A DNA stretch of 64,000 bases from NCBI GenBank assembly GCA_041655695.1, contig JBBAEW010000002.1, positions 27,927 to 91,926 on the forward strand, given 5' to 3'. The position numbers were made by a program, and so were the translations under genes. The notes under the pieces are model-generated. The model saw nothing but the letters and a program-made list of their open reading frames with translations, was not told the origin of the DNA and made no database searches. Positions 1 to 64,000 of the stretch are shown here, piece by piece (within the stretch, counting starts at the first letter, position 1; every line of letters begins with the position of its first letter). The DNA is from Saccharofermentanales bacterium. Lineage in GTDB: Bacteria > Bacillota > Clostridia > Saccharofermentanales > DTU023.

Positions 1-1
1 G

Positions 2-778
2 GATAAAAACATCGACAAAGAGCTGGAGACCAACCGCATTGAAGGGCGAAATCCGGTAGCTGAAGCCCTGGCCGCCGGCCGGTCCATCAACCGGGCCTTC
101 ATTCTGGAGCAGGCCACAGGCGAATTGGCAGCTTTGGCCGGCCGTCTCCGCGAGGAAGGCGCCATCGTCCAGTTTGTCAGCCGGGCCAGCCTGGACGCCA
201 TGGCTACCAGCCGGGCCCACCAGGGCATCATCGTCGAGGCCGCGGCCTACCAGTATTCAGATCTGGACACGGTCCTTGCTGACTGCCGGGCCAGAGGCCA
301 GGAACCTTTCATTCTGCTTCTGGACCAGATCCAGGATGCCCATAACCTGGGCTCCATCCTGCGGATCGCGGATGGGGCAGGCGCCCATGCCGTCGTCATC
401 CTCAAACGGCGGTCGGTCCCCCTCAATGCCGCCGTGGCCAAGGCTTCCGCTGGTGCCATTGAGCATGTTCCCGTCTGCCGGGTCAACAACCTGACCAGCG
501 TCATCCTCATGCTCAAGGAGGCGGGTTTCTGGATCTTCGGGACCCGGGCCGGGGACGGCCTGAACTACCGGGAGGCTGACTACTCCGGCAAGATCGCCCT
601 GGTCATCGGCAGTGAGGGTCAGGGCATCTCAAAGAAGGTCGCCGAGCACTGTGACTTTCATCTGTCAATTCCCCTCCACGGCCGCGTCAATTCCCTCAAC
701 GCCGCAGTGGCCTGCGGCATCATCGCCTTTGAAGCGGCAGCCTCACGCAGGGGTCAGGAGACTCCGGCCCAGGCTTGA
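2..778 (+). CDS. rlmB: 23S rRNA (guanosine-2'-O)-methyltransferase RlmB-like, SpoU/TrmH family (5' end cut by window edge)
   Basis: Frame is open from nt 2 (DKNIDKELETNRIEGRNPVAEAL...). SpoU motifs are present: HNLGSILRIADGAG, VIGSEGQGIS, IPLHGRVNSLNAAVA. The listed TTG at 125 is internal. Confidence 0.8.
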   Translation, partial: DKNIDKELETNRIEGRNPVAEALAAGRSINRAFILEQATGELAALAGRLREEGAIVQFVSRASLDAMATSRAHQGIIVEAAAYQYSDLDTVLADCRARGQEPFILLLDQIQDAHNLGSILRIADGAGAHAVVILKRRSVPLNAAVAKASAGAIEHVPVCRVNNLTSVILMLKEAGFWIFGTRAGDGLNYREADYSGKIALVIGSEGQGISKKVAEHCDFHLSIPLHGRVNSLNAAVACGIIAFEAAASRRGQETPAQA

Positions 779-850
779 AGCCGGGCCCCCTTTTGGGGCA
801 GAATAAAAAGGGCGAAAGGTCAGTAAGAGCCTTCGCCGGGAGCCGAGAAC

Positions 851-2185
851 TTGAAAAACCTGGAAAATACCAAAGGATTGATCAGACCCCGTCCCCGCCT
901 TCTTGCCCTGGCGGCTCTCATTCTCTGCGCCGCCCTCCTGCTCTCCTCCTGCTCCCTGATCCCCCAGCAAGATGACCGGCCCCAGGCAGACGAGGGGCTG
1001 CCCTTCCTGATCCGCCCCCAAAACGACAAGTATCTGCGCGAAGACGAATGGGTCCGCATGATCACCCTGGCCATCACCCACGCCGATCAGCGGGGCCGCA
1101 TCTGGGAATCCATCCCGGCAAGCCAGCGGGCGGAGATTTCCCAGTCGGATTTCTACCGCTACGTGTCCATTCTGGCTGACTGTCTGCCCGGCACCCTCTC
1201 CTCCTTCCAGGAGGCCACCCAGGAGGAGGCGGACCTCTTTCGGAGCTACGCGGCCAGGTTGGACAAGCAGCTGACGCCCAAATCAACGGACGCGGCCATC
1301 TGGTGGATCAAGGCCAAGACCTCTGATTTGCGCGAACTGAAATTTGCCGTTCCCGTCACCTGCGACAAGGCAGGGATCCCCTTCTTCTCCAAAACCTGGA
1401 TCAGCCGCCAGGTCCAGCTCTATGAGTACGTCATCCTCTATCTGGATGCCTTGACCAGCGGTTCCAAGTCAGCTCTTTTCGGCCTTCTCAGCTCCATGCA
1501 GGAGTTGAGGAGCGATCTTCAGGAAGAAGCGCTCAGGGGCCGGACCGATGCCTTATTGACCTATTACCGCAACAACGTCAACCTGACCAGAGCCAGCTTC
1601 CGCTGCCTGGAGCTCATGCCGGGCCGGGCTGTCTTCGAAGAGCAGCTCCTGCCCTCCGAGAACGGCACCAGCCGGACCCGGTCCGTTGTCTTTACCGAAA
1701 GCGAGGGTCTCTTCCGGGCTGAGGAAAAAATCCCGCAGGTGCTGGATCCCCGGGACATGACCTTCTTTTTGAAGGGCGAGCCCTTCATCGACAGCGACCA
1801 GGCTCCAGCCCTTATCGAATCGGACACGGCCATCCGCCTGGCCGGCATCCCCCTCTCCCTGGTGATCGTTGACCGGACCGAAGACGGCCGGGACGTCTTC
1901 CAGGCAGCCTGGCCCGGCCTGACCGTCGAGGCCTGGGGCACCTGTGATCCGGACAATCTGGCTTTTGAAGGGCAGATCCATCAGATCTCCGCCTCTTACA
2001 GCTTCTACTCGACCGGCTCGGGGCTGACCCCCGGGGATTCGGTTCACGCCCTCTACCTGCGCTACCCCTTTGCCCGGGAAAACGGCTACCTGATCTCTTC
2101 CCGACAGAATGGTGTCCCCGGCACCCTGGCCGTCCAGGTTGAATCGGACCACATCACCCGGATTACCTTAAGTTTTGACCATTAG
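851..2185 (+). CDS. Putative lipoprotein, function unknown
   Basis: TTG start with GGGAG 8 nt upstream. Signal peptide ends in lipobox LLLSS|C. 444 aa; no family recognised. Confidence 0.6.
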   Translation: MKNLENTKGLIRPRPRLLALAALILCAALLLSSCSLIPQQDDRPQADEGLPFLIRPQNDKYLREDEWVRMITLAITHADQRGRIWESIPASQRAEISQSDFYRYVSILADCLPGTLSSFQEATQEEADLFRSYAARLDKQLTPKSTDAAIWWIKAKTSDLRELKFAVPVTCDKAGIPFFSKTWISRQVQLYEYVILYLDALTSGSKSALFGLLSSMQELRSDLQEEALRGRTDALLTYYRNNVNLTRASFRCLELMPGRAVFEEQLLPSENGTSRTRSVVFTESEGLFRAEEKIPQVLDPRDMTFFLKGEPFIDSDQAPALIESDTAIRLAGIPLSLVIVDRTEDGRDVFQAAWPGLTVEAWGTCDPDNLAFEGQIHQISASYSFYSTGSGLTPGDSVHALYLRYPFARENGYLISSRQNGVPGTLAVQVESDHITRITLSFDH

Positions 2186-2201
2186 GCGGCCCTTTTCTAT
2201 C

Positions 2202-2230
2202 TTGACAAGGTCCGCCCCTGACGCTACTAT
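2202..2230 (+). promoter_or_regulatory. Sigma-A-like promoter for tRNA-Arg
   Basis: TTGACA (2202-2207), 17 nt spacer, TACTAT (2225-2230), about 15 nt before the tRNA 5' end. Confidence 0.45.
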
Positions 2231-2244
2231 ATTAAAGCTGTCAC

Positions 2245-2321
<77 letters not shown>

Positions 2322-2322
2322 T

Positions 2323-2360
2323 AAAAAAAGCCTTGGAGCAGATGCCCCAAGGCTTTTTTA
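2323..2360. terminator. Bidirectional intrinsic terminator (tRNA-Arg and the convergent permease gene)
   Basis: Stem AGCCTTGG/CCAAGGCT, flanked by an A-run (2323-2329) and a T-run (2355-2360). Confidence 0.6.
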
Positions 2361-2377
2361 ATCCGGAAAATCCTGCC

Positions 2378-3877
2378 TTATTCAGGCACTTCCAGGGCCG
2401 GTTTCTTTTTGCGCTGCCAGGCGTGCATGGCAAGAGCCAGGGCAATGACCCCGTAGGAGACTCCCTCACGGAAGTATTCACCCAGCATGGCGTTGTTGAA
2501 GAGGGTATTGGCGGCGTCAGGGGCGACCACGAAGAGAGTGTGGAAGAGGATGATCCCGGTTATGGCCTGCTTGTTGGTAGCCTTCTGGACGGAGGCACCG
2601 CCGACCAGAAGGGCGGCAATGGCGTAGAGGCCTACGTTGGTGTGGGCCCCGTAGGTCCCGAAGGTGCCCAGGTTCTGCAGATAAATCAGCTGGCCCCAGC
2701 TGGCCAGGACCGTGGAGATCATCATGGCGATGACCCGGACCCGGTCCACGTGGATGCCCGAAGCATTGGCGATCACCTGGCTCTGGCCGGCCGTCCGCAT
2801 GTTCTGTCCCAGGCGGGTGGATAGGAAGACCCGGTTGAAGACACAGAGGCCCGCAATCAGGCCGAAGGGAAGAACCGCCAGGGAGGCCGACTTAATGGTG
2901 TCGTAGACAGGCGGAATATAGGTCAGCCCATAGAGGACCGCCGCTGCCAGGATCATGACCAGGTAGCGGGTTTTCTTGAATCCCTCTGCCGGCCGCCGCC
3001 AATTGACGATCAGTTTGAAGAGGCAATAGAGGACAGTGATCAGTCCCCCGATTTCAATAGCGCTGATCATGGGCAGGCGGTCCGTCTTGAAGTAGTCGCC
3101 CACCCCCGGAATGAAGGTCACCCCGTAGAGGACAGCGGAAAGAAACAGAAAGACAGCCGGTTTAAGAGGGAAGGCTTCTTTCTTTTTCAGACTGGACACC
3201 GCCTTGAAGGCGGTGACAACCAGCAGAATCACGGCAGCCACCAGGAAGAGGTCGGCCAGTTTGACCAGATCCAGGGCGTACTTGAGATTGCCGGTCAGGT
3301 CAATGGTGTTCTTGATGCCCACCCCGCCTGCCAGGACGTTGCTGGGAGTCTTGACAGGGATGACCCCGCCCAGGAGAAAGAGGAAGAAGAGCTGGTAAAA
3401 ACCTTCCGCGAAAAAGGCCATGATCAAGCCGGCGATCATCTCGGCGCCCTTCATCTTGTTGAAAAGGCGGCCCACCCCGAAGCCCAGGAGCATGGCCAAT
3501 GGTGTCGCGATAGCGAAAGCCACCAGCATGCCCGGAACCCCGATGGTCCCCCAGTCGATGGCAAAGAAGATACCGACCTGGGCGGCCATGGCCCCGATGA
3601 CAATGCTGAAGTTGAGTCCCAGGCCCGCCAGGACCGGGATCAGTAGGGAGAGGACCGTGAAGCCGTTTCGCGCGAACCGGGTCAGGATATTGCTGACTAC
3701 GAAGTTCATGGAGATGCCGGAGACCAGAACGGCCCCGACACTGAGCGCGGCAAAGAGCAGCATGACCTTGTTGTTGAACATCCAGTCAAGGGATGCCTTC
3801 AAAGGATTCGTCCCGTCGATCACCTGGATGTCGGCCTGGGAAACCTCTGATTGATTGGTTTTTTTCTTACTTTTCAA
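2378..3877 (-). CDS. ABC transporter permease (polytopic, sugar/nucleoside-type)
   Basis: Highly hydrophobic multi-TM protein, last gene of the SBP-ATPase-permease-permease operon. I prefer TTG at 3877 (GGAGG 8 nt upstream) over the listed ATG at 3934, which overlaps the upstream gene by 68 nt. Confidence 0.7.
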   Translation of the reverse strand: MKSKKKTNQSEVSQADIQVIDGTNPLKASLDWMFNNKVMLLFAALSVGAVLVSGISMNFVVSNILTRFARNGFTVLSLLIPVLAGLGLNFSIVIGAMAAQVGIFFAIDWGTIGVPGMLVAFAIATPLAMLLGFGVGRLFNKMKGAEMIAGLIMAFFAEGFYQLFFLFLLGGVIPVKTPSNVLAGGVGIKNTIDLTGNLKYALDLVKLADLFLVAAVILLVVTAFKAVSSLKKKEAFPLKPAVFLFLSAVLYGVTFIPGVGDYFKTDRLPMISAIEIGGLITVLYCLFKLIVNWRRPAEGFKKTRYLVMILAAAVLYGLTYIPPVYDTIKSASLAVLPFGLIAGLCVFNRVFLSTRLGQNMRTAGQSQVIANASGIHVDRVRVIAMMISTVLASWGQLIYLQNLGTFGTYGAHTNVGLYAIAALLVGGASVQKATNKQAITGIILFHTLFVVAPDAANTLFNNAMLGEYFREGVSYGVIALALAMHAWQRKKKPALEVPE

Positions 3878-4976
3878 TCTGGTTTCCTCCTTTCGTCTTC
3901 GAGAGGGCGTAGAGGATGATGCCGTTCGAAACAATGGGCCGGACGACCTCCGACAGGCGGCTCCCCTGGGGAACCAGCCTCTGGATGACCGGCAGTGACG
4001 TGGTCAGGATACCCTGGAAGAGCAGGGTTCCGATGATGACATTGACGATGGTGGCCCGGCGGGTGGTCGCCCCTCCGATCAGGACAGCCGCCACGCAGGC
4101 AAAACCCATATAGAGGGGAGCCGCGTAGAGCTGGAGGAAGCCGTAGACCTGACCGTAGATGATGATGCCCACAGCCCCCAGGACAGTCGATAAAATCGTC
4201 CCCTGCAGGCGCTTGCTGTCGACTTTGATGGCGTTGGACCGTGTAAAGAGTTCATTCTCACCGGCAGCAGAGAGAGCGATGCCGCTCTTGCTGCGCAGGA
4301 AGAGCCAGACCAGGAAACAGACGAAGAGGAAGAGCAGGATGGTCCCGATGGGAATGGAAACACCCCCGATCCGAAAGGCCATCCACTTGAGGATGCCCGG
4401 CTGGTTGGCTGTCACGTCAGGATCGCTCAAAAGCCCCCCGTAGGTCCCCTCCAGGCTGATGGTATTGCGCATGCCCTCCCCGCCGTAGGGGAAGATCAGG
4501 GTGCCGGACTTGACCGGCAGGACCGCCCAGTAGATCTTGGAGAAGGCGACTGCGGAGAAACCCACATAGGTCGAAACAGTCATCTCCGATCCCTTGACCC
4601 GGTTGAGCAGGTGGCCATAGGCCCAGCCAAAGATCAGGGCCACCGGAATGGCGACCAGGAAGGCGATACCCAGTTCTGTCCAGGGCCTTGCGGGGCCTCC
4701 CATGCGGTAGGCCAGTTCAATGGAGGTGGTGGCGCCGATCAGGCCGGCGACAATCCCCAAAGAGACGCCGAAGTTGAGGCCGATGCCGCTCTGGACGCCC
4801 GGCACCATGGCCAGGACCAGAATACCGAAGAGAGCCCAGCGGCGGAGCACATCGCTGACGACATCCGTCAGCTTCAGGCCCAGCAGGGGCGAGGCTACCA
4901 CCAGCAGGACGAAGAAGAGCCCGATAATGACACGGGGCCATCCGACGCGCTGCATAAACAATCTCATGCGACTCAT
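3867..4976 (-). CDS. ABC transporter permease
   Basis: 369 aa multi-TM protein. ATGA overlap with the stop of the ATPase gene at 4973-4976. Confidence 0.8.
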   Translation of the reverse strand: MSRMRLFMQRVGWPRVIIGLFFVLLVVASPLLGLKLTDVVSDVLRRWALFGILVLAMVPGVQSGIGLNFGVSLGIVAGLIGATTSIELAYRMGGPARPWTELGIAFLVAIPVALIFGWAYGHLLNRVKGSEMTVSTYVGFSAVAFSKIYWAVLPVKSGTLIFPYGGEGMRNTISLEGTYGGLLSDPDVTANQPGILKWMAFRIGGVSIPIGTILLFLFVCFLVWLFLRSKSGIALSAAGENELFTRSNAIKVDSKRLQGTILSTVLGAVGIIIYGQVYGFLQLYAAPLYMGFACVAAVLIGGATTRRATIVNVIIGTLLFQGILTTSLPVIQRLVPQGSRLSEVVRPIVSNGIILYALSKTKGGNQIEK

Positions 4977-6583
4977 GCCTGACCTCCTTCCAGAGCCACG
5001 CTGTCAGACATACCGGACATGGCCAGCCCGAAGGCGACATCCGACGCGTCCGGAGGCAGAATCTGTTCGATCTTGCCTTCTGCGACAATGGCGATCCGGT
5101 CACAGACCGAACGCAGTTCCACCAGCTCGGAGCTGATCATGATGATGGTCATCCCCAGCTCCTCGTTGATCTTGACCAGATGTTCCAGGACCAGTTTCTT
5201 GGCCCCGATATCGATACCCCGCGTGGGTTCTGCCACGACCAGGATTTCAGGTTCCATGGAAAGGGCCCGCGCCAGACAGACCTTCTGCTGGTTTCCGCCT
5301 GACAGGCTGCCCGTCTTTTGCTGGGGGCCCGTACAGCGGATATCCAGGAGCTCGATCATGTCCAGGGTGTGTTTTTTTGCCTGCTTGCGGTTGAGGAGTT
5401 TGAAGGGCCCCAGCTTGCGTAAAAAACGGTTGTGAATCTGCATAGTCGAAAAGATGACATTGCGTTCAATTGATTCGTTGAGCAGAAGGCCCACACCCCG
5501 CCGATCCTCGGACACAAAAGCAACCCCCTTGAAAAGGGCGTCCCCCAGTTTATCCAGCTGGAGTTTCTCACCGAATACAAAGGCGTCGCCCTGGGCCGGG
5601 TAAAGACCCATGAGTCCGTTGATGACGCCGATTTTCCCTTGACCGGCCAGGCCGCCAAAGCCGAAAATCTCCCCCTTGTAGATGGAGACATCCATGCCCT
5701 TGACCTGTTCACCCGGCATGTCAACACTGAAATTCTCAAGCTCAAGGGCGGTGGTCTCCATATCGCAGACCCGGCAGGTATCGGAAAGCTCAACCAGACG
5801 TTCCACCTTGCGGCCGATCATCTTGCCGGCGATTTCCGTGACGGAGACATCCTCCGTCCTGGCCCGCTCAACCAGTTCCCCGTCACGCAGGATGGTCAGG
5901 CTGTCGGCGACGGCCTTGACCTCATCCAGACGGTGGGTGATGAAAATAATGGCGATGCCCTGGTCGGTGATCATCTTCATGATCTCCAGCAGGCGGTCGG
6001 CTTCCGTTTCCGCCAGGACGGCCGTCGGCTCATCGAAGACCAGAAGCTTGATGCCGGTCTTGTCGATTTCGCGGGCAATCTCGACGAATTGTTTGAAGCC
6101 GATGGGAAGCCCGGCCACCTTGACGTATTCCTCGATGTTGAGGCCGATCCTGGACAGGGCCTTCCTGGCATCGCGCCGCATGGCCTGTCTGTCCAGAATA
6201 TCCATAGCAGGACCAAAGATCCTTGAAAACAGGGTCGGCCGGCCAATCTCGCGCCCGACCTTGATATTCTCCGTAATGGTAAAATCCGGAATCAGCATGA
6301 ATTCCTGATGGACCATGCCGATGCCGTGTTCCATGGCCTGGTGAGGGTTGGCGATGGAGACTTTCTCGCCGGCGATTTCCACCTCACCCTTGAAACCGCC
6401 AGTAGTGTGGATGACCGGCATCCCAAACAAAATATTCATCAGGGTTGATTTGCCGGCCCCGTTCTCGCCAACCAAAGCGTGTATTTCACCCGGCTTGACG
6501 GTCAGGTCGACATTCTTCAATACCTGATTGCCAAAGTATTCCTTGCTTATCCCCTTCATGGATAAAATAGGTGGCCCGTCCAT
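4973..6583 (-). CDS. ABC transporter ATP-binding protein, tandem ATPase domains
   Basis: First Walker A is GENGAGKST. Two signature motifs (LSGGNQQKV) and two Walker B regions (LVFDEPT, LVVAEPTRGID). GGAGG lies before the ATG. Confidence 0.9.
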   Translation of the reverse strand: MDGPPILSMKGISKEYFGNQVLKNVDLTVKPGEIHALVGENGAGKSTLMNILFGMPVIHTTGGFKGEVEIAGEKVSIANPHQAMEHGIGMVHQEFMLIPDFTITENIKVGREIGRPTLFSRIFGPAMDILDRQAMRRDARKALSRIGLNIEEYVKVAGLPIGFKQFVEIAREIDKTGIKLLVFDEPTAVLAETEADRLLEIMKMITDQGIAIIFITHRLDEVKAVADSLTILRDGELVERARTEDVSVTEIAGKMIGRKVERLVELSDTCRVCDMETTALELENFSVDMPGEQVKGMDVSIYKGEIFGFGGLAGQGKIGVINGLMGLYPAQGDAFVFGEKLQLDKLGDALFKGVAFVSEDRRGVGLLLNESIERNVIFSTMQIHNRFLRKLGPFKLLNRKQAKKHTLDMIELLDIRCTGPQQKTGSLSGGNQQKVCLARALSMEPEILVVAEPTRGIDIGAKKLVLEHLVKINEELGMTIIMISSELVELRSVCDRIAIVAEGKIEQILPPDASDVAFGLAMSGMSDSVALEGGQA

Positions 6584-6659
6584 TCTTCCTCCCCTTCACG
6601 CCCGGACAGCCCGACGCCCGGCCAGCCGGGCGGTGCCTGTCTTGCGGGTCTTCTTTTTC

Positions 6660-6697
6660 AAAAAAGCGCACCGACTCCTTTGGGGGAGCCGGCGCGC
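6660..6697 (-). terminator. Intra-operon hairpin with T-run between the SBP and ATPase genes
   Basis: On the minus strand, a 13-position stem (11 pairs) GCGCGCCGGCTCC/GGAGTCGGTGCGC is followed by TTTTTT. Confidence 0.45.
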
Positions 6698-6741
6698 TCA
6701 CGCCTCAGACTAAACGCATGATGCGTGTTTACCCTGGTTTC

Positions 6742-7899
6742 TTACTCGATCGGCTTGCTGAAGTCGATGAAGGGAGCCAGGATCAGGTAGAAGTTACTCA
6801 GCGTCTTGTTCTCCTCGGTCACATAGTTGGAGAGCGTGATGGTTCCGGCCTTGTACTCGTCCGCAACCTTCTTGATGGCGCGGTCCAGGGCGGCCTTGTC
6901 GTGACGCTCTGTGAACTTGCCTTCGCAGAACTCGATGGCGTACTCAACACCGGCTTCCAGCATCAGCATGTTCATGGGGACTCCCCAGGTGGACATGCGG
7001 CTTTCCTGACCGGATTCCTTCAGTTTTTCCTGAATGGATTTGAGCATGAACTTAACGTCACCCTCGTGGCCTGTCACATCGATGTTGAGGGCCGCCGGGT
7101 AGGCGTGGTAGGGGCTGGGGCAGCACTGCTGCGGATAGATGCCCTTGCCTTTGATGACTTCGCGGATCAGGGGTTCCTGCAGGCCGCAGTTGGTCGAGAA
7201 GAAAGCCGTGTCGGGACCGTATTCAGCGATCTTTTTGGGCACATCTTCAACGATGAACTGCTGGGCTCCGGAGATGCCGGCGTCACCGGTCGGGTCGGGT
7301 GCTTCGACGTCGATGAATTCGATACCCAGCTCTTTGCAGGTCTCGATCATGATGGCGCGGCGGGTGGCAATGGTGGTGTAGCCCAGATGGCGCGGGAAGG
7401 AGTAGTGCAGGAAGCGGGTGGCTCCCATGCGGGCGGCTTCCGTAGGAATGGCGCTGCCCATGGAAATCTCGTCAACCAGGAGGTTGACATCGGCTTTGCC
7501 TGACATGACTTCCGGATCCTCGGCGACAACACCGGCGATGAAGAGCATGTCGGGACGTGTCTCGCGGACCTTGTCAATGGCCGCTGCGGCGCCCGGGACT
7601 GCCTGGACAAAGACAATGGCCTTGACCTTGTCGTCCGATGCCAGCTGGAGTACGCCCTGGATTACCTGCTCAACCTCTGAGGAGAAGTTGTCGGGATAGG
7701 TCGCGGTGACGATCATGTCACCGTAGCGGGCTTTCATCTTCTGAGCCGCCTGGTACTCTTCTTCTCCCTGTGAGACGGTGCCTGTGTAGAGCGCGATCTT
7801 GTAGTCGCCGCCTGTCGACGGTTTGGAACCGCGATCGCAGGCAACAACCGTGAGAATCATCATCACGGCGAGCACCGCCACCAGAATCTTCTTAATCAT
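6742..7899 (-). CDS. Lipoprotein substrate-binding protein of the ABC transporter (DUF3798-like, periplasmic-binding fold)
   Basis: ATG at 7899 with GGAGGAAACA upstream gives MIKKILVAVLAVMMILTVVAC (lipobox). The listed start at 7983 adds a non-signal extension. Family call is from memory of DUF3798 sequences. Confidence 0.7.
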   Translation of the reverse strand: MIKKILVAVLAVMMILTVVACDRGSKPSTGGDYKIALYTGTVSQGEEEYQAAQKMKARYGDMIVTATYPDNFSSEVEQVIQGVLQLASDDKVKAIVFVQAVPGAAAAIDKVRETRPDMLFIAGVVAEDPEVMSGKADVNLLVDEISMGSAIPTEAARMGATRFLHYSFPRHLGYTTIATRRAIMIETCKELGIEFIDVEAPDPTGDAGISGAQQFIVEDVPKKIAEYGPDTAFFSTNCGLQEPLIREVIKGKGIYPQQCCPSPYHAYPAALNIDVTGHEGDVKFMLKSIQEKLKESGQESRMSTWGVPMNMLMLEAGVEYAIEFCEGKFTERHDKAALDRAIKKVADEYKAGTITLSNYVTEENKTLSNFYLILAPFIDFSKPIE

Positions 7900-8028
7900 A
7901 TGTTTCCTCCAAATTGTTTTCAGTCCGGCTGCCCGGACTCCTGTCCCCCGCCGGACGACCGGCAGGAGCGATTTGCGTTTCACAAATCAACGCTTTTTCG
8001 ATCCCTTACTTATGAGATACGTAAGCCA

Positions 8029-8057
8029 ATCATAAATATACAGGTGGGCCTTGTCAA
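8029..8057 (-). promoter_or_regulatory. Sigma-A-like promoter of the ABC transporter operon
   Basis: Minus strand: TTGACA (8057-8052), 17 nt spacer, TATGAT (8034-8029). Confidence 0.5.
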
Positions 8058-8149
8058 GCTATTTATACGAATAATGTTAACAAATTATACATTATTACGC
8101 CATATTTTACTGGGGAAAAAGATGAGAAACAAGTTACATTTAGCTGGCA

Positions 8150-8190
8150 AGACCTTGAAACCAGAAGGTTTCAAGGTCTCTTTTCTTTGG
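8150..8190 (+). terminator. Orphan intrinsic terminator on the plus strand
   Basis: Perfect 13-bp stem AGACCTTGAAACC/GGTTTCAAGGTCT, 4-nt loop, then CTTTTCTTT. No plus-strand gene lies upstream. Confidence 0.5.
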
Positions 8191-8410
8191 ACAATTTTCG
8201 GCTCAGATAAAGAACCAGTTCTTTTAATTTTCGGCCTAACCAGGCGAAGAGTTCAATAATGAGTCACATATGGCGTCCTTTCTTTTCCTTAATTTCTTTA
8301 AGTATACACATCCGTGCAAGCAAATGCAGGCGGCCGGGGCAGCAAGGGAGCTTCCCACTTGTCGTACAATGAGGAAGGCTTTGCCCATTGACCACGAAAG
8401 GCCGGTATGA

Positions 8411-8905
8411 ATGATGAGACGAAAAGACAGACAGGCGGATGAAAACTTTGCCCTGGAGATTGTAGACAGCTGCTCCTACGCGACAGTCAGCATGGTCATG
8501 CCCGATGGCCGCCCTTATGGGATTCCCCTCTCCATTGTCAGGATGGATGGCTTCCTTTACTTCCACTGCGCCCCCCGGGGCAAGAAGCTGGACGCCCTTC
8601 TGGCCTGCCCTCAGGTGTCCGTCGCCTGTGTCGGCCGTGTCCGGCCGCTCAAGAATGAGTTCACAACCGAGTATGAATCGGCCATTGTGGACGGGACAGC
8701 CGTGCGGGTCACTGACCACGACGAAAAAGTCAGGGCTCTTCGAGCCATCTGCCTCCGCTATACGCCCGACCATATGGATGCCTTCGAGGACGCCGTCCGC
8801 GAGAGCCTCCACCGGACCGACCTCTGGCGGATTGAAATCCAGGCCATAACCGGCAAGCGCAAGCTCTATGACAGCGAGGGCAGGGAGATCAAGTCCGGCC
8901 TCTGA
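8411..8905 (+). CDS. Pyridoxamine 5'-phosphate oxidase family protein (Nim-like flavin-binding split barrel)
   Basis: 164 aa. N-terminus MRRKDRQ...E.....L....Y..V.....DG.PY..P and overall size are typical of PNPOx/NimA-like proteins. Confidence 0.65.
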   Translation: MMRRKDRQADENFALEIVDSCSYATVSMVMPDGRPYGIPLSIVRMDGFLYFHCAPRGKKLDALLACPQVSVACVGRVRPLKNEFTTEYESAIVDGTAVRVTDHDEKVRALRAICLRYTPDHMDAFEDAVRESLHRTDLWRIEIQAITGKRKLYDSEGREIKSGL

Positions 8906-8918
8906 TTTCTGACGGCTC

Positions 8919-8966
8919 TTGCGCCGAACATATGTGCGTGATAGACTGAACGCGAACGATTGTTCT
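8919..8966 (+). promoter_or_regulatory. SOS promoter with two LexA (Cheo-type) boxes
   Basis: TTGCGC (8919-8924), 17 nt spacer, TAGACT (8942-8947). Box 1 CGAACATATGTGCG (8925-8938) fills the spacer; box 2 CGAACGATTGTTCT (8953-8966) lies just downstream. Each has one mismatch to CGAAC-N4-GTTCG. Confidence 0.6.
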
Positions 8967-8979
8967 GCCGAGGTAGCCT

Positions 8980-9243
8980 ATGGAACGCACATACGTCACA
9001 GTCGTGGCCCGGATCACCCCTCAGGGTGATCTTTTCCCACTCATACTCCGTTTGGAGGACGGATCGGAATTCACGGTCGACCGGCGCCTGCAGGCGCCGC
9101 AGAAGAACAAAGCCAAGGACGGTACCTCCGCCTGGCGCTTTTCCTGCCTGATCGACCGGAAGCCCGTGACCCTCTTTTACGATGCCGGCACCCACCGCTG
9201 GTCAATCGAATCCAGCCTGCCCCGGGGAGGCCAGGGAAAATGA
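8980..9243 (+). CDS. Small protein (87 aa), paralogue of the 10481-10795 product; candidate polymerase accessory factor
   Basis: GAGGT SD 6 nt upstream. Stop overlaps the dinB start (ATGA at 9240-9243). Aligns with the downstream small ORF. Confidence 0.6.
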   Translation: MERTYVTVVARITPQGDLFPLILRLEDGSEFTVDRRLQAPQKNKAKDGTSAWRFSCLIDRKPVTLFYDAGTHRWSIESSLPRGGQGK

Positions 9244-10484
9244 GTGACCGCGTCGTCCTTCACGTGGACCAGAACGCTTTCTACGCCAGCGTGGAAATGC
9301 TCCGGCGGCCGTCACTGAAGACTGTCCCCTGCGCCGTGGCGGGTGACCCCGTCAATCGCCACGGAATCGTCCTGGCCAAAAATCAGCTGGCCAAGACGGC
9401 GGGCATCAAGACCGGGGAGACGGTCTGGCAAGCCAAGCAAAAATGCCCCGGCCTGGTCTTGATCCCTCCCGATTACAAGAGTTACCTCTATTACAGCCGG
9501 GTGGCCCGGGAGATCTACCGGGAGTATACGGACCGCGTTGAAGCCTTCGGGATCGACGAGTGCTGGCTGGACCTGACCGGCTGCCCCGACAGGGACGGAC
9601 CGGCCGTGGCCGAGGCCCTGCGCAGGCGCATGAAGGCCGAGCTGGGCCTGACCGTCAGCGTGGGTGTCAGCTGGAACAAGATCTACGCCAAGCTGGGCAG
9701 CGACCTGAAAAAGCCGGACGCCACTACTGTCATCAGCCGGGCAAGCTACCGGGAACAGGTCTATCCCCTGCCGGCAGGCAATCTGCTCTACGTAGGCCGG
9801 GCGACCGAGCGCAAGCTTGGCCGCTTCGGAATCAGGACCATCGGCCAGATGGTAGACGCGGGACCCGACTTCCTGCAGGCCCAGTTCGGGATCGTCGGTC
9901 TCAGTCTCTTCGCCTTCGCCGGCGGCCTGGACCAGACCCCCGTCGCCCTGTCCGGCCGGGAGGTCCCCATCAAGTCCGTGGGCAATTCCCTGACCACCCG
10001 GCGCGACCTCTACACGGAGCAGGACATCAAGGCCGTCACCTATATGCTGACCGAATCCGTAGCCGGCAGACTCCGGGATGCCGGCATGGCCGCCCGGACC
10101 GTTCAGGTCTCCCTGCGCGACTACGCCCTCTACAATTTCGAACGACAGGCCCCCCTCCCCCGGCCCACCCTTCTTTGCTCGGAGATCGCGCCGGAGGCCT
10201 TCAAGCTGATCATGGCCCATTTCCAGCCGGGCCAGTGGATCCGCAGCCTGGGAGTCCGCGCCTGCAACCTGATCCCCCAGTCCAGACTCAACCAGGAATC
10301 CTTCCTGCCGGATGACAGGCGGCGGCAGGCAGTCTTCCGCCTGGAAGATACCATCGACTCTCTCCGCGGCCGCTACGGCGGCCTCTCCGTCCGCCGGGGT
10401 ATCTCTCTGGTCGATCGCTCACTGACCGAACACGATATCAAGAGCGAGAATGTCATCCACCCGGTGGGCCTCTCCGGACCATGA
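9240..10484 (+). CDS. dinB: Y-family DNA polymerase (Pol IV / DinB-like)
   Basis: N-terminus VLHVDQNAFYASVE, then FGIDECWLDLTG, SVGVSWNKIYAKLGSDLKKPD; 414 aa. Confidence 0.9.
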   Translation: MSDRVVLHVDQNAFYASVEMLRRPSLKTVPCAVAGDPVNRHGIVLAKNQLAKTAGIKTGETVWQAKQKCPGLVLIPPDYKSYLYYSRVAREIYREYTDRVEAFGIDECWLDLTGCPDRDGPAVAEALRRRMKAELGLTVSVGVSWNKIYAKLGSDLKKPDATTVISRASYREQVYPLPAGNLLYVGRATERKLGRFGIRTIGQMVDAGPDFLQAQFGIVGLSLFAFAGGLDQTPVALSGREVPIKSVGNSLTTRRDLYTEQDIKAVTYMLTESVAGRLRDAGMAARTVQVSLRDYALYNFERQAPLPRPTLLCSEIAPEAFKLIMAHFQPGQWIRSLGVRACNLIPQSRLNQESFLPDDRRRQAVFRLEDTIDSLRGRYGGLSVRRGISLVDRSLTEHDIKSENVIHPVGLSGP

Positions 10485-10795
10485 GCCGGCCTGTCCCTGT
10501 CACCGTCATCCTGGAGATGCGGGCTTCCGGCACCCGGCATCCGCTTGAGATCGTGTGGGAGGACGGCCGGCGCTATGAGATCACCCGTTCCCTCTACCTG
10601 GGCCGCAAGGCCGCCCGCTCGGCCGGATCCGGCGAGTGCTGGCTCTGCCTGATCCAGGGCCGGCACGTCCCCCTCTATTACTCTCCCCTGACCGGTTGCT
10701 GGTGGATGGACGGCAAGGGCCAGGCGGAGGCCCCTCCAGCCCCGGAAGCCTACCGGCCCGTCAAGGACCGGGGACACAAAGGACCAGGCTCGTGA
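10481..10795 (+). CDS. Small protein (104 aa), paralogue of the 8980-9243 product
   Basis: ATGA overlap with the dinB stop (10481-10484). Shares G-x3-PL, EDG, R-x-L, CLI, V-x-L-x-Y and W positions with the upstream small ORF. Confidence 0.6.
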   Translation: MSRPVPVTVILEMRASGTRHPLEIVWEDGRRYEITRSLYLGRKAARSAGSGECWLCLIQGRHVPLYYSPLTGCWWMDGKGQAEAPPAPEAYRPVKDRGHKGPGS

Positions 10796-10833
10796 GATAA
10801 TGAAAGCATCTCACAGGGGGAGGCTTTGGCCCC

Positions 10834-11901
10834 ATGCTCAAAAACAAGACTTTTCGAAATTACAAGGAACAGATTGAATTCATGCAGAGCCGCGGTATCC
10901 GGGTCCCCGACCAGGAAGCGGCCATTGAGGCCCTCAGCACCTTCTCCTATTACTCCCTGGTCAATCTCAACAAGCACCTCTATGGAGGCCTGGAAAAAAG
11001 AGACTTCGAGGGCAGCCCCTCCATCCTGGACCTCCAGCTGGCCCACATGCTTAACATGAATTTCTACCACATCCTGCTCAAGGGCATCCTCTATGTCGAG
11101 GCCGCCTTCAAGACCAAGCTGGCCTATCTGATTTCTCGCGAATTTGGAACCGAAGCCCACGATGATCTGGACCGGAAGGGCAACAACTATTTCCACCAGG
11201 CTTATTACGATGCCGCCAACCCCTCTGTCCCGGGGACCTTGCGGACTCTTCGGAACAAACTCCGCTTCCTTCTCTCCGATACCAAGGCCAATTCCTACTC
11301 CCACAAATTCCTGGCAGGCAACCGCCAGCTGCCCCCCTGGATGTTCGTCCACGATATCGAATTCGGCCTGGCCGTCCTTTGGTACAACATCCTGCAGCAG
11401 GCCGACCGGGCGGAAGTGCGCGACCGGATGATGTGGGGGGAGACCGGCCAGCCGCCGGCCGGCCTGCAGGCCCAGGCGGCCGCGGATTTCTTCGAGGCGG
11501 CCCTGAAGATCCTGCGCGAATACCGCAACACCATCGCCCACGGAGAGCGTGTCTTCCCTGTTGAAATGACAGCGGTTCTGCCCTGGCAGCCCCTCAAGGC
11601 CGTCCTGCCTGAGGGCATCCTGTCCCTGGAGGAGTACCAGTCGGGCTTCGGACAGAAGGACACCTTCGCCTGCCTGCTGGCCGTGGTCTATTTCATCCAC
11701 GACCCGGTTCTCATGGTCAGTTTTTTAAGGGAGATCAGGGCCCAGATCGAATTCGCCCAGCAGATCCGCCAGGCCATGGCACCGGGCGCCCTGGATATTT
11801 TCCAGATTCTGGGGATTCCCCCCTTCACCATGGAACGCCTGATCCGGCTCAGCCACCTGCGGTTCGGCTCCCTGACAGAGACCTTCCTGGACCGGACCTG
11901 A
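10834..11901 (+). CDS. Abi_2 family (AbiD/AbiF-like) abortive-infection protein, HEPN superfamily
   Basis: N-terminal YKEQIEFMQSRGI...A...L....YY.L and central PPWMFVHDIEFG are typical of Abi_2. R-x4-H motif in YRNTIAHGERV. Confidence 0.75.
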   Translation: MLKNKTFRNYKEQIEFMQSRGIRVPDQEAAIEALSTFSYYSLVNLNKHLYGGLEKRDFEGSPSILDLQLAHMLNMNFYHILLKGILYVEAAFKTKLAYLISREFGTEAHDDLDRKGNNYFHQAYYDAANPSVPGTLRTLRNKLRFLLSDTKANSYSHKFLAGNRQLPPWMFVHDIEFGLAVLWYNILQQADRAEVRDRMMWGETGQPPAGLQAQAAADFFEAALKILREYRNTIAHGERVFPVEMTAVLPWQPLKAVLPEGILSLEEYQSGFGQKDTFACLLAVVYFIHDPVLMVSFLREIRAQIEFAQQIRQAMAPGALDIFQILGIPPFTMERLIRLSHLRFGSLTETFLDRT

Positions 11902-11911
11902 AACGTTCGGA

Positions 11912-12676
11912 TCAGCCCAGGGCGATATCCAGAACCATCATGATGATGAAGCCGGTGATCATGGCGTAGCTGGCGATCCGCTCATTGCCGCTGCTATGGG
12001 TTTCGGGGATGACCTCATCCACGATGACGAAAAGCATGGCTCCGGCGGCCAGGGCCAGGATGAAGGAGAGGGCCGGCTTGAAGAGACGGACCAGGCCAAA
12101 GCCCAGGAAGGCCATGGCCGGCTCGATGACACCTGTGACCAGGGCGATCCAGAAGGCCATTTTTGTGCTGTATTTCTCACGCATGAGGGCGAAGGCAACC
12201 GCAAGCCCTTCGGGCATGTTCTGAAGACCGATTCCGATGGCGATGGGGATGCCGTGGGCCGGGTTGTTGGAACCGAAGGCGACGCCGACGGCCAGGCCTT
12301 CGGGGATATTGTGGATGGCGATGGCAATGACAAAGAGCCAGATCTTTTTCAGGGAATCGCTGGCCACACCCTCGTGGTGCTTGTTGATCAGGTGCTCATG
12401 GGGCGCGAAGTAGTCGATGATATCAATCAGGAAGGCTCCTGCGGCAATTCCCGCAGCGGTGACCAGAACCGCGGTCAGATGGCCGCCTCCGTGCTCGATG
12501 CTGGGGAGAATCAGGGAAAAACAGGTAGCGGCCAGCATGACGCCCGCCGCGAATCCCAGCATGACATCCAGCCATTTGCGTGAGACATCCCGCGCGAAGA
12601 GAGCGGGGATGGCCCCGATCCCTGTCATGATGCCCGGAATAATCAAGCCCGCGGCGATGACCCAGTTATTTGCCAT
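11912..12676 (-). CDS. ZIP family divalent-metal transporter (ZupT-like)
   Basis: Multi-TM protein with the HNIPEGLAVGVAF and QNMPEGLAVA signature helices. Confidence 0.85.
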   Translation of the reverse strand: MANNWVIAAGLIIPGIMTGIGAIPALFARDVSRKWLDVMLGFAAGVMLAATCFSLILPSIEHGGGHLTAVLVTAAGIAAGAFLIDIIDYFAPHEHLINKHHEGVASDSLKKIWLFVIAIAIHNIPEGLAVGVAFGSNNPAHGIPIAIGIGLQNMPEGLAVAFALMREKYSTKMAFWIALVTGVIEPAMAFLGFGLVRLFKPALSFILALAAGAMLFVIVDEVIPETHSSGNERIASYAMITGFIIMMVLDIALG

Positions 12677-12704
12677 AGGAAACCTCTTTCAGCTTTTGCC
12701 CATT

Positions 12705-13415
12705 TTACCATTGATCCATGGCCTCCCCATAGGCCCTGTAGCGGTCCCTGCCCGTGGCCGCCACCAGGCCGACAGGCCGGAGCCCTGTCTGCAGCAGTGG
12801 CTTGGCCGCCTCCTTCATGGTCGCGCCGCTGGTCAGGATATCGTCGACCAGAAGAACTGTCCGCCCCCTCAATTCGGCCGGAAGCCGGGATCCGGAGCTC
12901 AGGCGGAAGGCCCCCTCCAGATGCTCCAGGCGTTCCTTGAGCGAGGTGGTTTCCGACTGGCGCCGGGTATCGCGCCAGCGGACCAGGAGCTTGTCAAGGG
13001 AGGGGATGGAAAGCTCTTCGGACAGGCCTTCCGCCAGCAGAGCGGCCTGGTTGTATCCCCGCCTTCTGCGCCGGTTCTCGTGAAGGGGCAGGGGGATGAT
13101 GGCATCGGCTTCCAAGCCCTGGCAAAGAACGGTCCGGGCCATGAGGGGAGCCAGGGCCATAGCCCGGTCTGTCCTGCCGGCAAATTTGATGGAGACCAGG
13201 ATTTCCGTCAGGGGTTCCCGGTAGAAAAAAGTGGCAAAGAGAGGGAAGGGGCCGTCCCAGCCAACCGCCTCCCTGTCCATGCGAAAGGGCAGACGGGAGA
13301 GGCAAAGGCGGCAGACAGAGGGTGAAGGCAGGGGCGGATGAACCGCCTGGTCACAGATGGAGCAGAAGGGAACGTAGTAGGCGCGCCGGATGACCCGGCC
13401 CAGCCAGCCGCCCAC
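12705..13415 (-). CDS. comFC: ComF family protein (phosphoribosyltransferase-like, ComFC)
   Basis: N-terminal Cys pairs (CSICD...CRLC) and C-terminal PRTase loop VLLVDDILTSGAT. Lies directly downstream of recD2. Confidence 0.8.
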   Translation of the reverse strand: MGGWLGRVIRRAYYVPFCSICDQAVHPPLPSPSVCRLCLSRLPFRMDREAVGWDGPFPLFATFFYREPLTEILVSIKFAGRTDRAMALAPLMARTVLCQGLEADAIIPLPLHENRRRRRGYNQAALLAEGLSEELSIPSLDKLLVRWRDTRRQSETTSLKERLEHLEGAFRLSSGSRLPAELRGRTVLLVDDILTSGATMKEAAKPLLQTGLRPVGLVAATGRDRYRAYGEAMDQW

Positions 13416-13418
13416 GGC

Positions 13419-15791
13419 TCATTGGCTCAGCCAGTGGCGGAGCATGCCTTGTCTTTCGTTGGCCTCATTGTTCTTGAGCATCATGGCCAGGGTCCGTTTG
13501 CGGGTCAGAAGGAAGAGCTGTTCCTTGGCCCGGGTGACACCCGTGTAAAGGAGATTGCGGGTCAAAAAGGCGGGGGCTCCCGAAGGGATGACCAGAATCT
13601 CAAAAGGGTATTCCGAGCCCTGTGACTTGTGGATGGTCACGGCATAGGCCAGATCCAGATCCTTGAGGTCCTCGCCCGCGATCACGGCCAGGCGTTCTTC
13701 CTCAAAGAGGACGGTGACACTTGACTGGCTGAGGCTGACGGATTGGACCACTCCCATCTCCCCGTTCATAACCCCGCTTCCCTTGCGGCCGCTTTCCAGG
13801 TCACTCCATTCGAGCTCATAGTTGTTGCGCGTCTGCATGACCTTGTCGCCGCTGGTAAAGCGCTGGTCGCCTCTGTCGATACCCTGGAAGGAGGGACCTC
13901 TGGCCAGGAGCTGGAGCTGGCGGTTGAGTTCGGCCACTCCGGCGGCTCCCCGGCGGACAGCCGACAGGGTCTGGGCCTTGAAAGGATTGTCCAGGCCGTA
14001 GTAGCGGGGCAGGACATCCCGGTAAAGCTTGAGGACACTGTCCTGCATGACCTGTTCGTCTTCGCAGTCTATAAAGATGAAGTCCGACTCCAGGGACTGA
14101 TCCAGGTCAAGATCCTCCCCCCGCAGAATGCGGTGGGCGTTGGTGACGATCAGCTTATGGGCCTCCTGGCGGTAGATCTCAGTCAGGCGCTTATGGGCCA
14201 CTGTCTGGGACAGGAGAATATCGCGCAGAACCTGGCCGGGGCCGATGGAGGGCAGCTGGTCGGCATCCCCGATCAGGATCAGCCGGGTCCCCGGCTTGAC
14301 CGCTGAGAGCAGGTTGGCAAAGAGGAAGAGGTCGATCATGGAGCACTCGTCCACGATCAGGGTCTGGCAATCCAGGGCTTCCGCCGTAAGCCAGAAAGAG
14401 GGATCCAGCATGGCATCATCCTGGACTTGAAGGGCCAGGAGGCGGTGCAGGGTCTGGGCCGGCAGTTTGCAGACTTCCGACAGCCTTCTGGCTGCCCGGC
14501 CGGTCGGGGCTCCCAGAAGAATGGTCTCGCCCTGTTCCTTGAGGATGCGGGTCAAGAGGCGGACCAGAGCCGTTTTTCCCGTTCCCGGCCCGCCGGTGAT
14601 GATGGAGAAGGGCTGGGTCAGGGCCATGAGCAGGGCTTCGTACTGTTCCTCTCCCGGCTGGAAGTCCTCCTGCCTGGCGACCGACTGGATCTGCCTGGCT
14701 GCCTCCTGCCAGTCCGGAGGGCCTGTCAGCTTGCTGGCGGATAATAGTGCCACCCTGCGGGCCAAGGCTTCCTCGACCACAGCCACGGAGGCCAGGGCAA
14801 TCCGATCTTCCGCACTTTCCTGCCCCGCTGCGGCTTCCTTCTTTTTGCCCTGGTCACCCGCCCCGAACTCCTGGGCCAGTTGTCGGACGGCTGTGGCCCA
14901 TTTGCCCTGGCCTCCGGCCAGCGGGGCGGAGGGGACCTTCCAGGCGCCGTAAAGGTCCCCGGCCCGGACCAGGTCTCCCTGTGAGATCAGATCCATGACC
15001 GCCTGGCGGATCTTGTCCTGGCTGACCACAAGCTGTTCGGACAGAGAGCGGATAAGGTCGGACATGGATTCAACCGTGTGCCCGTCCCTGAAGAGGGCCT
15101 GATTGAGGGCGTAGAGGACGGCTCCCCGCAAACGGGCCGGATGATCTCCCCGGATACCGACTGCCGCAGCGATGGCATCTGCCGTCAGAAAGCCGATCCC
15201 CGGCACCAGGGAAGCCAGCTCATAAGGGTTGGTCCGGATGAGGCTTTCAGCCCGGGAACCCAGTTTCTTGTGGATTTTCATGATCCGGGAGGGGCCGATA
15301 CCGTAAGGCAGAAGGAGGAGCATGAGTTCCTGGAAACCCTGATCCTCTGCCAGCTGCTCCTGGAAAGAGAGGGCCTTCTTCAGACCTACGCCCCGGATGG
15401 CAGCCACCCGCTTGGGCTGCTGCCGCAGGACCTCCAAAGTCTCATCCCCGAAGGCGGCAACCAGCTTTTTGGCAGTCGCCGGCCCGATACCCTTCAAGGC
15501 GCCTGAAGCCAGATAGCGTTCGATCCGGTCCTTGCCGTGGGGCAGGGACCGGGAGATGGTCCGGACCTGGATCTGAGGTCCGTAAGCCGGATGATCGGTC
15601 AGAAGGCCCTGGCCCTCTACATCATCGCCAGCCGCCAGATAAGGCATGATCCCGACCAGGGTCCACTCCATCTGGCCGCTTTCGACCTCAATGACGCTGT
15701 AGCCGTTTTCCTCATTCCGAAAGACAAGCCGGGTCACGACGCCGGCAAAGGAGAGAAGCTCCCCCTGGTCTTTGTGTCCCCTGTCTGCCAT
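13419..15791 (-). CDS. recD2: SF1B helicase RecD2
   Basis: Walker A GGPGTGKT, LIVDECSM, LILIGDADQLPSIGPG, AVTIHKSQGSEY. ATG at 15791 with AAGGAG upstream. The listed start at 15950 would overlap metK. Confidence 0.85.
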   Translation of the reverse strand: MADRGHKDQGELLSFAGVVTRLVFRNEENGYSVIEVESGQMEWTLVGIMPYLAAGDDVEGQGLLTDHPAYGPQIQVRTISRSLPHGKDRIERYLASGALKGIGPATAKKLVAAFGDETLEVLRQQPKRVAAIRGVGLKKALSFQEQLAEDQGFQELMLLLLPYGIGPSRIMKIHKKLGSRAESLIRTNPYELASLVPGIGFLTADAIAAAVGIRGDHPARLRGAVLYALNQALFRDGHTVESMSDLIRSLSEQLVVSQDKIRQAVMDLISQGDLVRAGDLYGAWKVPSAPLAGGQGKWATAVRQLAQEFGAGDQGKKKEAAAGQESAEDRIALASVAVVEEALARRVALLSASKLTGPPDWQEAARQIQSVARQEDFQPGEEQYEALLMALTQPFSIITGGPGTGKTALVRLLTRILKEQGETILLGAPTGRAARRLSEVCKLPAQTLHRLLALQVQDDAMLDPSFWLTAEALDCQTLIVDECSMIDLFLFANLLSAVKPGTRLILIGDADQLPSIGPGQVLRDILLSQTVAHKRLTEIYRQEAHKLIVTNAHRILRGEDLDLDQSLESDFIFIDCEDEQVMQDSVLKLYRDVLPRYYGLDNPFKAQTLSAVRRGAAGVAELNRQLQLLARGPSFQGIDRGDQRFTSGDKVMQTRNNYELEWSDLESGRKGSGVMNGEMGVVQSVSLSQSSVTVLFEEERLAVIAGEDLKDLDLAYAVTIHKSQGSEYPFEILVIPSGAPAFLTRNLLYTGVTRAKEQLFLLTRKRTLAMMLKNNEANERQGMLRHWLSQ

Positions 15792-15825
15792 CCTGCACTC
15801 CTTGCCTTGACGGGCCTGCCGGCCC

Positions 15826-17010
15826 TCAGTTTGACAGGAGTTCTTCGACCGCGTCCAGACGCTCCCAGGGCAGATCCAGCTCCGGTCTGCCGAAATGACC
15901 GTAATTGCTGACCTGGGTGTAGATGGGCCGCAGGAGGTCGAAGCGTTCAATGATGGCGTCAGGCCGGAGATCGTAGGCGCGGCGGACCAGGGCGCTCAAG
16001 GCCTCGTCCGAGTGACCTGCCCCGGTTCCGAAGGTGGTCACGGTCACCGAAACAGGCTGGGCCACGCCGATCACGTAGGCAATCTGTACTTCGCATTGAC
16101 TGCAGAGGCCGGCCGCGATCAGATTCTTGGCGATATGGCGGGCGGCATAGGAGCCGGTCCGGTCAACCTTGGTGGGGTCTTTGCCGGAAAAAGCGCCGCC
16201 GCCGTGGTGGCCGAAACCGCCGTAGGTGTCGCAGATGATCTTGCGGCCGGTCAGGCCCGTGTCCCCCTGAGGACCGCCGATTACGAAGCGGCCGGTCGGG
16301 TTGATGAGAATCTTGGTGTTGCTGTCAAAAAGGTCGCCGGCCAGGATGGGATAGATAACGGCATCCTCGATCTCGTCCCGGACCTGTTCGGGCGTAGCTT
16401 CGCCATTGTGCTGGGCCGAGATGACGACCGTATCGATGTGAACCGGCCGCTCCCCCTCGTAGCGGATGGTTACCTGGGACTTGCCGTCCGGATAGAGGGA
16501 GGGGGCATGGCCGCTCTTGCGGGCTTCGGCCAGGCGGCGGGTCAGGCGGTGAGCCAGGGTGATGGGCAGGGGCATGTACTCCGGTGTATCACTGTTGGCA
16601 AAGCCGAACATCATGCCCTGGTCCCCGGCGCCTGTGGCCAGACTGCCGCTGTCCCGGGCTTCCAGGGAGCAGTTGACACCCATGGCAATATCGGTGGACT
16701 GTTCGTCGATGGAAGTCAGGACGGCACAGGAAGAGGCGTCAAAGCCCAGAGGATTGCCCGTGTAACCGATCCGGCGCAGGGTATCGCGCGCGATCAGTGG
16801 GATGTCCGCGTAGGCGCTGGTAGTGATCTCACCCATGACCAGGACCAGGCCCGTCGTTACGACCGTCTCACAGGCGACGCGGGCACAGGGGTCATGGGCA
16901 ATCAGGGCGTCCAGGACGGCATCGGCGATTTGATCACAAACTTTATCGGGATGGCCTTCCGTCACCGATTCAGATGTGAAAAGCCACGAGTCATTGGTTG
17001 AGTTGAACAT
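15826..17010 (-). CDS. metK: S-adenosylmethionine synthase
   Basis: [43 protein letters not shown]-like motifs. ATG at 17010 with TAAGGAG upstream. Confidence 0.95.
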
Positions 17011-17055
17011 TGCGTTTCTCCTTACATTCATCTTCCCACAAGGGGAAAGAGCCAC

Positions 17056-17186
17056 TAAAAAGGCCTCCTGAGGAGGCCGACTGAACCTCATCTCTCAGAC
17101 ACTGCTGTCTGCAGGAATTAGCACCGCCGCATGACCGCGGTTGCCGGGTTTCACAGGGCCAGTCCCTCCACCTCTCAAGATAAGAA
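17056..17186 (-). promoter_or_regulatory. SAM-I (S-box) riboswitch with intrinsic terminator in the metK leader
   Basis: Minus strand reads TTCTTATCTTGAGAGGTGGAGGGACTGGCCCTGTGAAACCCGGCAACC...GGTGCTAATTCCTGCAG...GAGAGATGAG. The hairpin GGCCTCC-TCA-GGAGGCC plus TTTTT follows. Confidence 0.85.
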
Positions 17187-17204
17187 ATCTATTCAATTTT
17201 GCTT

Positions 17205-17233
17205 ACTATACCACAAGCCCCCTGTCTGGTCGA
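17205..17233 (-). promoter_or_regulatory. Candidate metK promoter (extended -10)
   Basis: Minus strand: TCGACC, 17 nt spacer, TGgTATAGT. Lies about 20 nt before the riboswitch P1. Confidence 0.4.
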
Positions 17234-17345
17234 AAGGGCGGTTAATGACCTTCCCCGGCCGGCAGACCGGATAGTCCCAAAGGCAGGTCTTGCCTATGTT
17301 GACAGAGGCGGCCCCGGCTTCCCGGCCGGCAGCCCCCCCAAAGCC

Positions 17346-18260
17346 ATGAAACCGACTCTCTTGCTGATCGACACGCACCCCCACTATGCCGCCCGCCTGG
17401 CGGCCCGCCTCAACCATCTGGCTGGCGGCGCTTACCGTGCCAGCACCCTGGCCCCCGGTGCTCCCTGGCCTGCAAGGAAAGAGGATCTGCCTCCTGACAC
17501 ATGCCTGGCTATCCTGCCGGAAGCCTGCGCTGACTGGTCCCTCTTTGCGGGAGAGCCTTTCCCCCTTCTTTTCTGGGGTCAAGCCTCTGAGGGGGAAGAC
17601 CGGGTTCCCCGCTTTTCGGGTGCCGGTGAAATCGACCGGATGGTCCGCCTGCACCTGAATCCGGTCAACCCTGCGGCCCAAGGGACTCAAGGAGAACGGA
17701 CCTGCGGCTGCCATCTTTCTTTTTCCCAGGACCGGGCCAGAGCCATCAACCGCCATGTCCTGGATCAGGCTCTGGCTTCCGGCAAACGCCTGATCTACCT
17801 GCCCGTCAAACCTCTCTACCGGCTGGAGGATTCCTTTCGCTCCAGCCCCGGAATGACTGCCGGTGACCTCCTCTGCCTGCTGGCATCCGGTCAGAGACCT
17901 CAGGCCTCCGAGGTGGGCCGCTGGCTCTACCTGCACGAACGAGGCTATTTCACCTTCCGTCTGCCGGACCGGGCAGATGACCTGGTGTCCTGTGAAATCG
18001 AAGTCTTGAGACAGCTGGTCTCCCTTACCCATGACTACGCCCGGGAGAGCACGGAAGCCACCCAGGTCTGGCTGGACACGGAAGGACTCCTCCTGGACCG
18101 CCACCTCCGCCTTGCCGCCCTCTGCGACCACCTCTACGTCGACATCCCCCAGGGAGATTCGGCTGCGGCTTACTCGGCCAGGCGCGAGCTGGGAATCCTC
18201 CTGGCAGGACTCCCTCCCTCCTGCGCCGTCCTGGAGCAGATCCTGCCCGGAGGATCCTGA
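17346..18260 (+). CDS. TadZ/CpaE-position protein: receiver-like N-terminus plus degenerate ParA/MinD-like domain
   Basis: First gene of the Tad-like operon. ATG at 17346 (MKPTLLLIDTHP...). The listed start at 17199 would run through the metK promoter. No KGGxGK[ST] Walker A is visible. Confidence 0.45.
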   Translation: MKPTLLLIDTHPHYAARLAARLNHLAGGAYRASTLAPGAPWPARKEDLPPDTCLAILPEACADWSLFAGEPFPLLFWGQASEGEDRVPRFSGAGEIDRMVRLHLNPVNPAAQGTQGERTCGCHLSFSQDRARAINRHVLDQALASGKRLIYLPVKPLYRLEDSFRSSPGMTAGDLLCLLASGQRPQASEVGRWLYLHERGYFTFRLPDRADDLVSCEIEVLRQLVSLTHDYARESTEATQVWLDTEGLLLDRHLRLAALCDHLYVDIPQGDSAAAYSARRELGILLAGLPPSCAVLEQILPGGS

Positions 18261-18262
18261 CC

Positions 18263-19525
18263 TTGCTGCCAGACTATCGGGAAAAACAGAACTGGATCCG
18301 CCGCATTGCCGGCCACCTGGACCCGGGAAGCGAACCGTCCGATGACGAACTCCGCCGGCTGATCGCCGCCGAGGTCTCGGCCCAGACCCAGGGATCCTCC
18401 CTGACCGTGGCGGAAAAAACCCGCCTGATCCGCCATCTCTTCGACGCCATGCGCGGCCTGGATATCCTGCAGCCCCTTTTCGATGAAAAGGACATCACGG
18501 AGATCATGGTTAACAAGCCGGGCCAGATCTACATTGAACGCAGGGGCCAGCTGGAGGAAACCAGCCTGGCCTTTGATTCACCCGCCCATCTGACACATGT
18601 CATCAGCCGCTTCTTCGGCCGGGCTAATAAGCTGGTCCACGAGCGCTCGCCCATCGCCGACATGCGCCTGGCGGACGGATCACGGGTTCATGCCATCCTG
18701 CCGCCTGCCGCGCCGGAGGGACCGGTCCTGTCCATCCGGCGTTTTACCGGCATCCACCCCTCCATGGAAGCCCTGGTCGGCAACGGAACCCTGCCCCAGG
18801 AGGAGGCGTCCTTTCTGGCCCAGGCTGTCCGCGCCCGCAGGAATATTTTCATCAGCGGCGGCACGGCTTCAGGCAAGACCACCTTTCTCAACGCCCTGGC
18901 TGCCTTTATTCCTCCCAATGAACGCATTGTGACGGTGGAGGACGCTGCGGAACTGGAACTGACAGGTCTTCACAATCTGGTGCGCCTGGAAGCCCGGACG
19001 GTTTCCATTGACGGGGGCGGCGGCATCAGCCTGTCTGACCTGATCCATTCCTCCCTCCGCCTCCGGCCCGACCGCGTCATCGTGGGGGAGGTCCGGGGCA
19101 TTGAAGCCTACGACATGATCCAGGCCATGCAGACAGGCCACCCCGGGTCCATGTCAACCGGTCACGGCAACAGCAGCCGGGAGATGCTCAACCGCCTGTC
19201 CCTGCTTCTGATGACCGCCTCCCAGCTTCCCTGGGAAGCCTGCCGGCGGATGGTCGCCTCATCCATTGACCTGATCGTCCATCTGGTCCGCATGCCCGAC
19301 GGCCGCCGCCTGGTGGCTGAAATCAGCCGGATCACGGGCTTCGATCAGGACCACTTCCAGCTTTCGGTCCGTTACCGCAACCCCGCCTGCCAGGCCCAAG
19401 AGGAAGATCCGCCTGACTCAGCGGTACAAGGGAGCAGCCGGGGATCCGGCTATGAGAAAGGCCCTCCAAGAGAGATCAGGCCCCGCGCCGTCAGCCGTCT
19501 GCGGCTGGACAAGGGAAAGGACTAG
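18263..19525 (+). CDS. cpaF: CpaF/TadA-family type IV filament secretion ATPase
   Basis: Walker A GGTASGKTT, TVEDAAELEL, GEVRGIEAYDMIQAMQTGHPGSMSTGHGNS. TTG start with GGAGGA 8 nt upstream. Confidence 0.9.
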   Translation: MLPDYREKQNWIRRIAGHLDPGSEPSDDELRRLIAAEVSAQTQGSSLTVAEKTRLIRHLFDAMRGLDILQPLFDEKDITEIMVNKPGQIYIERRGQLEETSLAFDSPAHLTHVISRFFGRANKLVHERSPIADMRLADGSRVHAILPPAAPEGPVLSIRRFTGIHPSMEALVGNGTLPQEEASFLAQAVRARRNIFISGGTASGKTTFLNALAAFIPPNERIVTVEDAAELELTGLHNLVRLEARTVSIDGGGGISLSDLIHSSLRLRPDRVIVGEVRGIEAYDMIQAMQTGHPGSMSTGHGNSSREMLNRLSLLLMTASQLPWEACRRMVASSIDLIVHLVRMPDGRRLVAEISRITGFDQDHFQLSVRYRNPACQAQEEDPPDSAVQGSSRGSGYEKGPPREIRPRAVSRLRLDKGKD

Positions 19526-19528
19526 ACC

Positions 19529-21088
19529 ATGCACCGCAAAAAATCCAGTTTCCAGCCCGGCAGCCGCCCCTGGTTTTCGACCATCCGATGGATTCTCCTG
19601 GCCCTGATTCCCGCCCGCTTCGCCCTCCTGTCCTTTACCGGCGAGAACACGTCCGGCTGGCCCATGACCGTCCTGGGCGCCCTCCTCCTGGGCGGAGGCC
19701 TGTCCCGGCTCTTCCATCTGCGGGAGGAGCACATGCTCCAGACCCAATACCTGCACCTTCTGGGTTATCTGTCGACCCGTCTGGCGGCCGGCGCTCCGCT
19801 GGAAGCCGCTTTCATGGAATCGGCCGGCCCCCTGGCCGAACAACTGGGCCGCCACAACAGAATCGTGCATTCACTCTCGCGGCTTCAAAACAACCTGGAA
19901 GCTCAAATGTCATTGAATGAAGCCCTCCTGGCCTTCATGCGGGAGGTGCGCCTTTCTGCCTGCCAGCGGGATTTCACTATCCTGATCATGCTGGCCCGGA
20001 CGGGGGGCCGGACCGATATCTTCATCCGCCAAAGCCACCACGACCTGACTGCACAGATCAATGCCCAGAGCCAGGTCGCCAACGAACGGCGGGGACATTC
20101 AAGCGAAGCCCTCATCCTGGCCCTGATTCCCTTTTTCATGGCCCGCTTCATCCTGGGCAAGGCTTCGACCTACAGCCAGTCCATCCCGGAAAGTCCCTGG
20201 CTGTCTGTCTTCCTGGGCATTCTCTACCTGACCGCCATGTTGGCCCTCTTTGTTCTCCTTCTGCTCCTGGCCCCCGAAAGGACAAGTCTGAAGAAGAACC
20301 GCAGGAAGAAGCGGAAGGCCATCAGGGAAAAGGTCCACCCGACCCCCGCCTCCGTCCCCTGGCTCTCCCGCTTCTATCTGGATTTTCTGCCCGGCCAGAT
20401 CGGCCTGTCTGTCTCCTCGGCCGTCCACCTTCTGGCGGCTGACCGTCAGGGGGCCTGGGCCCGCTACATGACACAGAAAAGACTGGATATAGCCCTGGGT
20501 TTCATCCCGGCCATCCTGCTGGCCGCATCCGGCAGGGTCTCCTGGTTCCTGGTTCTGCTGGTTCCCTTTCTCTTCTCCTCCCTGCGGGATCTTATGACAA
20601 CGACCAAGGCGGCGAAACTCAAGGAACAATACCGCTTCTTTTACCCTTCGGTCGTCAACTCGCTGGCCATTCTCATGGAGAGCGGCCTGACCCTGGACCG
20701 CTCCCTTCGCACCATGGCCCGTGTCAGTCTGTCCGGGCCCCATGCGGGCAACCCGGTCGCCGCTGTACTGGGTCAGGCAGCCCTGCTTCTGGAAGCCGGC
20801 TATGACAGCGTCATGGCGGCCAATCTCCTGGCAGAGAACTGCCCCCTTCCGGAGGTCCAGGCGGCCATCCGCCTCATGGCCCGCTATGAGCGGGAAGGCG
20901 CCCTGGAGATTCTGGAGCTCATCCGCATGCAGGCGGACAGGAGCCGTCAGCTCTACCGCGACGCCCTCAGGGGCAGGGCGGAACAGCGCTCTCTTCTCTT
21001 TGTCCTCCCCATGGCCATGGACCTCCTGGTCGTCATGGCCACTGTTGTGCTCCCCGCCCTGGTCAGCATGCAGCAGCTTTATCTTTAA
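19529..21088 (+). CDS. Polytopic membrane platform protein, apparent TadB-TadC (T2SS-F type) fusion
   Basis: 519 aa with two blocks of cytoplasmic helices plus TM segments. Position is directly after cpaF. Domain call is by architecture, not by search. Confidence 0.6.
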   Translation: MHRKKSSFQPGSRPWFSTIRWILLALIPARFALLSFTGENTSGWPMTVLGALLLGGGLSRLFHLREEHMLQTQYLHLLGYLSTRLAAGAPLEAAFMESAGPLAEQLGRHNRIVHSLSRLQNNLEAQMSLNEALLAFMREVRLSACQRDFTILIMLARTGGRTDIFIRQSHHDLTAQINAQSQVANERRGHSSEALILALIPFFMARFILGKASTYSQSIPESPWLSVFLGILYLTAMLALFVLLLLLAPERTSLKKNRRKKRKAIREKVHPTPASVPWLSRFYLDFLPGQIGLSVSSAVHLLAADRQGAWARYMTQKRLDIALGFIPAILLAASGRVSWFLVLLVPFLFSSLRDLMTTTKAAKLKEQYRFFYPSVVNSLAILMESGLTLDRSLRTMARVSLSGPHAGNPVAAVLGQAALLLEAGYDSVMAANLLAENCPLPEVQAAIRLMARYEREGALEILELIRMQADRSRQLYRDALRGRAEQRSLLFVLPMAMDLLVVMATVVLPALVSMQQLYL

Positions 21089-21213
21089 TAAATACTTTCC
21101 GTCGTTTCCGCAGCAGGGGTTCCCCCAAGGCACCGGGAGTACGGGCCGGCCAACCAGTCAGGCGGCCATAATGACAGGCAGTTGGAGACATACAAGTCCA
21201 AGAGGAGGAGATC

Positions 21214-21390
21214 ATGAAGAAGACACATGAACCCCGGCGGCTTTCCTGGGACGGCTTCGGAACACTGGAGGTGATCATTATCATCGCCGTCCTGATTACC
21301 ATTGCTCTCCTGTTCCGGGAGAATATCATCCACTTCGCCCGCAACCTGATCGACAAGGTCTTTACCTCGTCCGTTATCGACAGCCTTTAA
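21214..21390 (+). CDS. flp: Flp-type (type IVb) prepilin, 58 aa
   Basis: Not in the ORF track (under 60 aa). AGAGGAGGAG SD. MKKTHEPRRLSWDG|FGTLEVIIIIAVLITIALLF has Gly at -1, Glu at +5 and a hydrophobic helix. Confidence 0.6.
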   Translation: MKKTHEPRRLSWDGFGTLEVIIIIAVLITIALLFRENIIHFARNLIDKVFTSSVIDSL

Positions 21391-21405
21391 GCGGAAGAGA
21401 TCGGC

Positions 21406-22428
21406 ATGCATACCGGGGAACTTGCCGGTGTCTACCGCCTGCCGGACCTAAAGCAAGCGGCAGAGACCAGCGATTGGAACCTGGACACAGCCCTTCTGCG
21501 GCACCGGCCCGATTCTGTCCTGCCTGTCTCCTGGTTCCCCGGCCCGGATGGCTGCATCCTGGTTCATCTGGATACGGATGGCCTGACTTCCCTGGAAGAG
21601 GGGCTGGCTTCCTGGGAGAAGAGTCCCCCAAGCGGTTTCCAGCTCCTCTTGCATATCCTGGAGTCTCTGGATCAGGCAAGGGATCATCTTTTTTATGTCT
21701 GGCCTGACCAGCTTGAATGCCGGCGGATTTTCTCGGAATCCTGGTCTCCCAAAGCCAAGAGCCCGGCTAAACTTGCCTGCCTCCCTTTCCCGCCCCCTGA
21801 CTGCGGCCCACCAGTGACAAGGCCCTCCCTTATCCGGGAACTGGCCCCCGTCTTTTTCTGGGAGCCCTCCATAAGCGATCAACTGGACAGTCTTCTGGAA
21901 GAGGGTGCTTACGATGATCTTTTAGCCCAGGTCCGCCTCCTGGCAGGGTCAGGCCAGGCTGACAAGGATGACACGATCGCTATCCCACATGAGAAGGGCC
22001 CGGCCCCCTTCTTTTCCTCTTTGATTCACAGCTTGAAAAGATGCCTGAGCTGGCCCCGGGAAGACTCCATTCATGAGTCAACCCAGGAAGTCGACCTCCT
22101 GGGCAAAGGACACCCCATGGCTCAGCTGTCGGAGGGCCTGCCCGGGACTCCGGATGAAGAATACGGCCGTCACGCCTATATCCTGACCCCTGAGTTTTTC
22201 ATCGGCCGGGATATGCGGGAAGCCGATCTCTGTATCGATTCCCCCTCCATCAGCCGCCTGCACGCCCGCATCTTCATCAAGGACGGCAGCTTCTTCCTGG
22301 AAGATCTGGGATCCAGCAACGGGACGGCCGTCGACGGTGTCCGCCTCAGCCGTCACCGGCCCTGCCTCCTGCCCGCCAAATGCCGGATTGCCTTTGCGGA
22401 CATCCGCTACTACTTCCGGACAAACTGA
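21406..22428 (+). CDS. FHA-domain protein with uncharacterised N-terminal domain
   Basis: C-terminal FFIGRD...ISRLHARIF...FLEDLGSSNGTAVDG is a canonical FHA pattern (G-R, S-x-x-H, N-G). Confidence 0.8.
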   Translation: MHTGELAGVYRLPDLKQAAETSDWNLDTALLRHRPDSVLPVSWFPGPDGCILVHLDTDGLTSLEEGLASWEKSPPSGFQLLLHILESLDQARDHLFYVWPDQLECRRIFSESWSPKAKSPAKLACLPFPPPDCGPPVTRPSLIRELAPVFFWEPSISDQLDSLLEEGAYDDLLAQVRLLAGSGQADKDDTIAIPHEKGPAPFFSSLIHSLKRCLSWPREDSIHESTQEVDLLGKGHPMAQLSEGLPGTPDEEYGRHAYILTPEFFIGRDMREADLCIDSPSISRLHARIFIKDGSFFLEDLGSSNGTAVDGVRLSRHRPCLLPAKCRIAFADIRYYFRTN

Positions 22429-22437
22429 TCCCTGCCA

Positions 22438-22472
22438 TAAAAAAGCACCTCCCGCCCCAGGGGGCAGGAGGC
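22438..22472 (-). terminator. Intrinsic terminator downstream of upp
   Basis: GC-rich stem CCTCCTGCCCC/GGGGCGGGAGG (one mismatch), followed on the minus strand by a T-rich tail CTTTTTTAT. Confidence 0.45.
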
Positions 22473-22507
22473 ACATCAACCTAAGATCCTCGGGCCTTCC
22501 GTGAAAA

Positions 22508-23173
22508 TTATTTGGTTCCGAAGAGGCGATCTCCGGCATCACCCAGGCCCGGCACAATATAAGCGTGCTCATTGAGGTAATCGTCCAGGCCGGCGCAGAA
22601 GATGGGGATATCCGGATGTTCGCTGTGCAGCCGCTCGATTCCCTCGGGAGCCGCGATCAGGCAGACAAACTTGATATGCTCAATATTGCGCTGCTTGAGA
22701 AAGCCGACAGAAGCCGCCGCCGAGCCGCCGGTGGCCAGCATGGGATCCAGCAGGATGACATCACGGTTGGCGATATCATCGGGCAGCTTGCAGTAGTACT
22801 CAACCGGCTCCAGGGTGTCCGGGTCACGGTAAAGTCCGATATGGCCGACCTTGGCCATGGGGATCAGATTGATCATGCCCTCAACCATACCCAGGCCCGC
22901 GCGGAGGATAGGGATCAGAGCCAGTTTCTTGCCGTCAATGATCTGGCAGTGGGCCAGCCCTACAGGTGTCTCCACATCAATAGGGCGAAGGGGCAGATCG
23001 CGTGTCACCTCATAGGCCATGAGCATGGAAACTTCGCTGACCAGCTCACGGAACTCCTTGGTACTGGTGTTCTTGTCCCGCATCAAGGCCAGTTTATGCT
23101 GAATCAGGGGATGGTCGAAGATGAAGACACCGTCATATTCTTTTTTATTTGTCACGAAAGACACTCCTTTCAT
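22508..23173 (-). CDS. upp: Uracil phosphoribosyltransferase
   Basis: [27 protein letters not shown] loop [27 protein letters not shown]. Start at 23173 (AAAGGAG upstream) is tentative and overlaps the rpiB end by 29 nt. Confidence 0.85.
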
Positions 23174-23600
23174 GTTCCGCCATCTGATCCAGGCGGGTCT
23201 GGTGGCGGCCGCCGTCAAAAGGCGTTTCCAGAAAGAGATCGACCAGGAGCTTGGCGTATGGCACAGCCAGCAGTCGTCCCCCCAGAGCCAGCATATTGGC
23301 ATCATTATGGCGCCGGGCCATCTCAACCATAAATTCGTTTGTGCACAGGGCGCAGCGAACGCCCGGATTCTTGTTGGCTACAATGGAGACACCGATTCCG
23401 GTGCCGCAGACAATGATCCCCCGCTGGCTGCTGCCGTCGACAATCCGATCGGCGGCTTTCTGACTGAATTCAATGTAACTGACCGACTCATTGGAGAATG
23501 TTCCCATGTCGTCCACTTCATGACCTTTTTCAAGCAAATAGGCTCCAATTGCCTGCTTGAGGTCATAGCCGCCATGGTCACTGGCGATAACGATCTTCAT
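23145..23600 (-). CDS. rpiB: Ribose-5-phosphate isomerase B
   Basis: [35 protein letters not shown] at 23600 with GAGGGAGG upstream. Confidence 0.9.
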
Positions 23601-23628
23601 ACAGCCCCTCCCTCTTTTCACTTGTTAC

Positions 23629-23657
23629 ATTCTAACGCAGGCGGCCAAACCTGACAA
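23629..23657 (-). promoter_or_regulatory. Candidate rpiB-upp promoter
   Basis: Minus strand: TTGTCA (23657-23652), 17 nt spacer, TAGAAT (23634-23629). Confidence 0.4.
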
Positions 23658-23786
23658 CGCAGACAGGACCCGGCCTCCCACTGACAGCCACAAAATTAGG
23701 ACCAAAGGATCCTCCCTTTTCCCCTGTTTTTTGTCATTATTCCACAGACTTTTTCCCGCCTCCGGACCTTAAGGTTTCCCACATTT

Positions 23787-23816
23787 TGTTGATAATGTTG
23801 ATAACTATGTGTATAA
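23787..23816. repeat. Tandem TGTTGATAA x2 followed by TGTGTATAA (DnaA-box-like or iteron-like cluster)
   Basis: TGTTGATAA at 23787-23795 and 23796-23804; TGTGTATAA at 23808-23816, which is TTATACACA on the other strand. Confidence 0.5.
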
Positions 23817-24177
23817 CTTACACGACAATGATTCTGTCTTTTCCCTGGTTCGAAAGGCTTACGGCTAGTCCTTTCCTTCCTTTTTTCATCTCATATTTCA
23901 AAACGGATATTTCTTACCTTCGCTTATAATGCCCTCACATCAGACATTACAAGCTATCGATATTATGCTACCTATTCAACTGTCCACCACTGGTAGACAC
24001 AAGGACAGTCATCATGACAACATATTAGGATGGACGGCCGATCAGGCTTGAAAAAGCGCCAAACAAAAACCCCCGCCTTGGAAACTTCGGGGTTTTTATC
24101 TTCCCATGCCATCAAAGCTGCAAACGCACACTGTCGTGGGGGAGGGTGCAAACTTTCCGGCGGGCACCCCCTGCAAG

Positions 24178-24666
24178 TCAAGATCGCCTGAAAATTCTTA
24201 TGCCCTCTCTCAGAACCTCATCAACCAGATCCATATTGTCGGCCGATTGCTGTAATGTGACAAGGTCTATCCGCTTGTGCAGTTTTTCGCGTAACTCTTC
24301 AATCAGGCCAAAATATTTCAAGCCTGTCAGTTCTGTTGAGACAAAAAGATCTACATCACTCGTTTCACCAGCTTCCCCGCTGGCATATGAACCGAAGAGA
24401 TAGCAGTAATCAATAGGATATTTCTCGAAAATTTCGCCGGATATGTCAATAATATCTTCAAGCTCCAGAACACCGTGATCTTCATCAAGAATACTCAGCT
24501 TTTCAAGTTGCTCCAACATGTACTTATATTTCAGCGTTTCTTCTTTGTCGGGATCGTTTTCGTATGTCACGTAGGAACGAAGCGAAATCTGCAGCAACTC
24601 TGCTGCTGCTTTCTGAGTTAGTTTACTTGCCTGTCGAGCTTGCTTTAACCTGCCTTCCATGAGCAC
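24178..24666 (-). CDS. XRE-type HTH fused to a MNT-like nucleotidyltransferase domain
   Basis: N-terminal LKQARQASKLTQKAAAELLQISLRSYVTYE is an HTH_3 pattern. C-terminal LFGSYASGEAGETSDVDLFV is the GS...DxD NTase motif. GAGGAGGAG SD. GC is lower than in the neighbours. Confidence 0.7.
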   Translation of the reverse strand: MLMEGRLKQARQASKLTQKAAAELLQISLRSYVTYENDPDKEETLKYKYMLEQLEKLSILDEDHGVLELEDIIDISGEIFEKYPIDYCYLFGSYASGEAGETSDVDLFVSTELTGLKYFGLIEELREKLHKRIDLVTLQQSADNMDLVDEVLREGIRIFRRS

Positions 24667-24715
24667 TCCTCCTCTTCAATACAATAGCGGATTTGCGCTT
24701 TTCTGACAAGGTTGT

Positions 24716-24732
24716 TGTGCAATATTTGCACA
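24716..24732. promoter_or_regulatory. Inverted repeat TGTGCAA-TAT-TTGCACA, candidate operator
   Basis: Perfect 7-bp arms, abutting the -35 (TTGTCA, 24709-24704) of a TTGTCA-17-TATTGT promoter for the HTH-NTase gene. Confidence 0.35.
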
Positions 24733-24802
24733 TCACAGAATGACAATGTGAATTATTTGCATCCTTTCGAATATCTTACAAATCTGGGATTATGTTTATC
24801 GG

Positions 24803-24845
24803 AAAAAAAAGAGACAGCCGGTATGCCAGATCCCAGCTGTCTCTT
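24803..24845 (-). terminator. Intrinsic terminator after tRNA-Phe
   Basis: Minus strand: stem AAGAGACAGC/GCTGTCTCTT followed by TTTTTTTT. Confidence 0.6.
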
Positions 24846-24849
24846 CAGT

Positions 24850-24925
<76 letters not shown>

Positions 24926-24958
24926 TTATGCGATTGCCGGCATAAAGCCGGCAATCTG

Positions 24959-25035
24959 TGGCGACGCAGAAGGGGCTCGAACCCTCGACCTCCAGCGTGA
25001 CAGGCTGGCATTCTAACCAACTGAACTACTGCGCC
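24959..25035 (-). tRNA. tRNA-Asp (anticodon GUC)
   Basis: Reverse complement GGCGCAGTAGTTCAGTTGGTTAGAATGCCAGCCTGTCACGCTGGAGGTCGAGGGTTCGAGCCCCTTCTGCGTCGCCA. Confidence 0.9.
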
Positions 25036-25060
25036 ATACTCCGCTTCAAACGGCTGTGTC

Positions 25061-25090
25061 AGTCTATCAGATGGATCAAACGCTTGTCAA
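25061..25090 (-). promoter_or_regulatory. Candidate promoter of the tRNA-Asp/tRNA-Phe unit
   Basis: Minus strand: TTGACA (25090-25085), 18 nt spacer, TAGACT (25066-25061). Confidence 0.45.
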
Positions 25091-25112
25091 CAATCGATGG
25101 AATTTGCCGGAA

Positions 25113-25427
25113 TCAGGGCACTTCAGCCTGTCTGTCCCAGTCTCCCTGCTCCGCAACTTTCAAGGTTCCAGATGGAGCTGCTGATGGATCCGGGGGGGTG
25201 TTGACCTGACGGATGGGTGTGCGGCCGAAGAGGAAGTCAATGGATACCTGGTAATAGTCAGCCAATTTTCTCAGCATGTGGAAGTCGGGTTCCCGTTCAC
25301 CCCGCTCATACTTGGAAATGGTTTGCCGGCTTACATTGAGGCGGACAGCGACCTCCTCCTGGCGGAGGTGCCTTTCCTTCCTCAGTCCCCTGAGTCGGCG
25401 GGCAAAGATTTCGAGCGGCCTGGGCAT
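25113..25427 (-). CDS. XRE family HTH transcriptional regulator
   Basis: FARRLRGLRKERHLRQEEVAVRLNVSRQTISKYERGEREPD is a canonical HTH_3 pattern. The start (ATG 25427 versus TTG 25469) is uncertain; neither has a good SD. Confidence 0.65.
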   Translation of the reverse strand: MPRPLEIFARRLRGLRKERHLRQEEVAVRLNVSRQTISKYERGEREPDFHMLRKLADYYQVSIDFLFGRTPIRQVNTPPDPSAAPSGTLKVAEQGDWDRQAEVP

Positions 25428-25498
25428 TGCAACTGGATTATGAATCTTTGCTCTTTGGCCGACAACCAAAAAGGCCCTGATGCGCCGAAATGGCGCAC

Positions 25499-25527
25499 TT
25501 TGAAGAAAGGCAACCGTGTGCTAAACT
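25499..25527 (+). promoter_or_regulatory. Candidate tRNA-Val promoter (extended -10)
   Basis: TTGAAG, 17 nt spacer, TGcTAAACT. Lies 20 nt before the tRNA. Confidence 0.4.
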
Positions 25528-25546
25528 AGCATGGCTCATGGATTAT

Positions 25547-25622
25547 GGGAGCATAGCTCAGCAGGGAGAGCACTTGCCTTACAAGCAAGGGGTCATCGGT
25601 TCGAGCCCGGTTGCTCCCACCA
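25547..25622 (+). tRNA. tRNA-Val (anticodon UAC)
   Basis: GGGAGCATAGCTCAGCAGGGAGAGCACTTGCCTTACAAGCAAGGGGTCATCGGTTCGAGCCCGGTTGCTCCCACCA. Confidence 0.9.
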
Positions 25623-25625
25623 AAA

Positions 25626-25655
25626 AACCCGCAATCTGGACTTGCGGGTTTTCTT
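25626..25655. terminator. Bidirectional terminator (tRNA-Val and the convergent SBP gene)
   Basis: Stem CCCGCAA/TTGCGGG, flanked by AAAAAA and TTTTCTT. Confidence 0.6.
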
Positions 25656-25675
25656 ATGCGGGGAATTGTCCGCTG

Positions 25676-27490
25676 CTAATCAAAGAGAGAAAGCAGAGGA
25701 TTTATCCGGACAGGGAATGGCATCAGGGACTCCAGATCCAGGTTTTGAAAGCGGGCGGGATTCCAGAGCGCAAGACTTGTATCCCCGCCGGCCAGGGGGA
25801 TGAAGACCGCTTCCCTGAGCATCCAGTCCGAGACTTCCTTCAGGCGGCCGATCCTGTCCTTGTTGTTTTGGGAAGTCAGAAGGGTGAAGAGATGCCGGTA
25901 GCCTGCGGCCCCGTCGAACTCGATGCCAAAACTGGCCCCTGGCTCGCGCTCAAAGCGGGGAATGGCTGAAAGCCTCTGGGCCAGGCCGGCAAGGGATTCG
26001 TTGAGCCCGCTTTCGGTGTAGATCAGGTCATAGTCCGCTGTCTCGTAAGCCTCTTGCCAGGCCTCCCTGGGCAGTTCCAGCAAGGCGATCTGAAAGCCCT
26101 GGTCTTCTGCCCTCCGGGCAAAGAGCAGGCAGGCCTCCCGGATGGCCTGGGAGTGATCAGGATGCTTGAGCACCAGGGGTTGGAGGGGGCTGCCCTCATG
26201 GAGGAGAAAACCGGTTCCCCGCTCCCGCGACAGACCCGACTCAGTTATCAGGCGGCTGATGGTCTCCGGCTCCCTGGCAGGCAGGGCTGTCTCGTCCGGC
26301 TCAAGCGAAGAGAGCGTCGCGGGAATAGTCAGGGCTTCCGTCCGGTCTATATCCGGATTTCCCGGCAACAGGAGTGATCCCATACCTTCAGGGTTGGATG
26401 CCAGGCTGAGCAGCTGACGGAAAGAACGGAGCCCGGTCAGCTGACTGGCGGAAGGGTTGACACTTATGCCAGCCAGTTTCTGATGGCCGCGAAGCAGCTG
26501 GCTGGAAAGGAAGACCCCTGTATCCGTATCGGTTCCAAGATTCTGGAGCAGGGCCTCCACGGCGGCAGGGCCGGCGATCAGGTCCAGATCTCCATTGGAA
26601 AAAGCTCCCCACATGAGTTCAAGGTCCTTGTACTTGAGGAGGACCAGGTAGAGGGGCTGGCCGGGGGCCGGCCCGGCAGGGTTCGCCCATACCAGGGAGA
26701 GGGCGAATTCATCTTCATGGTAGAAAGCCCATTTTCCGCTCCCCACAAGGGGAAGCGGCCGGGCAGACAAGGCCTCCGCCGTATCAGCCGCGTAAACCAG
26801 GGGCCGCCAGACATGCTCCGGTGTAATCAGCATCCCGGCCAGGGCGTCCAGAAGAAAAGAGGCCGCATGGTCCGGAGCTTGTCTGAGCACCAGGCGGAGG
26901 GTTTGTGTATCGACCGTCTCCAGATGGCTCAGCATGCGGTTGAAGATCTGACCGGTCCCGGTCCCCAGTTTCTGGTGGGCTTCAATGGTGAAGCTGATAT
27001 CTGAAAGAGTCAGGGCCTGGCCGTCCTGCCAAAGCCTGCCTGCCGGAAGACGGATGGTCACCTGGTCCTGGTCCCAGACGACTTCCTCAGCCAGGAGCGG
27101 CTGGTAGATCATGAGGGCGGGGTCATAGAAGACCAGAGTCTGGTAGACCGGCTGGAAGAGTCCGGTCGGATCGACCGGCAGGGCAGGGACTGTATTTGCG
27201 AAGGGGTTGAGGTTGAATTGGGCAGGATCCTCCACTGCCAGAGTCAAACGTTCCTCCGGATTGCCGGGAAGCCCCCGTATGATCTGGGCCGGGTCAGCGG
27301 ACGGCCTGGTTGTCGCGGGCTCAGTCGGGCCGGCAGGATCGGTCTTGGACGTCTCCTGTGAGGGAGTCAGCCCCCGGCCGGGGCCGCAGGCAGTCAGGAA
27401 AAGAGGCAGGGCCAGGAGGATGGCCAGAAGGCGAAGACCGGCCAATCTTCTGTCCGGTCCTGTAATGGGTAGACCTCTTCCCGGCAACAT
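25676..27490 (-). CDS. Extracellular solute-binding lipoprotein (family 5, peptide/nickel type); orphan, with no adjacent permeases
   Basis: Lipobox LFLTAC. 604 aa. Size and overall pattern resemble OppA/DppA-type SBPs. Family call is moderate. Confidence 0.6.
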   Translation of the reverse strand: MLPGRGLPITGPDRRLAGLRLLAILLALPLFLTACGPGRGLTPSQETSKTDPAGPTEPATTRPSADPAQIIRGLPGNPEERLTLAVEDPAQFNLNPFANTVPALPVDPTGLFQPVYQTLVFYDPALMIYQPLLAEEVVWDQDQVTIRLPAGRLWQDGQALTLSDISFTIEAHQKLGTGTGQIFNRMLSHLETVDTQTLRLVLRQAPDHAASFLLDALAGMLITPEHVWRPLVYAADTAEALSARPLPLVGSGKWAFYHEDEFALSLVWANPAGPAPGQPLYLVLLKYKDLELMWGAFSNGDLDLIAGPAAVEALLQNLGTDTDTGVFLSSQLLRGHQKLAGISVNPSASQLTGLRSFRQLLSLASNPEGMGSLLLPGNPDIDRTEALTIPATLSSLEPDETALPAREPETISRLITESGLSRERGTGFLLHEGSPLQPLVLKHPDHSQAIREACLLFARRAEDQGFQIALLELPREAWQEAYETADYDLIYTESGLNESLAGLAQRLSAIPRFEREPGASFGIEFDGAAGYRHLFTLLTSQNNKDRIGRLKEVSDWMLREAVFIPLAGGDTSLALWNPARFQNLDLESLMPFPVRINPLLSLFD

Positions 27491-27554
27491 CAGACGCTCA
27501 CCTCCCCAGGGGCTGCAAGTGGACTTGTTCCTGCAATTATTCTAACATGAGGCA

Positions 27555-28268
27555 ATGAGAGACTTTTCCAGAGAAAGAGGCCGTTTTCTGCGCGCCATTC
27601 CCGGCTTGATCGGCCGTTTTTTTACCCTGATCCTGGGGATTTTTCTGGCGGTCTCCCTGAGCATTCTTTTCATCTTCACCTGGATCAGCCTGTCAGGAAA
27701 CGCCCGCATCAAGACTCTGGACAAGCTGCCTGCCAAAGTGGACTGCATCATCGTCCCCGGCGCCCAGGTCATCGGCAACCGCAGGCCCTCGCCCATGCTC
27801 CAGGATCGTCTGGATGGCGCCATCCAACTCTACCGGGCCGGTCTGTCCGAGAGGATTCTGGTATCGGGAGATCACCGGGAGGACAATTACAACGAACCCC
27901 GGGTCATGCGCGATTACCTGATCCAGGAAGGGATTCCGGAAGAAGCCATCTTCATGGACCATTTCGGCCTTGACACTTACGACACCATCTACCGGGCCCG
28001 GGAGGTCTTCCAGATCAGGACGGCCATCGTCGCGACCCAGCGTTTCCACCTGCAGCGGGCCCTTTACATTTCCAAAAAAACGGGCCTTGAAGCCTCCGGT
28101 TACGCGACCGACCCCAGGGTATACCTGGATCATACCTATTTGCTGATCCGTGAGTTCGGCGCCCGAATCAAGGCAGTCTACGAGACACGGACAGGCGCCC
28201 TGCCTCTCCATTCCAGCCCCGTTCGCCCTATCCAGGGTGACGGCCGTACGTCATGGGATTCCTTCTGA
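27555..28268 (+). CDS. SanA/YdcF family (DUF218) membrane-anchored protein
   Basis: N-terminal TM, then IIVPGAQV...PSPMLQDRLD.A..LY.AG....ILVSGD typical of SanA. Confidence 0.75.
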   Translation: MRDFSRERGRFLRAIPGLIGRFFTLILGIFLAVSLSILFIFTWISLSGNARIKTLDKLPAKVDCIIVPGAQVIGNRRPSPMLQDRLDGAIQLYRAGLSERILVSGDHREDNYNEPRVMRDYLIQEGIPEEAIFMDHFGLDTYDTIYRAREVFQIRTAIVATQRFHLQRALYISKKTGLEASGYATDPRVYLDHTYLLIREFGARIKAVYETRTGALPLHSSPVRPIQGDGRTSWDSF

Positions 28269-28274
28269 GAATTT

Positions 28275-29330
28275 TCAGGAGCGGGGATTTTTCGCCACAC
28301 GGATGGCCCGGACATTGGTTGCCAGGACGTTGATAGCCGTGTATTGCTCCACTCCGCTGCTGACGGCCGCCTGGACCTCTGCCAGGACCTGCTGGGCACT
28401 GGAACCGTAATAGATGGAAAGATCCAGATCCAGGATAATGCCGTAGGGTTCCTTGTGGACCTTCTGATTGACCACCTCTTCCACACCGTTGACTTTGACT
28501 GCCAGCATGGCCACCAGATCTTTCATGGCCTGATCCGACATGGCATAGCTGCCCAGGGTGGAAAAGGTGGGCCGGACAACCGTCCGGTCCTGGTCCGCCA
28601 AAACATGGCTGCCCGGCTGGCCGAAGACTCCGAAATCGAAACGCTGCCAGAGCTTTGCCAGGGGTTCCGCCAGATAACCCGAGAACTCGTGCTTGATCTC
28701 CATGCTGGGGACCGGGATGGTATGTTTCCCTTCACTCAGCCGTGTTTGCCGGGCCAGATTGCGTTCCTGCTCCGTTGAGACATCTTCGATACGGATTTTA
28801 ATGGAGGGGGGATTGAGCCAGAGGTTCTCGCAGATACGCAGAAGCATGGCGTCGGAAGTCCCCAGGATCATGAGGGCGCTGGGCCGGTGTTCCGCCAGGG
28901 CCCGCCTCATATTCTCAGCCCGGACCGGGTCCAGGAACATGGCCTGACGGACCGAGTCCATCTTGGTCTCCGCCCTTTTGGCGGAGGATCCGGTAATGAT
29001 GGCGCTGCCGTGAATCAGCAGGCCGTCATCAATGATGTATTCAATTTTGTAGTCGCGGGCTACCCGGATGGCCCGGGTTGATTTGCCGCTCCCGCTGGAT
29101 CCGATAAAGGAGACAACCGCAATCTGCGACAGAAGCTCGCGGATTTCTTTCTGTGTCTGTTCTTCAAAGGCATCAGCCCGTTCGTTCATCTGGGCGATAA
29201 CAGCGTCCGCCAGCCTGCCGAATTGGTTGCGGAGGGTGTCGGATTGAGGGCGCCCGGGGATACCGCCGTAGTCCCGTGTATCCAGCGGCGCCGGAAGATT
29301 TTTCTTTCTTCTAAACCATCCGTTTGCCAT
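28275..29330 (-). CDS. P-loop NTPase fused to a C-terminal Asp23/Gls24-like domain
   Basis: Walker A GSSGSGKST and Walker-B-like ALMILGTSD. The C-terminal 110 aa (GSYAMSDQAMKDLV...VEQYTAINVLATNVRAIRV) resemble alkaline-shock Asp23 proteins. Confidence 0.6.
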   Translation of the reverse strand: MANGWFRRKKNLPAPLDTRDYGGIPGRPQSDTLRNQFGRLADAVIAQMNERADAFEEQTQKEIRELLSQIAVVSFIGSSGSGKSTRAIRVARDYKIEYIIDDGLLIHGSAIITGSSAKRAETKMDSVRQAMFLDPVRAENMRRALAEHRPSALMILGTSDAMLLRICENLWLNPPSIKIRIEDVSTEQERNLARQTRLSEGKHTIPVPSMEIKHEFSGYLAEPLAKLWQRFDFGVFGQPGSHVLADQDRTVVRPTFSTLGSYAMSDQAMKDLVAMLAVKVNGVEEVVNQKVHKEPYGIILDLDLSIYYGSSAQQVLAEVQAAVSSGVEQYTAINVLATNVRAIRVAKNPRS

Positions 29331-29338
29331 GATCCCTG

Positions 29339-30070
29339 TCAGTCATCCTGATCCCAGTTGTGGAAGACATCCTGGACATCGTCATTGTCTTCCAGGCGTT
29401 CTATCAGCTTCTCCATCCCTTCCGCTTCCTCCTCCGAAGTCAGCGTCACTGAATTCAGTGGAAGGGGACCCAGGTTCTGGTCGAAGAGGGAGTACTTGGA
29501 GGACAGCCGGTCCAGGACTTCATGGTAGCTGTCCGGCCCTGTCCGAATTTCAATCAGCTGGTCATCATCCAGGTCGACATCCTGGGCTCCTGCTTCAATG
29601 GCATCAAGGAAAAGCTCTTCTTCATCCAGTTCTTCCGTCCGCTCGATCAGGATCTGACCCTTGCGTTCAAACTGAAAGGCAACGCAGCCGTCCGTCCCCA
29701 GGTTGCCTCCAAATTTGCTGAAGAGATGACGCACCTCCCCTGCCGTCCGGTTGCGGTTATCCGTCAGGGCGCGCACCATGACTGCAACACCTCCGGGTCC
29801 ATAGCCTTCATAGTAAATCTCTTCCAGGGCGGCGCCGCCAGGATCCCCGGCTGCCCGCTCGATGGACCGCTTGATATTGTCGTTGGGCATGTTATAGGAT
29901 TTGGCCTTTGCGATCACGTCGCGCAGGAGGGTGTTGGAAACCGGATCAGCGCCTCCTGATCTTACAGCGACCTGTATCTCGCGCCCCAGCTTGGAAAAGA
30001 CCTTCCCCCTCTGGTCATCGACGGCTTCTTTCCGCCGCTTGATATTGCTCCACTTTGAATGCCCTGCCAT
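29339..30070 (-). CDS. yebC: YebC/PmpR family DNA-binding regulator
   Basis: MAGHSKWSNIKRRK...; ATG at 30070 with GGAGG 6 nt upstream. Confidence 0.9.
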   Translation of the reverse strand: MAGHSKWSNIKRRKEAVDDQRGKVFSKLGREIQVAVRSGGADPVSNTLLRDVIAKAKSYNMPNDNIKRSIERAAGDPGGAALEEIYYEGYGPGGVAVMVRALTDNRNRTAGEVRHLFSKFGGNLGTDGCVAFQFERKGQILIERTEELDEEELFLDAIEAGAQDVDLDDDQLIEIRTGPDSYHEVLDRLSSKYSLFDQNLGPLPLNSVTLTSEEEAEGMEKLIERLEDNDDVQDVFHNWDQDD

Positions 30071-30160
30071 GGCCAACCTCCGGATACTTTAACATGAGGC
30101 CGGACCTGCCGGCCGAACTTTTATGATTCTATTATACATGGGGGGAGAGCCGGGAACTGT

Positions 30161-30793
30161 TCAGGGGCCCTGCTCAATCCAGCGCAGGCCGCTGGCCGCA
30201 AGCACGGCCCTGCCCGCTGAAGAGCTCATAACCAGCTGGCGGAGCTCCTCGATCCGGTCCGCAGTTGCCCCGACCACTTGCTTGACGCCGACACCGAATT
30301 CAGGGGGCTCCTGGAAAAAACCGGCGGCCGCAAGGCGGCCTTCCAGCTGATGAAAATCCGCGTAGTCCGCTTGCAGAAGGAAGGTTTCGCAGCGGATGAA
30401 GGTAACCGGCCCGGCATCCTCCAGCGCTTCCCTGGCGGCCAGGGCGTAGGCCCTTGACAGGCCGCCCGTCCCCAGGAGGATACCCCCGAAGTAGCGGACG
30501 ACGACCAGTGCCGCCCGGTCTATGGACCGGCCCAGGAGAACCTCCAGCAACTGGCGGCCTCCCGTGCCCCGGGGTTCACCGTCGTCTGAAAAACGCTGCA
30601 GAAAAGAGGGTTGATTGGTCCGCCAGGCATATACATAATGGCGGGCTTCCGGATAAAGGACTCTGGCCTCATCCAGGAGGGCCTGGGCATCCTCTTCCGT
30701 CAGGATGGGACGGCAAAGTCCGATAAAGCGCGAACCGCGCTCTGTATGCTCGAAGGTCCCCTGACGGCGGACTGTCTGAAAGGACTCAATCAT
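30161..30793 (-). CDS. yigZ: YigZ / IMPACT family protein (UPF0029)
   Basis: ERGSRFIG...HYVYAW...FSDDGEP.GTGG...VVVRYFGGILLGTGGL. ATG at 30793 overlaps the serS stop (ATGATTGA). Confidence 0.8.
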   Translation of the reverse strand: MIESFQTVRRQGTFEHTERGSRFIGLCRPILTEEDAQALLDEARVLYPEARHYVYAWRTNQPSFLQRFSDDGEPRGTGGRQLLEVLLGRSIDRAALVVVRYFGGILLGTGGLSRAYALAAREALEDAGPVTFIRCETFLLQADYADFHQLEGRLAAAGFFQEPPEFGVGVKQVVGATADRIEELRQLVMSSSAGRAVLAASGLRWIEQGP

Positions 30794-32081
30794 TGCCCGG
30801 CTTGACCGGGTGGATGATCTCGATGCCGTACATCCAGGGAGCCAGAACTTCCGGCACCCGGATGGAACCGTCAGGAAGCTGGCATTGTTCAACGATGGCG
30901 GGAATGATCCGTGAGGTGGCAAGGCCGGAGCCGTTCAGGGTATGGCAGAATTCGGTCTTGCCCGTCTCCGCCTGCCGATAGCGGATGTTGCCCCGCCTGG
31001 CCTGGTAGTCCCCGGCATTGGAGACCGAGCTGACCTCTTTGTAAATCTGCATGCTGGGAATCCAGATCTCAATATCGAAGGTCTTGCGCATGCCCGCCGA
31101 ACAGTCACCGGCCGCAAGCCGGCTGACCCGGTGCACCAGGCCCAGCCCCTCCACAAGGGCCGATGCCTTGGCAACCAGTTCATCGAAGGCCTGGTCGGAG
31201 TCTTCCGGCCGGGTGTACTGAAACATCTCCACCTTGTTGAATTGATGGCCGCGAATCATGCCGCGCTCATCGGCCCGGTAGGATCCGGCCTCACGCCGGT
31301 AGCAAGGGGTGAAAGCGAAGTACTTCCTGGGGAGCTCCTCTTCCTTGAGAATCTCCTGGGCATGGACATTGGTCAGGGCTGTCTCCGCTGTCGGCAGGAT
31401 GAACTGGAAACGGTCACTGTCTCCCTTGAGCTGGAAGACATCGTCCTCGAATTTGGGGAACTGGCCGCCCACATACCCGCATTCATAGTTAAGAATATGC
31501 GGTGTCAGCATCATCTCGTAGCCATCCTTGATGTGCTGGCTGATGAAATAATTGAGCAGGGCCCACTCCATGACGGCGCCCGGGCCCCGGTAGATCCAAA
31601 AGCCGCTTCCGGAGAGCTTGGCTCCCCGCTCGTAGTCAATCATTCCGCAGGATTCAACCAGGTCGACATGGTTCCTGGTGTCCGCGCCTACGGCCGGAGG
31701 CTGCCCCCAGACGCTTACCACTTCATTATTTTCCTTGCCGCCCGCGGGGATATCGTCGGCCGGAATATTGGGAAGTGAGGCCAGAAAGGCCTGTTGGTCT
31801 TCTTGCATGGCCTTGATCTTCAGGTCATTTTCACGGATCTGCTCGCCCATTTGGCGCAGGCTCTCCGTCAGCTGGGACACATCCCCTTTTTCCTTCCTGA
31901 TCTCTGGGATCCGGGCAGACTGCTGATTGCGCTCGGCCTTGAGCTGCTCCGTTTCATGCATGAGCGCCCGGCGGACTGAATCCGCCTCAAGAAAATCGGA
32001 AAAATCGACCATGAAGCCTCTGCGAGCCAGTTTTTCAGCCACTTCTTGGGGCTTGTTGCGGATGTAGACAAGATCAAGCAT
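30786..32081 (-). CDS. serS: Serine--tRNA ligase
   Basis: MLDLVYIRNKPQEV, coiled-coil N-terminal arm, class II motifs (FRREAGS-like CYRREAGSY, GSGLATSR). Confidence 0.95.
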   Translation of the reverse strand: MLDLVYIRNKPQEVAEKLARRGFMVDFSDFLEADSVRRALMHETEQLKAERNQQSARIPEIRKEKGDVSQLTESLRQMGEQIRENDLKIKAMQEDQQAFLASLPNIPADDIPAGGKENNEVVSVWGQPPAVGADTRNHVDLVESCGMIDYERGAKLSGSGFWIYRGPGAVMEWALLNYFISQHIKDGYEMMLTPHILNYECGYVGGQFPKFEDDVFQLKGDSDRFQFILPTAETALTNVHAQEILKEEELPRKYFAFTPCYRREAGSYRADERGMIRGHQFNKVEMFQYTRPEDSDQAFDELVAKASALVEGLGLVHRVSRLAAGDCSAGMRKTFDIEIWIPSMQIYKEVSSVSNAGDYQARRGNIRYRQAETGKTEFCHTLNGSGLATSRIIPAIVEQCQLPDGSIRVPEVLAPWMYGIEIIHPVKPGND

Positions 32082-32161
32082 AAGTTCCTCCCGGCAGGCA
32101 AGCTGCCGGTCTATTCTATCACAGGCAGCCCCTTGCGGCTTGGGAAGAGCTGGCCTGCCCC

Positions 32162-32809
32162 TTAGTGGCCCATAGCTTCCAGGGCGCTGCCGATGTGGTG
32201 ATCCATGACGGCCCGGGACATGGCGCCGGGTACGTAGCCGATAATGTAGCCTTCATGATCGATCAGGTAGGTGGTCGGGAGGCCGCTGATCCAGTACTTC
32301 TGGAAGACCTCGCCTGTCGGGTCCATAAGAACCGGGAAAGTGATCCCGTTCTCCAAAAGAAATTCCTTGATCCCCTCGGTATCCTTCTCTCTCTGGCTGC
32401 CGCCTGAACCGCTTTCATCGGGATTGGCAATACCGATGACAATCAGGTCGCCCCGGTTGAGGTTATGGTCCCGGTAAAGGCTTTCGATATCAGGAAGTTC
32501 TGCCCTGCAGGGCGGACACCAGGTGGCCCAGAAGTTAATGAAAATGACCTTGCCCAGATAGTCTTCAGGGCTGTGGCTGACCCCGTACTGATCTGTCAGG
32601 GAGAAGTCGTAGGCCTTGACCCGTTCATCCTGACTGGGCTTGGGATCCTGGCTGCCGCTGGCAGTCGGCGGATCCGTGGCCGGGGGCTGGGGATCTTTTT
32701 TGGTGCCGCAGGAGGCCAGGAGCAGGGAGGCCAGAAGCAGGGTGACAAGCAGGATGAGCCCTGCCTTCCTGAGGCTTGTTTTGTCTTTTTCTTTTATCTT
32801 CTGAATCAT
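32162..32809 (-). CDS. TlpA/ResA-like thiol-disulfide oxidoreductase lipoprotein
   Basis: Lipobox LLASC and thioredoxin motif FWATWCPPCRAE. Confidence 0.8.
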   Translation of the reverse strand: MIQKIKEKDKTSLRKAGLILLVTLLLASLLLASCGTKKDPQPPATDPPTASGSQDPKPSQDERVKAYDFSLTDQYGVSHSPEDYLGKVIFINFWATWCPPCRAELPDIESLYRDHNLNRGDLIVIGIANPDESGSGGSQREKDTEGIKEFLLENGITFPVLMDPTGEVFQKYWISGLPTTYLIDHEGYIIGYVPGAMSRAVMDHHIGSALEAMGH

Positions 32810-32827
32810 GGTTTAATCCTCACTCTG

Positions 32828-33541
32828 CTAGCCGCCGTAGAGCCCTGCGATCATGAGAATCCCGATGACAATCATGAGCAGGCCGCCGACCATGACGGTG
32901 TATTTCATAATTTTACTGTGGCGCTTGAAAAATTCCAGCGCCCGGGTGGTGAAGAGGCCGACGATCAGGAAGGGAATGGTAAAGCCCAAAACATAAACGC
33001 CGACCAGGAGGAAACCCAGGCTGCGCTGGGATGCGCTGGCCGCCATGAGGAGAACGCTCGACATGGCCGGCCCTATGCAGGGTGTCCAGGCAAAACTGAA
33101 GGTGAAGCCCATGAGAAAGGCAATCAGGGGATTCATGGTGAAGCGGTCCAGCTTGAAGGGCAGGCGGCGCTCCTGGGCCAGAAAAAAGGAAGATCCGAAG
33201 GCGCCAAGCTGGTAAAGGCCGAAGAGAATGACCAGGATTCCCCCGCCGATGACGAAGGTCCGCCGGTGTTGCTGGAAAAAGCCGCCGGCCGCCGTGAAGC
33301 CCAGGGCCAGGATAAAGAAGGTAGAGGCGATGCCGAAGACAAAAAAGAGGGTATTGAGAAAAACGCGTTTGCGGGGGTACTGAATCTGCCCCTGATCATC
33401 AACCGAATAGGTCCCCCCCGCCAGGTAGCCGATGTACATGGGAAGCAGGGGCAGGACGCAGGGTGACAGGAAACTGACAAGACCCTGCAGGAAGACGGTC
33501 AGGACGGGAATCGAATTTTGAATTTCCAGAACGGGCGGCAT
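32828..33541 (-). CDS. ccdA: Cytochrome c biogenesis / disulfide-reductant transfer protein CcdA (DsbD core)
   Basis: Six-TM protein with the two conserved Cys helices (LSPCVLPLLP and WTPCIGP). Confidence 0.85.
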   Translation of the reverse strand: MPPVLEIQNSIPVLTVFLQGLVSFLSPCVLPLLPMYIGYLAGGTYSVDDQGQIQYPRKRVFLNTLFFVFGIASTFFILALGFTAAGGFFQQHRRTFVIGGGILVILFGLYQLGAFGSSFFLAQERRLPFKLDRFTMNPLIAFLMGFTFSFAWTPCIGPAMSSVLLMAASASQRSLGFLLVGVYVLGFTIPFLIVGLFTTRALEFFKRHSKIMKYTVMVGGLLMIVIGILMIAGLYGG

Positions 33542-33640
33542 AGGCTTTCCTCGGTCAGATTCTCGGGCGGCTTTCCGGCAGGCGGATGGCTAGGCATCAT
33601 TCTAGCAAGCGGACCGCCGGGGCCTGTTACAAACGAAACA

Positions 33641-34525
33641 TTATTCCTCAATGGGCAAAAAGCCCTGGCCGTAGACCTCGTCATATGAGGAGATGATCAG
33701 GAGGGCATCCGGATCAATATCGCGTACGATTTTGCGGACTTCAGAAACCTGTGAGCGGCTGCAGGCGCAGAGGACTACCGGCCGGTCCTCTTTGGAATAG
33801 GCCCCCTGGGCCCGCAAAAGAGTGGCCCCCCGCTCCAGCTCACGGCCGATCCGTTTGGCGATGGCCTCGCTCTCTTCGGAGATGATCATGGCCAGTTTGC
33901 CTGAAATAAAGCCGAACATGATCTTGTCGATGACCAGGACCAGGATGGCGTTGTAGACGAAACCATAAAGGACGGCATCGATCTGGTGGAAGATCAGGCC
34001 GCCGGTCAAAATAATCAGCCCGTCAACCACAAGCGAAATCTGACCGAAGGATAGGTGAGGCTTTTTCTTGCGCAGCGACATGATGATCAGATCGGAGCCG
34101 CCGGTGCTGCTCTTGTTCTGATAGATAAGAGCCAGTCCGGTCCCCGCCAGGGCACCGGCGAAAATGGCTGCCAGCAGGTGATTCCCCTGGTAGACGGGCA
34201 GAAGAGGGCAGATGACATCCAAAAACAGAGTGCTGATCAGCAGGGTCCGGAAAGAACGGAGAAGAAAGCGCCGGCCCAGGATATTGAAGGCAAGCAGGAT
34301 AAGAGGCAGGTTGAAAAGCAGGGCCAGGACCCCGATGGGCAGGCCTGTGTAATGGTTGGCAATAATGGCAAGGCCCGTGACGCCGCCGGGTGCGAATTCC
34401 GCCTGGGCGGCAAAATTGTAAACGCCGGCCGCAAAGAAGAAGGAACCCGCCAGATCAAAAAGCAGGGACTGTCCCAGGTCCCTGATTTTCTGCCGGGAAA
34501 AGGAGAATGCCGACCGACCCGCCAT
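33641..34525 (-). CDS. YitT family membrane protein (DUF2179 C-terminal domain)
   Basis: Multi-TM N-terminus with GG(V/S)TG repeats and a soluble C-terminal about 80 aa. Confidence 0.7.
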   Translation of the reverse strand: MAGRSAFSFSRQKIRDLGQSLLFDLAGSFFFAAGVYNFAAQAEFAPGGVTGLAIIANHYTGLPIGVLALLFNLPLILLAFNILGRRFLLRSFRTLLISTLFLDVICPLLPVYQGNHLLAAIFAGALAGTGLALIYQNKSSTGGSDLIIMSLRKKKPHLSFGQISLVVDGLIILTGGLIFHQIDAVLYGFVYNAILVLVIDKIMFGFISGKLAMIISEESEAIAKRIGRELERGATLLRAQGAYSKEDRPVVLCACSRSQVSEVRKIVRDIDPDALLIISSYDEVYGQGFLPIEE

Positions 34526-34546
34526 GGCCCTGGACCCCGGACCTGT

Positions 34547-35623
34547 CTAGTTCTGTATGAAAGAAACCAGGCGCTTGTGTGTCTTGACCATATCGAACCA
34601 CCAGACTTCCTGACCGTTGACGTAATAGTAGCGGGTCTCCCCCGAAGCGGGCAGCTGCAGCTGGCGTCTCTGGTAGGTCAAAAGGGAAGGCGCCTTGTTG
34701 ATGTAGCTGTTAAGGTCCAGATTGGTGTAGGTATTAGCCAGGATAACGGTCGCTGCCTTGTAGATGGCGCCGCCCCCCTGAGCGGACAGCTCATTGAGAA
34801 TTGAGTTGATGACATTCCGCTGGCGCTGGTTGCGCTGGAAGTCACTGTCAATCTTGCGGATCCTGGCGTAATACAGGGCCTGCTTGCCGTTGAGCCTGTT
34901 GGTGCCGGATGACAGATTCATCAGTTCCGCTTCTCTGCCGGTCAGATTGATGCTGACACCTCCCAAAGCGTCCACAATCCGTATGAAGGAATTGAAGTTG
35001 ATGGCCACGAAGCCTGTAATGGGAATGCCGAAATTGTATTCGACCGCCCGGATGGCAAGACCGGGACCTCCGTACGAATAAGCGGCGTTCAGAGCGCCCC
35101 AGGGATTGTTGCGGGCGCCGATCCTGACATACATGGCCCGCATGAGGGAGATGATATTGATGGTTCGGGTGTTGTGATTGATGGAGATGATCATGGTCAC
35201 ATCCGACCGCCCCCGATAATCGTTGGTGCGTGAATCGACTCCGAAGAGGAGAATGTTCTCAACCCCCGGCATCCTGGCCATCTCAATGGTCCCGCTTTGC
35301 TGGAGTTCCGGCCGCACGGCGGGTTCTGTATCCGGGTCATCATGGTCGTCAGGATCCTCCTTGTCGGGGTTCAGAGGATCTTCCCCGTCGATGAAGAGGT
35401 CATAGTCCATGAGGTTGGCAATCTGATAAAACTCATCCGGGTCATCCGAGACATAGTTGACGCGGGACATGAGGTCGGCGTATATCAGGTAGACGCCTGA
35501 AAAAATAGAAATCAAAAGGCCCGCCAGGACCCCCAGGACCAGAAAACGGACCGGAAAAAGCTTTCCGAAGACGGACCGCGGCTTGCCCGCAGCCTTTCTT
35601 CCATTCCTTTCAACCACGCTCAC
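34547..35623 (-). CDS. LCP (LytR-CpsA-Psr) family cell-envelope phosphotransferase
   Basis: N-terminal TM, then NILLFGVDSR...RSDVTMIISIN and FQRNQRQRNV motifs. Confidence 0.8.
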   Translation of the reverse strand: MSVVERNGRKAAGKPRSVFGKLFPVRFLVLGVLAGLLISIFSGVYLIYADLMSRVNYVSDDPDEFYQIANLMDYDLFIDGEDPLNPDKEDPDDHDDPDTEPAVRPELQQSGTIEMARMPGVENILLFGVDSRTNDYRGRSDVTMIISINHNTRTINIISLMRAMYVRIGARNNPWGALNAAYSYGGPGLAIRAVEYNFGIPITGFVAINFNSFIRIVDALGGVSINLTGREAELMNLSSGTNRLNGKQALYYARIRKIDSDFQRNQRQRNVINSILNELSAQGGGAIYKAATVILANTYTNLDLNSYINKAPSLLTYQRRQLQLPASGETRYYYVNGQEVWWFDMVKTHKRLVSFIQN

Positions 35624-35704
35624 TTACCTGCCTTGGTCAGGGAATACCCATGCTGACATGGGCATTCCCCAGTGTTAAGAGATGAAACTCCCTTTGACAA
35701 TCCT

Positions 35705-36532
35705 TTAGACACCAAAGAGTCCGCCAAGCAGACTCCGCGTTCCCCAAGCCATCCCCACGCCCAGAATGGCGTTGAAGACGAAGAGCAGGAAGATGAAGGC
35801 GCCTGTAATAGCCAGGAAAACCGGCCACAGGGGACGGTTCTCCTCCTCCTGGCCCTGGCTGGCAACCAGAAGGGAGGCCGCCAGAATCAGAATGGGAACC
35901 ACATAACTCAAAACCATGGTGAAGCTGCCTGCGGGAATGGCGATTCCCAGAAGCATGGTCAGAAAAGAGACGGCCAGCACCACGTTCATATAGGACGAGA
36001 AGCGGACACAAAGGGCAACCAGACCTTCCTGCTTCTTGGCGATCAGCCGGGCAAAGACCCAGGCAACGGCCGGCATGGCGGCCATGATGATCAGATTAAA
36101 GAACCAGAGCAGGAAAAATCCGCCTGCGTGCCAGCTCATGAGGCTGGCGGCACCCAGTGTCGCGAAGAGGGTGATCAGGAAGGGCACAATGGCCGCGTAG
36201 AGAAGATGGATGGGCTCGCTGCTTCCCAGAAGCCCTTTGAAAAGCCAGCCGGGATATCGTTTGCCGTCCAGGGCCAGCGCCGAGGGTTCTTTGGGCTGCG
36301 GTGGCGGGTAATAGGCGTAGGGGGGCTGCTGCGCGCCAGGTTGAGGCGGCTGCTGCATGCCCGGCTGAGGCGGCTGCTGGTAGGGATAAGGCGGGGCAGG
36401 GGGCGGAGCCTGGACCTGCGGTTGCGGATGGTGAGCGGCCTGCGCTTCAAGGATCTCCTGTTTGCTCCCGCACTGGAAGCAAAAAAGCGCATTCTCGTCC
36501 AGTCCAACGCCGCAGTTATGACAATTCTTCAT
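35705..36532 (-). CDS. Zinc-ribbon / Pro-Gln-rich / multi-TM membrane protein
   Basis: MKNCHNCGVGLDENALFCFQCG zinc ribbon, P/Q-rich linker, four or more TM helices. Confidence 0.5.
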   Translation of the reverse strand: MKNCHNCGVGLDENALFCFQCGSKQEILEAQAAHHPQPQVQAPPPAPPYPYQQPPQPGMQQPPQPGAQQPPYAYYPPPQPKEPSALALDGKRYPGWLFKGLLGSSEPIHLLYAAIVPFLITLFATLGAASLMSWHAGGFFLLWFFNLIIMAAMPAVAWVFARLIAKKQEGLVALCVRFSSYMNVVLAVSFLTMLLGIAIPAGSFTMVLSYVVPILILAASLLVASQGQEEENRPLWPVFLAITGAFIFLLFVFNAILGVGMAWGTRSLLGGLFGV

Positions 36533-36734
36533 AGAGTTTCCTCCTTATTGCTGTCCTGTCCCGTTTTTCCGGACAGTCCTCCATTTTCAAACGAGTAAAT
36601 TATAGCACAGGGGGCCCGCCCGGAGCCCTGCTTTTGAGGCTGCCGGTCGCAGACGGTGACAGTGGCGTGGTAGGATACTAGCAGGATGCCGAGTACCCTT
36701 TGGCCATGAAAAGCGGAGAAAGAAGGACAGTTTC

Positions 36735-37181
36735 GTGCGTGCTTTGATTCAGCGGGTCAGTGAGGCCCAGGTTGTATGTGATGACGGATTCCGGTCGGAA
36801 ATCGGTCCGGGCTTTCTGATTCTGCTGGGCGTCGGAATCCATGATGACGAGGAAATCTGCGCCAGGCTCTGGCAGAAGATCAGCAAGCTTCGGATATTCC
36901 AGGACCAGGAGGGCAAAACAAATCTGGACCTGGCCGCGGTCGGCGGGGATGTCATGATCGTCTCCCAGTTCACCCTCATGGCCGACACCAAAAAGGGCAA
37001 TCGCCCAAGTTTTATCCAGGCGGCCCCCCCCGAGCAGGGCCAGCGTCTTTATCATTATTTCACGGAACTGGCAAGGCGGCAGATCCCCCGGGTGGCGACG
37101 GGGTCCTTCGGCGCGGAAATGAAGGTCAGCCTGATCAATGACGGACCTTTCACCATCTGGCTGGACACAGATTTCTTTTAA
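36735..37181 (+). CDS. dtd: D-aminoacyl-tRNA deacylase
   Basis: MRALIQRV..A.V, SQFTL.ADT.KGNRPSF, GPFTI. GTG start. Confidence 0.9.
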   Translation: MRALIQRVSEAQVVCDDGFRSEIGPGFLILLGVGIHDDEEICARLWQKISKLRIFQDQEGKTNLDLAAVGGDVMIVSQFTLMADTKKGNRPSFIQAAPPEQGQRLYHYFTELARRQIPRVATGSFGAEMKVSLINDGPFTIWLDTDFF

Positions 37182-38161
37182 AAGGGAAAGTCTTCGGGTT
37201 CGGGTGATAGCCGGGTCCGGATCAGGCGGATGCGGGGGAAGGCCAAAGCCAGGTCCCGAGCAGCCTGATCCCGGGTTTCCTCCTGGGCGAAGAGACCAAA
37301 ACAGGCAGGTCCGCTGCCCGACATGGAGGCCGTTCCGGCTCCTTTTTCTTTCATATGGCAGATCAGATCCGAAAGCAGTCCGTGCCTTTGGGCCAGAAGC
37401 GGCAGGAAATCGTTGACGGCCAGGGAGGCCGCGGCCGCAGGCTCCGGGCGTGAAAGGGCCTCTTGCCAGCCCCTGAGAGAACCAGGATCCTGGCCGGCCT
37501 CTGGATTACCGGTCAGGTCTTGTTCACGGAAACGGTCCAGGGCTATAAAGGCCTCGGCTGTCCGGATCTTCAGCGGAGGCAGGGCCAGGAGGACCGGCCA
37601 GCTGGAGCCGGCAAGCGGATGGGACAGAATCTGGCCGACGCCCCGGCAGTAGCGCAGACCCCCGTAAAGACAAAAGGGGACATCAGCGCCGCAGGTGAGC
37701 GCCATGGCTTCCAGATCATCAGGAGACAGGCGGTCGGGGTTCAAGCCCCCGGCTTCCGCCAAACCTCCCTGCCAGGCCTGCCAAAGGAAGCGGAGGACCG
37801 CCGCCGCGTCCGCGCTGCCGCCGCCTAAACCAGCTTCCCAGGGGATGGCTTTTTCGATCCGGCATTCAAAAGAAAAAGCGTCAGGCTGGAGACCTGACGC
37901 TTGAAAAAACACTTGCGCGGCCCTGTAGGCCAGATTGTCAGGGCCCTCCGGCAGCGAAGCCGCATTGGAGCTGACTTTCCATGTCCCGTCACGGCCGGGT
38001 CTCCCCTCCAGGGAAAGATGCAGGCTGTCAGAGAGAGCCAGCGTCGCCATAAGGCTGGTCAGCTCATGGTAACCATCCGGCAGGCGCCCGCCAATCCTGA
38101 GAGATAAATTGGTTTTGGCCCGGGCCTTTTCAAGAGACCGGAAAAGAGGGAACACGGTCAC
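37178..38161 (-). CDS. ispE: 4-diphosphocytidyl-2-C-methyl-D-erythritol kinase
   Basis: AKTNLSLRIGGRLPDGYHEL, GHMP motif PWEAGLGGGSADAAA. GTG start. Follows veg. Confidence 0.85.
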   Translation of the reverse strand: MTVFPLFRSLEKARAKTNLSLRIGGRLPDGYHELTSLMATLALSDSLHLSLEGRPGRDGTWKVSSNAASLPEGPDNLAYRAAQVFFQASGLQPDAFSFECRIEKAIPWEAGLGGGSADAAAVLRFLWQAWQGGLAEAGGLNPDRLSPDDLEAMALTCGADVPFCLYGGLRYCRGVGQILSHPLAGSSWPVLLALPPLKIRTAEAFIALDRFREQDLTGNPEAGQDPGSLRGWQEALSRPEPAAAASLAVNDFLPLLAQRHGLLSDLICHMKEKGAGTASMSGSGPACFGLFAQEETRDQAARDLALAFPRIRLIRTRLSPEPEDFPF

Positions 38162-38164
38162 GGC

Positions 38165-38455
38165 CTAGCGGCTGTCCTCCGACTGCTGGAGCAGTTTTTC
38201 AAGACCCTCGTCGTCGAAAGCGATTTCGACAACCTTGGTCAGCAAATCAATGTAACTGAAACAGACGTGTTCGCTGTAGGTGGGACTGACCGGACAGCAG
38301 ACGGTAAAGACATTCGACGAGCAGTTTTCAAGGTATCCTTCATGAATAACCGTACGGCGGCGTCCTCCGTTTGATTTAAGCATAATCCGTTGTCCAAGGC
38401 GTTCTTCAAGTTCAGCACGGCATGAAGCCAATTCAGCTTTTGCAATCAAGAGCAT
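38165..38455 (-). CDS. veg: Veg family protein
   Basis: LGQRIMLKSNGGRRRTVIHEGYLE...VFTV...FSYIDLLTKVVEI matches the Veg (DUF1021) pattern. Conserved veg-ispE order. Confidence 0.8.
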   Translation of the reverse strand: MLLIAKAELASCRAELEERLGQRIMLKSNGGRRRTVIHEGYLENCSSNVFTVCCPVSPTYSEHVCFSYIDLLTKVVEIAFDDEGLEKLLQQSEDSR

Positions 38456-38504
38456 TCACCCCATCTAGAAATAATCAAAAGGCGCACAATTCGCCATCAA
38501 ACCG

Positions 38505-38533
38505 CATTATACCTTTTTTTCCCTCTTTTATCA
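38505..38533 (-). promoter_or_regulatory. Consensus-like veg promoter
   Basis: Minus strand: TTGATA (38533-38528), 17 nt spacer, TATAAT (38510-38505). Confidence 0.55.
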
Positions 38534-38556
38534 AGCGGACAGGGGCAAAAGGCCTG

Positions 38557-39639
38557 CTATGACGACATGGAAGCAACCAGACCCCCGCCCAGGACCTCAT
38601 CGTCATCATAGAAAACAGCCGACTGGCCGGCCGCTGTCAAGCGGACCGCCTGATCCAAAAAGACCTTGGCCCGCAGGCCATCCGGCTCTATAGCCAGCCG
38701 GGCGGCCAGGGAGGTACCCTGGGAACGCAGCTGGACCTGGGCGTCAAGTTCAGAAGCCGCAAGGCGCGGGAAAACCAGGTCAGTCAGCTCAAGCTGACGG
38801 ATCAGGGCATCCTCCTCATCACCAAGGGTGACGGTGTTCTTCTGCCGGTCGACCGAAAGCACGGTCATCCGCCTGCCGAAGGCCTGACCCAGGCGGCGCC
38901 GCTGGCCCGGCGTAAAATGCCAGCTGCCCTGGTGCTGGCCGATGATCTGGCCCGCCCGATCCAAAAAAGGTCCCGGCTGGTCTTTCAGACCCTGGCGGCT
39001 CAAAAAACCCTTGAGCTGGTTCTTGCCGATAAAACAGATATCCTGACTGTCCCTCTGGCCGGCCGCCGGATCCCTGTAACGTTCGGCTATCTGACGGACT
39101 TCCGCCTTGGTCAGTGAACCGACAGGAAAGAGGGTGCGGTCCAGGAGGGCCGGCGTCAGCCGGTAAAGGAAGTAGCTCTGGTCCTGCTCCCGGTGCAGAG
39201 CCCGGTGAAGGGCTGGCCCCTGCCCTCTGTCCGCCAAACGCGCGTAATGACCGGTCGCCAGATACTGGCAATCCAGCTGGTCCGCCAGCCGGGCCATGAC
39301 CTTGAATTTGAAATCGGGATTGCAAAAGACACAGGGATTGGGGGTCAAGCCCTCCTGCCAGGCCTGGACGAAGGGGACAACCACCTCCTGGTAAAAGGCC
39401 TGGCGGACATCCACGACCTCATGCGGGATGCCCAGCAGGGCCGCTGAACGTCCGGCCTGCTCAATCAGGCTGCGGTCCGATGATTCGGTCCAGGTCCAAA
39501 GGGTAACCGCGCGAACCCGGTAACCTGCTTCTTTCAAAAGGATGGCAGAGGCGGCGCTGTCCACGCCTCCTGAAAGGCCAAGCAAAACAGCGGACCCGGA
39601 GCCCCGGCCCGCGGCATGGTCAAGATTAGTCATATTCAT
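38557..39639 (-). CDS. mnmA: tRNA 2-thiouridine(34) synthase
   Basis: PP-loop LGLSGGVDSA, NPCVFCN, YLATGHYAR. Confidence 0.9.
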   Translation of the reverse strand: MNMTNLDHAAGRGSGSAVLLGLSGGVDSAASAILLKEAGYRVRAVTLWTWTESSDRSLIEQAGRSAALLGIPHEVVDVRQAFYQEVVVPFVQAWQEGLTPNPCVFCNPDFKFKVMARLADQLDCQYLATGHYARLADRGQGPALHRALHREQDQSYFLYRLTPALLDRTLFPVGSLTKAEVRQIAERYRDPAAGQRDSQDICFIGKNQLKGFLSRQGLKDQPGPFLDRAGQIIGQHQGSWHFTPGQRRRLGQAFGRRMTVLSVDRQKNTVTLGDEEDALIRQLELTDLVFPRLAASELDAQVQLRSQGTSLAARLAIEPDGLRAKVFLDQAVRLTAAGQSAVFYDDDEVLGGGLVASMSS

Positions 39640-40127
39640 GTCTCAATCTTAGGGATTTCCCTGGCAGGTGTCGAGTCCCGTGAGAAAAAGCAAGACGCGA
39701 AACGGGCAGGATTCCCACTTTTTTCACGGGGAATCAGCTGCCCGTTTCTTCGAGGTGTACTTTCAAAGTACGCCTCCTTTCCTGTCCCATTCTCGATCGC
39801 TGCTATGCCGGGCAAAGTCAGAGGACTTCTTGAACCATTCCGGCTGTCAGAATTCAATTTGGTGCGCTTGGCCGATGCGGTCTCCTCTGTTTCTTTCAAA
39901 TAAAGAGGTTACGCAACCCTGGCTTCAGATTCTCCGCACCTCGAAACGCACGCGCGATCCGATCGGGACACCCTGTAATTCGATTACCTTCTGTTTCCAG
40001 CAATCCGGCCTGAGCCGGAGCGCTCGCCTACATCTATGTAATCCAAATGAGGTTACAAAGAGCCTAGCACGGACGGTCTATCTTGTCAATATATTTTCGC
40101 TTATCCTGCATGAATATGTAACTTATG
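39640..40127 (-). other. ORF-poor, lower-GC, hairpin-rich region (long mnmA leader or independent structured RNA?)
   Basis: No convincing ORF on either strand. A TTGACA-17-TAGGCT promoter-like site lies at the distal end (about 40084-40056, minus strand). Several strong hairpins and palindromes. Confidence 0.3.
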
Positions 40128-40535
40128 TCAGGAATCAAGCGCCCCCCATTCCTGGTTTTCTTCCCCGGCCTCAATCTCATAATAAATCTCCGCCCGATCC
40201 AGAATTCGCTGCCTGGCCATAGGGGAAAGCTTGCTCATCAGGCTCAGGATGCGAGCCTTCTGCTCCAGGGGAAAGAGTTCCCGGTCCACTGCCTCCGCTT
40301 CACGGAGATAGCCTGTCCTGGCTGAATCGGAGGGTTCGGCAGTCATGTCTTCCATGCCAAGGATTTGATCCAGGGTAGCATCGAACATGGTCGCCAGACG
40401 TTTGGCCGTCTTGATATCGGGATAGTTGCGCCCCCCCTCCCATTGGCTGACAGATGTTTGCGTCACACCCAGCAGGTCGGCGAGCTCGCTTTGAGTCATG
40501 TGGTTTTTCTTCCTGAAATAGCGTATCCCATTCAC
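40128..40535 (-). CDS. XRE family HTH regulator with C-terminal extension
   Basis: GTG at 40535 (AGAGGGTGA 8 nt upstream) gives VNGIRYFRKKNHMTQSELADLLGVTQTSVSQWEGGRNYPD. Confidence 0.65.
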   Translation of the reverse strand: MNGIRYFRKKNHMTQSELADLLGVTQTSVSQWEGGRNYPDIKTAKRLATMFDATLDQILGMEDMTAEPSDSARTGYLREAEAVDRELFPLEQKARILSLMSKLSPMARQRILDRAEIYYEIEAGEENQEWGALDS

Positions 40536-40644
40536 TTTGATCACCCTCTTTCGCTTACGGGTCACAGGCGACAAAAGGATGGCGGACAAATCCGCACGTA
40601 CAACCTGCCATCAGGCAGATCCTGCCGATTATCACCTGTTCATT

Positions 40645-40701
40645 AGCTTATTAAGCTCATCCCGGTGTTTAATAATACGCTCCGGGGCTGACCTCTGGCA
40701 A
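40645..40701 (-). promoter_or_regulatory. Candidate promoter plus 13-bp palindromic operator of the XRE gene
   Basis: Minus strand: TTGCCA (40701-40696), 18 nt spacer, TATTAT (40677-40672). Perfect palindrome AGCTTA-T-TAAGCT at 40645-40657. Confidence 0.4.
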
Positions 40702-40752
40702 GTTCAAAAGAGTGATTTGGGTTACTGTAACGGAAATGTCACAAAAAAGCCG

Positions 40753-41745
40753 TCATCTATACCAGTGAGGGACAGGAGTCCTGAAAAGATCGTACTGGCG
40801 GCTGAGGGCCGCCAGCTGGTTGACCTGCTCCTGCTCCTGAGCCGAATCCCCCGGGCTTGATTCCAGATCCAGGAGGGTGGCGGTCATTTGATGGTGGGCC
40901 AGGAGTGTAAAAAAGTGCGGCGGACTGTCCATATTGAAATAGAGGTCGACCAGATATTGTCTGTCCTGAACGCTCAAATGTTTCTGGCCGTGGAGTATCC
41001 GGCATAAATCCATATGTGCCACTCCCTGGCCCAGAAAGAAGGGAAAGTCAACCAGCAGGGCTCCGCGATCTGTATAGGCAAAGCATTCGTTTACATAGGG
41101 GCCCAGGGAGAGAGTCAGCTCATAGTGGGCGGATCGGGAGATGGCGCGGGCGTTCTGGAGATAGAAGGAACGCCAGTTGCGAAAGACAGGCTTAGGCGGG
41201 ATCCTGCTTTCGATGGCGTCCGCCAGTCGGCGGGCTCGCTCCTCCGTCGCCTGGAGCGTGGAGACGCTGCGGGTTTTCATAAATGGATTGGGCCCCGTCT
41301 GTAAAAGACGCAAAAAGGCCGTCAGCTGAACCAGATTTTCAAAACGCGGAGGATTGTCAGGCGAGAGTGCCTGGAAGTATGGCATATCGGAACGTCTCTC
41401 CCAATGGCCTATATAGATGTCTTCGTGGAATTGCCAGCAGATTTCAGGCAGCATGGGGCCCAGGAAGCGGAAGATATGGGAGGACTGGGCGATAATCCCG
41501 CTGACCCACTGAAGATGAGTCCAAAGACAGCTGACCTGCTGCCAGTTGCGCAGGGGACCGGTTAGCAGCCAATAAGCCCGCCCTTCCCTGTCAAAGACTT
41601 CGAAGAAAGCGCTGGCCTCTTTCTCCCGGCACTCCCTGCAGGAACCCACGCTCCACCCGCTCATGAGGTCCGACCGCCGCATGCAGGCCTGCAGCCGCTC
41701 CTTCACCTGATTCTGGTCCCTTGATTTATCACAGCGATCAGACAT
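40753..41745 (-). CDS. Hypothetical protein, possibly a degenerate aminoglycoside-phosphotransferase/kinase-like fold
   Basis: ATG at 41745 (GGAG 6 nt upstream). The segment GALLVDFPFFLGQGVAHMDLCRIL resembles the APH (I/L)DF...G....DL activation region, but no clear HxD catalytic loop is seen. Confidence 0.35.
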   Translation of the reverse strand: MSDRCDKSRDQNQVKERLQACMRRSDLMSGWSVGSCRECREKEASAFFEVFDREGRAYWLLTGPLRNWQQVSCLWTHLQWVSGIIAQSSHIFRFLGPMLPEICWQFHEDIYIGHWERRSDMPYFQALSPDNPPRFENLVQLTAFLRLLQTGPNPFMKTRSVSTLQATEERARRLADAIESRIPPKPVFRNWRSFYLQNARAISRSAHYELTLSLGPYVNECFAYTDRGALLVDFPFFLGQGVAHMDLCRILHGQKHLSVQDRQYLVDLYFNMDSPPHFFTLLAHHQMTATLLDLESSPGDSAQEQEQVNQLAALSRQYDLFRTPVPHWYR

Positions 41746-41835
41746 GCAAGCTCCATGCCGGTCTGCCGGCCGTCCACTCAGCCTGCTCCCATGATAACGT
41801 CCTTGGGGCGCGCGGACTGCGCCATTTCGGAGCAT

Positions 41836-41881
41836 AAAAAAAGCGCAGCCCCGGCTTTGATCCCCAAGCCGGAAGGTGCGC
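41836..41881 (-). terminator. Intrinsic terminator after the aminotransferase gene
   Basis: Minus strand: GCGCACCTTCCGGCTT...AAGCCGGGGCTGCGC followed by TTTTTTT. Confidence 0.5.
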
Positions 41882-41903
41882 CCGGGCCGTCAGGCCCTGT
41901 CTT

Positions 41904-43100
41904 TTATTTCTTGCGGCCGGGGTAAGCTTCCAGGGCGATCTTGAGAATCCGGACTGCTTCCGCAAGATCCTCCAGCTTGAGGACATAGGCCACGCGCACT
42001 TCGTCGCGTCCCATACCCGGCGTCTGGTAGAAGTTCTCAACCGGGGCCACCATGACCGTCTTGCCGTCCAGTTCAAAGTCTGTCAGAAGCCAGATGGCAA
42101 AGGCCTCAGCGTCATCAACCGGCAGTTTGGCGGTCGCGTAGAAAGCACCGCCGGGCTTCTCGCAGACGACCCCCTCCATCTGCTGGAGGGCATCGATCAT
42201 GAGATTTCTGCGATCTTCGTATTCCTGGCGGATGGGCGTAAAATAGTCAGGATCCAGGTCGTACAAAGCCTTGGAGCCGATCATATCGAGCGTCGGCACA
42301 CAAAGGCGGGCCTGGCCCAGCTTGAGGGCCGCGGACATGACGTCGCGGTTCTTGCTTGTCAGGGAACCAATCCGGGCACCGCAGGCAGAAAAGCGCTTGG
42401 ACACACTGTCGATGATGATAACCCGGTCCAGCACATCGGTCATGGAACCGAAACTGGTGGCCGTCTTGCCGTCATAGCAGAACTCACGGTAGACTTCGTC
42501 CGCGATGATGAAGAGATTGCGGTCACGGGCGATGTCGGCGATCCGGCGGACTTCCTCATAGGTATAAACAGCGCCGGCTGGGTTGCCCGGGTTGGACAGG
42601 ACGATCCCCCGCGTCTTTTCCGTGATCAAAGCTTCAATCACCGGCCGTTCCGGCAGGGCGAAGCCATTGTGCGGATAAGTGGTGATGGGTTTCAGCTGAA
42701 CCAGGTAAGGCGCGGCAAAACCGCGGTAATTGGTATAGAAGGGTTCCGGAACCAGGATCTCTTCGCCGGGATCGCAGGCAATCAGCATGGCCCACTGAAG
42801 TGCTTCGCTGCCGCCGTTTGTGATAATGATGTCCTCTGTTTCATAACTGAGGCCGATCCGCTTGTAGTAACGGGAAATACTGTCTCTGAGCGGCTCCCAT
42901 CCATTGGAGTCTGCGTAGGCCAGCACCTTGACGTCGGCATTGCGGACAGCTTCCATGAAAACCGCGGGTGTTTCAATGTCCGGCTGCCCGATGTTCAAAT
43001 GATAGACTTTGGTTCCGCGTTTCTTGGCCTCATTGGCATATGGCACAAGTTTGCGGATTGGTGATGCCTGCATGGCCTGACTGCGGCTGGATATTCTCAT
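41904..43100 (-). CDS. PLP-dependent aminotransferase, class I (aspartate/aromatic type)
   Basis: SPIRKL...YHLNIGQPD, NPGNPAG, SVSKRFSACGARIG (PLP lysine). ATG at 43100. Confidence 0.85.
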   Translation of the reverse strand: MRISSRSQAMQASPIRKLVPYANEAKKRGTKVYHLNIGQPDIETPAVFMEAVRNADVKVLAYADSNGWEPLRDSISRYYKRIGLSYETEDIIITNGGSEALQWAMLIACDPGEEILVPEPFYTNYRGFAAPYLVQLKPITTYPHNGFALPERPVIEALITEKTRGIVLSNPGNPAGAVYTYEEVRRIADIARDRNLFIIADEVYREFCYDGKTATSFGSMTDVLDRVIIIDSVSKRFSACGARIGSLTSKNRDVMSAALKLGQARLCVPTLDMIGSKALYDLDPDYFTPIRQEYEDRRNLMIDALQQMEGVVCEKPGGAFYATAKLPVDDAEAFAIWLLTDFELDGKTVMVAPVENFYQTPGMGRDEVRVAYVLKLEDLAEAVRILKIALEAYPGRKK

Positions 43101-43248
43101 CGCGTTACCCCCTTGATTACGTGAGCGATAGCTTTTTTGGTTGAATCCTCGCATGGATATTTGGCATGCCCATCATAACATAAGGCCTGTCAAATAAAGG
43201 GAGTCCTGGCGGCTCCCTTTACTTGAATCAACCTGCTTGAAACAGGCC

Positions 43249-44448
43249 TCAGCTGTAGGATTTGAAGAATTCCTCAACCAGGGCCTGGTGGTGGCCCAGG
43301 ACGATCATGTGGTGGTTGGCAATGGGCCGGCTTATAAAATAATCCAGGCCAGACGGAATCTGAAGCTTCATTTGGGTCCGGCAGAGATTGCCTTCATGCA
43401 TACTTTCCAGCAGGCGCGCGTCGGCGGCATAAAAGGTCTCAAAGTCGTCCTTGCACTTGAAGACTGTGCAAGCCCCCGGTTCGAAGTCGGCCGTCACGGA
43501 TATGCCCAGGCCGCTTTCAAAGTGTGTGGTCAGCCGGTAATCGTCCGCCATATCAAGCGGCAGGATGCAGTGGGCGAAGACAATCTGATTGTCCGCCGGG
43601 TAGAGGCGGGAAGGATTGACCATGAAGACTGGCTGGCCGGTCAGCTCACCGATGACGGTCATGGCGACCAGGGAACGGCTGTCGCCTTCGCAGGCAGCCC
43701 ATATACCCTGGGCGTTCAAGATGCCCAAGGCCAGACAGCCCGTGATACAGAAGGGTTCCAGAAGGTCGAAGCAGCGCAGGGTAAAGCCGTCCAGCTGATA
43801 GCGGTCGACGATCCGCCGGCAGGCTCCGTAGACTTCAAGCGCTTTTTCCATTTCCTGGCCCTGGTAGCCCTTGGACTTCAACTGCAGGGTCCACTCATTG
43901 TCCTCGTAGGTCTTCTTCTCAATCTCTTCCATAATCTCGGACATGGGGATGAAGATCAGCTCCATGCCTGACCGCTGACGCAAAAGGTCTGCATCGACCG
44001 GCCGGCTGATCAGCCAGTCGGATTCACCCGTCACACCCAGGCGCATGCCCCGGAGCTTCTTGCGCGTTTGGGCGACCCTGAGCAGAATCCGCAAGCGCTC
44101 GGCAATCTGCTGGGGGGTCCCGTGCAGAATCTCGCCCCGCTCGCCCTGTTCATTCAGGTAGGAGAGAATCTCCATGGAAGCGGCAAGGGAGTTGTGGGAG
44201 GGCGTTGTCAAGAGGATGTAGGGCCCTTCCAGGTCCTTGTAAACGCTTTTGAAAACCTGCTCCGAACCGCCGGATCCGACGAAGAAAAGGCGCAGGGCCT
44301 GCTCCGCGAAAGCGTTACGGTCTTCGGTGAAGTCCAGTTTTTGATCCAGAGCTCTGGCTATTTCGTCCAGAAAGGCCTGGCATGATGCAGTCAGATTGGG
44401 GTCCCGATTGTCGTTGGGGGCCTTAACCAGCCACACAAGATTGGTCAT
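43249..44448 (-). CDS. L-fucose/L-arabinose isomerase-like family protein
   Basis: 399 aa. The AACEGD...VFAHC pattern resembles sugar isomerase C-terminal domains. Weak call. Confidence 0.4.
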   Translation of the reverse strand: MTNLVWLVKAPNDNRDPNLTASCQAFLDEIARALDQKLDFTEDRNAFAEQALRLFFVGSGGSEQVFKSVYKDLEGPYILLTTPSHNSLAASMEILSYLNEQGERGEILHGTPQQIAERLRILLRVAQTRKKLRGMRLGVTGESDWLISRPVDADLLRQRSGMELIFIPMSEIMEEIEKKTYEDNEWTLQLKSKGYQGQEMEKALEVYGACRRIVDRYQLDGFTLRCFDLLEPFCITGCLALGILNAQGIWAACEGDSRSLVAMTVIGELTGQPVFMVNPSRLYPADNQIVFAHCILPLDMADDYRLTTHFESGLGISVTADFEPGACTVFKCKDDFETFYAADARLLESMHEGNLCRTQMKLQIPSGLDYFISRPIANHHMIVLGHHQALVEEFFKSYS

Positions 44449-44472
44449 CGTTTCTTCTCCTTCTTCCGGGCC

Positions 44473-46398
44473 TCAGGGGCGGCCGGCTGAACCTTCCGGC
44501 TGACATGCCGGTTCGATCAGCGAATCAATATTCTTCCCGCGGATGGACTGCCAGCTAGCCTTGGAGCAGGCAAAATAGTGCTCGATGGCGGCCAGTTCAA
44601 CGCCTCTGCGGATCTTCATGGTCGTCGTCTTGACCATGTCCTGGAGGCTGAAGAAGTAGGAACGGATCTCCTTGAAGGAGGGCAGGCCGCGATTGACTTC
44701 GGAGATGACCTGGGCCAGGGCCCGGGCCATTTCTTCCTCGGTCGGGTCACGCTGGAGCTCTTCGCGCATCTTGTCGCGGTCAACCACAACCTTGGCTGTG
44801 ATAATGACATCGCCGCCAACGCCCGGATGGGCGAAGACCAGGGCGTCGCGAACCATACCATGGCGGTAGAGCAAAGCTTCGATCTCTTCGGGGAAAACCT
44901 TCTTGCCCGAGGACAAAACGATCATGGACTTGCTGCGGCCGGTGATAACCAGGCTCTTCTTCCTGGTAAAGCGGCCGATGTCGGCAGTGTGCAGCCAACC
45001 GTCCGCATCGATCATTTCAGCGGTCGCCTCCGGGTCGTTGAGATAACCTTTCATGACGATGTCCGAACGGACCAGAATCTCCCCTTCGCCCTTGCCCCCG
45101 TTGTCTATGGCCACTTCAACGCCGGACAGGGGGTGGCCCACGGTTGCGAATTCATTAACCCGGGTGTTGCCCCCGCTGACAACCGGTGAAGCCTCGGTCA
45201 AGCCGTAGCCTGCCAGTACTTCAATACCGATGGCCCGGAAAAACTTCAAGGTGTCCAGCTCAACGGGAGCCGCTCCGCAGATAATGAACTGCAGCCGGCC
45301 TCCCAGCTTGTCCAGGACTTCTTTCATAAGCTTGCGCCGGATATCGATCCCCAGCTTATAAAGGAGGGTGGAGATCTTCATGCCCAGTTTAAGCTTCTTC
45401 TCCTGGCCGCTTTTGGCCGCTTCACTCATGACCCGCCGGAAAATAGCGTCCAGGACAGCCGGCACCACTACGGTCAGATGGACCTTGTATTCTTCAAGGT
45501 TCTTGCCGATATAACGCAAGCCGTCGAAGACGTGGATGGACCCGCCGAAAGACAGAACCGTCAGGAAACCGCAGGTGTTCTCGAAGGCGTGGTGGAGCGG
45601 CAGTATGGACAGGGTTGCCAGGGGGTCAGGAAAGGAGACGGACCCCAGGAGGGCCCGGACATCCGCTGTGATGGACCGATCCGTTAAAATGGCGGCCTTG
45701 GAAGTCGAGCTGGTACCTGAAGTAAAGAGGATGGCGGCATCGTCGCCGGGATCGGCAGCGGACATAAGCTCCGGCTCCCCGACAGGATCTGGCATGGCTT
45801 CCAGAACCTGGTCCAGGACAAAGAGATTGGGGTCGGCCGAACTCTCCATTTCGATGGCATCCCGCAGTTCCGGGGAGGCCAGGCCGCGGTCCATGACCGC
45901 CCGGTGGGTCAGGAAGGGCAGGTTATCGCAGACAGCGCTGACATAGGTATGCCAGGAAGCGTCGTAGACGAAAAGAACCGATTCACTGCGCTCCAGGATG
46001 GGTTCGACTTCATGGGGTTTCAGCAGGCGGTCAATGGGAACGATTACGCCAAAACCCGAAGCCACGGCCAGCCAGGTCACCATCCACAGATAGCTGTTCT
46101 CCCCAATCAGGGCGATGCGGCTCCCCTTGGGCAGCTGTGAGCTCAGCCAAGACTGCATCTTGGAGACATCCTGGGCCAATTGCCGGTAAGTCTTCGAAAT
46201 GATTTCCGTATCGCGCGGCCGGGCACGCCAGCGGACAGCGTCACGGTCGGGATAAATCTGATAGCCTCGCAGGACAATATCCCGCAGGGAATGGATGGGA
46301 GGAACCTTGTACCAGGTCTTCCCCGTGACGATCTGAAGCTTGGAGCCGGAATTTTGGCCGGCCTTCCCTTCCTTCAGCTGTTTTTGACTGTTTGTCAT
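44473..46398 (-). CDS. AMP-binding acyl-CoA synthetase (long-chain fatty-acid--CoA ligase type)
   Basis: AILFTSGTSSTSKAA (AMP motif I), GYGLTE, TGD-like LHTADIG, C-terminal KIRR. Confidence 0.8.
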   Translation of the reverse strand: MTNSQKQLKEGKAGQNSGSKLQIVTGKTWYKVPPIHSLRDIVLRGYQIYPDRDAVRWRARPRDTEIISKTYRQLAQDVSKMQSWLSSQLPKGSRIALIGENSYLWMVTWLAVASGFGVIVPIDRLLKPHEVEPILERSESVLFVYDASWHTYVSAVCDNLPFLTHRAVMDRGLASPELRDAIEMESSADPNLFVLDQVLEAMPDPVGEPELMSAADPGDDAAILFTSGTSSTSKAAILTDRSITADVRALLGSVSFPDPLATLSILPLHHAFENTCGFLTVLSFGGSIHVFDGLRYIGKNLEEYKVHLTVVVPAVLDAIFRRVMSEAAKSGQEKKLKLGMKISTLLYKLGIDIRRKLMKEVLDKLGGRLQFIICGAAPVELDTLKFFRAIGIEVLAGYGLTEASPVVSGGNTRVNEFATVGHPLSGVEVAIDNGGKGEGEILVRSDIVMKGYLNDPEATAEMIDADGWLHTADIGRFTRKKSLVITGRSKSMIVLSSGKKVFPEEIEALLYRHGMVRDALVFAHPGVGGDVIITAKVVVDRDKMREELQRDPTEEEMARALAQVISEVNRGLPSFKEIRSYFFSLQDMVKTTTMKIRRGVELAAIEHYFACSKASWQSIRGKNIDSLIEPACQPEGSAGRP

Positions 46399-46417
46399 TG
46401 GCTGCGTTCTCCTGTGA

Positions 46418-46939
46418 TCAATGAGGATAGAGATTGTTATACAAAATACTGTGTGAAAGGGTGACGCCGACGATCAGGAGAAGGGCCACGATCGCGATCA
46501 GGATACCCGCCACACCCAAGGCCGCTCCATCTCTTTGACGCCGTCTGGAAATATGTACGCCGATAGGCGTCAAAATAAACCCCAGGAGGGCGAAGAGGGC
46601 GCTGGCACCGCCAAGGCCGATGGCGGCATAGTAGTAGTAACGAAGGAGGAATTCAACTGAACCGTCATAGAAGATGTAGTTGGAAAAGGCTTCCTTGAAC
46701 AAAGGCAGAAGGAAGAGAGCCAGCAGGCTTGAGGTAAAACCGAAGCCCGTGATTCCGGGAACACCGATGCGGGCTTTTTTCTCTTTTTTAGGCGAAGCGG
46801 GCGGTGCCGGCATGGGCACAGCGTACTGGTAAGGCTCTTGAACAGGCGGCATAGGAACAGGCGGCATAGGAGCCGGCGGCACATAATCGGAACTGTCCAT
46901 TTGCGGCTGGTCGTTGGGGATCAAAATTTCGTCTGTCAT
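46418..46939 (-). CDS. Pro-rich N-terminus plus multi-TM membrane protein
   Basis: PPAPMPPVPMPPVQEP linker followed by three or four hydrophobic helices. No family recognised. Confidence 0.45.
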   Translation of the reverse strand: MTDEILIPNDQPQMDSSDYVPPAPMPPVPMPPVQEPYQYAVPMPAPPASPKKEKKARIGVPGITGFGFTSSLLALFLLPLFKEAFSNYIFYDGSVEFLLRYYYYAAIGLGGASALFALLGFILTPIGVHISRRRQRDGAALGVAGILIAIVALLLIVGVTLSHSILYNNLYPH

Positions 46940-47078
46940 GAAATGTTCCTTTCTGGCGGATGCTTGCCTCTCTCGTGTGGTTTGCGCGTATTATCTCATA
47001 CAAAGAGGCCATGATAGCCCCCATTTGTAACCAGCTTGCCAAAAGACACATTCCGGTTGCAGCTGTGTCAAGGTATCT

Positions 47079-48035
47079 TCATGATTGCCCGGACGGGAAG
47101 TCTGAAAAGAGGCGATTAAAGATCAGATTGATCTGGGTCTGCCCCTCGGAGACCAGCTGTTCGTAGCGATCCAGCAGCTCCCTGCCTGCTGCCGTCAATT
47201 TACTGCTGCCGCCCTCCTGGCCGCCAGGTCTCCGGTCAATGACCGCTACCCCCAGTTCTTCCTCCAAAAGATTGAGGATTTGCCAGCCCTTGCTGTAGGA
47301 GAGTTTCATACGGACGCAGGCCGTGCGGACCGAACCCGTCTCATCGATCAGACGCAGGAGGGTGGCAGGTCCCGGCCCGAAAAAGATGGAATCCCTGGCC
47401 AGGCTCAATTTAACCCTGGGCCGCATGGGCAGCAGGCCGGCGCTGTCTTCTCGCTTGTCCGGGGTGTCTTCTCCCTCCTCCTGTCCGGTCTGGCTCAAAA
47501 CTCCCGGATCCCCTACGGTCAGGAACTCGACCGGGCCCGCCGCCAGGGAGGGAAGGCCGGTCAATTCACCGCCGCCTCTTGCCTGGACAGCCCTTTGGAT
47601 CAATTCCCGGCGGATGGCAATCGGCAGGCCCTTTTCTTCCTGGTAGACAGGAACCGTCAGATCCTGGGATGATTCCAGGAGCGAGCGAATGGTTTCCGTC
47701 CGCACAGAGGGGATCCCTGAGGTTGCCAGGAGGATTTTCTGGCAGGAAGGACAGGTCCGCCAGGCGTAGTCCAGGCCTATTCTCGCGTCTTCCAGGTCGC
47801 TTGAGTCCCGCCAGCCGGGGTTGTTGAGGCAGATAACGCCCATTTTGCCCAGCTGGCGTTCCAGGGCCTCATTGTCATAACCGGTTATGACAATGACGGG
47901 AGCCAGTCCAACCGTCTGAAAACGGATGATAAGCCGTTCAATGGAAGCTGCCAGGTCATCTGCCGGTCTGGCCGCGACAATGATGGCAGCGCCGCGCCTA
48001 TAGGGATCCTGGCCTTGTTTTTTGGTCTTGACCAT
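47079..48035 (-). CDS. MocA/YgfJ-like (MobA-fold) domain fused to a ModE-type winged-helix DNA-binding domain
   Basis: VIVITGYDNEALERQL...ICLNNPGW parallels MocA. C-terminal GPGPATLLRLIDETGSVRTACVRMKLSYSKGWQILNLLEEELG matches the ModE N-terminal HTH. Confidence 0.6.
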   Translation of the reverse strand: MVKTKKQGQDPYRRGAAIIVAARPADDLAASIERLIIRFQTVGLAPVIVITGYDNEALERQLGKMGVICLNNPGWRDSSDLEDARIGLDYAWRTCPSCQKILLATSGIPSVRTETIRSLLESSQDLTVPVYQEEKGLPIAIRRELIQRAVQARGGGELTGLPSLAAGPVEFLTVGDPGVLSQTGQEEGEDTPDKREDSAGLLPMRPRVKLSLARDSIFFGPGPATLLRLIDETGSVRTACVRMKLSYSKGWQILNLLEEELGVAVIDRRPGGQEGGSSKLTAAGRELLDRYEQLVSEGQTQINLIFNRLFSDFPSGQS

Positions 48036-48052
48036 GCCGGCGCCTTACCTGA

Positions 48053-50626
48053 TCAATCGCTTTTCTTCTTCCTGTAGAAGGTGTCCTCCATGGGCAGGCT
48101 GGTACGCATCCGGCCGTCCAGGCGGAAATAGGCGTGGGCCACAGAGGGGGCGATGGGGATACAGGCCAGCTCACCGATTCCCCGGGCCCCGTAGGCCACA
48201 TCGACATAGCCCGGCCCCTTGACGATGTGGGTTTCAATCTCGGGAACCCTGTTGGCCCGGAAGAGGCCGTAGGTACCCAGTTTGAACTGGGGGATGCCGC
48301 CCGGGTTGGCAAAGTCCTCGGTCAGGGCATAACCCAGGCCCATGACGCAGCCGCCCTCGATCTGGCCTTCCACGGCAGTCCGGTTGACGGGAGTTCCCAC
48401 GTCATAGGCGCCGACCATCTTCTGGATCTGTCCCTTCTCATCCAGGACGGTCACCTCACAGCCGTAGCTGTAGCCGATGTGGCTGATGGGATTCTCCTTG
48501 GCCGAACCCAGGGGATCTGTCGGCGGGCCGAATTCGCCGAAGAATTCCATGCCTTCCATTTTGCCAAGATCCCCTCCGACAGCTTCCAGGGCCGCCTTCA
48601 GGTCTTCTGCCGCCTGGCGGGTGGCTTCGCCGGTGAAGAGAGTCTGGCGGGATGCCGTGCTGGTGCCGGCATCCGGTGTCCGGTCTGTGTCAGGCAGTTC
48701 ATAGACTGTATGGCTGACGTCACAGTCCAGCGTCTGACAAACAATGGAGGTCACAACCTGGGCCACCCCCTGGCCTGAGCAGGCGGCCGAAGTGCGGATA
48801 TGGATCTTACCGCCCTCGACCGAAAGGATGCAGCGGCCGAAGTCGGGGACCCCGACCCCCAGTCCGCTGTTCTTGAAGCTGCAGGCAATCCCTGTATAGG
48901 GACTGGACTCATAGGCTTCCCTGACTGCTTCCAGACACTCGGCCAGGCCGCAGCTGGGGTCCACGATCTGGCCGTTGGGCAGGACGTCGCCTGGCCTGAC
49001 CGCATTCAGGAAGCGGAATTCCCATGGATCCATGCCGCATTTGGCGGCCAGGAGGTTGAGGTTGCACTCCATGGCATAGGCGCTCTGCGTGACACCGAAA
49101 CCGCGGAAGGCGCCGGATACAACATTGTTTGTGTAAACGGCCCTGCCCGAAATATCGATGTTCTGGAAATTATAGGGGCCGGCGGCGTGGGTGCAGGCCC
49201 GCTGGGTGACCGGCCCTCCCAGAGAGGCATAGGCGCCCGTATCGGCGATGATTTCAGCGATCAGGGCTGTTACACGCCCTTTTTCGTCACAGGAGGTAGT
49301 CATCTTCATGGTCATGGGATGCCGCTTGGTGTGAACCAGGGTGCTTTCATAGCGGGACAGGCGGACATTGACCCGGCGGCCGGTTTTCCAGGCCAGGAGG
49401 GCGGCATGGTGCTGGACACTCATGTCTTCGCGGCCGCCGAAGGCACCGCCGACCAGGGCGGACCGGATATGGACGCGCTCAGGCTCCAGCTTGAGCATCA
49501 TGGAGATCTCGCGCTGTTCATCGTAAATGGACTGGGAGGCCGTGATCAGATGGACTCCGCCGTCCTCGGCAGGCCAGGCGATGGCGCACTCAGGTTCAAG
49601 AAAGGCATGCTCCTGCCAGGAGACCCGGTAGGTTTCAGTTACCACGTGGGCTGCCTCCCGGACTGCCTTGTGGGCATCCCCCCGGACCAGGCGTTCGCTG
49701 GAGAGGATGTTGCCCTTTTCATGAATCCTGGGAGCCCCGTCTTTCATGGCTTCAAAGGGATCCAGGACCGGCTCCAGGACTGTGTAATCGACCTTGATCA
49801 GGTCCAGGACCTCCTGGAGACTTTCCCGCTTGCCGGTGGCAACCAGGGCCACGGCATCGCCTATGTAGCGGGTGATCTCCCCTTGCGGGATCATGACATC
49901 CCAGTCGGGGATCAGGTGGCCGATCTTGTTGTTGGGCACATCCGTCGCCGTGAGAACTGCGATGCAGTCAGGGTGTTCCAGGGCTTTGGAGATATCAATC
50001 CGGTCCACACGGGCGCGCGGATAGGGCGTACGAAGGGCCCGCCCGTAAACCATGTCGTCAAAGCGGTAGTCGTCGGGGAACTTGCCGGTACCCAGAACCT
50101 TTTCCATGACATCGATCCGGGGGGACCGGTCACCGACCCGGGCTTCATCCCCCTCCGGAGGAAGGGCTTCATCCGTCCGCAGGAAGCGGGCCGCCAATTC
50201 AATGGCATCGATGATTTTCTTATAACCCGTGCAGCGGCAGAGGTTGCCCGTAATGACCCGGGCAATCTCCTCCCGGCTGGGGTCGGGGTTTTTGTCAAGG
50301 AGAACCTTGGCTGCCATGACCATGCCCGGCGTACAGAAGCCGCACTGGACTGCTCCGCATTCAGCGAAGCTATGGACGTAAACTTCCCGCTCCCTGGGGC
50401 TCAGCCCTTCGACCGTTGTAATCTCTGCGCCGTCCAGGCGGGAGAGATTCATCAGGCAGGACTTGATCAGCTTGCCGTCGGCCACGACCGAACAGGTGCC
50501 GCAGGTGCCTTCGCTGCAGCCATCCTTGACCGATGTCAGACCCAGATCTTCGCGCAGAAAATCGATCAGCCGCTTATCCTCGGCAAGCTTATAGGCTTGC
50601 CGGTTGACCGTAATTGTCCAGGACAT
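48053..50626 (-). CDS. Molybdopterin-dependent hydroxylase with N-terminal [2Fe-2S] domains (xanthine dehydrogenase / aldehyde oxidoreductase family)
   Basis: CSEGTCGTCSV and CRCTGY [2Fe-2S] motifs, then an approximately 700-aa Moco domain (GGAFGGRE). Single 857-aa polypeptide. Confidence 0.85.
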   Translation of the reverse strand: MSWTITVNRQAYKLAEDKRLIDFLREDLGLTSVKDGCSEGTCGTCSVVADGKLIKSCLMNLSRLDGAEITTVEGLSPREREVYVHSFAECGAVQCGFCTPGMVMAAKVLLDKNPDPSREEIARVITGNLCRCTGYKKIIDAIELAARFLRTDEALPPEGDEARVGDRSPRIDVMEKVLGTGKFPDDYRFDDMVYGRALRTPYPRARVDRIDISKALEHPDCIAVLTATDVPNNKIGHLIPDWDVMIPQGEITRYIGDAVALVATGKRESLQEVLDLIKVDYTVLEPVLDPFEAMKDGAPRIHEKGNILSSERLVRGDAHKAVREAAHVVTETYRVSWQEHAFLEPECAIAWPAEDGGVHLITASQSIYDEQREISMMLKLEPERVHIRSALVGGAFGGREDMSVQHHAALLAWKTGRRVNVRLSRYESTLVHTKRHPMTMKMTTSCDEKGRVTALIAEIIADTGAYASLGGPVTQRACTHAAGPYNFQNIDISGRAVYTNNVVSGAFRGFGVTQSAYAMECNLNLLAAKCGMDPWEFRFLNAVRPGDVLPNGQIVDPSCGLAECLEAVREAYESSPYTGIACSFKNSGLGVGVPDFGRCILSVEGGKIHIRTSAACSGQGVAQVVTSIVCQTLDCDVSHTVYELPDTDRTPDAGTSTASRQTLFTGEATRQAAEDLKAALEAVGGDLGKMEGMEFFGEFGPPTDPLGSAKENPISHIGYSYGCEVTVLDEKGQIQKMVGAYDVGTPVNRTAVEGQIEGGCVMGLGYALTEDFANPGGIPQFKLGTYGLFRANRVPEIETHIVKGPGYVDVAYGARGIGELACIPIAPSVAHAYFRLDGRMRTSLPMEDTFYRKKKSD

Positions 50627-50670
50627 CTTCTTCCTCCTCCGATGGATGAATCAGGGTAATCAAAACAAAA

Positions 50671-52074
50671 TCAACGGATGTCCATTTGGGGCAGGCCCCT
50701 TGTGAGATAGCGGCCATCCGCCTCTTCAATGACAATTTTACCAGATGCCACCTTGCGCCTGCCCCGCAGGAAGACATCGCGGACCCTGCCTTCCATCTCA
50801 AATCCTTCATAAGGGGTGTAGTCGCAATTCTCATGCAGATGGTCCGAAGAAACCGTCCAGAGGGCCCTGGGATCAAAGACCACGATATCGGCGTCACTGC
50901 CGGCCAGCAGGATGCCCTTGCGGGGATAGAGGCCGAAGTATTGAGCGGCATTGGTAGCGCTTATGACGGAGAGGCGGTTGATATCCAGGCGGCCTTTGGC
51001 AACGCCGTACGAATAGAGCAAATGGAGGCGGAGTTCGATCCCCGGCGCCCCGTTGGGGATCCTGGAGAAATCATCCCGGCCCATGTCCTTTTGACCCGCG
51101 AAATTGAAGGAACAGTGGTCAGTTCCTACAAACTGGATTTCGCCGGAGGCCAGGCCGCTCCAGAGCGCTTCCTGGTCACGGCGCTCCCGCAAGGGGGGGC
51201 TCATGATGAATTTGGCCCCTTCAAAGCCTTCATCGGACGGCGTCCCGTAGCGGGAGGCATCCAGAACCAGATACTGGGGGCAGGTCTCAACAATGATGCC
51301 GATGCCGCGCGACCGGCCCCGGTTGATAGCTGCCAGGCCCTTGGCCGTAGAAAGATGGACGATATGGTGCCTGGCGTGGAGGAAGTGGTTGACTGCCTCC
51401 AGGCGGACGATGGCCTCCTCTTCCAGTTCAGGCGGCCGGGTCAGCTGATGATAGTAGGGGGACAGGTGGCCCGCCTCCCTGTAGCGCCTGACCAGAAGAT
51501 CGATCAGAAGGCCGTTTTCACAATGGAAGCCGATGGTGGCGCCCAGGCGGTTGGACTCTTCCAGGGCCTCATAGATCTCATCTTCCTGGACCATCATATT
51601 GTCCTTGTAGGCCATGTAGAGCTTGAAGGAGCTGACGCCATCCCGGACCACCGACTCCATCTCAGCCTTCAGGTCTTTGTTCCACTCGGTCAGAGCCATG
51701 TGGAAGCCGTAGTCGATGGAACAGCGGCCGTCCGCCTTCTCATGCCATCGCTTCAAGCCCTGGGCCATGGACTGGCCGTGGAACTGGGTGGCAAAGTCAA
51801 GCACGGTTGTCGTTCCGCCCGCCAGGGCGGCCCGGGTACCTGTCGCGAAGTCGTCAGCCGTTACCGTCCCCATGGACTCCAGCTGCAGGTGGGTGTGGGT
51901 TTCGATGCCGCCGGGCAGAAAGTAATGACCGCTGCAGTCGATGACCGTCTCACCCGGATTGGGGGTCAGCTGACCCAGATCCTCGATCTTCTCTCCCCGG
52001 ATCCGGATGCTGCCCCGGATGGTCTCCTGGGGGCGGACGATGAAACCGTCCTTCAGAAATACGCTTTCTTCCAT
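50671..52074 (-). CDS. hyuA: Cyclic amidohydrolase (D-hydantoinase / dihydropyrimidinase, HyuA-like)
   Basis: PGGIETHTHL metal-binding motif, SFKLYMAYK (carboxylated Lys region), 467 aa. Confidence 0.85.
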   Translation of the reverse strand: MEESVFLKDGFIVRPQETIRGSIRIRGEKIEDLGQLTPNPGETVIDCSGHYFLPGGIETHTHLQLESMGTVTADDFATGTRAALAGGTTTVLDFATQFHGQSMAQGLKRWHEKADGRCSIDYGFHMALTEWNKDLKAEMESVVRDGVSSFKLYMAYKDNMMVQEDEIYEALEESNRLGATIGFHCENGLLIDLLVRRYREAGHLSPYYHQLTRPPELEEEAIVRLEAVNHFLHARHHIVHLSTAKGLAAINRGRSRGIGIIVETCPQYLVLDASRYGTPSDEGFEGAKFIMSPPLRERRDQEALWSGLASGEIQFVGTDHCSFNFAGQKDMGRDDFSRIPNGAPGIELRLHLLYSYGVAKGRLDINRLSVISATNAAQYFGLYPRKGILLAGSDADIVVFDPRALWTVSSDHLHENCDYTPYEGFEMEGRVRDVFLRGRRKVASGKIVIEEADGRYLTRGLPQMDIR

Positions 52075-52083
52075 GCTTACCTC

Positions 52084-53406
52084 TTAGAGATTGGGCCAGA
52101 TGAGGGCGGCCCGTTCAGCGGTGCGGGCAAAGATCCTCTCTTCGTCCACAGTCAGGATCTGGCGGTCCCGCATGACTGCCTGGCCGTTGATGACCACATC
52201 ATTGGTCATGCGGCCGTAGCCGCCGAAGAGCAGGTGGCCCTTCCAGTTGTCTCCTCCGAAAGGTGTGAAGGGGAAGTAGTCAAGTGTAATGACATCCGCG
52301 TAGGCACCCTCTTTGAGGACGCCCAGGGGCTTCCTGAAGTGGAGGGCGGCGATGGCCGGGTTGCCCTCATACTGCAGCTGCAGGGCCTGGCCGAAGCCCA
52401 CGGTGGGATCCGACAGGCGATGTGACTGCAGAATCTTGGAAACCTTGACTGATTCGAACATATCGTGGGTATAGGCATCCGTTCCCAGGCCCAGACGGAT
52501 TCCCCGCCGCAGCATACCCAGGACCGGGGTCGCTCCGACCGCGTTGCCCATATTGGACATGGGGTTGTGGACCACACTGGTATCGGTCTCTGCCAGAATA
52601 TCCAGTTCGCGGCCGTTGACATTGACTGCGTGGATGGCCAGGGTCTTGGGGCCCAGAAGTCCCCAGCCCAGAAGCCGTTCGGTCACCCGCATATCGTATT
52701 TGCCCAGGCTGTCTGTCTGGTCTTCGCGGCCTTCCCCCACATGAATGTGGTAGCCGGCATCCAGACCCTCCATGGCGGTCTTGACCTTTTCCATGGTTTT
52801 GTCGGAGATGGTGAAGGAGGCGTGCATGCCGAACATGCCCTTGATCATGTCCTGTTCATCCGTATTCATGGCCCGGATAAAGTCGATGTTTTCCTTGATC
52901 TCTTTTTCCGCGATCTTGACCCCGTCCCGGTCCGACAGCTCCATGGCAAAGGAGCCCCGGATCCCGATCTTTTTGGCGGCTTCCGCCAGGGTGAAGAGGG
53001 ATCCCTCCGCCGCGTGGGGGCTGGCGTGATGATCAAAAAGGGTGGTGACGCCGTTGCGGATGCTGTCAATGTAAGTGGTGTAGGCGGACAGCTCATTGTC
53101 CTCCATGGTCAGGCTGCGGTCCAGGGCCCACCAGAGATTCTTCAGGATCTCGGGGAAATTGCGGGTGGGCCGGGAGACTCCCATGCCCCTGGCATAGGAA
53201 CTGTAAATATGTGTGTGGGCATTGATCATGCCGGGCATGATCAGGCGGCCCTCCGCGTCCAGGACCTCATCGTCCGGGTATTTGTCCCTGATTTCCTTCC
53301 AGCTGCCCACCGCATCGATCACCTGGCCCTGGATCCGAACAGCTCCCTGCTCGAAATAGGGGTGATCTGGGTCGTTGGTCACTAATCTGCCGTTTCCGAT
53401 AATCAT
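52084..53406 (-). CDS. ssnA: SsnA-type putative aminohydrolase
   Basis: PGMINAHTHIYSS and amidohydrolase-fold motifs. 440 aa, the same size and position as E. coli SsnA. Confidence 0.8.
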   Translation of the reverse strand: MIIGNGRLVTNDPDHPYFEQGAVRIQGQVIDAVGSWKEIRDKYPDDEVLDAEGRLIMPGMINAHTHIYSSYARGMGVSRPTRNFPEILKNLWWALDRSLTMEDNELSAYTTYIDSIRNGVTTLFDHHASPHAAEGSLFTLAEAAKKIGIRGSFAMELSDRDGVKIAEKEIKENIDFIRAMNTDEQDMIKGMFGMHASFTISDKTMEKVKTAMEGLDAGYHIHVGEGREDQTDSLGKYDMRVTERLLGWGLLGPKTLAIHAVNVNGRELDILAETDTSVVHNPMSNMGNAVGATPVLGMLRRGIRLGLGTDAYTHDMFESVKVSKILQSHRLSDPTVGFGQALQLQYEGNPAIAALHFRKPLGVLKEGAYADVITLDYFPFTPFGGDNWKGHLLFGGYGRMTNDVVINGQAVMRDRQILTVDEERIFARTAERAALIWPNL

Positions 53407-53453
53407 CTTGATTCCTCCCAGTCAAGCCGCAGTCAGCGGCGGATGTCATCTGC

Positions 53454-56400
53454 TTAATGCCTGAGCAACCAGGGATAGTCCTTGAGAATGGCCTCAATGA
53501 CGGTTGCCATTTCCTGGTCCACTGTCCGGGCCAGGCGGTCTCTTTCTGTCTCGAAGACTTTGCCGCTGCCGTCGCGGATCCGAAGGAGCCCCTCTTCCAG
53601 GAGCAGGAAGCCGGTGTTGTCTGAATCGGCGAAATCCTCCGGGGTCCAGAAGACCGTCAGTTTGTCCTTGTAGGGTTTGCCCGCGTGGGGGCAGAAGGTG
53701 GCACAGTTGCCGCACTCGTTGCAGAGGCCGTCCACGTGAACGATCTGCTGGGGATTGGCAAAGCCGGCAAGAGCCAGGGCCACATTGGCCCGGTTGGGGC
53801 AGACTTCGGTACAGATCCGGCAGACCTGATCGCAGATCAGGCAGCGGAGGCCTTCCTCCGAAGCTTCACGCCCTTCTTCCATGCGGCCGCGTCTTTCCAG
53901 AATGATGTCTTCATCAACCGGGACATGGACCTTGATGAAATCGTCATCCAGGCCTTCCCTGGCCAGGATATCCAGGGCCGCCTTCCTGGCGTCCCCCATG
54001 GCCGCTACGACCGTTGAAGGGCCCTTGCGGCAATCCCCGACCAGATAGACCCCTCTGCGGGAGGATTCCATGCCGCCTGTAAGGAGGGGGTTGCCCCTGC
54101 TGTCCAGATTCAGGCCCAGGTCCTCAAAGAATTTCCTGTCAGCCCGGGCGCCTGTGGCGCCGATGACCGTATCAAAGGGCAGGGTCTCATATTGGCCGGT
54201 ACCGACCGAAGAACGGCGGCCGGATTCATCAAAGCCGGTCAGTTCCTGTATTTCACAGACCAGCTGGCCGTCCCGGTAGCTGACGGGAGCCAGCAGCTGG
54301 CGCCAGAGAACGCCTTCTTCCATGGCCTCGTCAAATTCATCCGTGCTGGCCGGGGCGTAGCTTTCGGTTCTCCGATAGACCAGGGTCACCTCCGGTTGGC
54401 CGGGCATGCGTCTGGCCAGGCGGGCGGCGTCCATGGCCACATCGCCGGCACCGATGACAGCCACCTTGCGGCCCAGGTCGCGGGGGCCCTTTTCCTTGAC
54501 ACGGACCAGGAAGTCCAGGGCATCCATTACCGGCCCGTCGCCTTCTGCGACCGGATTGCGGCCTGCCTGCCAGGCACCGGTGGCCAGAACGACGTAATCA
54601 TAGGTCTTCTTGAGCTCCTCCAGATTAATGGCAGGGTCAGCTCCGAAGTGGAAGCGGACACCGGCCGCCTCCACCAGGCGGAAATCCCGGTCGATTTCCT
54701 GGTCCGAGATGCGGAAGGAAGGGATGGCGTAGCGTACGATCCCATGCGAGGCCTGCCGTTTCTCAAAGACATCCACGTCCAGCCCGTTGCGGCGCAGGTA
54801 GTAAGCGGCTGCCATGCCTCCCGGGCCTGCACCGATGACACAGACGCGCTTGCTGCTGCGGAGGGGCGGCGCGGCACTGGCGGCTGTATAAGCATCCTGA
54901 GCCTGGTCGGCGGCAATTTTCTTGAGGTCGCGCATATGAACCGATTCCTCATAGTCCAGGCGGGTACAGTGATCCCGGCAGGGCTGGGCGCAGAGGATGC
55001 CCGTGATGGTCGGGCAGGCGTTGTCGATGGCGATGACCCGCATGGCCTCGGCGTAGTCTCCCCGAGCCACCAGGGTGTTATATTCGGGGATCTGCTGTTC
55101 AATGGGACAGCCTCCCTCTTTGCAGGGGGCCTTGTAGCAGTCAAAAAGCGGCAGCTCCGATTGAGTCTTACGGGAAGCTACTTTCTGCCGCCAGCGCTTT
55201 TGCAGACGGGGATCGGCCAGGGTTTTTTCCACCAGGCTGTCCAAAGCGGCAAGATCCACGCGGCCGCCTGCCTCCAGGGAGGATTCCGTCTCGCGGGCCA
55301 TCTGCAGGAAGCGCATATAGCCGCCCGGCTTCAAAAGTGTGGTGGCCACGGTCACCGGCCCGATGCCAACCTCCAGGAGGTCCTTGAGGTTGAAGGCGTC
55401 CGCGCCGCCCGCGAAAGAGATGGGCAGCTTGCCGTCAAAGGCCTGGGACAGTTTCTTAGCCAGGGTAATGGTCAGCGGCATCAGGGAGCGGCCTGACATG
55501 TACATCTCTTCCGAGGGAACTTCTCCGCGCTTGACGTCCACGGGACAGGTGTTGGAAAGTTTGACGCCGAAGGCCAGACCCTCCTTGCGGGCTGTCTCCA
55601 GCATTCTCTGGAAGATACCGATGGCATCGGGATACTGCAGGTCAGCCAGGAAGTGCTTGTCGGGGAAGGCGATGTAGTCGTAGCCCAGGTCATCCAGGGT
55701 TTGGCGGACATAGTCGTAACCCAGCATGGTGGGATTGCACTTGACAAAGGTGTGGAGCTTTTTTTCCGTCAGCAGATAACGGGCAATCCGTTCAATTTCG
55801 TCGGGAGGGCAGCCGTGCAGGGTGGACAGGGTCACTGAATGGCAAATGGCCGGCGAGATGGCGTCGACTGCTTCAGCGTCCACCTTCTCAAAGAGCTGGA
55901 GATGGCCTTTGAGAAAGGCAATGGACTCCGTGAAGGCGGGGCTGGCTGAAGCATCCTTGAGGCCCTCGATGAAAGCATCCATCTTGGGCAGGCGGATGCC
56001 TTCCAGGTCGTAGCCGACGCTCATGTTGTAGGCGAAGTCCTTGCCGTCCGACAGTCCCAGTTCAGGGGCCAGGACCTGAATGGCCACCCAGGCCTTGACG
56101 TACTCATCGAAGGCTTCTTCCACGGTCAGCTCCGTGGACCATTCGCAGTTGTAACATTCATCTTCGGCGTTGATGCAGGGCTTGGCCACGGCATGGCGGA
56201 TTTCTTCGCCGTCCATCTTCTGCACGGTTTTCAGTTCGATGAAGCGGGCACCGGCCAGATAGGAGACAAGAATGTTCTGAGCCAGCTGGGAATGCGGCCC
56301 CGCGGCCGGGCCGATGGCCGAGGCGATGGACTCCCCGAAGGGGGTCTTGAAGCGGCTGCCCGACTGGTTGACATAGAATTTGTCCTTGTCCAGGCCGAAA

Positions 56401-56480
56401 ATACTGCCTTCTTTCCGATATTCCTCAAGGCTCCATCTGATTAAATGTTCAAAGCCGATCGGCCTCATAATATCGCTCAT
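53454..56480 (-). CDS. ygfK: YgfK-type Fe-S flavoprotein (DPD/DHODH-like barrel plus GltD-like FAD/NAD(P) domains plus ferredoxin Cys clusters)
   Basis: Dinucleotide motifs VCVIGAGPGGMAAA and VAVIGAGDVAMD. C-terminal CxxCxxCxxxCP clusters. ATG at 56480 with AAGGAGAG upstream. About 1008 aa. Confidence 0.8.
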   Translation of the reverse strand: MSDIMRPIGFEHLIRWSLEEYRKEGSIFGLDKDKFYVNQSGSRFKTPFGESIASAIGPAAGPHSQLAQNILVSYLAGARFIELKTVQKMDGEEIRHAVAKPCINAEDECYNCEWSTELTVEEAFDEYVKAWVAIQVLAPELGLSDGKDFAYNMSVGYDLEGIRLPKMDAFIEGLKDASASPAFTESIAFLKGHLQLFEKVDAEAVDAISPAICHSVTLSTLHGCPPDEIERIARYLLTEKKLHTFVKCNPTMLGYDYVRQTLDDLGYDYIAFPDKHFLADLQYPDAIGIFQRMLETARKEGLAFGVKLSNTCPVDVKRGEVPSEEMYMSGRSLMPLTITLAKKLSQAFDGKLPISFAGGADAFNLKDLLEVGIGPVTVATTLLKPGGYMRFLQMARETESSLEAGGRVDLAALDSLVEKTLADPRLQKRWRQKVASRKTQSELPLFDCYKAPCKEGGCPIEQQIPEYNTLVARGDYAEAMRVIAIDNACPTITGILCAQPCRDHCTRLDYEESVHMRDLKKIAADQAQDAYTAASAAPPLRSSKRVCVIGAGPGGMAAAYYLRRNGLDVDVFEKRQASHGIVRYAIPSFRISDQEIDRDFRLVEAAGVRFHFGADPAINLEELKKTYDYVVLATGAWQAGRNPVAEGDGPVMDALDFLVRVKEKGPRDLGRKVAVIGAGDVAMDAARLARRMPGQPEVTLVYRRTESYAPASTDEFDEAMEEGVLWRQLLAPVSYRDGQLVCEIQELTGFDESGRRSSVGTGQYETLPFDTVIGATGARADRKFFEDLGLNLDSRGNPLLTGGMESSRRGVYLVGDCRKGPSTVVAAMGDARKAALDILAREGLDDDFIKVHVPVDEDIILERRGRMEEGREASEEGLRCLICDQVCRICTEVCPNRANVALALAGFANPQQIVHVDGLCNECGNCATFCPHAGKPYKDKLTVFWTPEDFADSDNTGFLLLEEGLLRIRDGSGKVFETERDRLARTVDQEMATVIEAILKDYPWLLRH

Positions 56481-56650
56481 AATCCAACCTCTCCTTTGGT
56501 CAATAGCTCTTCCTTGCATTTTAGCCAAGATTCCGGCCCATTCAAGCGCAAGCTCTGTTTCATTTTACCAGCTTCTTTGGATTTTTACGGCCTATGAAAA
56601 AAACCGGGCCCCCCCCGAGGGGGGCCCGGCCTTCAAAGCCAAAGGCTTAC

Positions 56651-57877
56651 TTATTTGTCTTCTTTGGTGATATCGACGTAGAGGGCCGGCATGACGCTGT
56701 AGATAGCGGCACAGCGGACAACGTCTTCTTTCCAGTTGACTTCGTTGGGAGCGTGAGCCTGGGCTTCCTTGCCTGGGCCGAGGCCGATGCAGGGGATGCC
56801 GTGGCGGCCCATGATGGCGACGCCGTTGGTGGAGAAGGTCCACTTGTCGACCTTGGGGGCTCCGTAGAGGTTGGTATAAGCGTCAACCAGGGCCCGTGTC
56901 TGCGGCGCGTCTTCCGCGATCTTCCAGGTGGGGAAGTAGCAGTCCTGCTCGTAGACAAAACCGGTCCAGGAGGGGCGGTCATACTTGTACATGGTGACAA
57001 CCGCGCCGTACTTCTTGACGGAGGGCAGGGCCTCGATTTCAGCGATGGCTGATTCCCAGGTCTCGCCCCAGGTCAGGCGGCGGTCCAGCGAGATGGCGCA
57101 GCTGTCAGCGACGGCGCAGCGCGAAGGCGATGTGTAGAAGATCTGTGAGGTGGTAACTGTGCCCTTGCCCAGGAATTCGTCATAGGCCAGGTGGTTGTTG
57201 AGCTCTTCGACATCCTTGAGAATATCGGCCATTTTGTAGATGGCGTTCTCACCGCGTTCGGGAGCGGAGCCGTGACAGGAAATGCCCTTGACATCGACAC
57301 GGATCTCCATGCGGCCCCGATGACCGCGGTAGACGTGCATGTCGGTGGGTTCGGTGGAGACGACGAACTCGGGCCGGATCTTCTCATTTTCGATCAGGTG
57401 GAGCCAGCACATGCCGTCGCAGTCCTCTTCCTGAACGGTGCCGGCAACCAGGAGGGTCACGTCATCGTCGATCAGGCCCAGATCCTTGGCGATTTTGGCG
57501 CCGTAAACAGCAGAGACGACACCGCCCAGCTGGTCTGACGCGCCGCGTCCGCCAACCTCGGTCTCGGTCTCGAAGCCCTCATAGGGGTCGAATTCCCAGT
57601 TGGTGATCTCGCCGATCCCGACGGTGTCAATGTGACCGTCGAAGGAGATGATGCGCTCACCGGTGCCCATCCAGCCCAGGACATTGCCCAGCTGGTCAAA
57701 TTCGGCCTTGTCGTAGCCCAGTTTTTCCATCTCTTCTTTAATGCGGCGGGCGACGCCTTCTTCTTCACAGCTCTCGCCGGGGATGCGGATCAGGTCACGG
57801 AGGAACTTGATCATGTCCTTCTCGTAGCCTTGGGCCGCTTGACGCACGCGATCGTAATCGATTTTTTGTTTTGCCAT
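56651..57877 (-). CDS. ygeY: YgeY family M20 peptidase/deacylase (selenium-metabolism-linked hydrolase)
   Basis: M20 motifs ([22 protein letters not shown]). 408 aa. AAGGAG SD. Confidence 0.85.
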
Positions 57878-57953
57878 TTGAGTACTCCTTCTTTTTTGAC
57901 TTGTTTGGCTGGCAGCCCGGGATTTTCCGGGCTGCCCTGGCGTGTTTGGTTAA

Positions 57954-59150
57954 TCAGGCATTATCCGCCCAACGGGGGGTACCTTGTTTCCAAAGCTCCT
58001 CCAGTTTGGCGCCCGGGTTCTTTATTTTCTGCAGGAAGATCATGGCCGCAATGATGTAGGGCTTGTAGCTGGCTTCCTTGTAAAGAGGGATGCGGTAACG
58101 GTCAAAGACCGATGCGTCGACTTCACCTTCGGCGCAGGAAACACCGGTGATGTCGGCGGGCAGGCAGTGCATGTAGAGGGCCTTGCCGCCCTTGGTGCGG
58201 GCCATCATGTCCTCGGTGCAGGCCCAATCCTTGTGGAGGGCGTTCTGAGCCAGAAGCTCCTGCTCCAGGGCATGGATGCCGGCCTGATCGCCCTTGCCGT
58301 AAAGGTCGGTCCGGATTTCCATGGCCTTGAAGGGGGCCCAGCTCTTGGGGTAGACAACGTCTGCGTCCTGGAAGGCTTCCGCCATGGACTCGACCCGGGT
58401 GAACTTGCCGCCGTAGAGGTCTTCGTTGTGCTTGGCTACGCCTTCAATTTCACCCATGATATCGTAGCCTTCCGGATGCGCCAGAACGACTTCCATACCG
58501 AAACGGGTCATGAGGCCCACGATGCCCTGGGGCACCGAAAGAGGCTTGCCGTAGGAGGGCGAGTAGGCCCAGGTCATGGCCAGCTTCTTGCCCCTCAGGT
58601 TCTCGACGCCGCCAAACTGGTGGATGATGTGGAGGGCGTCGGCCATGGACTGGGTGGGGTGATCGATATCACACTGGAGGTTGACCAGGGTGGGGCGCTG
58701 TTCCAGGACACCGTCCTCATAGCCTTCCTTGACATAGTCGGAAAAGCCCTTCATGTAGGTGTGGCCCTTGCCAATGTACATGTCATCGCGGATGCCGATG
58801 ACATCGGCCATGAAGGAAATCATGTTGGCCGTCTCTTTGACAGTCTCGCCGTGGGCGATCTGTGATTTGCCCTCGTCGAAGTCCTGGACTTCCAGGCCCA
58901 GGAAATCACAGGCGGAGGCAAAGGAGAAGCGGGTCCGGGTGGACTGGTCGCGGAAGAGCGAAATGCCCAGCCCCGAGTCAAAAATCCGGGCGCTCTTGTT
59001 GTTCTCGCGCAGCAGACGCAGGACGTCGGCGACCGCGAAGATGGCCATGATTTCGTCCTGGGACTTATCCCATGTCAGGAAGAAATCGTCCTGGTACAAG
59101 CCCTTGGAGTCGTAGCTGCCCAGCTCTTTGATCAAGTCGTTGAATGTCAT
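57954..59150 (-). CDS. ygeW: YgeW-type knotted carbamoyltransferase
   Basis: STRTRFSF, HPTQ and HCLP transcarbamylase motifs. ATG at 59150 gives 398 aa, matching YgeW size. Confidence 0.85.
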   Translation of the reverse strand: MTFNDLIKELGSYDSKGLYQDDFFLTWDKSQDEIMAIFAVADVLRLLRENNKSARIFDSGLGISLFRDQSTRTRFSFASACDFLGLEVQDFDEGKSQIAHGETVKETANMISFMADVIGIRDDMYIGKGHTYMKGFSDYVKEGYEDGVLEQRPTLVNLQCDIDHPTQSMADALHIIHQFGGVENLRGKKLAMTWAYSPSYGKPLSVPQGIVGLMTRFGMEVVLAHPEGYDIMGEIEGVAKHNEDLYGGKFTRVESMAEAFQDADVVYPKSWAPFKAMEIRTDLYGKGDQAGIHALEQELLAQNALHKDWACTEDMMARTKGGKALYMHCLPADITGVSCAEGEVDASVFDRYRIPLYKEASYKPYIIAAMIFLQKIKNPGAKLEELWKQGTPRWADNA

Positions 59151-59181
59151 TGTGTCTTTTCCCTTCCTTTTTTGATTTGGA

Positions 59182-60654
59182 TCAGAGGCTTGCCAGAACA
59201 CCGGCGCGCTCATTGAATGCTTCGGTCAGGCGATCGATCTCGTAGACCTGGTTATGGATATTGTGCCAATAATCGTCGTCATACCATTGGGCGTTGAGCT
59301 CCTCCAGGGTCCTGCCCTGCTGCTCGACCCAGGTGTAGTACTTGAGGTTGTGCACCCGCCTGCGGGTCCAGTAGGTGAACTCTTCCATGTGGTCCGTCTT
59401 CATGGACTTGAGGTTGTGCCAGTAATCACGGGCGGCCAGCTCCTTGGTGTAGGGTGCCTGCTGGTCCAGCTCCAGGATGCGGGACTGGTACATTTCGGCC
59501 GAGTCCGTGGCCACGGTCAAAAGGACGTCCTTCTCTGTCAGCTCATAGTACTTGGCCATCTTGATCAGGCCCAGGACGTTGGCGATGCCGCTGATGCCCA
59601 GGAAGGCCAGCTGATCCAGTGCTTCACTGGACAGGCCGGTTTCGGACATCAGGTAGTCATGGCCCACTTCCGAGTTGAAGAGGCGGAGGAGGTTCTGGCT
59701 GTTGTTGTCGTCAATGGCAACCACCATGTCGGTGTTCTTGACATTATGAACAAAGGGGATGTGCTTGTCACCGATACCCTCAATCCGGTGTCCGCCAAAG
59801 CCGTTGTTGAGAATGGTGGGGCACTGGAGGGCTTCGCCGACAGCCACTTTGACATGGGGGAATTTCTCTTTCAGGTAATCACCGGCACTCAGGCTGCCGC
59901 CGCTGCCGCTGGTGAAGAAGGCACCGAAGAGCCTTGAATCAGGGGTTTTGACTTCATTGTAGAGCTCTTCCAGGGCCGGGCCGGTGGCGTGGAAATGCCA
60001 GAGGACGTTGCCCATCTCCTCAAACTGATTGAAGATGAAGGCATCCGGCCGGGTAGCGCGGATTTCCTTGACCTTGGCGAAGATCTCGTAGACGTCACTC
60101 TCGCAGCCGGGAGTGGCGATGACCTCATCGGCGATGCTCTTGAGCCAGTCAAAGCGCTCCTGGCTCATCTCTTCCGGCAGAATGGCGATGGATTTGCAGC
60201 CCAGGAGCTTGGAGTTGAAGGCGCCGCCCCGGCAGTAGTTGCCGGTTGAAGGCCAGACAGCCCAGTTCTCGTAGGGGTTGAACTGGCCGGTCACAAGGCG
60301 GGGTACCAGGCAGCCGTAAGAGGCGCCGACCTTATGACAGCCGGTGGGGAACCACTTGCCTACCATGACGAAAATGCGCGGCTTGACAGCGGTTAATTCT
60401 TTTGGAATTTCAATATAGTTGACGCCGCCGTATTCGCCTCCGTCACGCCGCGGTTGATTCTTCCAGGTGATGCGGAAGAGGTTGAGCGGATTGACTTCAT
60501 CAGTGCCTACGCCGTGGAGGGCTTGTTTAATTTTCTCAGGAACGTTCTTTGCTGGATCACGAAGTTGTGCAAATGTCGGAATAATAATCTTGTTCTCGCG
60601 CGCGACTTTGATGGCGCTCTCGAGACCGTCCTCATGGATCGTCAGATCGATCAT
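59182..60654 (-). CDS. Fold-type II (Trp-synthase-beta-like) PLP-dependent enzyme, subfamily uncertain
   Basis: Candidate PLP-lysine context FPTGCHKVGASYG and glycine loop TSGSGGS. 490 aa. AAGGAG SD. First gene of the cluster. Confidence 0.6.
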   Translation of the reverse strand: MIDLTIHEDGLESAIKVARENKIIIPTFAQLRDPAKNVPEKIKQALHGVGTDEVNPLNLFRITWKNQPRRDGGEYGGVNYIEIPKELTAVKPRIFVMVGKWFPTGCHKVGASYGCLVPRLVTGQFNPYENWAVWPSTGNYCRGGAFNSKLLGCKSIAILPEEMSQERFDWLKSIADEVIATPGCESDVYEIFAKVKEIRATRPDAFIFNQFEEMGNVLWHFHATGPALEELYNEVKTPDSRLFGAFFTSGSGGSLSAGDYLKEKFPHVKVAVGEALQCPTILNNGFGGHRIEGIGDKHIPFVHNVKNTDMVVAIDDNNSQNLLRLFNSEVGHDYLMSETGLSSEALDQLAFLGISGIANVLGLIKMAKYYELTEKDVLLTVATDSAEMYQSRILELDQQAPYTKELAARDYWHNLKSMKTDHMEEFTYWTRRRVHNLKYYTWVEQQGRTLEELNAQWYDDDYWHNIHNQVYEIDRLTEAFNERAGVLASL

Positions 60655-60790
60655 TTTTTTTCTCCTTGCTGTGTGATTGTCAATTGATGGCGGGGCCCGG
60701 TTTCACCAGAAAGCCAAACCTCAACAACTATAGCACATATATTTTAGTAAAAGGCAAAGCCTTAAAGCAGACCTGTAAAAGTAGGTTTTG

Positions 60791-61627
60791 TTACCTTTGA
60801 GACCGCCCCTGCCTCTGGGCCAGTCTTTCCTTTTTCTGATCCGCCCTGGCCTGCCGGTCCAGCCTCCGGTACATGAGAATGCCCACCAGGGCGACCGCAG
60901 CGGTAACGCTGAAAACCACCAGGGCAAAAAGATAGTTCTGTGAGCCTAAAAGCCCCCCGCTGACCGTCGAAGTGACAACAGAAAGGAGGCGGGCCGAGAT
61001 AATAACCAGCCAGGTTGACAGGCGCATGGGGGTCAGGCCGGCAAGATAGGTCAGAATATCCTTGGGCGTTCCCGGAATGAACATGAGGATGTACATGAGG
61101 ACATTGAGCTGGCCCGGCTTTTGGAAGAGTCTTATCTGGTCGATTTTCTCGCTTTCAAAGAAGAGCTCAATGACGGCCCGGCCATAGCGCTTGACTGACA
61201 GGAAGATCAGAATGCTGGCAGCATAGATGGCCGCCATGCAGATCAGGGTGCCCTCAATGGCACCAAAGGCGAAGCCCGCCGCGAACTCAAAGGGTTCCCC
61301 GGGGATGACCGCCACCACCACCTGGAGAAAGTTGGCGAAGAAAAAGATCAGCCTGCTGGTCAGCGGGTATTTGGAGACCAGCATGCGGACCCGCATGGAA
61401 TCCGAAAAGAAGGCGATGGTCTGTTCGCCCCAGAAGAGATAGATGAGGACAAAGAGGACGAGGATGGCCAAGAGGGTGCCGGCAGCCATGGAGCGCTGGA
61501 AGGTCCGCCGCCGAAAGGCCGCGTAGACTTTGCCGGCTGGTCGGATTGCCGGGATTTTTTTGAATCTTCCGCCTGTCTCCATCCGGACTCTCTTCCTCCC
61601 CGTCTGCCCTGGGCGCCAGGGCCGCAC
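60791..61627 (-). CDS. TVP38/TMEM64 (DedA-related) family membrane protein
   Basis: Multi-TM protein with PGEPFEFAAGFAFG and PGTPKDILTYLAG re-entrant-loop motifs. Start is uncertain (61627 or ATG 61582). Confidence 0.7.
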   Translation of the reverse strand: MRPWRPGQTGRKRVRMETGGRFKKIPAIRPAGKVYAAFRRRTFQRSMAAGTLLAILVLFVLIYLFWGEQTIAFFSDSMRVRMLVSKYPLTSRLIFFFANFLQVVVAVIPGEPFEFAAGFAFGAIEGTLICMAAIYAASILIFLSVKRYGRAVIELFFESEKIDQIRLFQKPGQLNVLMYILMFIPGTPKDILTYLAGLTPMRLSTWLVIISARLLSVVTSTVSGGLLGSQNYLFALVVFSVTAAVALVGILMYRRLDRQARADQKKERLAQRQGRSQR

Positions 61628-61723
61628 GAAGCCATTCTATCACGAGCCCGGCCGGAATCCGCAGGCCCCATCTTCCTGTTATAATCGGCGTAGAAAGTGG
61701 GGCCAAGCCCGGGAGATGATCCA

Positions 61724-62653
61724 TTGAACGATCCACTGGTCAGCGTCATCATTCCTGTTTATAACGCCGAGCGCTGGCTGGCCCGCTGCCTGGACTCCGT
61801 TATCAGCCAATCCTACCCGACCATTGAGATCCTTGTCATTTCCGACGGATCCACAGACGCTTCGGACGCCATCATCCAGGACTTCCAGGCCCGGGACCCG
61901 CGGGTCCGCTTCATCCGCCAGGACAATCTGGGAGTCAGCGCCGCCCGCAACCGGGGCCTTGCTCAAGCCCAGGGGGACTGGGTCTGTTTTGTAGATGCCG
62001 ATGACTATGTCAGCCCTCATTATGTCCAGACCATGCTGGACGGCCTGGGCTCGGAGGAGGTGGACGCCGTAGCCGTCAACTTCTTTCTGGAAACGCCGCG
62101 GGGTTGGAGACTCCCTTATCCCTTCGTCCCCGTCCGAAAGAAACTGACGGGCTCAGGAGCGGTCCGGCAATCCTTCCGGGTCCTCTTCTTTCCGACCTTC
62201 GTCTGGAACAAACTCTTCCGCCGCAGCCTCTTTACGGACCATGCCATCCGTTTCCCCGCCATCATCTATGAGGACGCCTATCTGGTCCCCCTTCTTTTCC
62301 TGCATTGCCGCAAGGTGGTCTCCTCCAAGCAGCCACGCTACCATTACGTCCGCAGGCCTTCCAGCCTGACACACGGCCTGACGGCCCGCCACGTCCGGGA
62401 CTATTTGACGGCGGCCAATCTCCTGCGCCATGACTTTTTCACCAAAGACCTCTGGGACCAATGGGAGAAAGCCTACGGCCACTGGCTCAACCGGATCATG
62501 ATCCAGATCGTCCTGACCCTCTACGTCTCAAAAAGGACCATGCCCTGGAAGGAGCGCCGCCTGCTGGTCAGCAGAGCCCGCATGGCCGCCCGGGCCATCC
62601 GCGGAAAACCGGGGCCGGATGAGGATCCCCGGGTTCTGCCTGTCGCCATTTAA
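61724..62653 (+). CDS. Family 2 glycosyltransferase
   Basis: TTG at 61724 (GGGAGA 7 nt upstream) gives MNDPLVSVIIPVYNAERWL. DGSTD and the DxD-like FVDADD are present. Confidence 0.8.
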   Translation: MNDPLVSVIIPVYNAERWLARCLDSVISQSYPTIEILVISDGSTDASDAIIQDFQARDPRVRFIRQDNLGVSAARNRGLAQAQGDWVCFVDADDYVSPHYVQTMLDGLGSEEVDAVAVNFFLETPRGWRLPYPFVPVRKKLTGSGAVRQSFRVLFFPTFVWNKLFRRSLFTDHAIRFPAIIYEDAYLVPLLFLHCRKVVSSKQPRYHYVRRPSSLTHGLTARHVRDYLTAANLLRHDFFTKDLWDQWEKAYGHWLNRIMIQIVLTLYVSKRTMPWKERRLLVSRARMAARAIRGKPGPDEDPRVLPVAI

Positions 62654-62706
62654 AAAAGGGCCTGTCCGCACGGACAGGCCCCCTGCCTTTCTCTTACAAG
62701 TCCTGA

Positions 62707-63633
62707 TCAGATGGTCTGCTGGGAAATACCCCGGATATTGGACAGAACCCAGTCGAACTCAGGAGCTGTCACAATGGAACCGCAGTAGCTGCAGCGAGCC
62801 GATTGGGTCAGGTCAATGGGTGCCCCGCAGTGGGGGCAGTTGCGGCTGACGGCCTCTTTGCCGCCTGCGTCCGGCATGGCGGTCTTGGTACCGACTGTCC
62901 GGATCATGGTCCACATGTAGGTCATGAATTTCTCACGCCGTGGATCTCCGCTGACCACATTACCGCTGGCCCGGTCGATGGTGTAGTCGGTGATCCGGGT
63001 TGTCAGGCGGATTTCCAGGTTATCGTGCAGCTGATCCTGGTAGAAATTCTCCAGACCCACGCTGATAATGGCCACACGCTCCACCCGGTTGATCTGGTTG
63101 CGGGTGATCAGTTCCTGCAGCTGACGGCCCATCTGGTTATAGAGATCATCTGTCAGGCGGGCCCGCATGGGTTCCCAATCCTGGATTTCCCAGGCACGCT
63201 GCATTTCGGAATAGAGGTTGGAGACCTTCTCGCGCATCTCGGCCTCGGTGAAGAAGGGGTCTGTCTGCCGGATGCGGTCGGCAATACCCGCCGACTGGAC
63301 AGGCGGAACCTGTACGGGGCCTGTGGGGGCACTGCCCTTCTGCTTTTTCGAGAGTAGGGCGATCACCAGAAAAATGATGACAATGACTACCGGTCCCACC
63401 AGGGAGCCCCCTCCGCCGAAGGAGCCGCTGCCGAAACTGAAGTCACTGTCCCAGCCGCTATCGGAAGAGCCCCAGCCTCCGCCGCCGCCGCCGAAATCAC
63501 TGTCACCGCCGAAAAAACCGGCGTCAGCGGGTGCCGGATGGAAGCGGACACCGGCCTCCACGGCCGCAGCCGGAAGAGCCAGGACCAGCAGCAAGGCTAA
63601 GAAGCCAAGCAAGATTTGTACCCGGATTTTCAT
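62707..63633 (-). CDS. Tim44-like domain membrane protein with Gly-rich linker and C-terminal zinc ribbon
   Basis: Signal/TM segment, GGGGGWGSSDSGWDSD low-complexity stretch, second TM, Tim44-like soluble domain, CPHCGAP...CSYCG. Confidence 0.55.
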   Translation of the reverse strand: MKIRVQILLGFLALLLVLALPAAAVEAGVRFHPAPADAGFFGGDSDFGGGGGGWGSSDSGWDSDFSFGSGSFGGGGSLVGPVVIVIIFLVIALLSKKQKGSAPTGPVQVPPVQSAGIADRIRQTDPFFTEAEMREKVSNLYSEMQRAWEIQDWEPMRARLTDDLYNQMGRQLQELITRNQINRVERVAIISVGLENFYQDQLHDNLEIRLTTRITDYTIDRASGNVVSGDPRREKFMTYMWTMIRTVGTKTAMPDAGGKEAVSRNCPHCGAPIDLTQSARCSYCGSIVTAPEFDWVLSNIRGISQQTI

Positions 63634-63670
63634 CGATGCCGCCCTCCTTTTAACGCCCTCATTCTATACT

Positions 63671-63731
63671 AAAAAAGAGGCATCCGCCGGCACGTCCGGA
63701 ACCTTTTTCCGGATCAGCCGGCAGATGCCTC
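63671..63731 (-). terminator. Strong intrinsic terminator
   Basis: Minus strand: GAGGCATCTGCCGGC...GCCGGCGGATGCCTC followed by TTTTTT. Confidence 0.6.
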
Positions 63732-63760
63732 CATGTCATGAATGGAAGGCCGGGCAGTCG

Positions 63761-64000
63761 TCAGTTTTTTCCGCTTTTGTCCAGGGACTCCCTGCGGTAA
63801 AGGCGGATCAGGGCCTGGGTGCCGTAGTCCTCTTCCCCCTCCTCTGCCATCTGTTGGTAAAGACCCAAAACCGTATGCAGCATGGGCAGGTGGGTGTGGC
63901 GCTCGGCCATTTCATCCTCGACAATCTGCATATCCTTGATGAAGTGCTTGATGAAAAAACCCGGGTCATGGTCGCCTGACAAAAGACGGGGCGCCATGTT
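63761..64000 (-). CDS. C-terminal part of a 3-hydroxyisobutyrate / 6-phosphogluconate dehydrogenase-family NAD(P) oxidoreductase (5' end beyond window)
   Basis: Frame is open to the window edge. PGFFIKHFIKDMQI matches the PGF....M.KDL motif of the HIBADH C-terminal domain. Confidence 0.5.
   Translation of the reverse strand, partial: NMAPRLLSGDHDPGFFIKHFIKDMQIVEDEMAERHTHLPMLHTVLGLYQQMAEEGEEDYGTQALIRLYRRESLDKSGKN

Follow-up and report, generated by a model that had tools for sequence, protein, structure and literature searches.

A vertically inherited Abi_2-family HEPN gene with a putative promoter of its own adjoins a LexA-boxed polymerase cassette in one clade of Clostridia

The open reading frame that follows the Y-family polymerase cassette in the DNA analysed here (a stretch of 64 kb, hereafter the window, compared with relatives in about 25 genomes) is confirmed by its sequence and predicted fold as a genuine, intact chromosomal member of the Abi_2 (AbiD/AbiF) family with its catalytic motif. 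The confirmation rests on a profile match, the fold and a conserved Arg/His pair that aligns with that of characterized homologues. Our overall reading, which we hold with slightly better than even confidence, is that this gene, hereafter Abi, belongs to a vertically inherited Abi_2 lineage of one Clostridia clade and forms its own transcription unit, adjoining the SOS operon and not lying inside it. The first-pass annotation of this DNA had placed Abi 38 nt behind the last gene of the cassette, and this placement stands. It had also proposed Abi as an SOS-controlled effector appended to the cassette. Against that proposal are a promoter-like box that travels with Abi, the absence of any LexA box at Abi and the derived nature of the short gap.

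The protein matches the Pfam Abi_2 profile (PF07751) with 69.8 bits (cut-off 25.6; 5e-19) over profile positions 2–183 of 184, and its reading frame matches the PADLOC AbiD model at 2e-27. Its orthologues fall into 25 protein clusters with 54–98% identity. An AlphaFold2 model from 22 orthologues (pLDDT 86.4, pTM 0.86) is all-helical, and comparison with the PDB by Foldseek returned a sole significant match, to PbAbiF (8vz6_A; E 2.5e-6, TM 0.58/0.67), the next match having an E of 0.5. The R-x4-H motif picked out by the first-pass annotation, YRNTIAHGE, proved to be strongly constrained: the 22 orthologues (alignment A1) all share R231, N232, I234, A235, H236 and G237, and the 30 nearest non-orthologous relatives (alignment A2) all share the Arg, Asn and His of the motif. 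Direct pairwise alignment puts R231 and H236 on R202 and H207 of AbiFCd, and the outgroup profile A2 puts them on R210 and H215 of PbAbiF; the A1 profile alone, searched against PDB sequences, returned nothing and did not reach PbAbiF. AbiFCd needs R202 and H207 to be toxic, and the double mutant of PbAbiF has no activity (PMC12373285). The HEPN assignment proposed for Abi agrees with the classification of AbiD and AbiF by Anantharaman et al. 2013 (PMC3710099).

Table 1 Features of the Abi gene and the neighbouring cassette, with positions counted along the window
Feature	Position	Strand	Remarks
LexA (Cheo-type) box 1, CGAACATATGTGCG	8925..8938		Upstream of sORF1
LexA (Cheo-type) box 2, CGAACGATTGTTCT	8953..8966		14 nt before the sORF1 start
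sORF1, first SOS-cassette gene	8980..9243	+	87 aa; stop overlaps the polymerase start
Y-family (DinB/PolY-type) DNA polymerase	9240..10484	+	414 aa; Pfam IMS 3e-40, IMS_C 2e-19, IMS_HHH_1
sORF2, last cassette gene	10481..10795	+	104 aa; start overlaps the polymerase stop; clade-restricted, β-rich
Hairpin of the first-pass annotation	10789..10818	+	Core GTGAGAT 10792–10798 / ATCTCAC 10808–10814; judged to be due to chance
Extended −10-like element of Abi, TGAGATAAT	10793..10801	+	Conserved across the clade; putative promoter
Shine–Dalgarno sequence of Abi, GGGGGAGG	10816..10823	+	10 nt before the ATG
Abi_2 (AbiD/AbiF-group) HEPN-family protein	10834..11901	+	355 aa; Pfam PF07751, PADLOC AbiD, fold
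HEPN catalytic motif R231-N-T-I-A-H236	11524..11541	+	R231 = 11524–11526; H236 = 11539–11541

The cassette upstream of Abi consists of sORF1, the polymerase and sORF2 (Table 1), with a 4-nt overlap (ATGA) at each junction that indicates translational coupling. The polymerase matches NCBIfam DNA polymerase IV models, with scores under the cut-offs of those models. The two small genes are paralogues (about 31% identity in tblastn cross-matches, 32% in alignment A4). Searches of Pfam and NCBIfam with sORF1 gave zero matches, and even a threshold of E ≤ 10 brought up no match of either small protein to the YolD family (PF08863); sORF2 is modelled as a six-stranded β-protein, and a match to its fold is absent from the PDB. 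Lacking both Pfam/NCBIfam and PDB fold matches, the two proteins were not identified as YolD. In every locus examined sORF2 and the polymerase are inseparable, and since sORF2 always moves with the polymerase and not with Abi, we rejected the idea that it serves Abi as partner or antitoxin. On the other side of Abi lies a convergent gene for a ZIP-family transporter, the two stop codons being 10 nt apart.

A search of the whole 64 kb for CGAAC-N4-GTTCG with at most one mismatch returned the two boxes before sORF1 as its sole matches. Two matches by themselves could be due to chance, and they count as evidence because of their position and conservation. Because a box upstream of sORF1 is kept in 18 of the 18 related loci that cover that region, the sORF1–polymerase–sORF2 cassette is very probably under LexA control, in agreement with the first-pass annotation; tandem boxes are also present in four of the relatives (L001–L003 and L011). 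Elsewhere, boxes with at most one mismatch are confined to the region upstream of sORF1 or, in L113 and L114, upstream of the polymerase. At the Abi promoter the same threshold gave a LexA box in none of the loci, the −10-like box described below being free of LexA boxes for about 100 nt around it; at the loci where the cassette is divergent from and adjacent to Abi, the distance from the LexA box to the −10-like box is 107 nt in L015 and 336 nt in L016. A separate LexA box for Abi was rejected, as none occurs in any related locus.

The gap of 38 nt from the sORF2 stop to the Abi ATG, with both genes on the same strand, holds no terminator-like site and no T-run longer than 3, as had been noted, and the Shine–Dalgarno sequence reported there is present, with a G-rich counterpart in the same position in relatives. 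The hairpin described in the gap also exists, but its stability is at the level of shuffled sequences (z = −0.46; 58 of 200 shuffles fold equally well), and when conservation of its arms was looked for in relatives it was absent. On both grounds the hairpin was rejected as a terminator or regulator. Terminator-like sites are likewise lacking in the longer sORF2–Abi gaps of L010, L011 and L013, and on the + strand of the L017 gap. A structured leader was considered for the long-gap lineage to which L017 belongs (with L018 and L026): about 185 nt following TGCTACAAT are conserved among the three close sequences, but the predicted folding of this stretch is no more stable than that of shuffles (z = +0.41). 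Given the lack of terminator-like sites in these gaps, transcription from the SOS promoter could physically continue into Abi in all colinear loci.

The hairpin and the Shine–Dalgarno sequence are not the only contents of the gap, as had been thought: the box TGAGATAAT had been overlooked. Its TG (10793–10794) lies inside the TGA that ends sORF2, and GATAAT comes after it, the box being made up of the stop codon and the first six bases of the gap. In the window and 19 related loci, whatever lies upstream, the pattern TG.GA(T/C)AAT precedes the Abi ATG by 23–33 nt, with an information content of 2 bits at the fixed columns versus 0.1–1.0 in the flanks. No other non-coding feature upstream of Abi is strongly conserved across the clade. 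The box accompanies Abi where the cassette is inverted (L012, L014, L015, L016, L022, L110 and L116), where two unrelated genes have been inserted between cassette and Abi, where the upstream cassette is missing (L021) and where the gap extends to 71–208 nt (L005, L010, L011 and L013). In L004 the sORF2 stop codon has mutated to TGC and sORF2 runs on, with the box still present; the stop codon is therefore not the cause of its conservation.

Extended −10 promoters of the Gram-positive type follow the consensus TRTG-n-TATAAT, with the TRTG at −16. Both the sequence of the box and its spacing from the ATG fit an extended −10 promoter for σA, from which transcription would start near 10808. A scan with two σ70 hexamers did not call the box because a good −35 element is absent; given this negative scan, we infer promoter function from conservation and agreement with the consensus, and the box could instead be a site bound by a regulator.

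The linkage of Abi to the cassette recurs in other genomes, a point that the first-pass annotation had left undecided, and in the sequences compared it recurs by descent within one clade as part of a generally syntenic neighbourhood. Scanning the orthologue alignment against one genome per species (GTDB) yielded 21 loci, all from MAGs labelled Mageeibacillus, Clostridiaceae or Saccharofermentanales; Mageeibacillus is placed in the Oscillospiraceae by NCBI. Searches by tblastn with the proteins of the window recovered the order ABC transporter, PNPOx, sORF1, polymerase, sORF2, Abi, ZIP, ComF-like, RecD2 and MetK across the clade. Among the 20 species-level loci informative for the upstream side, the cassette and Abi are colinear in 15, divergent in 4 and without an upstream cassette in 1. 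The three-gene cassette is inverted and directly divergent from Abi in L015 and L016; it is inverted in L012 and L014 too, where genes for an aldo-keto reductase and a kinase-like protein separate it from Abi. L021 carries type III CRISPR-like genes beside Abi and has no cassette within 10 kb upstream. An exact-protein look-up added further inverted forms (L022–L025, L110–L112 and L116–L118). Several breakpoints fall between the cassette and Abi and none inside sORF1–polymerase–sORF2.

The co-occurrence of Abi_2 genes with polymerase cassettes holds within the clade but has exceptions. Polymerase–sORF2 pairs related to those of the window (71% identity for the polymerase, 56–62% for sORF2), with a AGAACAnATGTTCT box 30 nt before the polymerase, occur in L113–L115 without sORF1 and without Abi within 1.4–6 kb. 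Outside the orthologue group, the loci of the closest Abi_2 genes that are not orthologues (80 metagenomic loci, 644 kb, with flanks of up to 6 kb on each side) contained neither a Y-family polymerase (0 of 80; tblastn, E ≤ 1e-4) nor a perfect LexA box (0 of 80). The deepest lineage (L017, L018 and L026) keeps sORF1, polymerase, sORF2 and Abi together with both flanks different, which is the best argument for some cohesion of the block. Since the four-gene block survives with changed flanks, and since cassette and Abi are at most 3 kb apart in 19 of the 20 species-level loci, there may be some selective or regulatory tie between the two.

The pairwise distances of Abi correlate with those of RecD2 (r = 0.92), ComF (0.91), ZIP (0.86), DinB (0.82) and MetK (0.80), and its mean divergence, 0.33, equals that of RecD2 and is lower than that of ComF. 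This congruence in distances and divergence indicates that Abi has been inherited vertically under purifying selection. In an exhaustive phmmer search all orthologues fell into one 50% cluster, with the next relatives at most 34% identical. Close copies on phages or plasmids are lacking, the relatives found there being at most 27% identical, and the GC content of the locus is unremarkable. These observations run counter to the suggestion that the polymerase, small genes and Abi form an acquired accessory island, and on the same grounds (ordinary GC, distant mobile relatives, divergence congruent with housekeeping genes) we rejected a recent island, phage or plasmid origin. Abi lies in a chromosomal neighbourhood that is syntenic across the clade, and not in the patchy, mobile or defence-island context of a defence-type gene; a single syntenic orthologue throughout a clade is atypical of a defence gene. 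On a neighbour-joining tree of Abi and the polymerase, the gap before Abi measures 243–327 nt in the outgroup and 104–208 nt in the sister clade, where it is not replaced by an inversion, compared with 29–38 nt in the window's own clade (71 nt in L005), to which this shortness is unique. With 104–327 nt on the deeper branches, the tight apposition of 29–38 nt is a derived state.

Characterized systems of the AbiF group have two components, an upstream non-coding RNA with the abiF motif (RF03085) binding and blocking the HEPN site (PMC12373285, PMC13064643). Searches with the Rfam model RF03085 found nothing at E ≤ 10 in positions 8000–13000 of the window or in the L017 gap, and nothing at the gathering score in 9 related loci and 14 outgroup loci, while a positive control recovered the motif 75 nt upstream of the abiF gene of phiC2. 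The gap of 38 nt is also too small for an abiF motif of 36–37 nt together with a promoter and a Shine–Dalgarno sequence. An abiF antitoxin RNA was rejected on the negative Rfam searches of window, relatives and outgroups and the positive control. As far as these searches reach, the Abi_2 proteins of this subfamily, like those most closely related to it, seem to be 'solo'. The solo state, the core-gene behaviour and the lack of close phage or plasmid copies together make the label 'abortive infection' uncertain here.

The reading that we favour can be set out as follows. Abi has descended vertically within the clade that carries the labels Mageeibacillus and Saccharofermentanales in MAGs, and it would be transcribed from its own extended −10-type element about 30 nt before its start and translated from the strong Shine–Dalgarno sequence that follows. 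In the subclade of the window, the intergenic region shrank until the stop codon of sORF2 came to overlap the −10-like box of Abi. Cassette transcripts induced by DNA damage would then probably extend into Abi, giving it a second input on top of basal transcription from its own promoter. We regard such read-through as incidental, a by-product specific to this lineage, and not as a regulatory design kept by selection across the clade. Judged from its homologues, the protein would be a homodimeric HEPN RNase with R231 and H236 at its active site, a dimeric mechanism that is our best inference. The predicted RNase may be held inactive until a trigger, most likely phage infection, releases an activity that arrests growth.

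How far Abi belongs to the SOS response is the point on which this reading departs most clearly from that of the first-pass annotation, in which Abi is the last gene of the LexA operon, expressed upon damage, and couples the SOS signal, also the signal for prophage induction, to a suicide RNase. The shared strand, the 38-nt gap without a terminator, the LexA boxes upstream of the cassette and the colinearity of 15 among the 20 species-level loci, kept also in the deepest lineage with its changed flanks, all speak for it, as does the equal lack of terminator-like sites in the longer gaps; a survey also found replication, recombination and repair genes enriched beside abi_2 genes outside prophages (PMC12373285). 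Co-transcription thus stays plausible insofar as nothing in the gap would stop read-through. Yet the conserved −10-like box is a feature of Abi and stays with it through rearrangements, a whole subclade with the cassette inverted or two genes away keeps an intact, conserved Abi, and no LexA box is found at the Abi promoter. Cassettes without Abi exist, none of the 80 nearest outgroup Abi_2 loci has a Y-family polymerase, and the short gap is derived. We consider it improbable that Abi is an SOS effector in this sense. The same box bears on a further proposal, that TGAGA(T/C)AAT is an operator or RNA element, such as a repressor site or part of a leader, with colinear Abi genes transcribed only from upstream. 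Such a role would suit the lack of a convincing −35 and the negative consensus scan, and in some relatives, as in the window, an inverted repeat (TGAG...CTCA) has the box as its left arm. That repeat, however, is neither conserved nor significant, and the sequence of the box and its distance from the ATG fit an extended −10. In the inverted and separated loci, moreover, no gene on the same strand lies upstream of Abi, so a promoter must be present in that intergenic region, where the box is the sole conserved element. We regard an operator or RNA element as very unlikely.

Abi might alternatively be a domesticated HEPN protein that has ceased to act as a toxin against phages. It would then be an RNase for housekeeping or stress, or else an RNA-binding protein, particular to this clade and kept by purifying selection as a core chromosomal gene, its proximity to the cassette being historical. 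In favour of this, every species sampled in the clade has one syntenic orthologue, the divergence of Abi equals that of RecD2 and is below that of ComF, and most loci are without mobile-element or defence-island context. The search for an antitoxin RNA motif was negative with a positive control, the promoter looks constitutive, and housekeeping enzymes are known from other families of HEPN proteins (PMC3710099). On the other hand, Abi has both the catalytic R-N-x3-H motif and the complete fold of the toxic AbiF type, and the orthologue in L021 adjoins type III CRISPR-like genes; we think domestication unlikely, if worth keeping in mind. There is a slim chance that elements of these readings combine, in which case Abi would be a domesticated, antitoxin-free AbiF-like RNase that has stood beside the SOS operon since the clade arose and that, raised upon damage by read-through in the window's subclade, slows growth or aborts induced prophages.

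On the reading preferred here, of a vertically inherited gene with its own transcription unit, the locus is mostly explained by a known family, what appears to be an ordinary promoter, and synteny by descent. It is modestly interesting as a vertical, solo AbiF-like gene whose putative promoter and the end of an SOS operon have fused. If the read-through is real, the short-gap, long-gap, inverted and Abi-less arrangements form a natural series on the coupling of a HEPN toxin to the SOS response. An Abi_2/AbiF protein that behaves as a vertical core gene without an abiF RNA also counsels caution against blanket annotation of this family as mobile Abi, and it raises the question of how solo HEPN proteins stay harmless.

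Several known systems resemble parts of this locus. The LexA-controlled yqjX–yqjW and yolD–uvrX operons of Bacillus subtilis, which pair YolD with a Y-family polymerase (PMC6511836), share with the cassette a small gene for a β-rich protein placed before the polymerase gene and behind LexA boxes. They differ from it in that two paralogous small genes flank the polymerase in the window, neither of them matching YolD; PMC6511836 mentions neither 'Abi' nor 'HEPN' and describes no Abi_2 neighbour for YolD–polymerase operons, and AbiF goes unmentioned in PMC12165695. The lactococcal AbiD, AbiD1 and AbiF proteins belong to the same Pfam and PADLOC family and to the HEPN class (PMC13064643, PMC3710099). 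Their genes are plasmid-borne and sporadic and form two-component systems with a conserved upstream RNA region, whereas in the 38 nt upstream of Abi only the −10-like box and the Shine–Dalgarno sequence are conserved. PbAbiF of Prevotellaceae, PDB entry 8vz6 being a dimer bound to its ncRNA, has the same fold and catalytic Arg and His as the window protein, which is 15% identical, about 55 residues longer and without a detected ncRNA partner. AbiFCd/RCd22 from the phi027 and phiC2 prophages of Clostridioides difficile (PMC12373285) is alike in its Abi_2 domain, its origin in Clostridia and its single protein gene, and its R-N-x3-H motif aligns residue for residue with that of the window protein, although the two are only 22% identical. 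AbiFCd sits in a prophage lysis module behind an antitoxin ncRNA with abiF motifs, whereas the gene in the window is chromosomal, syntenic and vertically inherited.

Rearranged neighbourhoods of the Abi_2 gene (abi) are found in several related loci. Directly upstream of the abi orthologue in L021, type III CRISPR-Cas-like genes replace the polymerase cassette; their products, assigned by eye from translations, are a 595-residue Cas10-like protein and an 801-residue RAMP-like protein. The contig is binned as Bacteroidales, yet the 5' region of its abi is almost identical to those of L014 and L015. Within the subclade in which the cassette is inverted relative to abi, an aldo-keto-reductase/ferredoxin-domain gene and a gene for a 195-residue P-loop kinase-like protein separate cassette and abi in four loci (L012, L014, L022 and L110), and both genes are missing from L015, L016 and L116. 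This distribution on the tree implies that the pair would have been gained twice or lost twice. In L020, from a metagenome-assembled genome, PNPOx, polymerase and abi are each split into several tblastn segments, for which assembly frameshifts are a more likely explanation than pseudogenes.

Coordinates of the features discussed
Feature	Locus	Positions	Remarks
sORF1	window	8980-9243	small gene on one side of polymerase
sORF2	window	10481-10795	small gene on other side of polymerase
TTTGCTACAAT and leader before abi	L017	8540-8733	
TTTGCTACAAT and leader before abi	L018	5340-5535	
TTTGCTACAAT and leader before abi	L026	about 7930-8123	
Perfect 11-bp GC palindrome CCCGCGCGTCG ... CGACGCGCGGG	L010	9920-9955	between sORF2 and abi -10-like box
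Variant palindromic box AGAACA(G/C)ATGTTCT	L113, L114	4726-4739 (each)	30 nt upstream of polymerase start
Type III CRISPR-Cas-like genes	L021	4950-9179	minus strand
Aldo-keto-reductase/ferredoxin-domain and kinase-like genes	L012	7606-9304	
Same pair	L014	2133-3849	
Same pair	L022	6064-7759	
Same pair	L110	6111-7806	
abi-ZIP junction	window	11899-11914	
SAM riboswitch RF00162	window	17085-17186	minus strand
Split genes	L020	7008-11044	

In the deepest lineage, abi is preceded by TTTGCTACAAT and then by a leader of ~185 nt that is conserved among the three sequences. An Rfam scan of this leader gave no match, and its predicted folding was not better than that of shuffled sequences (z = +0.41); an antitoxin-like RNA may or may not be encoded there. 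The GC palindrome of L010 lacks a U-tract on both strands. At its 3' end, abi converges with the ZIP transporter gene, the stop codons lying 10 nt apart in the window, and the ORFs run into each other for 8–9 nt in L008 and L110. Because no terminator lies at the window junction between genes this close, the predicted abi and ZIP transcripts must overlap in antisense at their 3' ends. Elsewhere in the neighbourhood, metK is preceded by a SAM riboswitch (81 bits), an ordinary feature kept in related loci.

The cassette of a related lineage (L113 and L114) is reduced to polymerase and sORF2, with sORF1 and abi both absent; the variant box lies immediately downstream of TGCTACCAT.

The two small genes bracketing the polymerase are paralogues (~31–32% identity), and both share a 4-nt overlap with the polymerase gene. 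Relative to sORF1, sORF2 carries an additional conserved tail, P-x-P-E-x-Y-R-R-V-K-D-R-D-Y-K-P. The family comprises 21 clusters confined to the clade of the window, and searches of Pfam and NCBIfam returned no matches. The structure predicted for sORF2 is a six-stranded beta protein, and comparison of this model with the PDB found no match. sORF1 and sORF2 may be analogues of the YolD and UmuD' accessory subunits.

Follow-up and report, generated by a model that had tools for sequence, protein, structure and literature searches.

Which machine is encoded by the five co-directional genes at positions 17346-22428 (+ strand), where the core of a Tad/Flp filament locus is found without a prepilin peptidase or minor pilins beside it? 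The answer we favour, and consider likely, is a streamlined machine of the Tad/Flp (type IVc) kind, which would assemble pili in a single-membrane Clostridial cell. A sequence-only reading of the window (the whole 64-kb stretch of DNA that was analysed) had described a TadZ-position protein, a CpaF/TadA ATPase, a platform protein resembling a TadB-TadC fusion, a 58-aa Flp-type prepilin and an FHA-domain protein. All five open reading frames were found where that reading had placed them and in one direction, with intergenic gaps of 2, 3, 125 and 15 bp in gene order. The features are:

17346..18260, + strand: TadZ-like gene, 304 aa, assigned by fold and gene position
18263..19525, + strand: CpaF/TadA-type ATPase gene, 420 aa, TTG start; T2SSE, TIGR03819
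19529..21088, + strand: fused platform gene, 519 aa; T2SSF in two stretches
21214..21390, + strand: Flp1_like prepilin gene, 58 aa; PF16982
21406..22428, + strand: DUF6382-like plus FHA gene, 340 aa; FHA domain
17187..17345, no strand: divergent intergenic region between metK and the cassette, presumed to hold the cassette promoter
22445..22474, no strand: GC-rich hairpin with a 13-bp stem, between the convergent FHA gene and upp

As the start of the first gene we took ATG 17346 and not the upstream TTG 17199, because homologues start at the ATG. TTG 17199 adjoins a SAM riboswitch (RF00162, 17085-17186, minus strand, 81 bits) that serves the divergent metK, and it overlies a promoter-like site (17205-17233), also on the minus strand. 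This site, read from 17233 to 17205, was the sole sigma-70-like match in the metK/cassette intergenic region and was therefore, from its strand, assigned to metK; a simple scan of the same region returned no plus-strand promoter upstream of the cassette. The hairpin at the other end is terminator-like: its stem holds 13 base pairs, of which 9 are G-C, and a T-run follows on the minus strand. It was scored as the upp terminator on that strand, and may also terminate the plus-strand cassette transcript.

The layout is not a one-off. The sequence-only reading had made its proposal depend on homologous blocks in relatives, and a synteny check in related Clostridia found these to be abundant: the five genes occur in identical order in at least 24 species-level MAGs of Saccharofermentanales and related Clostridia, usually between metK and upp-rpiB, and three genomes have the same order in other contexts (L033, L037 and L034). 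The carriers are named Saccharofermentanales, in line with the monoderm Clostridial background that had been proposed. All five ORFs are intact in the diverged species carrying the cassette, which number more than 25, and dN/dS was 0.05-0.38 across the five genes, with synonymous sites near saturation. All five are under purifying selection and the pilin is the most constrained. Because of the same-order recurrence and these dN/dS values the arrangement is far beyond chance; it recurs as a fixed cassette throughout a large clade of uncultured Gram-positive anaerobes.

The ATPase contains a T2SSE domain (Pfam, E 4.8e-49), and its best NCBIfam match was the TadA family, TIGR03819 (275 bits, below the strict equivalog cut-off of 373), with lower scores for VirB11 (225 bits), FlaI (177 bits), ComGA (57 bits) and PilB (57 bits). 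This was further supported by comparison with the PDB, where Caulobacter CpaF (8rkd) was the best match (E 5e-79, 269 bits, residues 26-364), and where archaeal GspE/FlaI structures gave E 1e-39/1e-36 and 138/128 bits. The protein retains an intact Walker A motif (GGTASGKTT) and an intact His box, its architecture is the minimal 'class I' followed by a non-conserved C-terminal tail, and identity among relatives is 63-86%. The protein falls in the TadA/CpaF clade and not with PilB, GspE, ComGA, VirB11 or FlaI, and its profile matches identify it as a CpaF/TadA-type hexameric secretion ATPase, as first proposed.

The prepilin gene is preceded by an AGGAGG ribosome-binding site, and its product scored 38.4 bits against PF16982 Flp1_like, above the gathering score of 33.5. 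Cleavage of a class III signal is predicted at ...SWDG↓FGTLEV, which would leave a 44-aa mature pilin with Glu at +5. At least 20 pilin loci carry G↓FGT(L/I)E(V/I)IIIIAVLI as an invariant motif, while the pilins of a distant clade carry A↓VGTLEI instead; position +6 is V/I and not Y. At dN/dS 0.05-0.10 over 58 codons this gene shows the strongest purifying selection of the cassette. A short Flp-type prepilin, with class III signal and hydrophobic helix, is thus present, and both the Pfam score and the conserved cleavage site speak for the earlier pilin call.

It had been allowed that the ATPase/platform pair might belong to another, already defined system such as a competence pseudopilus. ComG was rejected, as was any other defined system, because the ComGA model gave 57 bits (cut-off 300) versus 275 bits for the TadA family; in addition, the pilin is Flp1_like and not ComGC-type. 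A different proposal, which we regard as unlikely, is that the filament is not an adhesin but a Tad-type pilus for DNA uptake (competence), which would bind extracellular DNA, retract and pass the DNA to ComEC/ComF-type machinery. A ComFC-like phosphoribosyltransferase gene (12705-13415, minus strand) and recD2 (13419-15950, minus strand) lie near the cassette in the main context, but they are on the opposite strand with metK between them and the cassette, they are missing from the alternative contexts L033 and L037, and ComF and RecD2 homologues are widespread whether or not their bearers are competent. Genes for ComEA or ComEC were not found near the cassette. The stable core-genome site and the highly conserved pilin do fit a housekeeping function better than a mobile 'colonisation island'. 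Tad-like pili of Micrococcus luteus are reportedly implicated in DNA uptake. Those of Liberibacter are likewise implicated, according to work cited in a passage of PMC11680825. For the streamlined Tad pilus favoured here, attachment or aggregation is the most likely cellular role, and adhesion would be its output.

The platform protein of this machine crosses the membrane with about 7-8 TM segments and contains two T2SSF repeats (Pfam), and its two halves align in register (hhalign, E 6.6e-4). The C-half prefers TadC-position proteins in all three reference tad loci (43/35/8 bits, versus 21/0/4 bits for TadB-position proteins), and the N-half prefers TadB-position proteins, weakly. These alignments identify the 519-aa protein as a TadB-TadC fusion in TadB-then-TadC order, which agrees with the fusion suspected at the outset. 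Both T2SSF repeats are present in one polypeptide and not in two genes, whereas Denise et al. [quoted passage not shown]

That the protein is a retained ancestral archaeal-type two-domain platform, and the cassette an early-branching Tad/Epd-like lineage, seems quite improbable to us. TadB and TadC have been inferred to come from fission of a two-domain archaeal platform (Denise et al. 2019, PMC6668835), a fused platform in which the TadC-like half precedes the TadB-like one has been described for the Clostridial pilus locus of TANB77 (PMC11680825), and the fused form is broad and old, as full-length matches of about 500-550 aa, clustered at 50% identity, number more than 100 cluster representatives. 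However, a C-half that is TadC-like in 3/3 comparisons and an N-half that leans to TadB follow the bacterial gene order, which is opposite to the archaeal domain order of Denise et al. (PMC6668835), and the ATPase scores far higher with bacterial CpaF (269 bits) than with the archaeal GspE/FlaI proteins (138/128 bits). On these scores, and with the TadB-like half first, an archaeal Epd-like or type IV pilus was also rejected.

The product of the last gene of the proposed Tad pilus machine is laid out as an N-domain (residues 1-183), a disordered linker (184-233) and an FHA domain (239-339), and the Pfam match to FHA (residues 265-330, E 1.1e-18) confirms the domain named in the sequence-only reading. 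The AF2 model has a pLDDT of 81.6, with low confidence in the linker. The FHA domain structurally resembles OdhI and GarA, and the pThr-binding residues G267, R268, S283, R284, H286 and N305 are conserved. PF19909 (DUF6382) was matched by 18 of 25 members of the family (best E 3.7e-5), and the L034 orthologue has a precomputed match to it; the protein of the window itself gave none at E < 1. With no TM segment and a GRAVY of -0.28, it is predicted to be cytoplasmic, and it joins a divergent DUF6382 domain to an FHA domain of the canonical phosphothreonine-binding kind. By its FHA residues and the family-level DUF6382 matches it groups with the DUF6382-FHA proteins of the TseJ/TsfJ type.

Like TseJ/TsfJ of T7SSe/f (PMC11217815), the protein combines an N-terminal DUF6382 with a C-terminal FHA domain, appears cytoplasmic and is a fixed operon member of an envelope machine. 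Unlike them, it is tied to Tad genes, with no T7SS genes in the window, and its DUF6382 similarity is weak. EssC/FtsK-type ATPase, WXG100 and YukD-like genes were found neither in the window nor in the gene-annotated flanks of relatives (±7-10 kb where contigs allow), and T7SSe/f membership was rejected on the first two of these. We give little credence to a non-pilus reading, in which the cassette would make a short pseudopilus or a secretion/assembly device, perhaps one cooperating with a type VII-like system, and the DUF6382-FHA protein would be one of its structural subunits, a role proposed for TseJ/TsfJ. In its favour, the T7SSe and T7SSf of Bacillota are predicted to count DUF6382-FHA proteins among their core components, T7SSg/h loci adjoin Tad genes and a receiver domain resembling that of TadZ is present in TsfV (PMC11217815), and the in-cis lack of minor pilins would suit a non-canonical filament. 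Against this stand the absent type VII genes and the fact that the five genes are the exact core of a Tad filament machine.

Within that Tad core, the 304-aa protein of the first gene had been named from its position. It gave no Pfam or NCBIfam match, and no sequence-level similarity to canonical TadZ was found. When its AF2 model (pLDDT 83.5, pTM 0.79) was compared with the PDB by Foldseek, the top match was 3FKQ (E 4.9e-10, 313 columns, full length), which we take to be Eubacterium rectale TadZ; ParA, MinD, Wzc and NifH followed. The TadZ fold was thereby added to the TadZ position. The model suggests two domains, an atypical receiver-like N-domain and a ParA/MinD-fold domain; in fold and position this would match TadZ/CpaE (receiver plus ParA/MinD ATPase domain), and in sequence and Walker A it does not, so that the TadZ assignment is to be read as one by fold and gene position. 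The P-loop position reads a (near-)invariant 'GCHLSFS', the Walker A loop is absent and no lysine is invariant at any position in the family. The protein is probably a pseudo-ATPase; dN/dS of its gene is about 0.3.

Essentially every plausible ORF of the window was scanned against Pfam, and Peptidase_A24, TadE/TadG, CpaB and secretin domains were not found there. Reference proteins for A24, TadE, TadG and CpaB (including 3 TadE and 1 TadG) gave no tblastn match, either in the window or in any of 28 related loci. A dedicated A24 prepilin peptidase (TadV/CpaA/FppA) was found neither in the window nor in its short extensions nor in the ±7-10 kb flanks of relatives where contigs allow, TadE/TadF/TadG minor pilins were not found in the window, in those extensions or adjacent to the cassette of any relative, and the diderm-specific secretin RcpA, with RcpB/C and TadD, was absent from the window. 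The three absences reported earlier, of peptidase, TadE/TadF-like pseudopilins and secretin, therefore hold for the window, and that of the secretin is expected because the host is a monoderm Clostridium. In the Tad systems studied so far minor pilins are required for assembly. In Bifidobacterium breve tad2003, tadV is reportedly elsewhere in the genome, a precedent for a peptidase outside the locus. Bdellovibrio offers another, as PilD, encoded elsewhere, processes its Tad pilin Flp1 (bioRxiv 10.64898/2026.07.08.737194), and monoderm Tad systems have lost the secretin repeatedly (Denise et al. 2019, PMC6668835). CpaB and secretin genes were not seen adjacent to the cassette in the relatives, and neither there nor in the 64 kb did a gene for a Ser/Thr kinase or phosphatase turn up; a Pkinase gene is located ~10 kb past the left end of the window (L041). 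That the cassette is an inactive relic, with peptidase and minor pilins lost and the TadZ ATPase site dead, is hardly credible, for although the accessory genes are absent in cis and the Walker A loop is missing from the TadZ-like protein, the five ORFs are intact across diverged species at dN/dS 0.05-0.38, conservation extends to the catalytic motifs of CpaF and to the pThr pocket of the FHA domain, and the P-loop-less TadZ-like sequence is itself (near-)invariant.

Taken together, the domain and fold assignments, the intact CpaF motifs, the pilin signal with Glu+5, the selection, the synteny and the conserved FHA pocket support a Tad pilus; the precedents for in-trans processing and for FHA-Tad coupling, and the Pkinase gene of L041, were counted on the same side. 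The 58-aa prepilin would be inserted into the membrane and cut in trans after Gly14 by an A24 peptidase from elsewhere in the genome, giving a 44-residue Flp pilin with the N-terminus FGTLEV and Glu5. The CpaF-type hexamer would dock on the fused TadB-TadC platform, and its ATP-driven motions would push pilins from the membrane into a thin filament; a secretin would be unneeded because there is no outer membrane. The TadZ-fold protein may play a passive part, scaffolding or localising the ATPase and platform. Possibly, the cytoplasmic DUF6382-FHA adaptor binds a phosphothreonine carried by a partner or by its own linker, and pilus assembly would respond to a Hanks-type Ser/Thr kinase encoded elsewhere. 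On the other side we counted the lack of an in-cis peptidase and minor pilins, the lack of an in-cis kinase or phosphatase, and a TadZ recognised by fold and position only.

The cassette represents a reduced form of the Tad pilus machine already known and not a new type of system. With Aggregatibacter actinomycetemcomitans tad and Caulobacter crescentus cpa it shares a CpaF/TadA ATPase, T2SSF domains, a G↓xxxxE Flp pilin and a TadZ-fold gene directly upstream of the ATPase, in the order tadZ-tadA-tadB-tadC. Unlike in these loci, the platform is one fused gene, TadZ has neither the Walker A loop nor sequence similarity to canonical TadZ, TadV, TadE/F/G, RcpA/B/C, TadD and CpaB are missing in cis, the pilin gene comes after the platform and not first, and a DUF6382-FHA gene comes last. 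Monoderm Tad loci (Eubacterium rectale, Bifidobacterium breve tad2003) resemble the cassette in having no secretin and a pilin of the Bacillota-type Flp1_like family, and E. rectale also in the TadZ fold of 3FKQ, but these two loci reportedly have separate tadB and tadC, TadE/TadF pseudopilins and a nucleotide-binding TadZ. In TANB77, of uncultured Clostridia (Nat Commun 2024, PMC11680825), a single fused two-half platform also occurs with TadZ/CpaE-like and TadA proteins. That locus encodes CpaB together with two ParA-like proteins, contains six or seven pilin-like genes but no FHA gene, and its 693-aa platform is described as TadC-first/TadB-second (PMC11680825), whereas the cassette has one pilin, a TadB-first platform and DUF6382-FHA. 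A genetic link between an FHA module and a Tad ATPase machine is also present in class III CpaF, where an N-terminal FHA domain is fused to the ATPase (PMC12019362), and in the diderm Myxococcus Kil system, where FHA is spread over many accessory proteins (PMC8460266); in the monoderm cassette, unlike these, the FHA module is part of a separate DUF6382-FHA protein and CpaF is of the minimal class I.

A fused platform, links between FHA and Tad, a prepilin peptidase acting in trans and DUF6382-FHA proteins in T7SSe/f each have a published precedent, and we found no published description of these features combined as a fixed cassette. We suggest tentatively, and with more doubt than conviction, that the cassette may be a self-sufficient, unclassified Tad subtype of Saccharofermentanales and related uncultured Clostridia, in which fused TadBC, a nucleotide-free TadZ scaffold and DUF6382-FHA would replace the accessory set, with no dedicated minor pilins and with the DUF6382-FHA adaptor shared with T7SSe/f. 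If this is true, DUF6382-FHA would be a phosphothreonine-dependent assembly adaptor that Tad and T7SSe/f have in common, although these envelope machines of Bacillota are unrelated to each other.

The compact five-gene Tad/Flp-like locus proposed by the sequence-only reading was supported, as five co-directional ORFs with gaps of 2, 3, 125 and 15 bp were confirmed at 17346-22428 on the plus strand. The cassette is surrounded by these features:

12705-13415, minus strand: ComFC-like phosphoribosyltransferase gene, directly downstream of recD2
13419-15950, minus strand: recD2, upstream of the cassette
15826-17091, minus strand: metK, upstream of the cassette
17078-17062, minus strand: terminator-like hairpin, after the SAM-I riboswitch
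17085-17186, minus strand: SAM-I riboswitch RF00162 (81 bits), the metK leader
17233-17205, minus strand: promoter-like site belonging to metK
22508-23326, minus strand: upp, downstream of the cassette
23145-23621, minus strand: rpiB, downstream of the cassette

The metK riboswitch and the cassette share one divergent intergenic region. An upstream TTG at 17199 was ruled out as the start of gene 1 by the homologue alignment, the riboswitch and the minus-strand promoter-like site, and the start was therefore set at ATG 17346.

A synteny check in related Clostridia, using word-based, one-genome-per-GTDB-species and exhaustive HMMER searches that were all concordant, found the five-gene block in unchanged order in at least 24 species-level MAGs. 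These are labelled Mageeibacillus sp., Saccharofermentanales bacterium (Saccharofermentanales being an order of Clostridia), Clostridiaceae bacterium or Eubacteriales bacterium. Mostly the cassette lies between metK and upp-rpiB, and upp is still downstream in distant members with a platform identity of only 34%, while the more divergent loci L033 and L037 keep all five genes in this order in other surroundings. Compared with seven relatives, and with synonymous sites near saturation, dN/dS was 0.05-0.10 for the pilin, approximately 0.12-0.24 for CpaF and the platform and approximately 0.17-0.38 for the TadZ-like and FHA proteins. The cassette is a functional module passed on vertically, not a relic or a recently acquired island.

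The identities first proposed for the five products held when profiles and structures were consulted. For the ATPase (gene 2, 420 aa) this was clear, with a T2SSE match at E 4.8e-49, TIGR03819 (TadA family) as best NCBIfam model and, among solved structures, Caulobacter CpaF as the best match (E 5e-79) by a wide margin over archaeal GspE/FlaI and VirB11. The protein retains intact Walker A, Walker B and His boxes. As the alignment to CpaF begins at residue 26, neither a disordered region nor an FHA domain would fit at the N-terminus, and the protein is a CpaF/TadA ATPase of the minimal 'class I' architecture (PMC12019362). The 58-aa Flp-type prepilin (gene 4) is preceded by a good ribosome-binding site, exceeds the gathering score of PF16982 (Flp1_like) and carries a conserved class III signal motif, G↓FGT(L/I)E(V/I)IIIIAVLI..., which is invariant in relatives except for a distant subclade with A↓VGTLEI. 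The predicted mature pilin has 44 residues, with Glu at +5.

The product in the TadZ position (gene 1, 304 aa) had no Pfam or NCBIfam match. Its AlphaFold2 model, built with 16 homologues, was confident (pLDDT 83.5, pTM 0.79), and the best Foldseek match in the PDB was 3FKQ (E 4.9e-10, 313 columns), in agreement with a TadZ fold. This entry is titled 'NtrC-like two-domain protein' from Eubacterium rectale, and we take it to be the published E. rectale TadZ structure (Xu et al. 2012). The next matches, all to the C-terminal domain, were ParA, MinD, Wzc and NifH. Family profiles had no significant match among PDB sequences or to any of three canonical TadZ proteins, and the assignment to TadZ, drawn from modelled fold and gene position only, is a remote one. 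At the position of the ParA-type Walker A loop the family has a (near-)invariant GCHLSFS, and its alignment contains no invariant lysine anywhere in the protein; the TadZ-like scaffold is therefore probably nucleotide-free.

Gene 3, whose product had looked like a TadB-TadC fusion, encodes a membrane platform of 519 aa with two T2SSF stretches and approximately 7-8 hydrophobic segments, and the two halves align with each other in register (hhalign E 6.6e-4). We compared a profile of each half with the platform genes of three reference tad loci, from Acidimicrobiales (L029), Arthrobacter (L030) and Rhodobacter (L031), in which the first gene holds the TadB position and the second the TadC position. 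The C-terminal half gave 43/35/8 bits on TadC-position vs. 21/0/4 on TadB-position proteins; the N-terminal half preferred TadB-position proteins weakly, so that its TadB identity is weakly supported. With TadB ahead of TadC, the order is that of the bacterial genes, and in the archaeal two-domain platform the TadC-like half comes first (Denise et al., PMC6668835). A secondary fusion is therefore favoured over a retained archaeal arrangement. Clustered at 50% identity, the fused family counts more than 100 full-length representatives; the platform profile found no match among PDB sequences, nor did tblastn of the platform among plasmids. We also considered a peptidase domain hidden in the extra TM segments of the platform, which was rejected, as neither a GxGD-type motif nor a Pfam match was seen.

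The terminal FHA-domain gene (gene 5, 340 aa) encodes a cytoplasmic protein, in whose model residues 1-183 form a folded N-domain, 184-233 a disordered linker and 239-339 an FHA domain. The latter is OdhI- and GarA-like and retains all canonical phosphothreonine-binding residues. PF19909 (DUF6382) is matched by 18 of 25 family members, and the orthologue in the related locus L034 has a precomputed match to it, which suggests that the N-domain is a remote, divergent DUF6382. Structural matches were all dominated by the FHA domain and none assigned the N-domain fold, and the N-domain profile had no match among PDB sequences. Possibly the 'LxPDLIF...LPF' motif marks a small pseudokinase like EssB, which is speculation. 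Ahead of the FHA core, residues 223-252 hold two invariant acidic Thr-containing motifs. Thr226 lies in H-E-x-T-x-E-(L/V)-D in the disordered linker, with a hydrophobic residue at +3, and Thr248 in A-x-L-S-E-G-L-P-G-T-P-E-E-E, where the modelled FHA domain begins. By analogy with GarA and OdhI, both could be candidate autoinhibitory phospho-sites for intramolecular FHA binding. Distant FHA-only homologues were found in unrelated gene contexts (P0096, P0101 and P0106) or at a contig end (P0095).

The cassette had also been described as lacking a prepilin peptidase, TadE/TadF-like pseudopilins and a secretin. In agreement with this, a Pfam scan of essentially all plausible ORFs showed no A24 peptidase, TadE/TadG, CpaB, secretin, Ser/Thr kinase or PP2C phosphatase in the 64-kb window. 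tblastn queries taken from reference loci, comprising two A24 peptidases, three TadE proteins and one each of TadG and CpaB, matched neither the window nor any of 28 related loci, and precomputed Pfam annotation of the relatives' flanks contained none of these accessory genes. No peptidase came to light when the window was extended leftwards by approximately 10 kb and rightwards by 2 kb. On the left, the source contig (L041) carries only housekeeping genes and, at the far end, a kinase gene:

L041 20768-21110, approximately 10 kb left of the window: Hanks-type kinase gene (Pkinase), beyond clpX

This gene is approximately 27 kb from the cassette and shows that the genome has Ser/Thr kinase signalling.

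The conserved class III signal motif implies that the prepilin would be cleaved by an A24 peptidase encoded in trans, for which processing of the Tad pilin Flp1 by Bdellovibrio PilD is a direct precedent (bioRxiv 10.64898/2026.07.08.737194). Polymerisation of the mature 44-aa pilins would follow, driven by CpaF via the fused TadBC platform, with the P-loop-less TadZ-like protein most likely acting as a passive hub. Given the intact pThr pocket and the invariant operon membership, the FHA protein is most likely the link between assembly or activity and a Hanks-type kinase. Adhesion/aggregation is our default guess for the role of the cassette. DNA uptake is a minority alternative, for which the nearby comFC-like and recD2 genes are the sole hint. 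These two genes are on the same strand with 3 bp between them, an arrangement kept in the relative L001 and in L041.

Elsewhere in the window, we noted the following:

851-2185, plus strand: ORF with coding-like GC3, no Pfam match
8980-9243 and 10481-10795, plus strand: two small unannotated ORFs, each overlapping the IMS gene by 4 bases
9240-10484, plus strand: Y-family DNA polymerase (IMS), within 8980-11901
10834-11901, plus strand: Abi_2 abortive-infection-like gene, after the IMS group
24178-24666, minus strand: HTH-fused nucleotidyltransferase gene (Polbeta/NTP_transf_2), atypical codon GC
40753-41835, 43249-44448 and 46418-46939, minus strand: ORFs with coding-like GC3, no Pfam match
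48053-50626, minus strand: xanthine-dehydrogenase-type Fer2+MoCoBD protein, within the 47079-60654 cluster
50671-52074 and 52084-53406, minus strand: two amidohydrolases, within the same cluster

The Abi_2 gene has the same place in the relatives L001-L003. Region 23650-25700, possibly a small integrated element or what is left of a toxin-antitoxin system, has low GC (approximately 51% vs. 60% for the window) and carries tRNA-Phe, tRNA-Asp and tRNA-Val as well as the HTH-fused nucleotidyltransferase gene. The product of 46418-46939 is hydrophobic (173 aa), and its gene adjoins an AMP-binding enzyme. The minus-strand cluster 47079-60654, which we take to resemble an anaerobic purine/uric-acid degradation set of the ygeW-ygeX-ygeY-ssnA-xdhD-ygfK type, also holds a MobA-like/LysR protein, a 1024-aa Fer4_20/Pyr_redox_2 protein, an M20 peptidase, an OTCase-like carbamoyltransferase and a PALP enzyme.

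Tad systems have been reported from Clostridia and Bacilli by Denise et al. (2019), who emphasised that two platform genes are systematically present in Tad (PMC6668835). A fused platform, as in the cassette, occurs in the pilus locus of the uncultured Clostridia TANB77 (PMC11680825). FHA is fused to the ATPase in class III CpaF (PMC12019362), whereas in the cassette it is in a separate protein, and the Kil system, where FHA is abundant, likewise pairs it with Tad genes (PMC8460266). DUF6382-FHA proteins are predicted core parts of T7SSe/f, and T7SS variants in Clostridia are often adjoined by Tad genes (PMC11217815). Each single deviation (fused platform, FHA link, DUF6382-FHA, in-trans peptidase) thus has a precedent. 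In our literature search we did not find the fixed five-gene combination without cis peptidase or minor pilins described. This combination, consisting of a nucleotide-free TadZ-like protein, a class I CpaF, a TadB-TadC fusion, a single Flp1_like pilin and a DUF6382-FHA protein, is conserved in an uncultured clade at order level.

Tad pili are major organelles of adhesion and colonisation but, to our knowledge, mechanistic work has almost all been done on diderm Proteobacteria with 12-14 genes. Having a single platform polypeptide, a single pilin and no secretin, the five-gene cassette would make an attractive minimal model for reconstitution and for structural studies of CpaF-platform coupling. 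If the carrier genomes truly are without TadE/F-type minor pilins, this would challenge the view that Tad assembly has to be primed by minor pilins. The obligatory DUF6382-FHA gene points to control of piliation by Ser/Thr phosphorylation in Clostridia and connects Tad with the recently described T7SSe/f components. To judge from MAG isolate names, the cassette is carried by uncultured fermenters that are abundant in anaerobic digesters, where attachment to particles or partner cells would be ecologically relevant.
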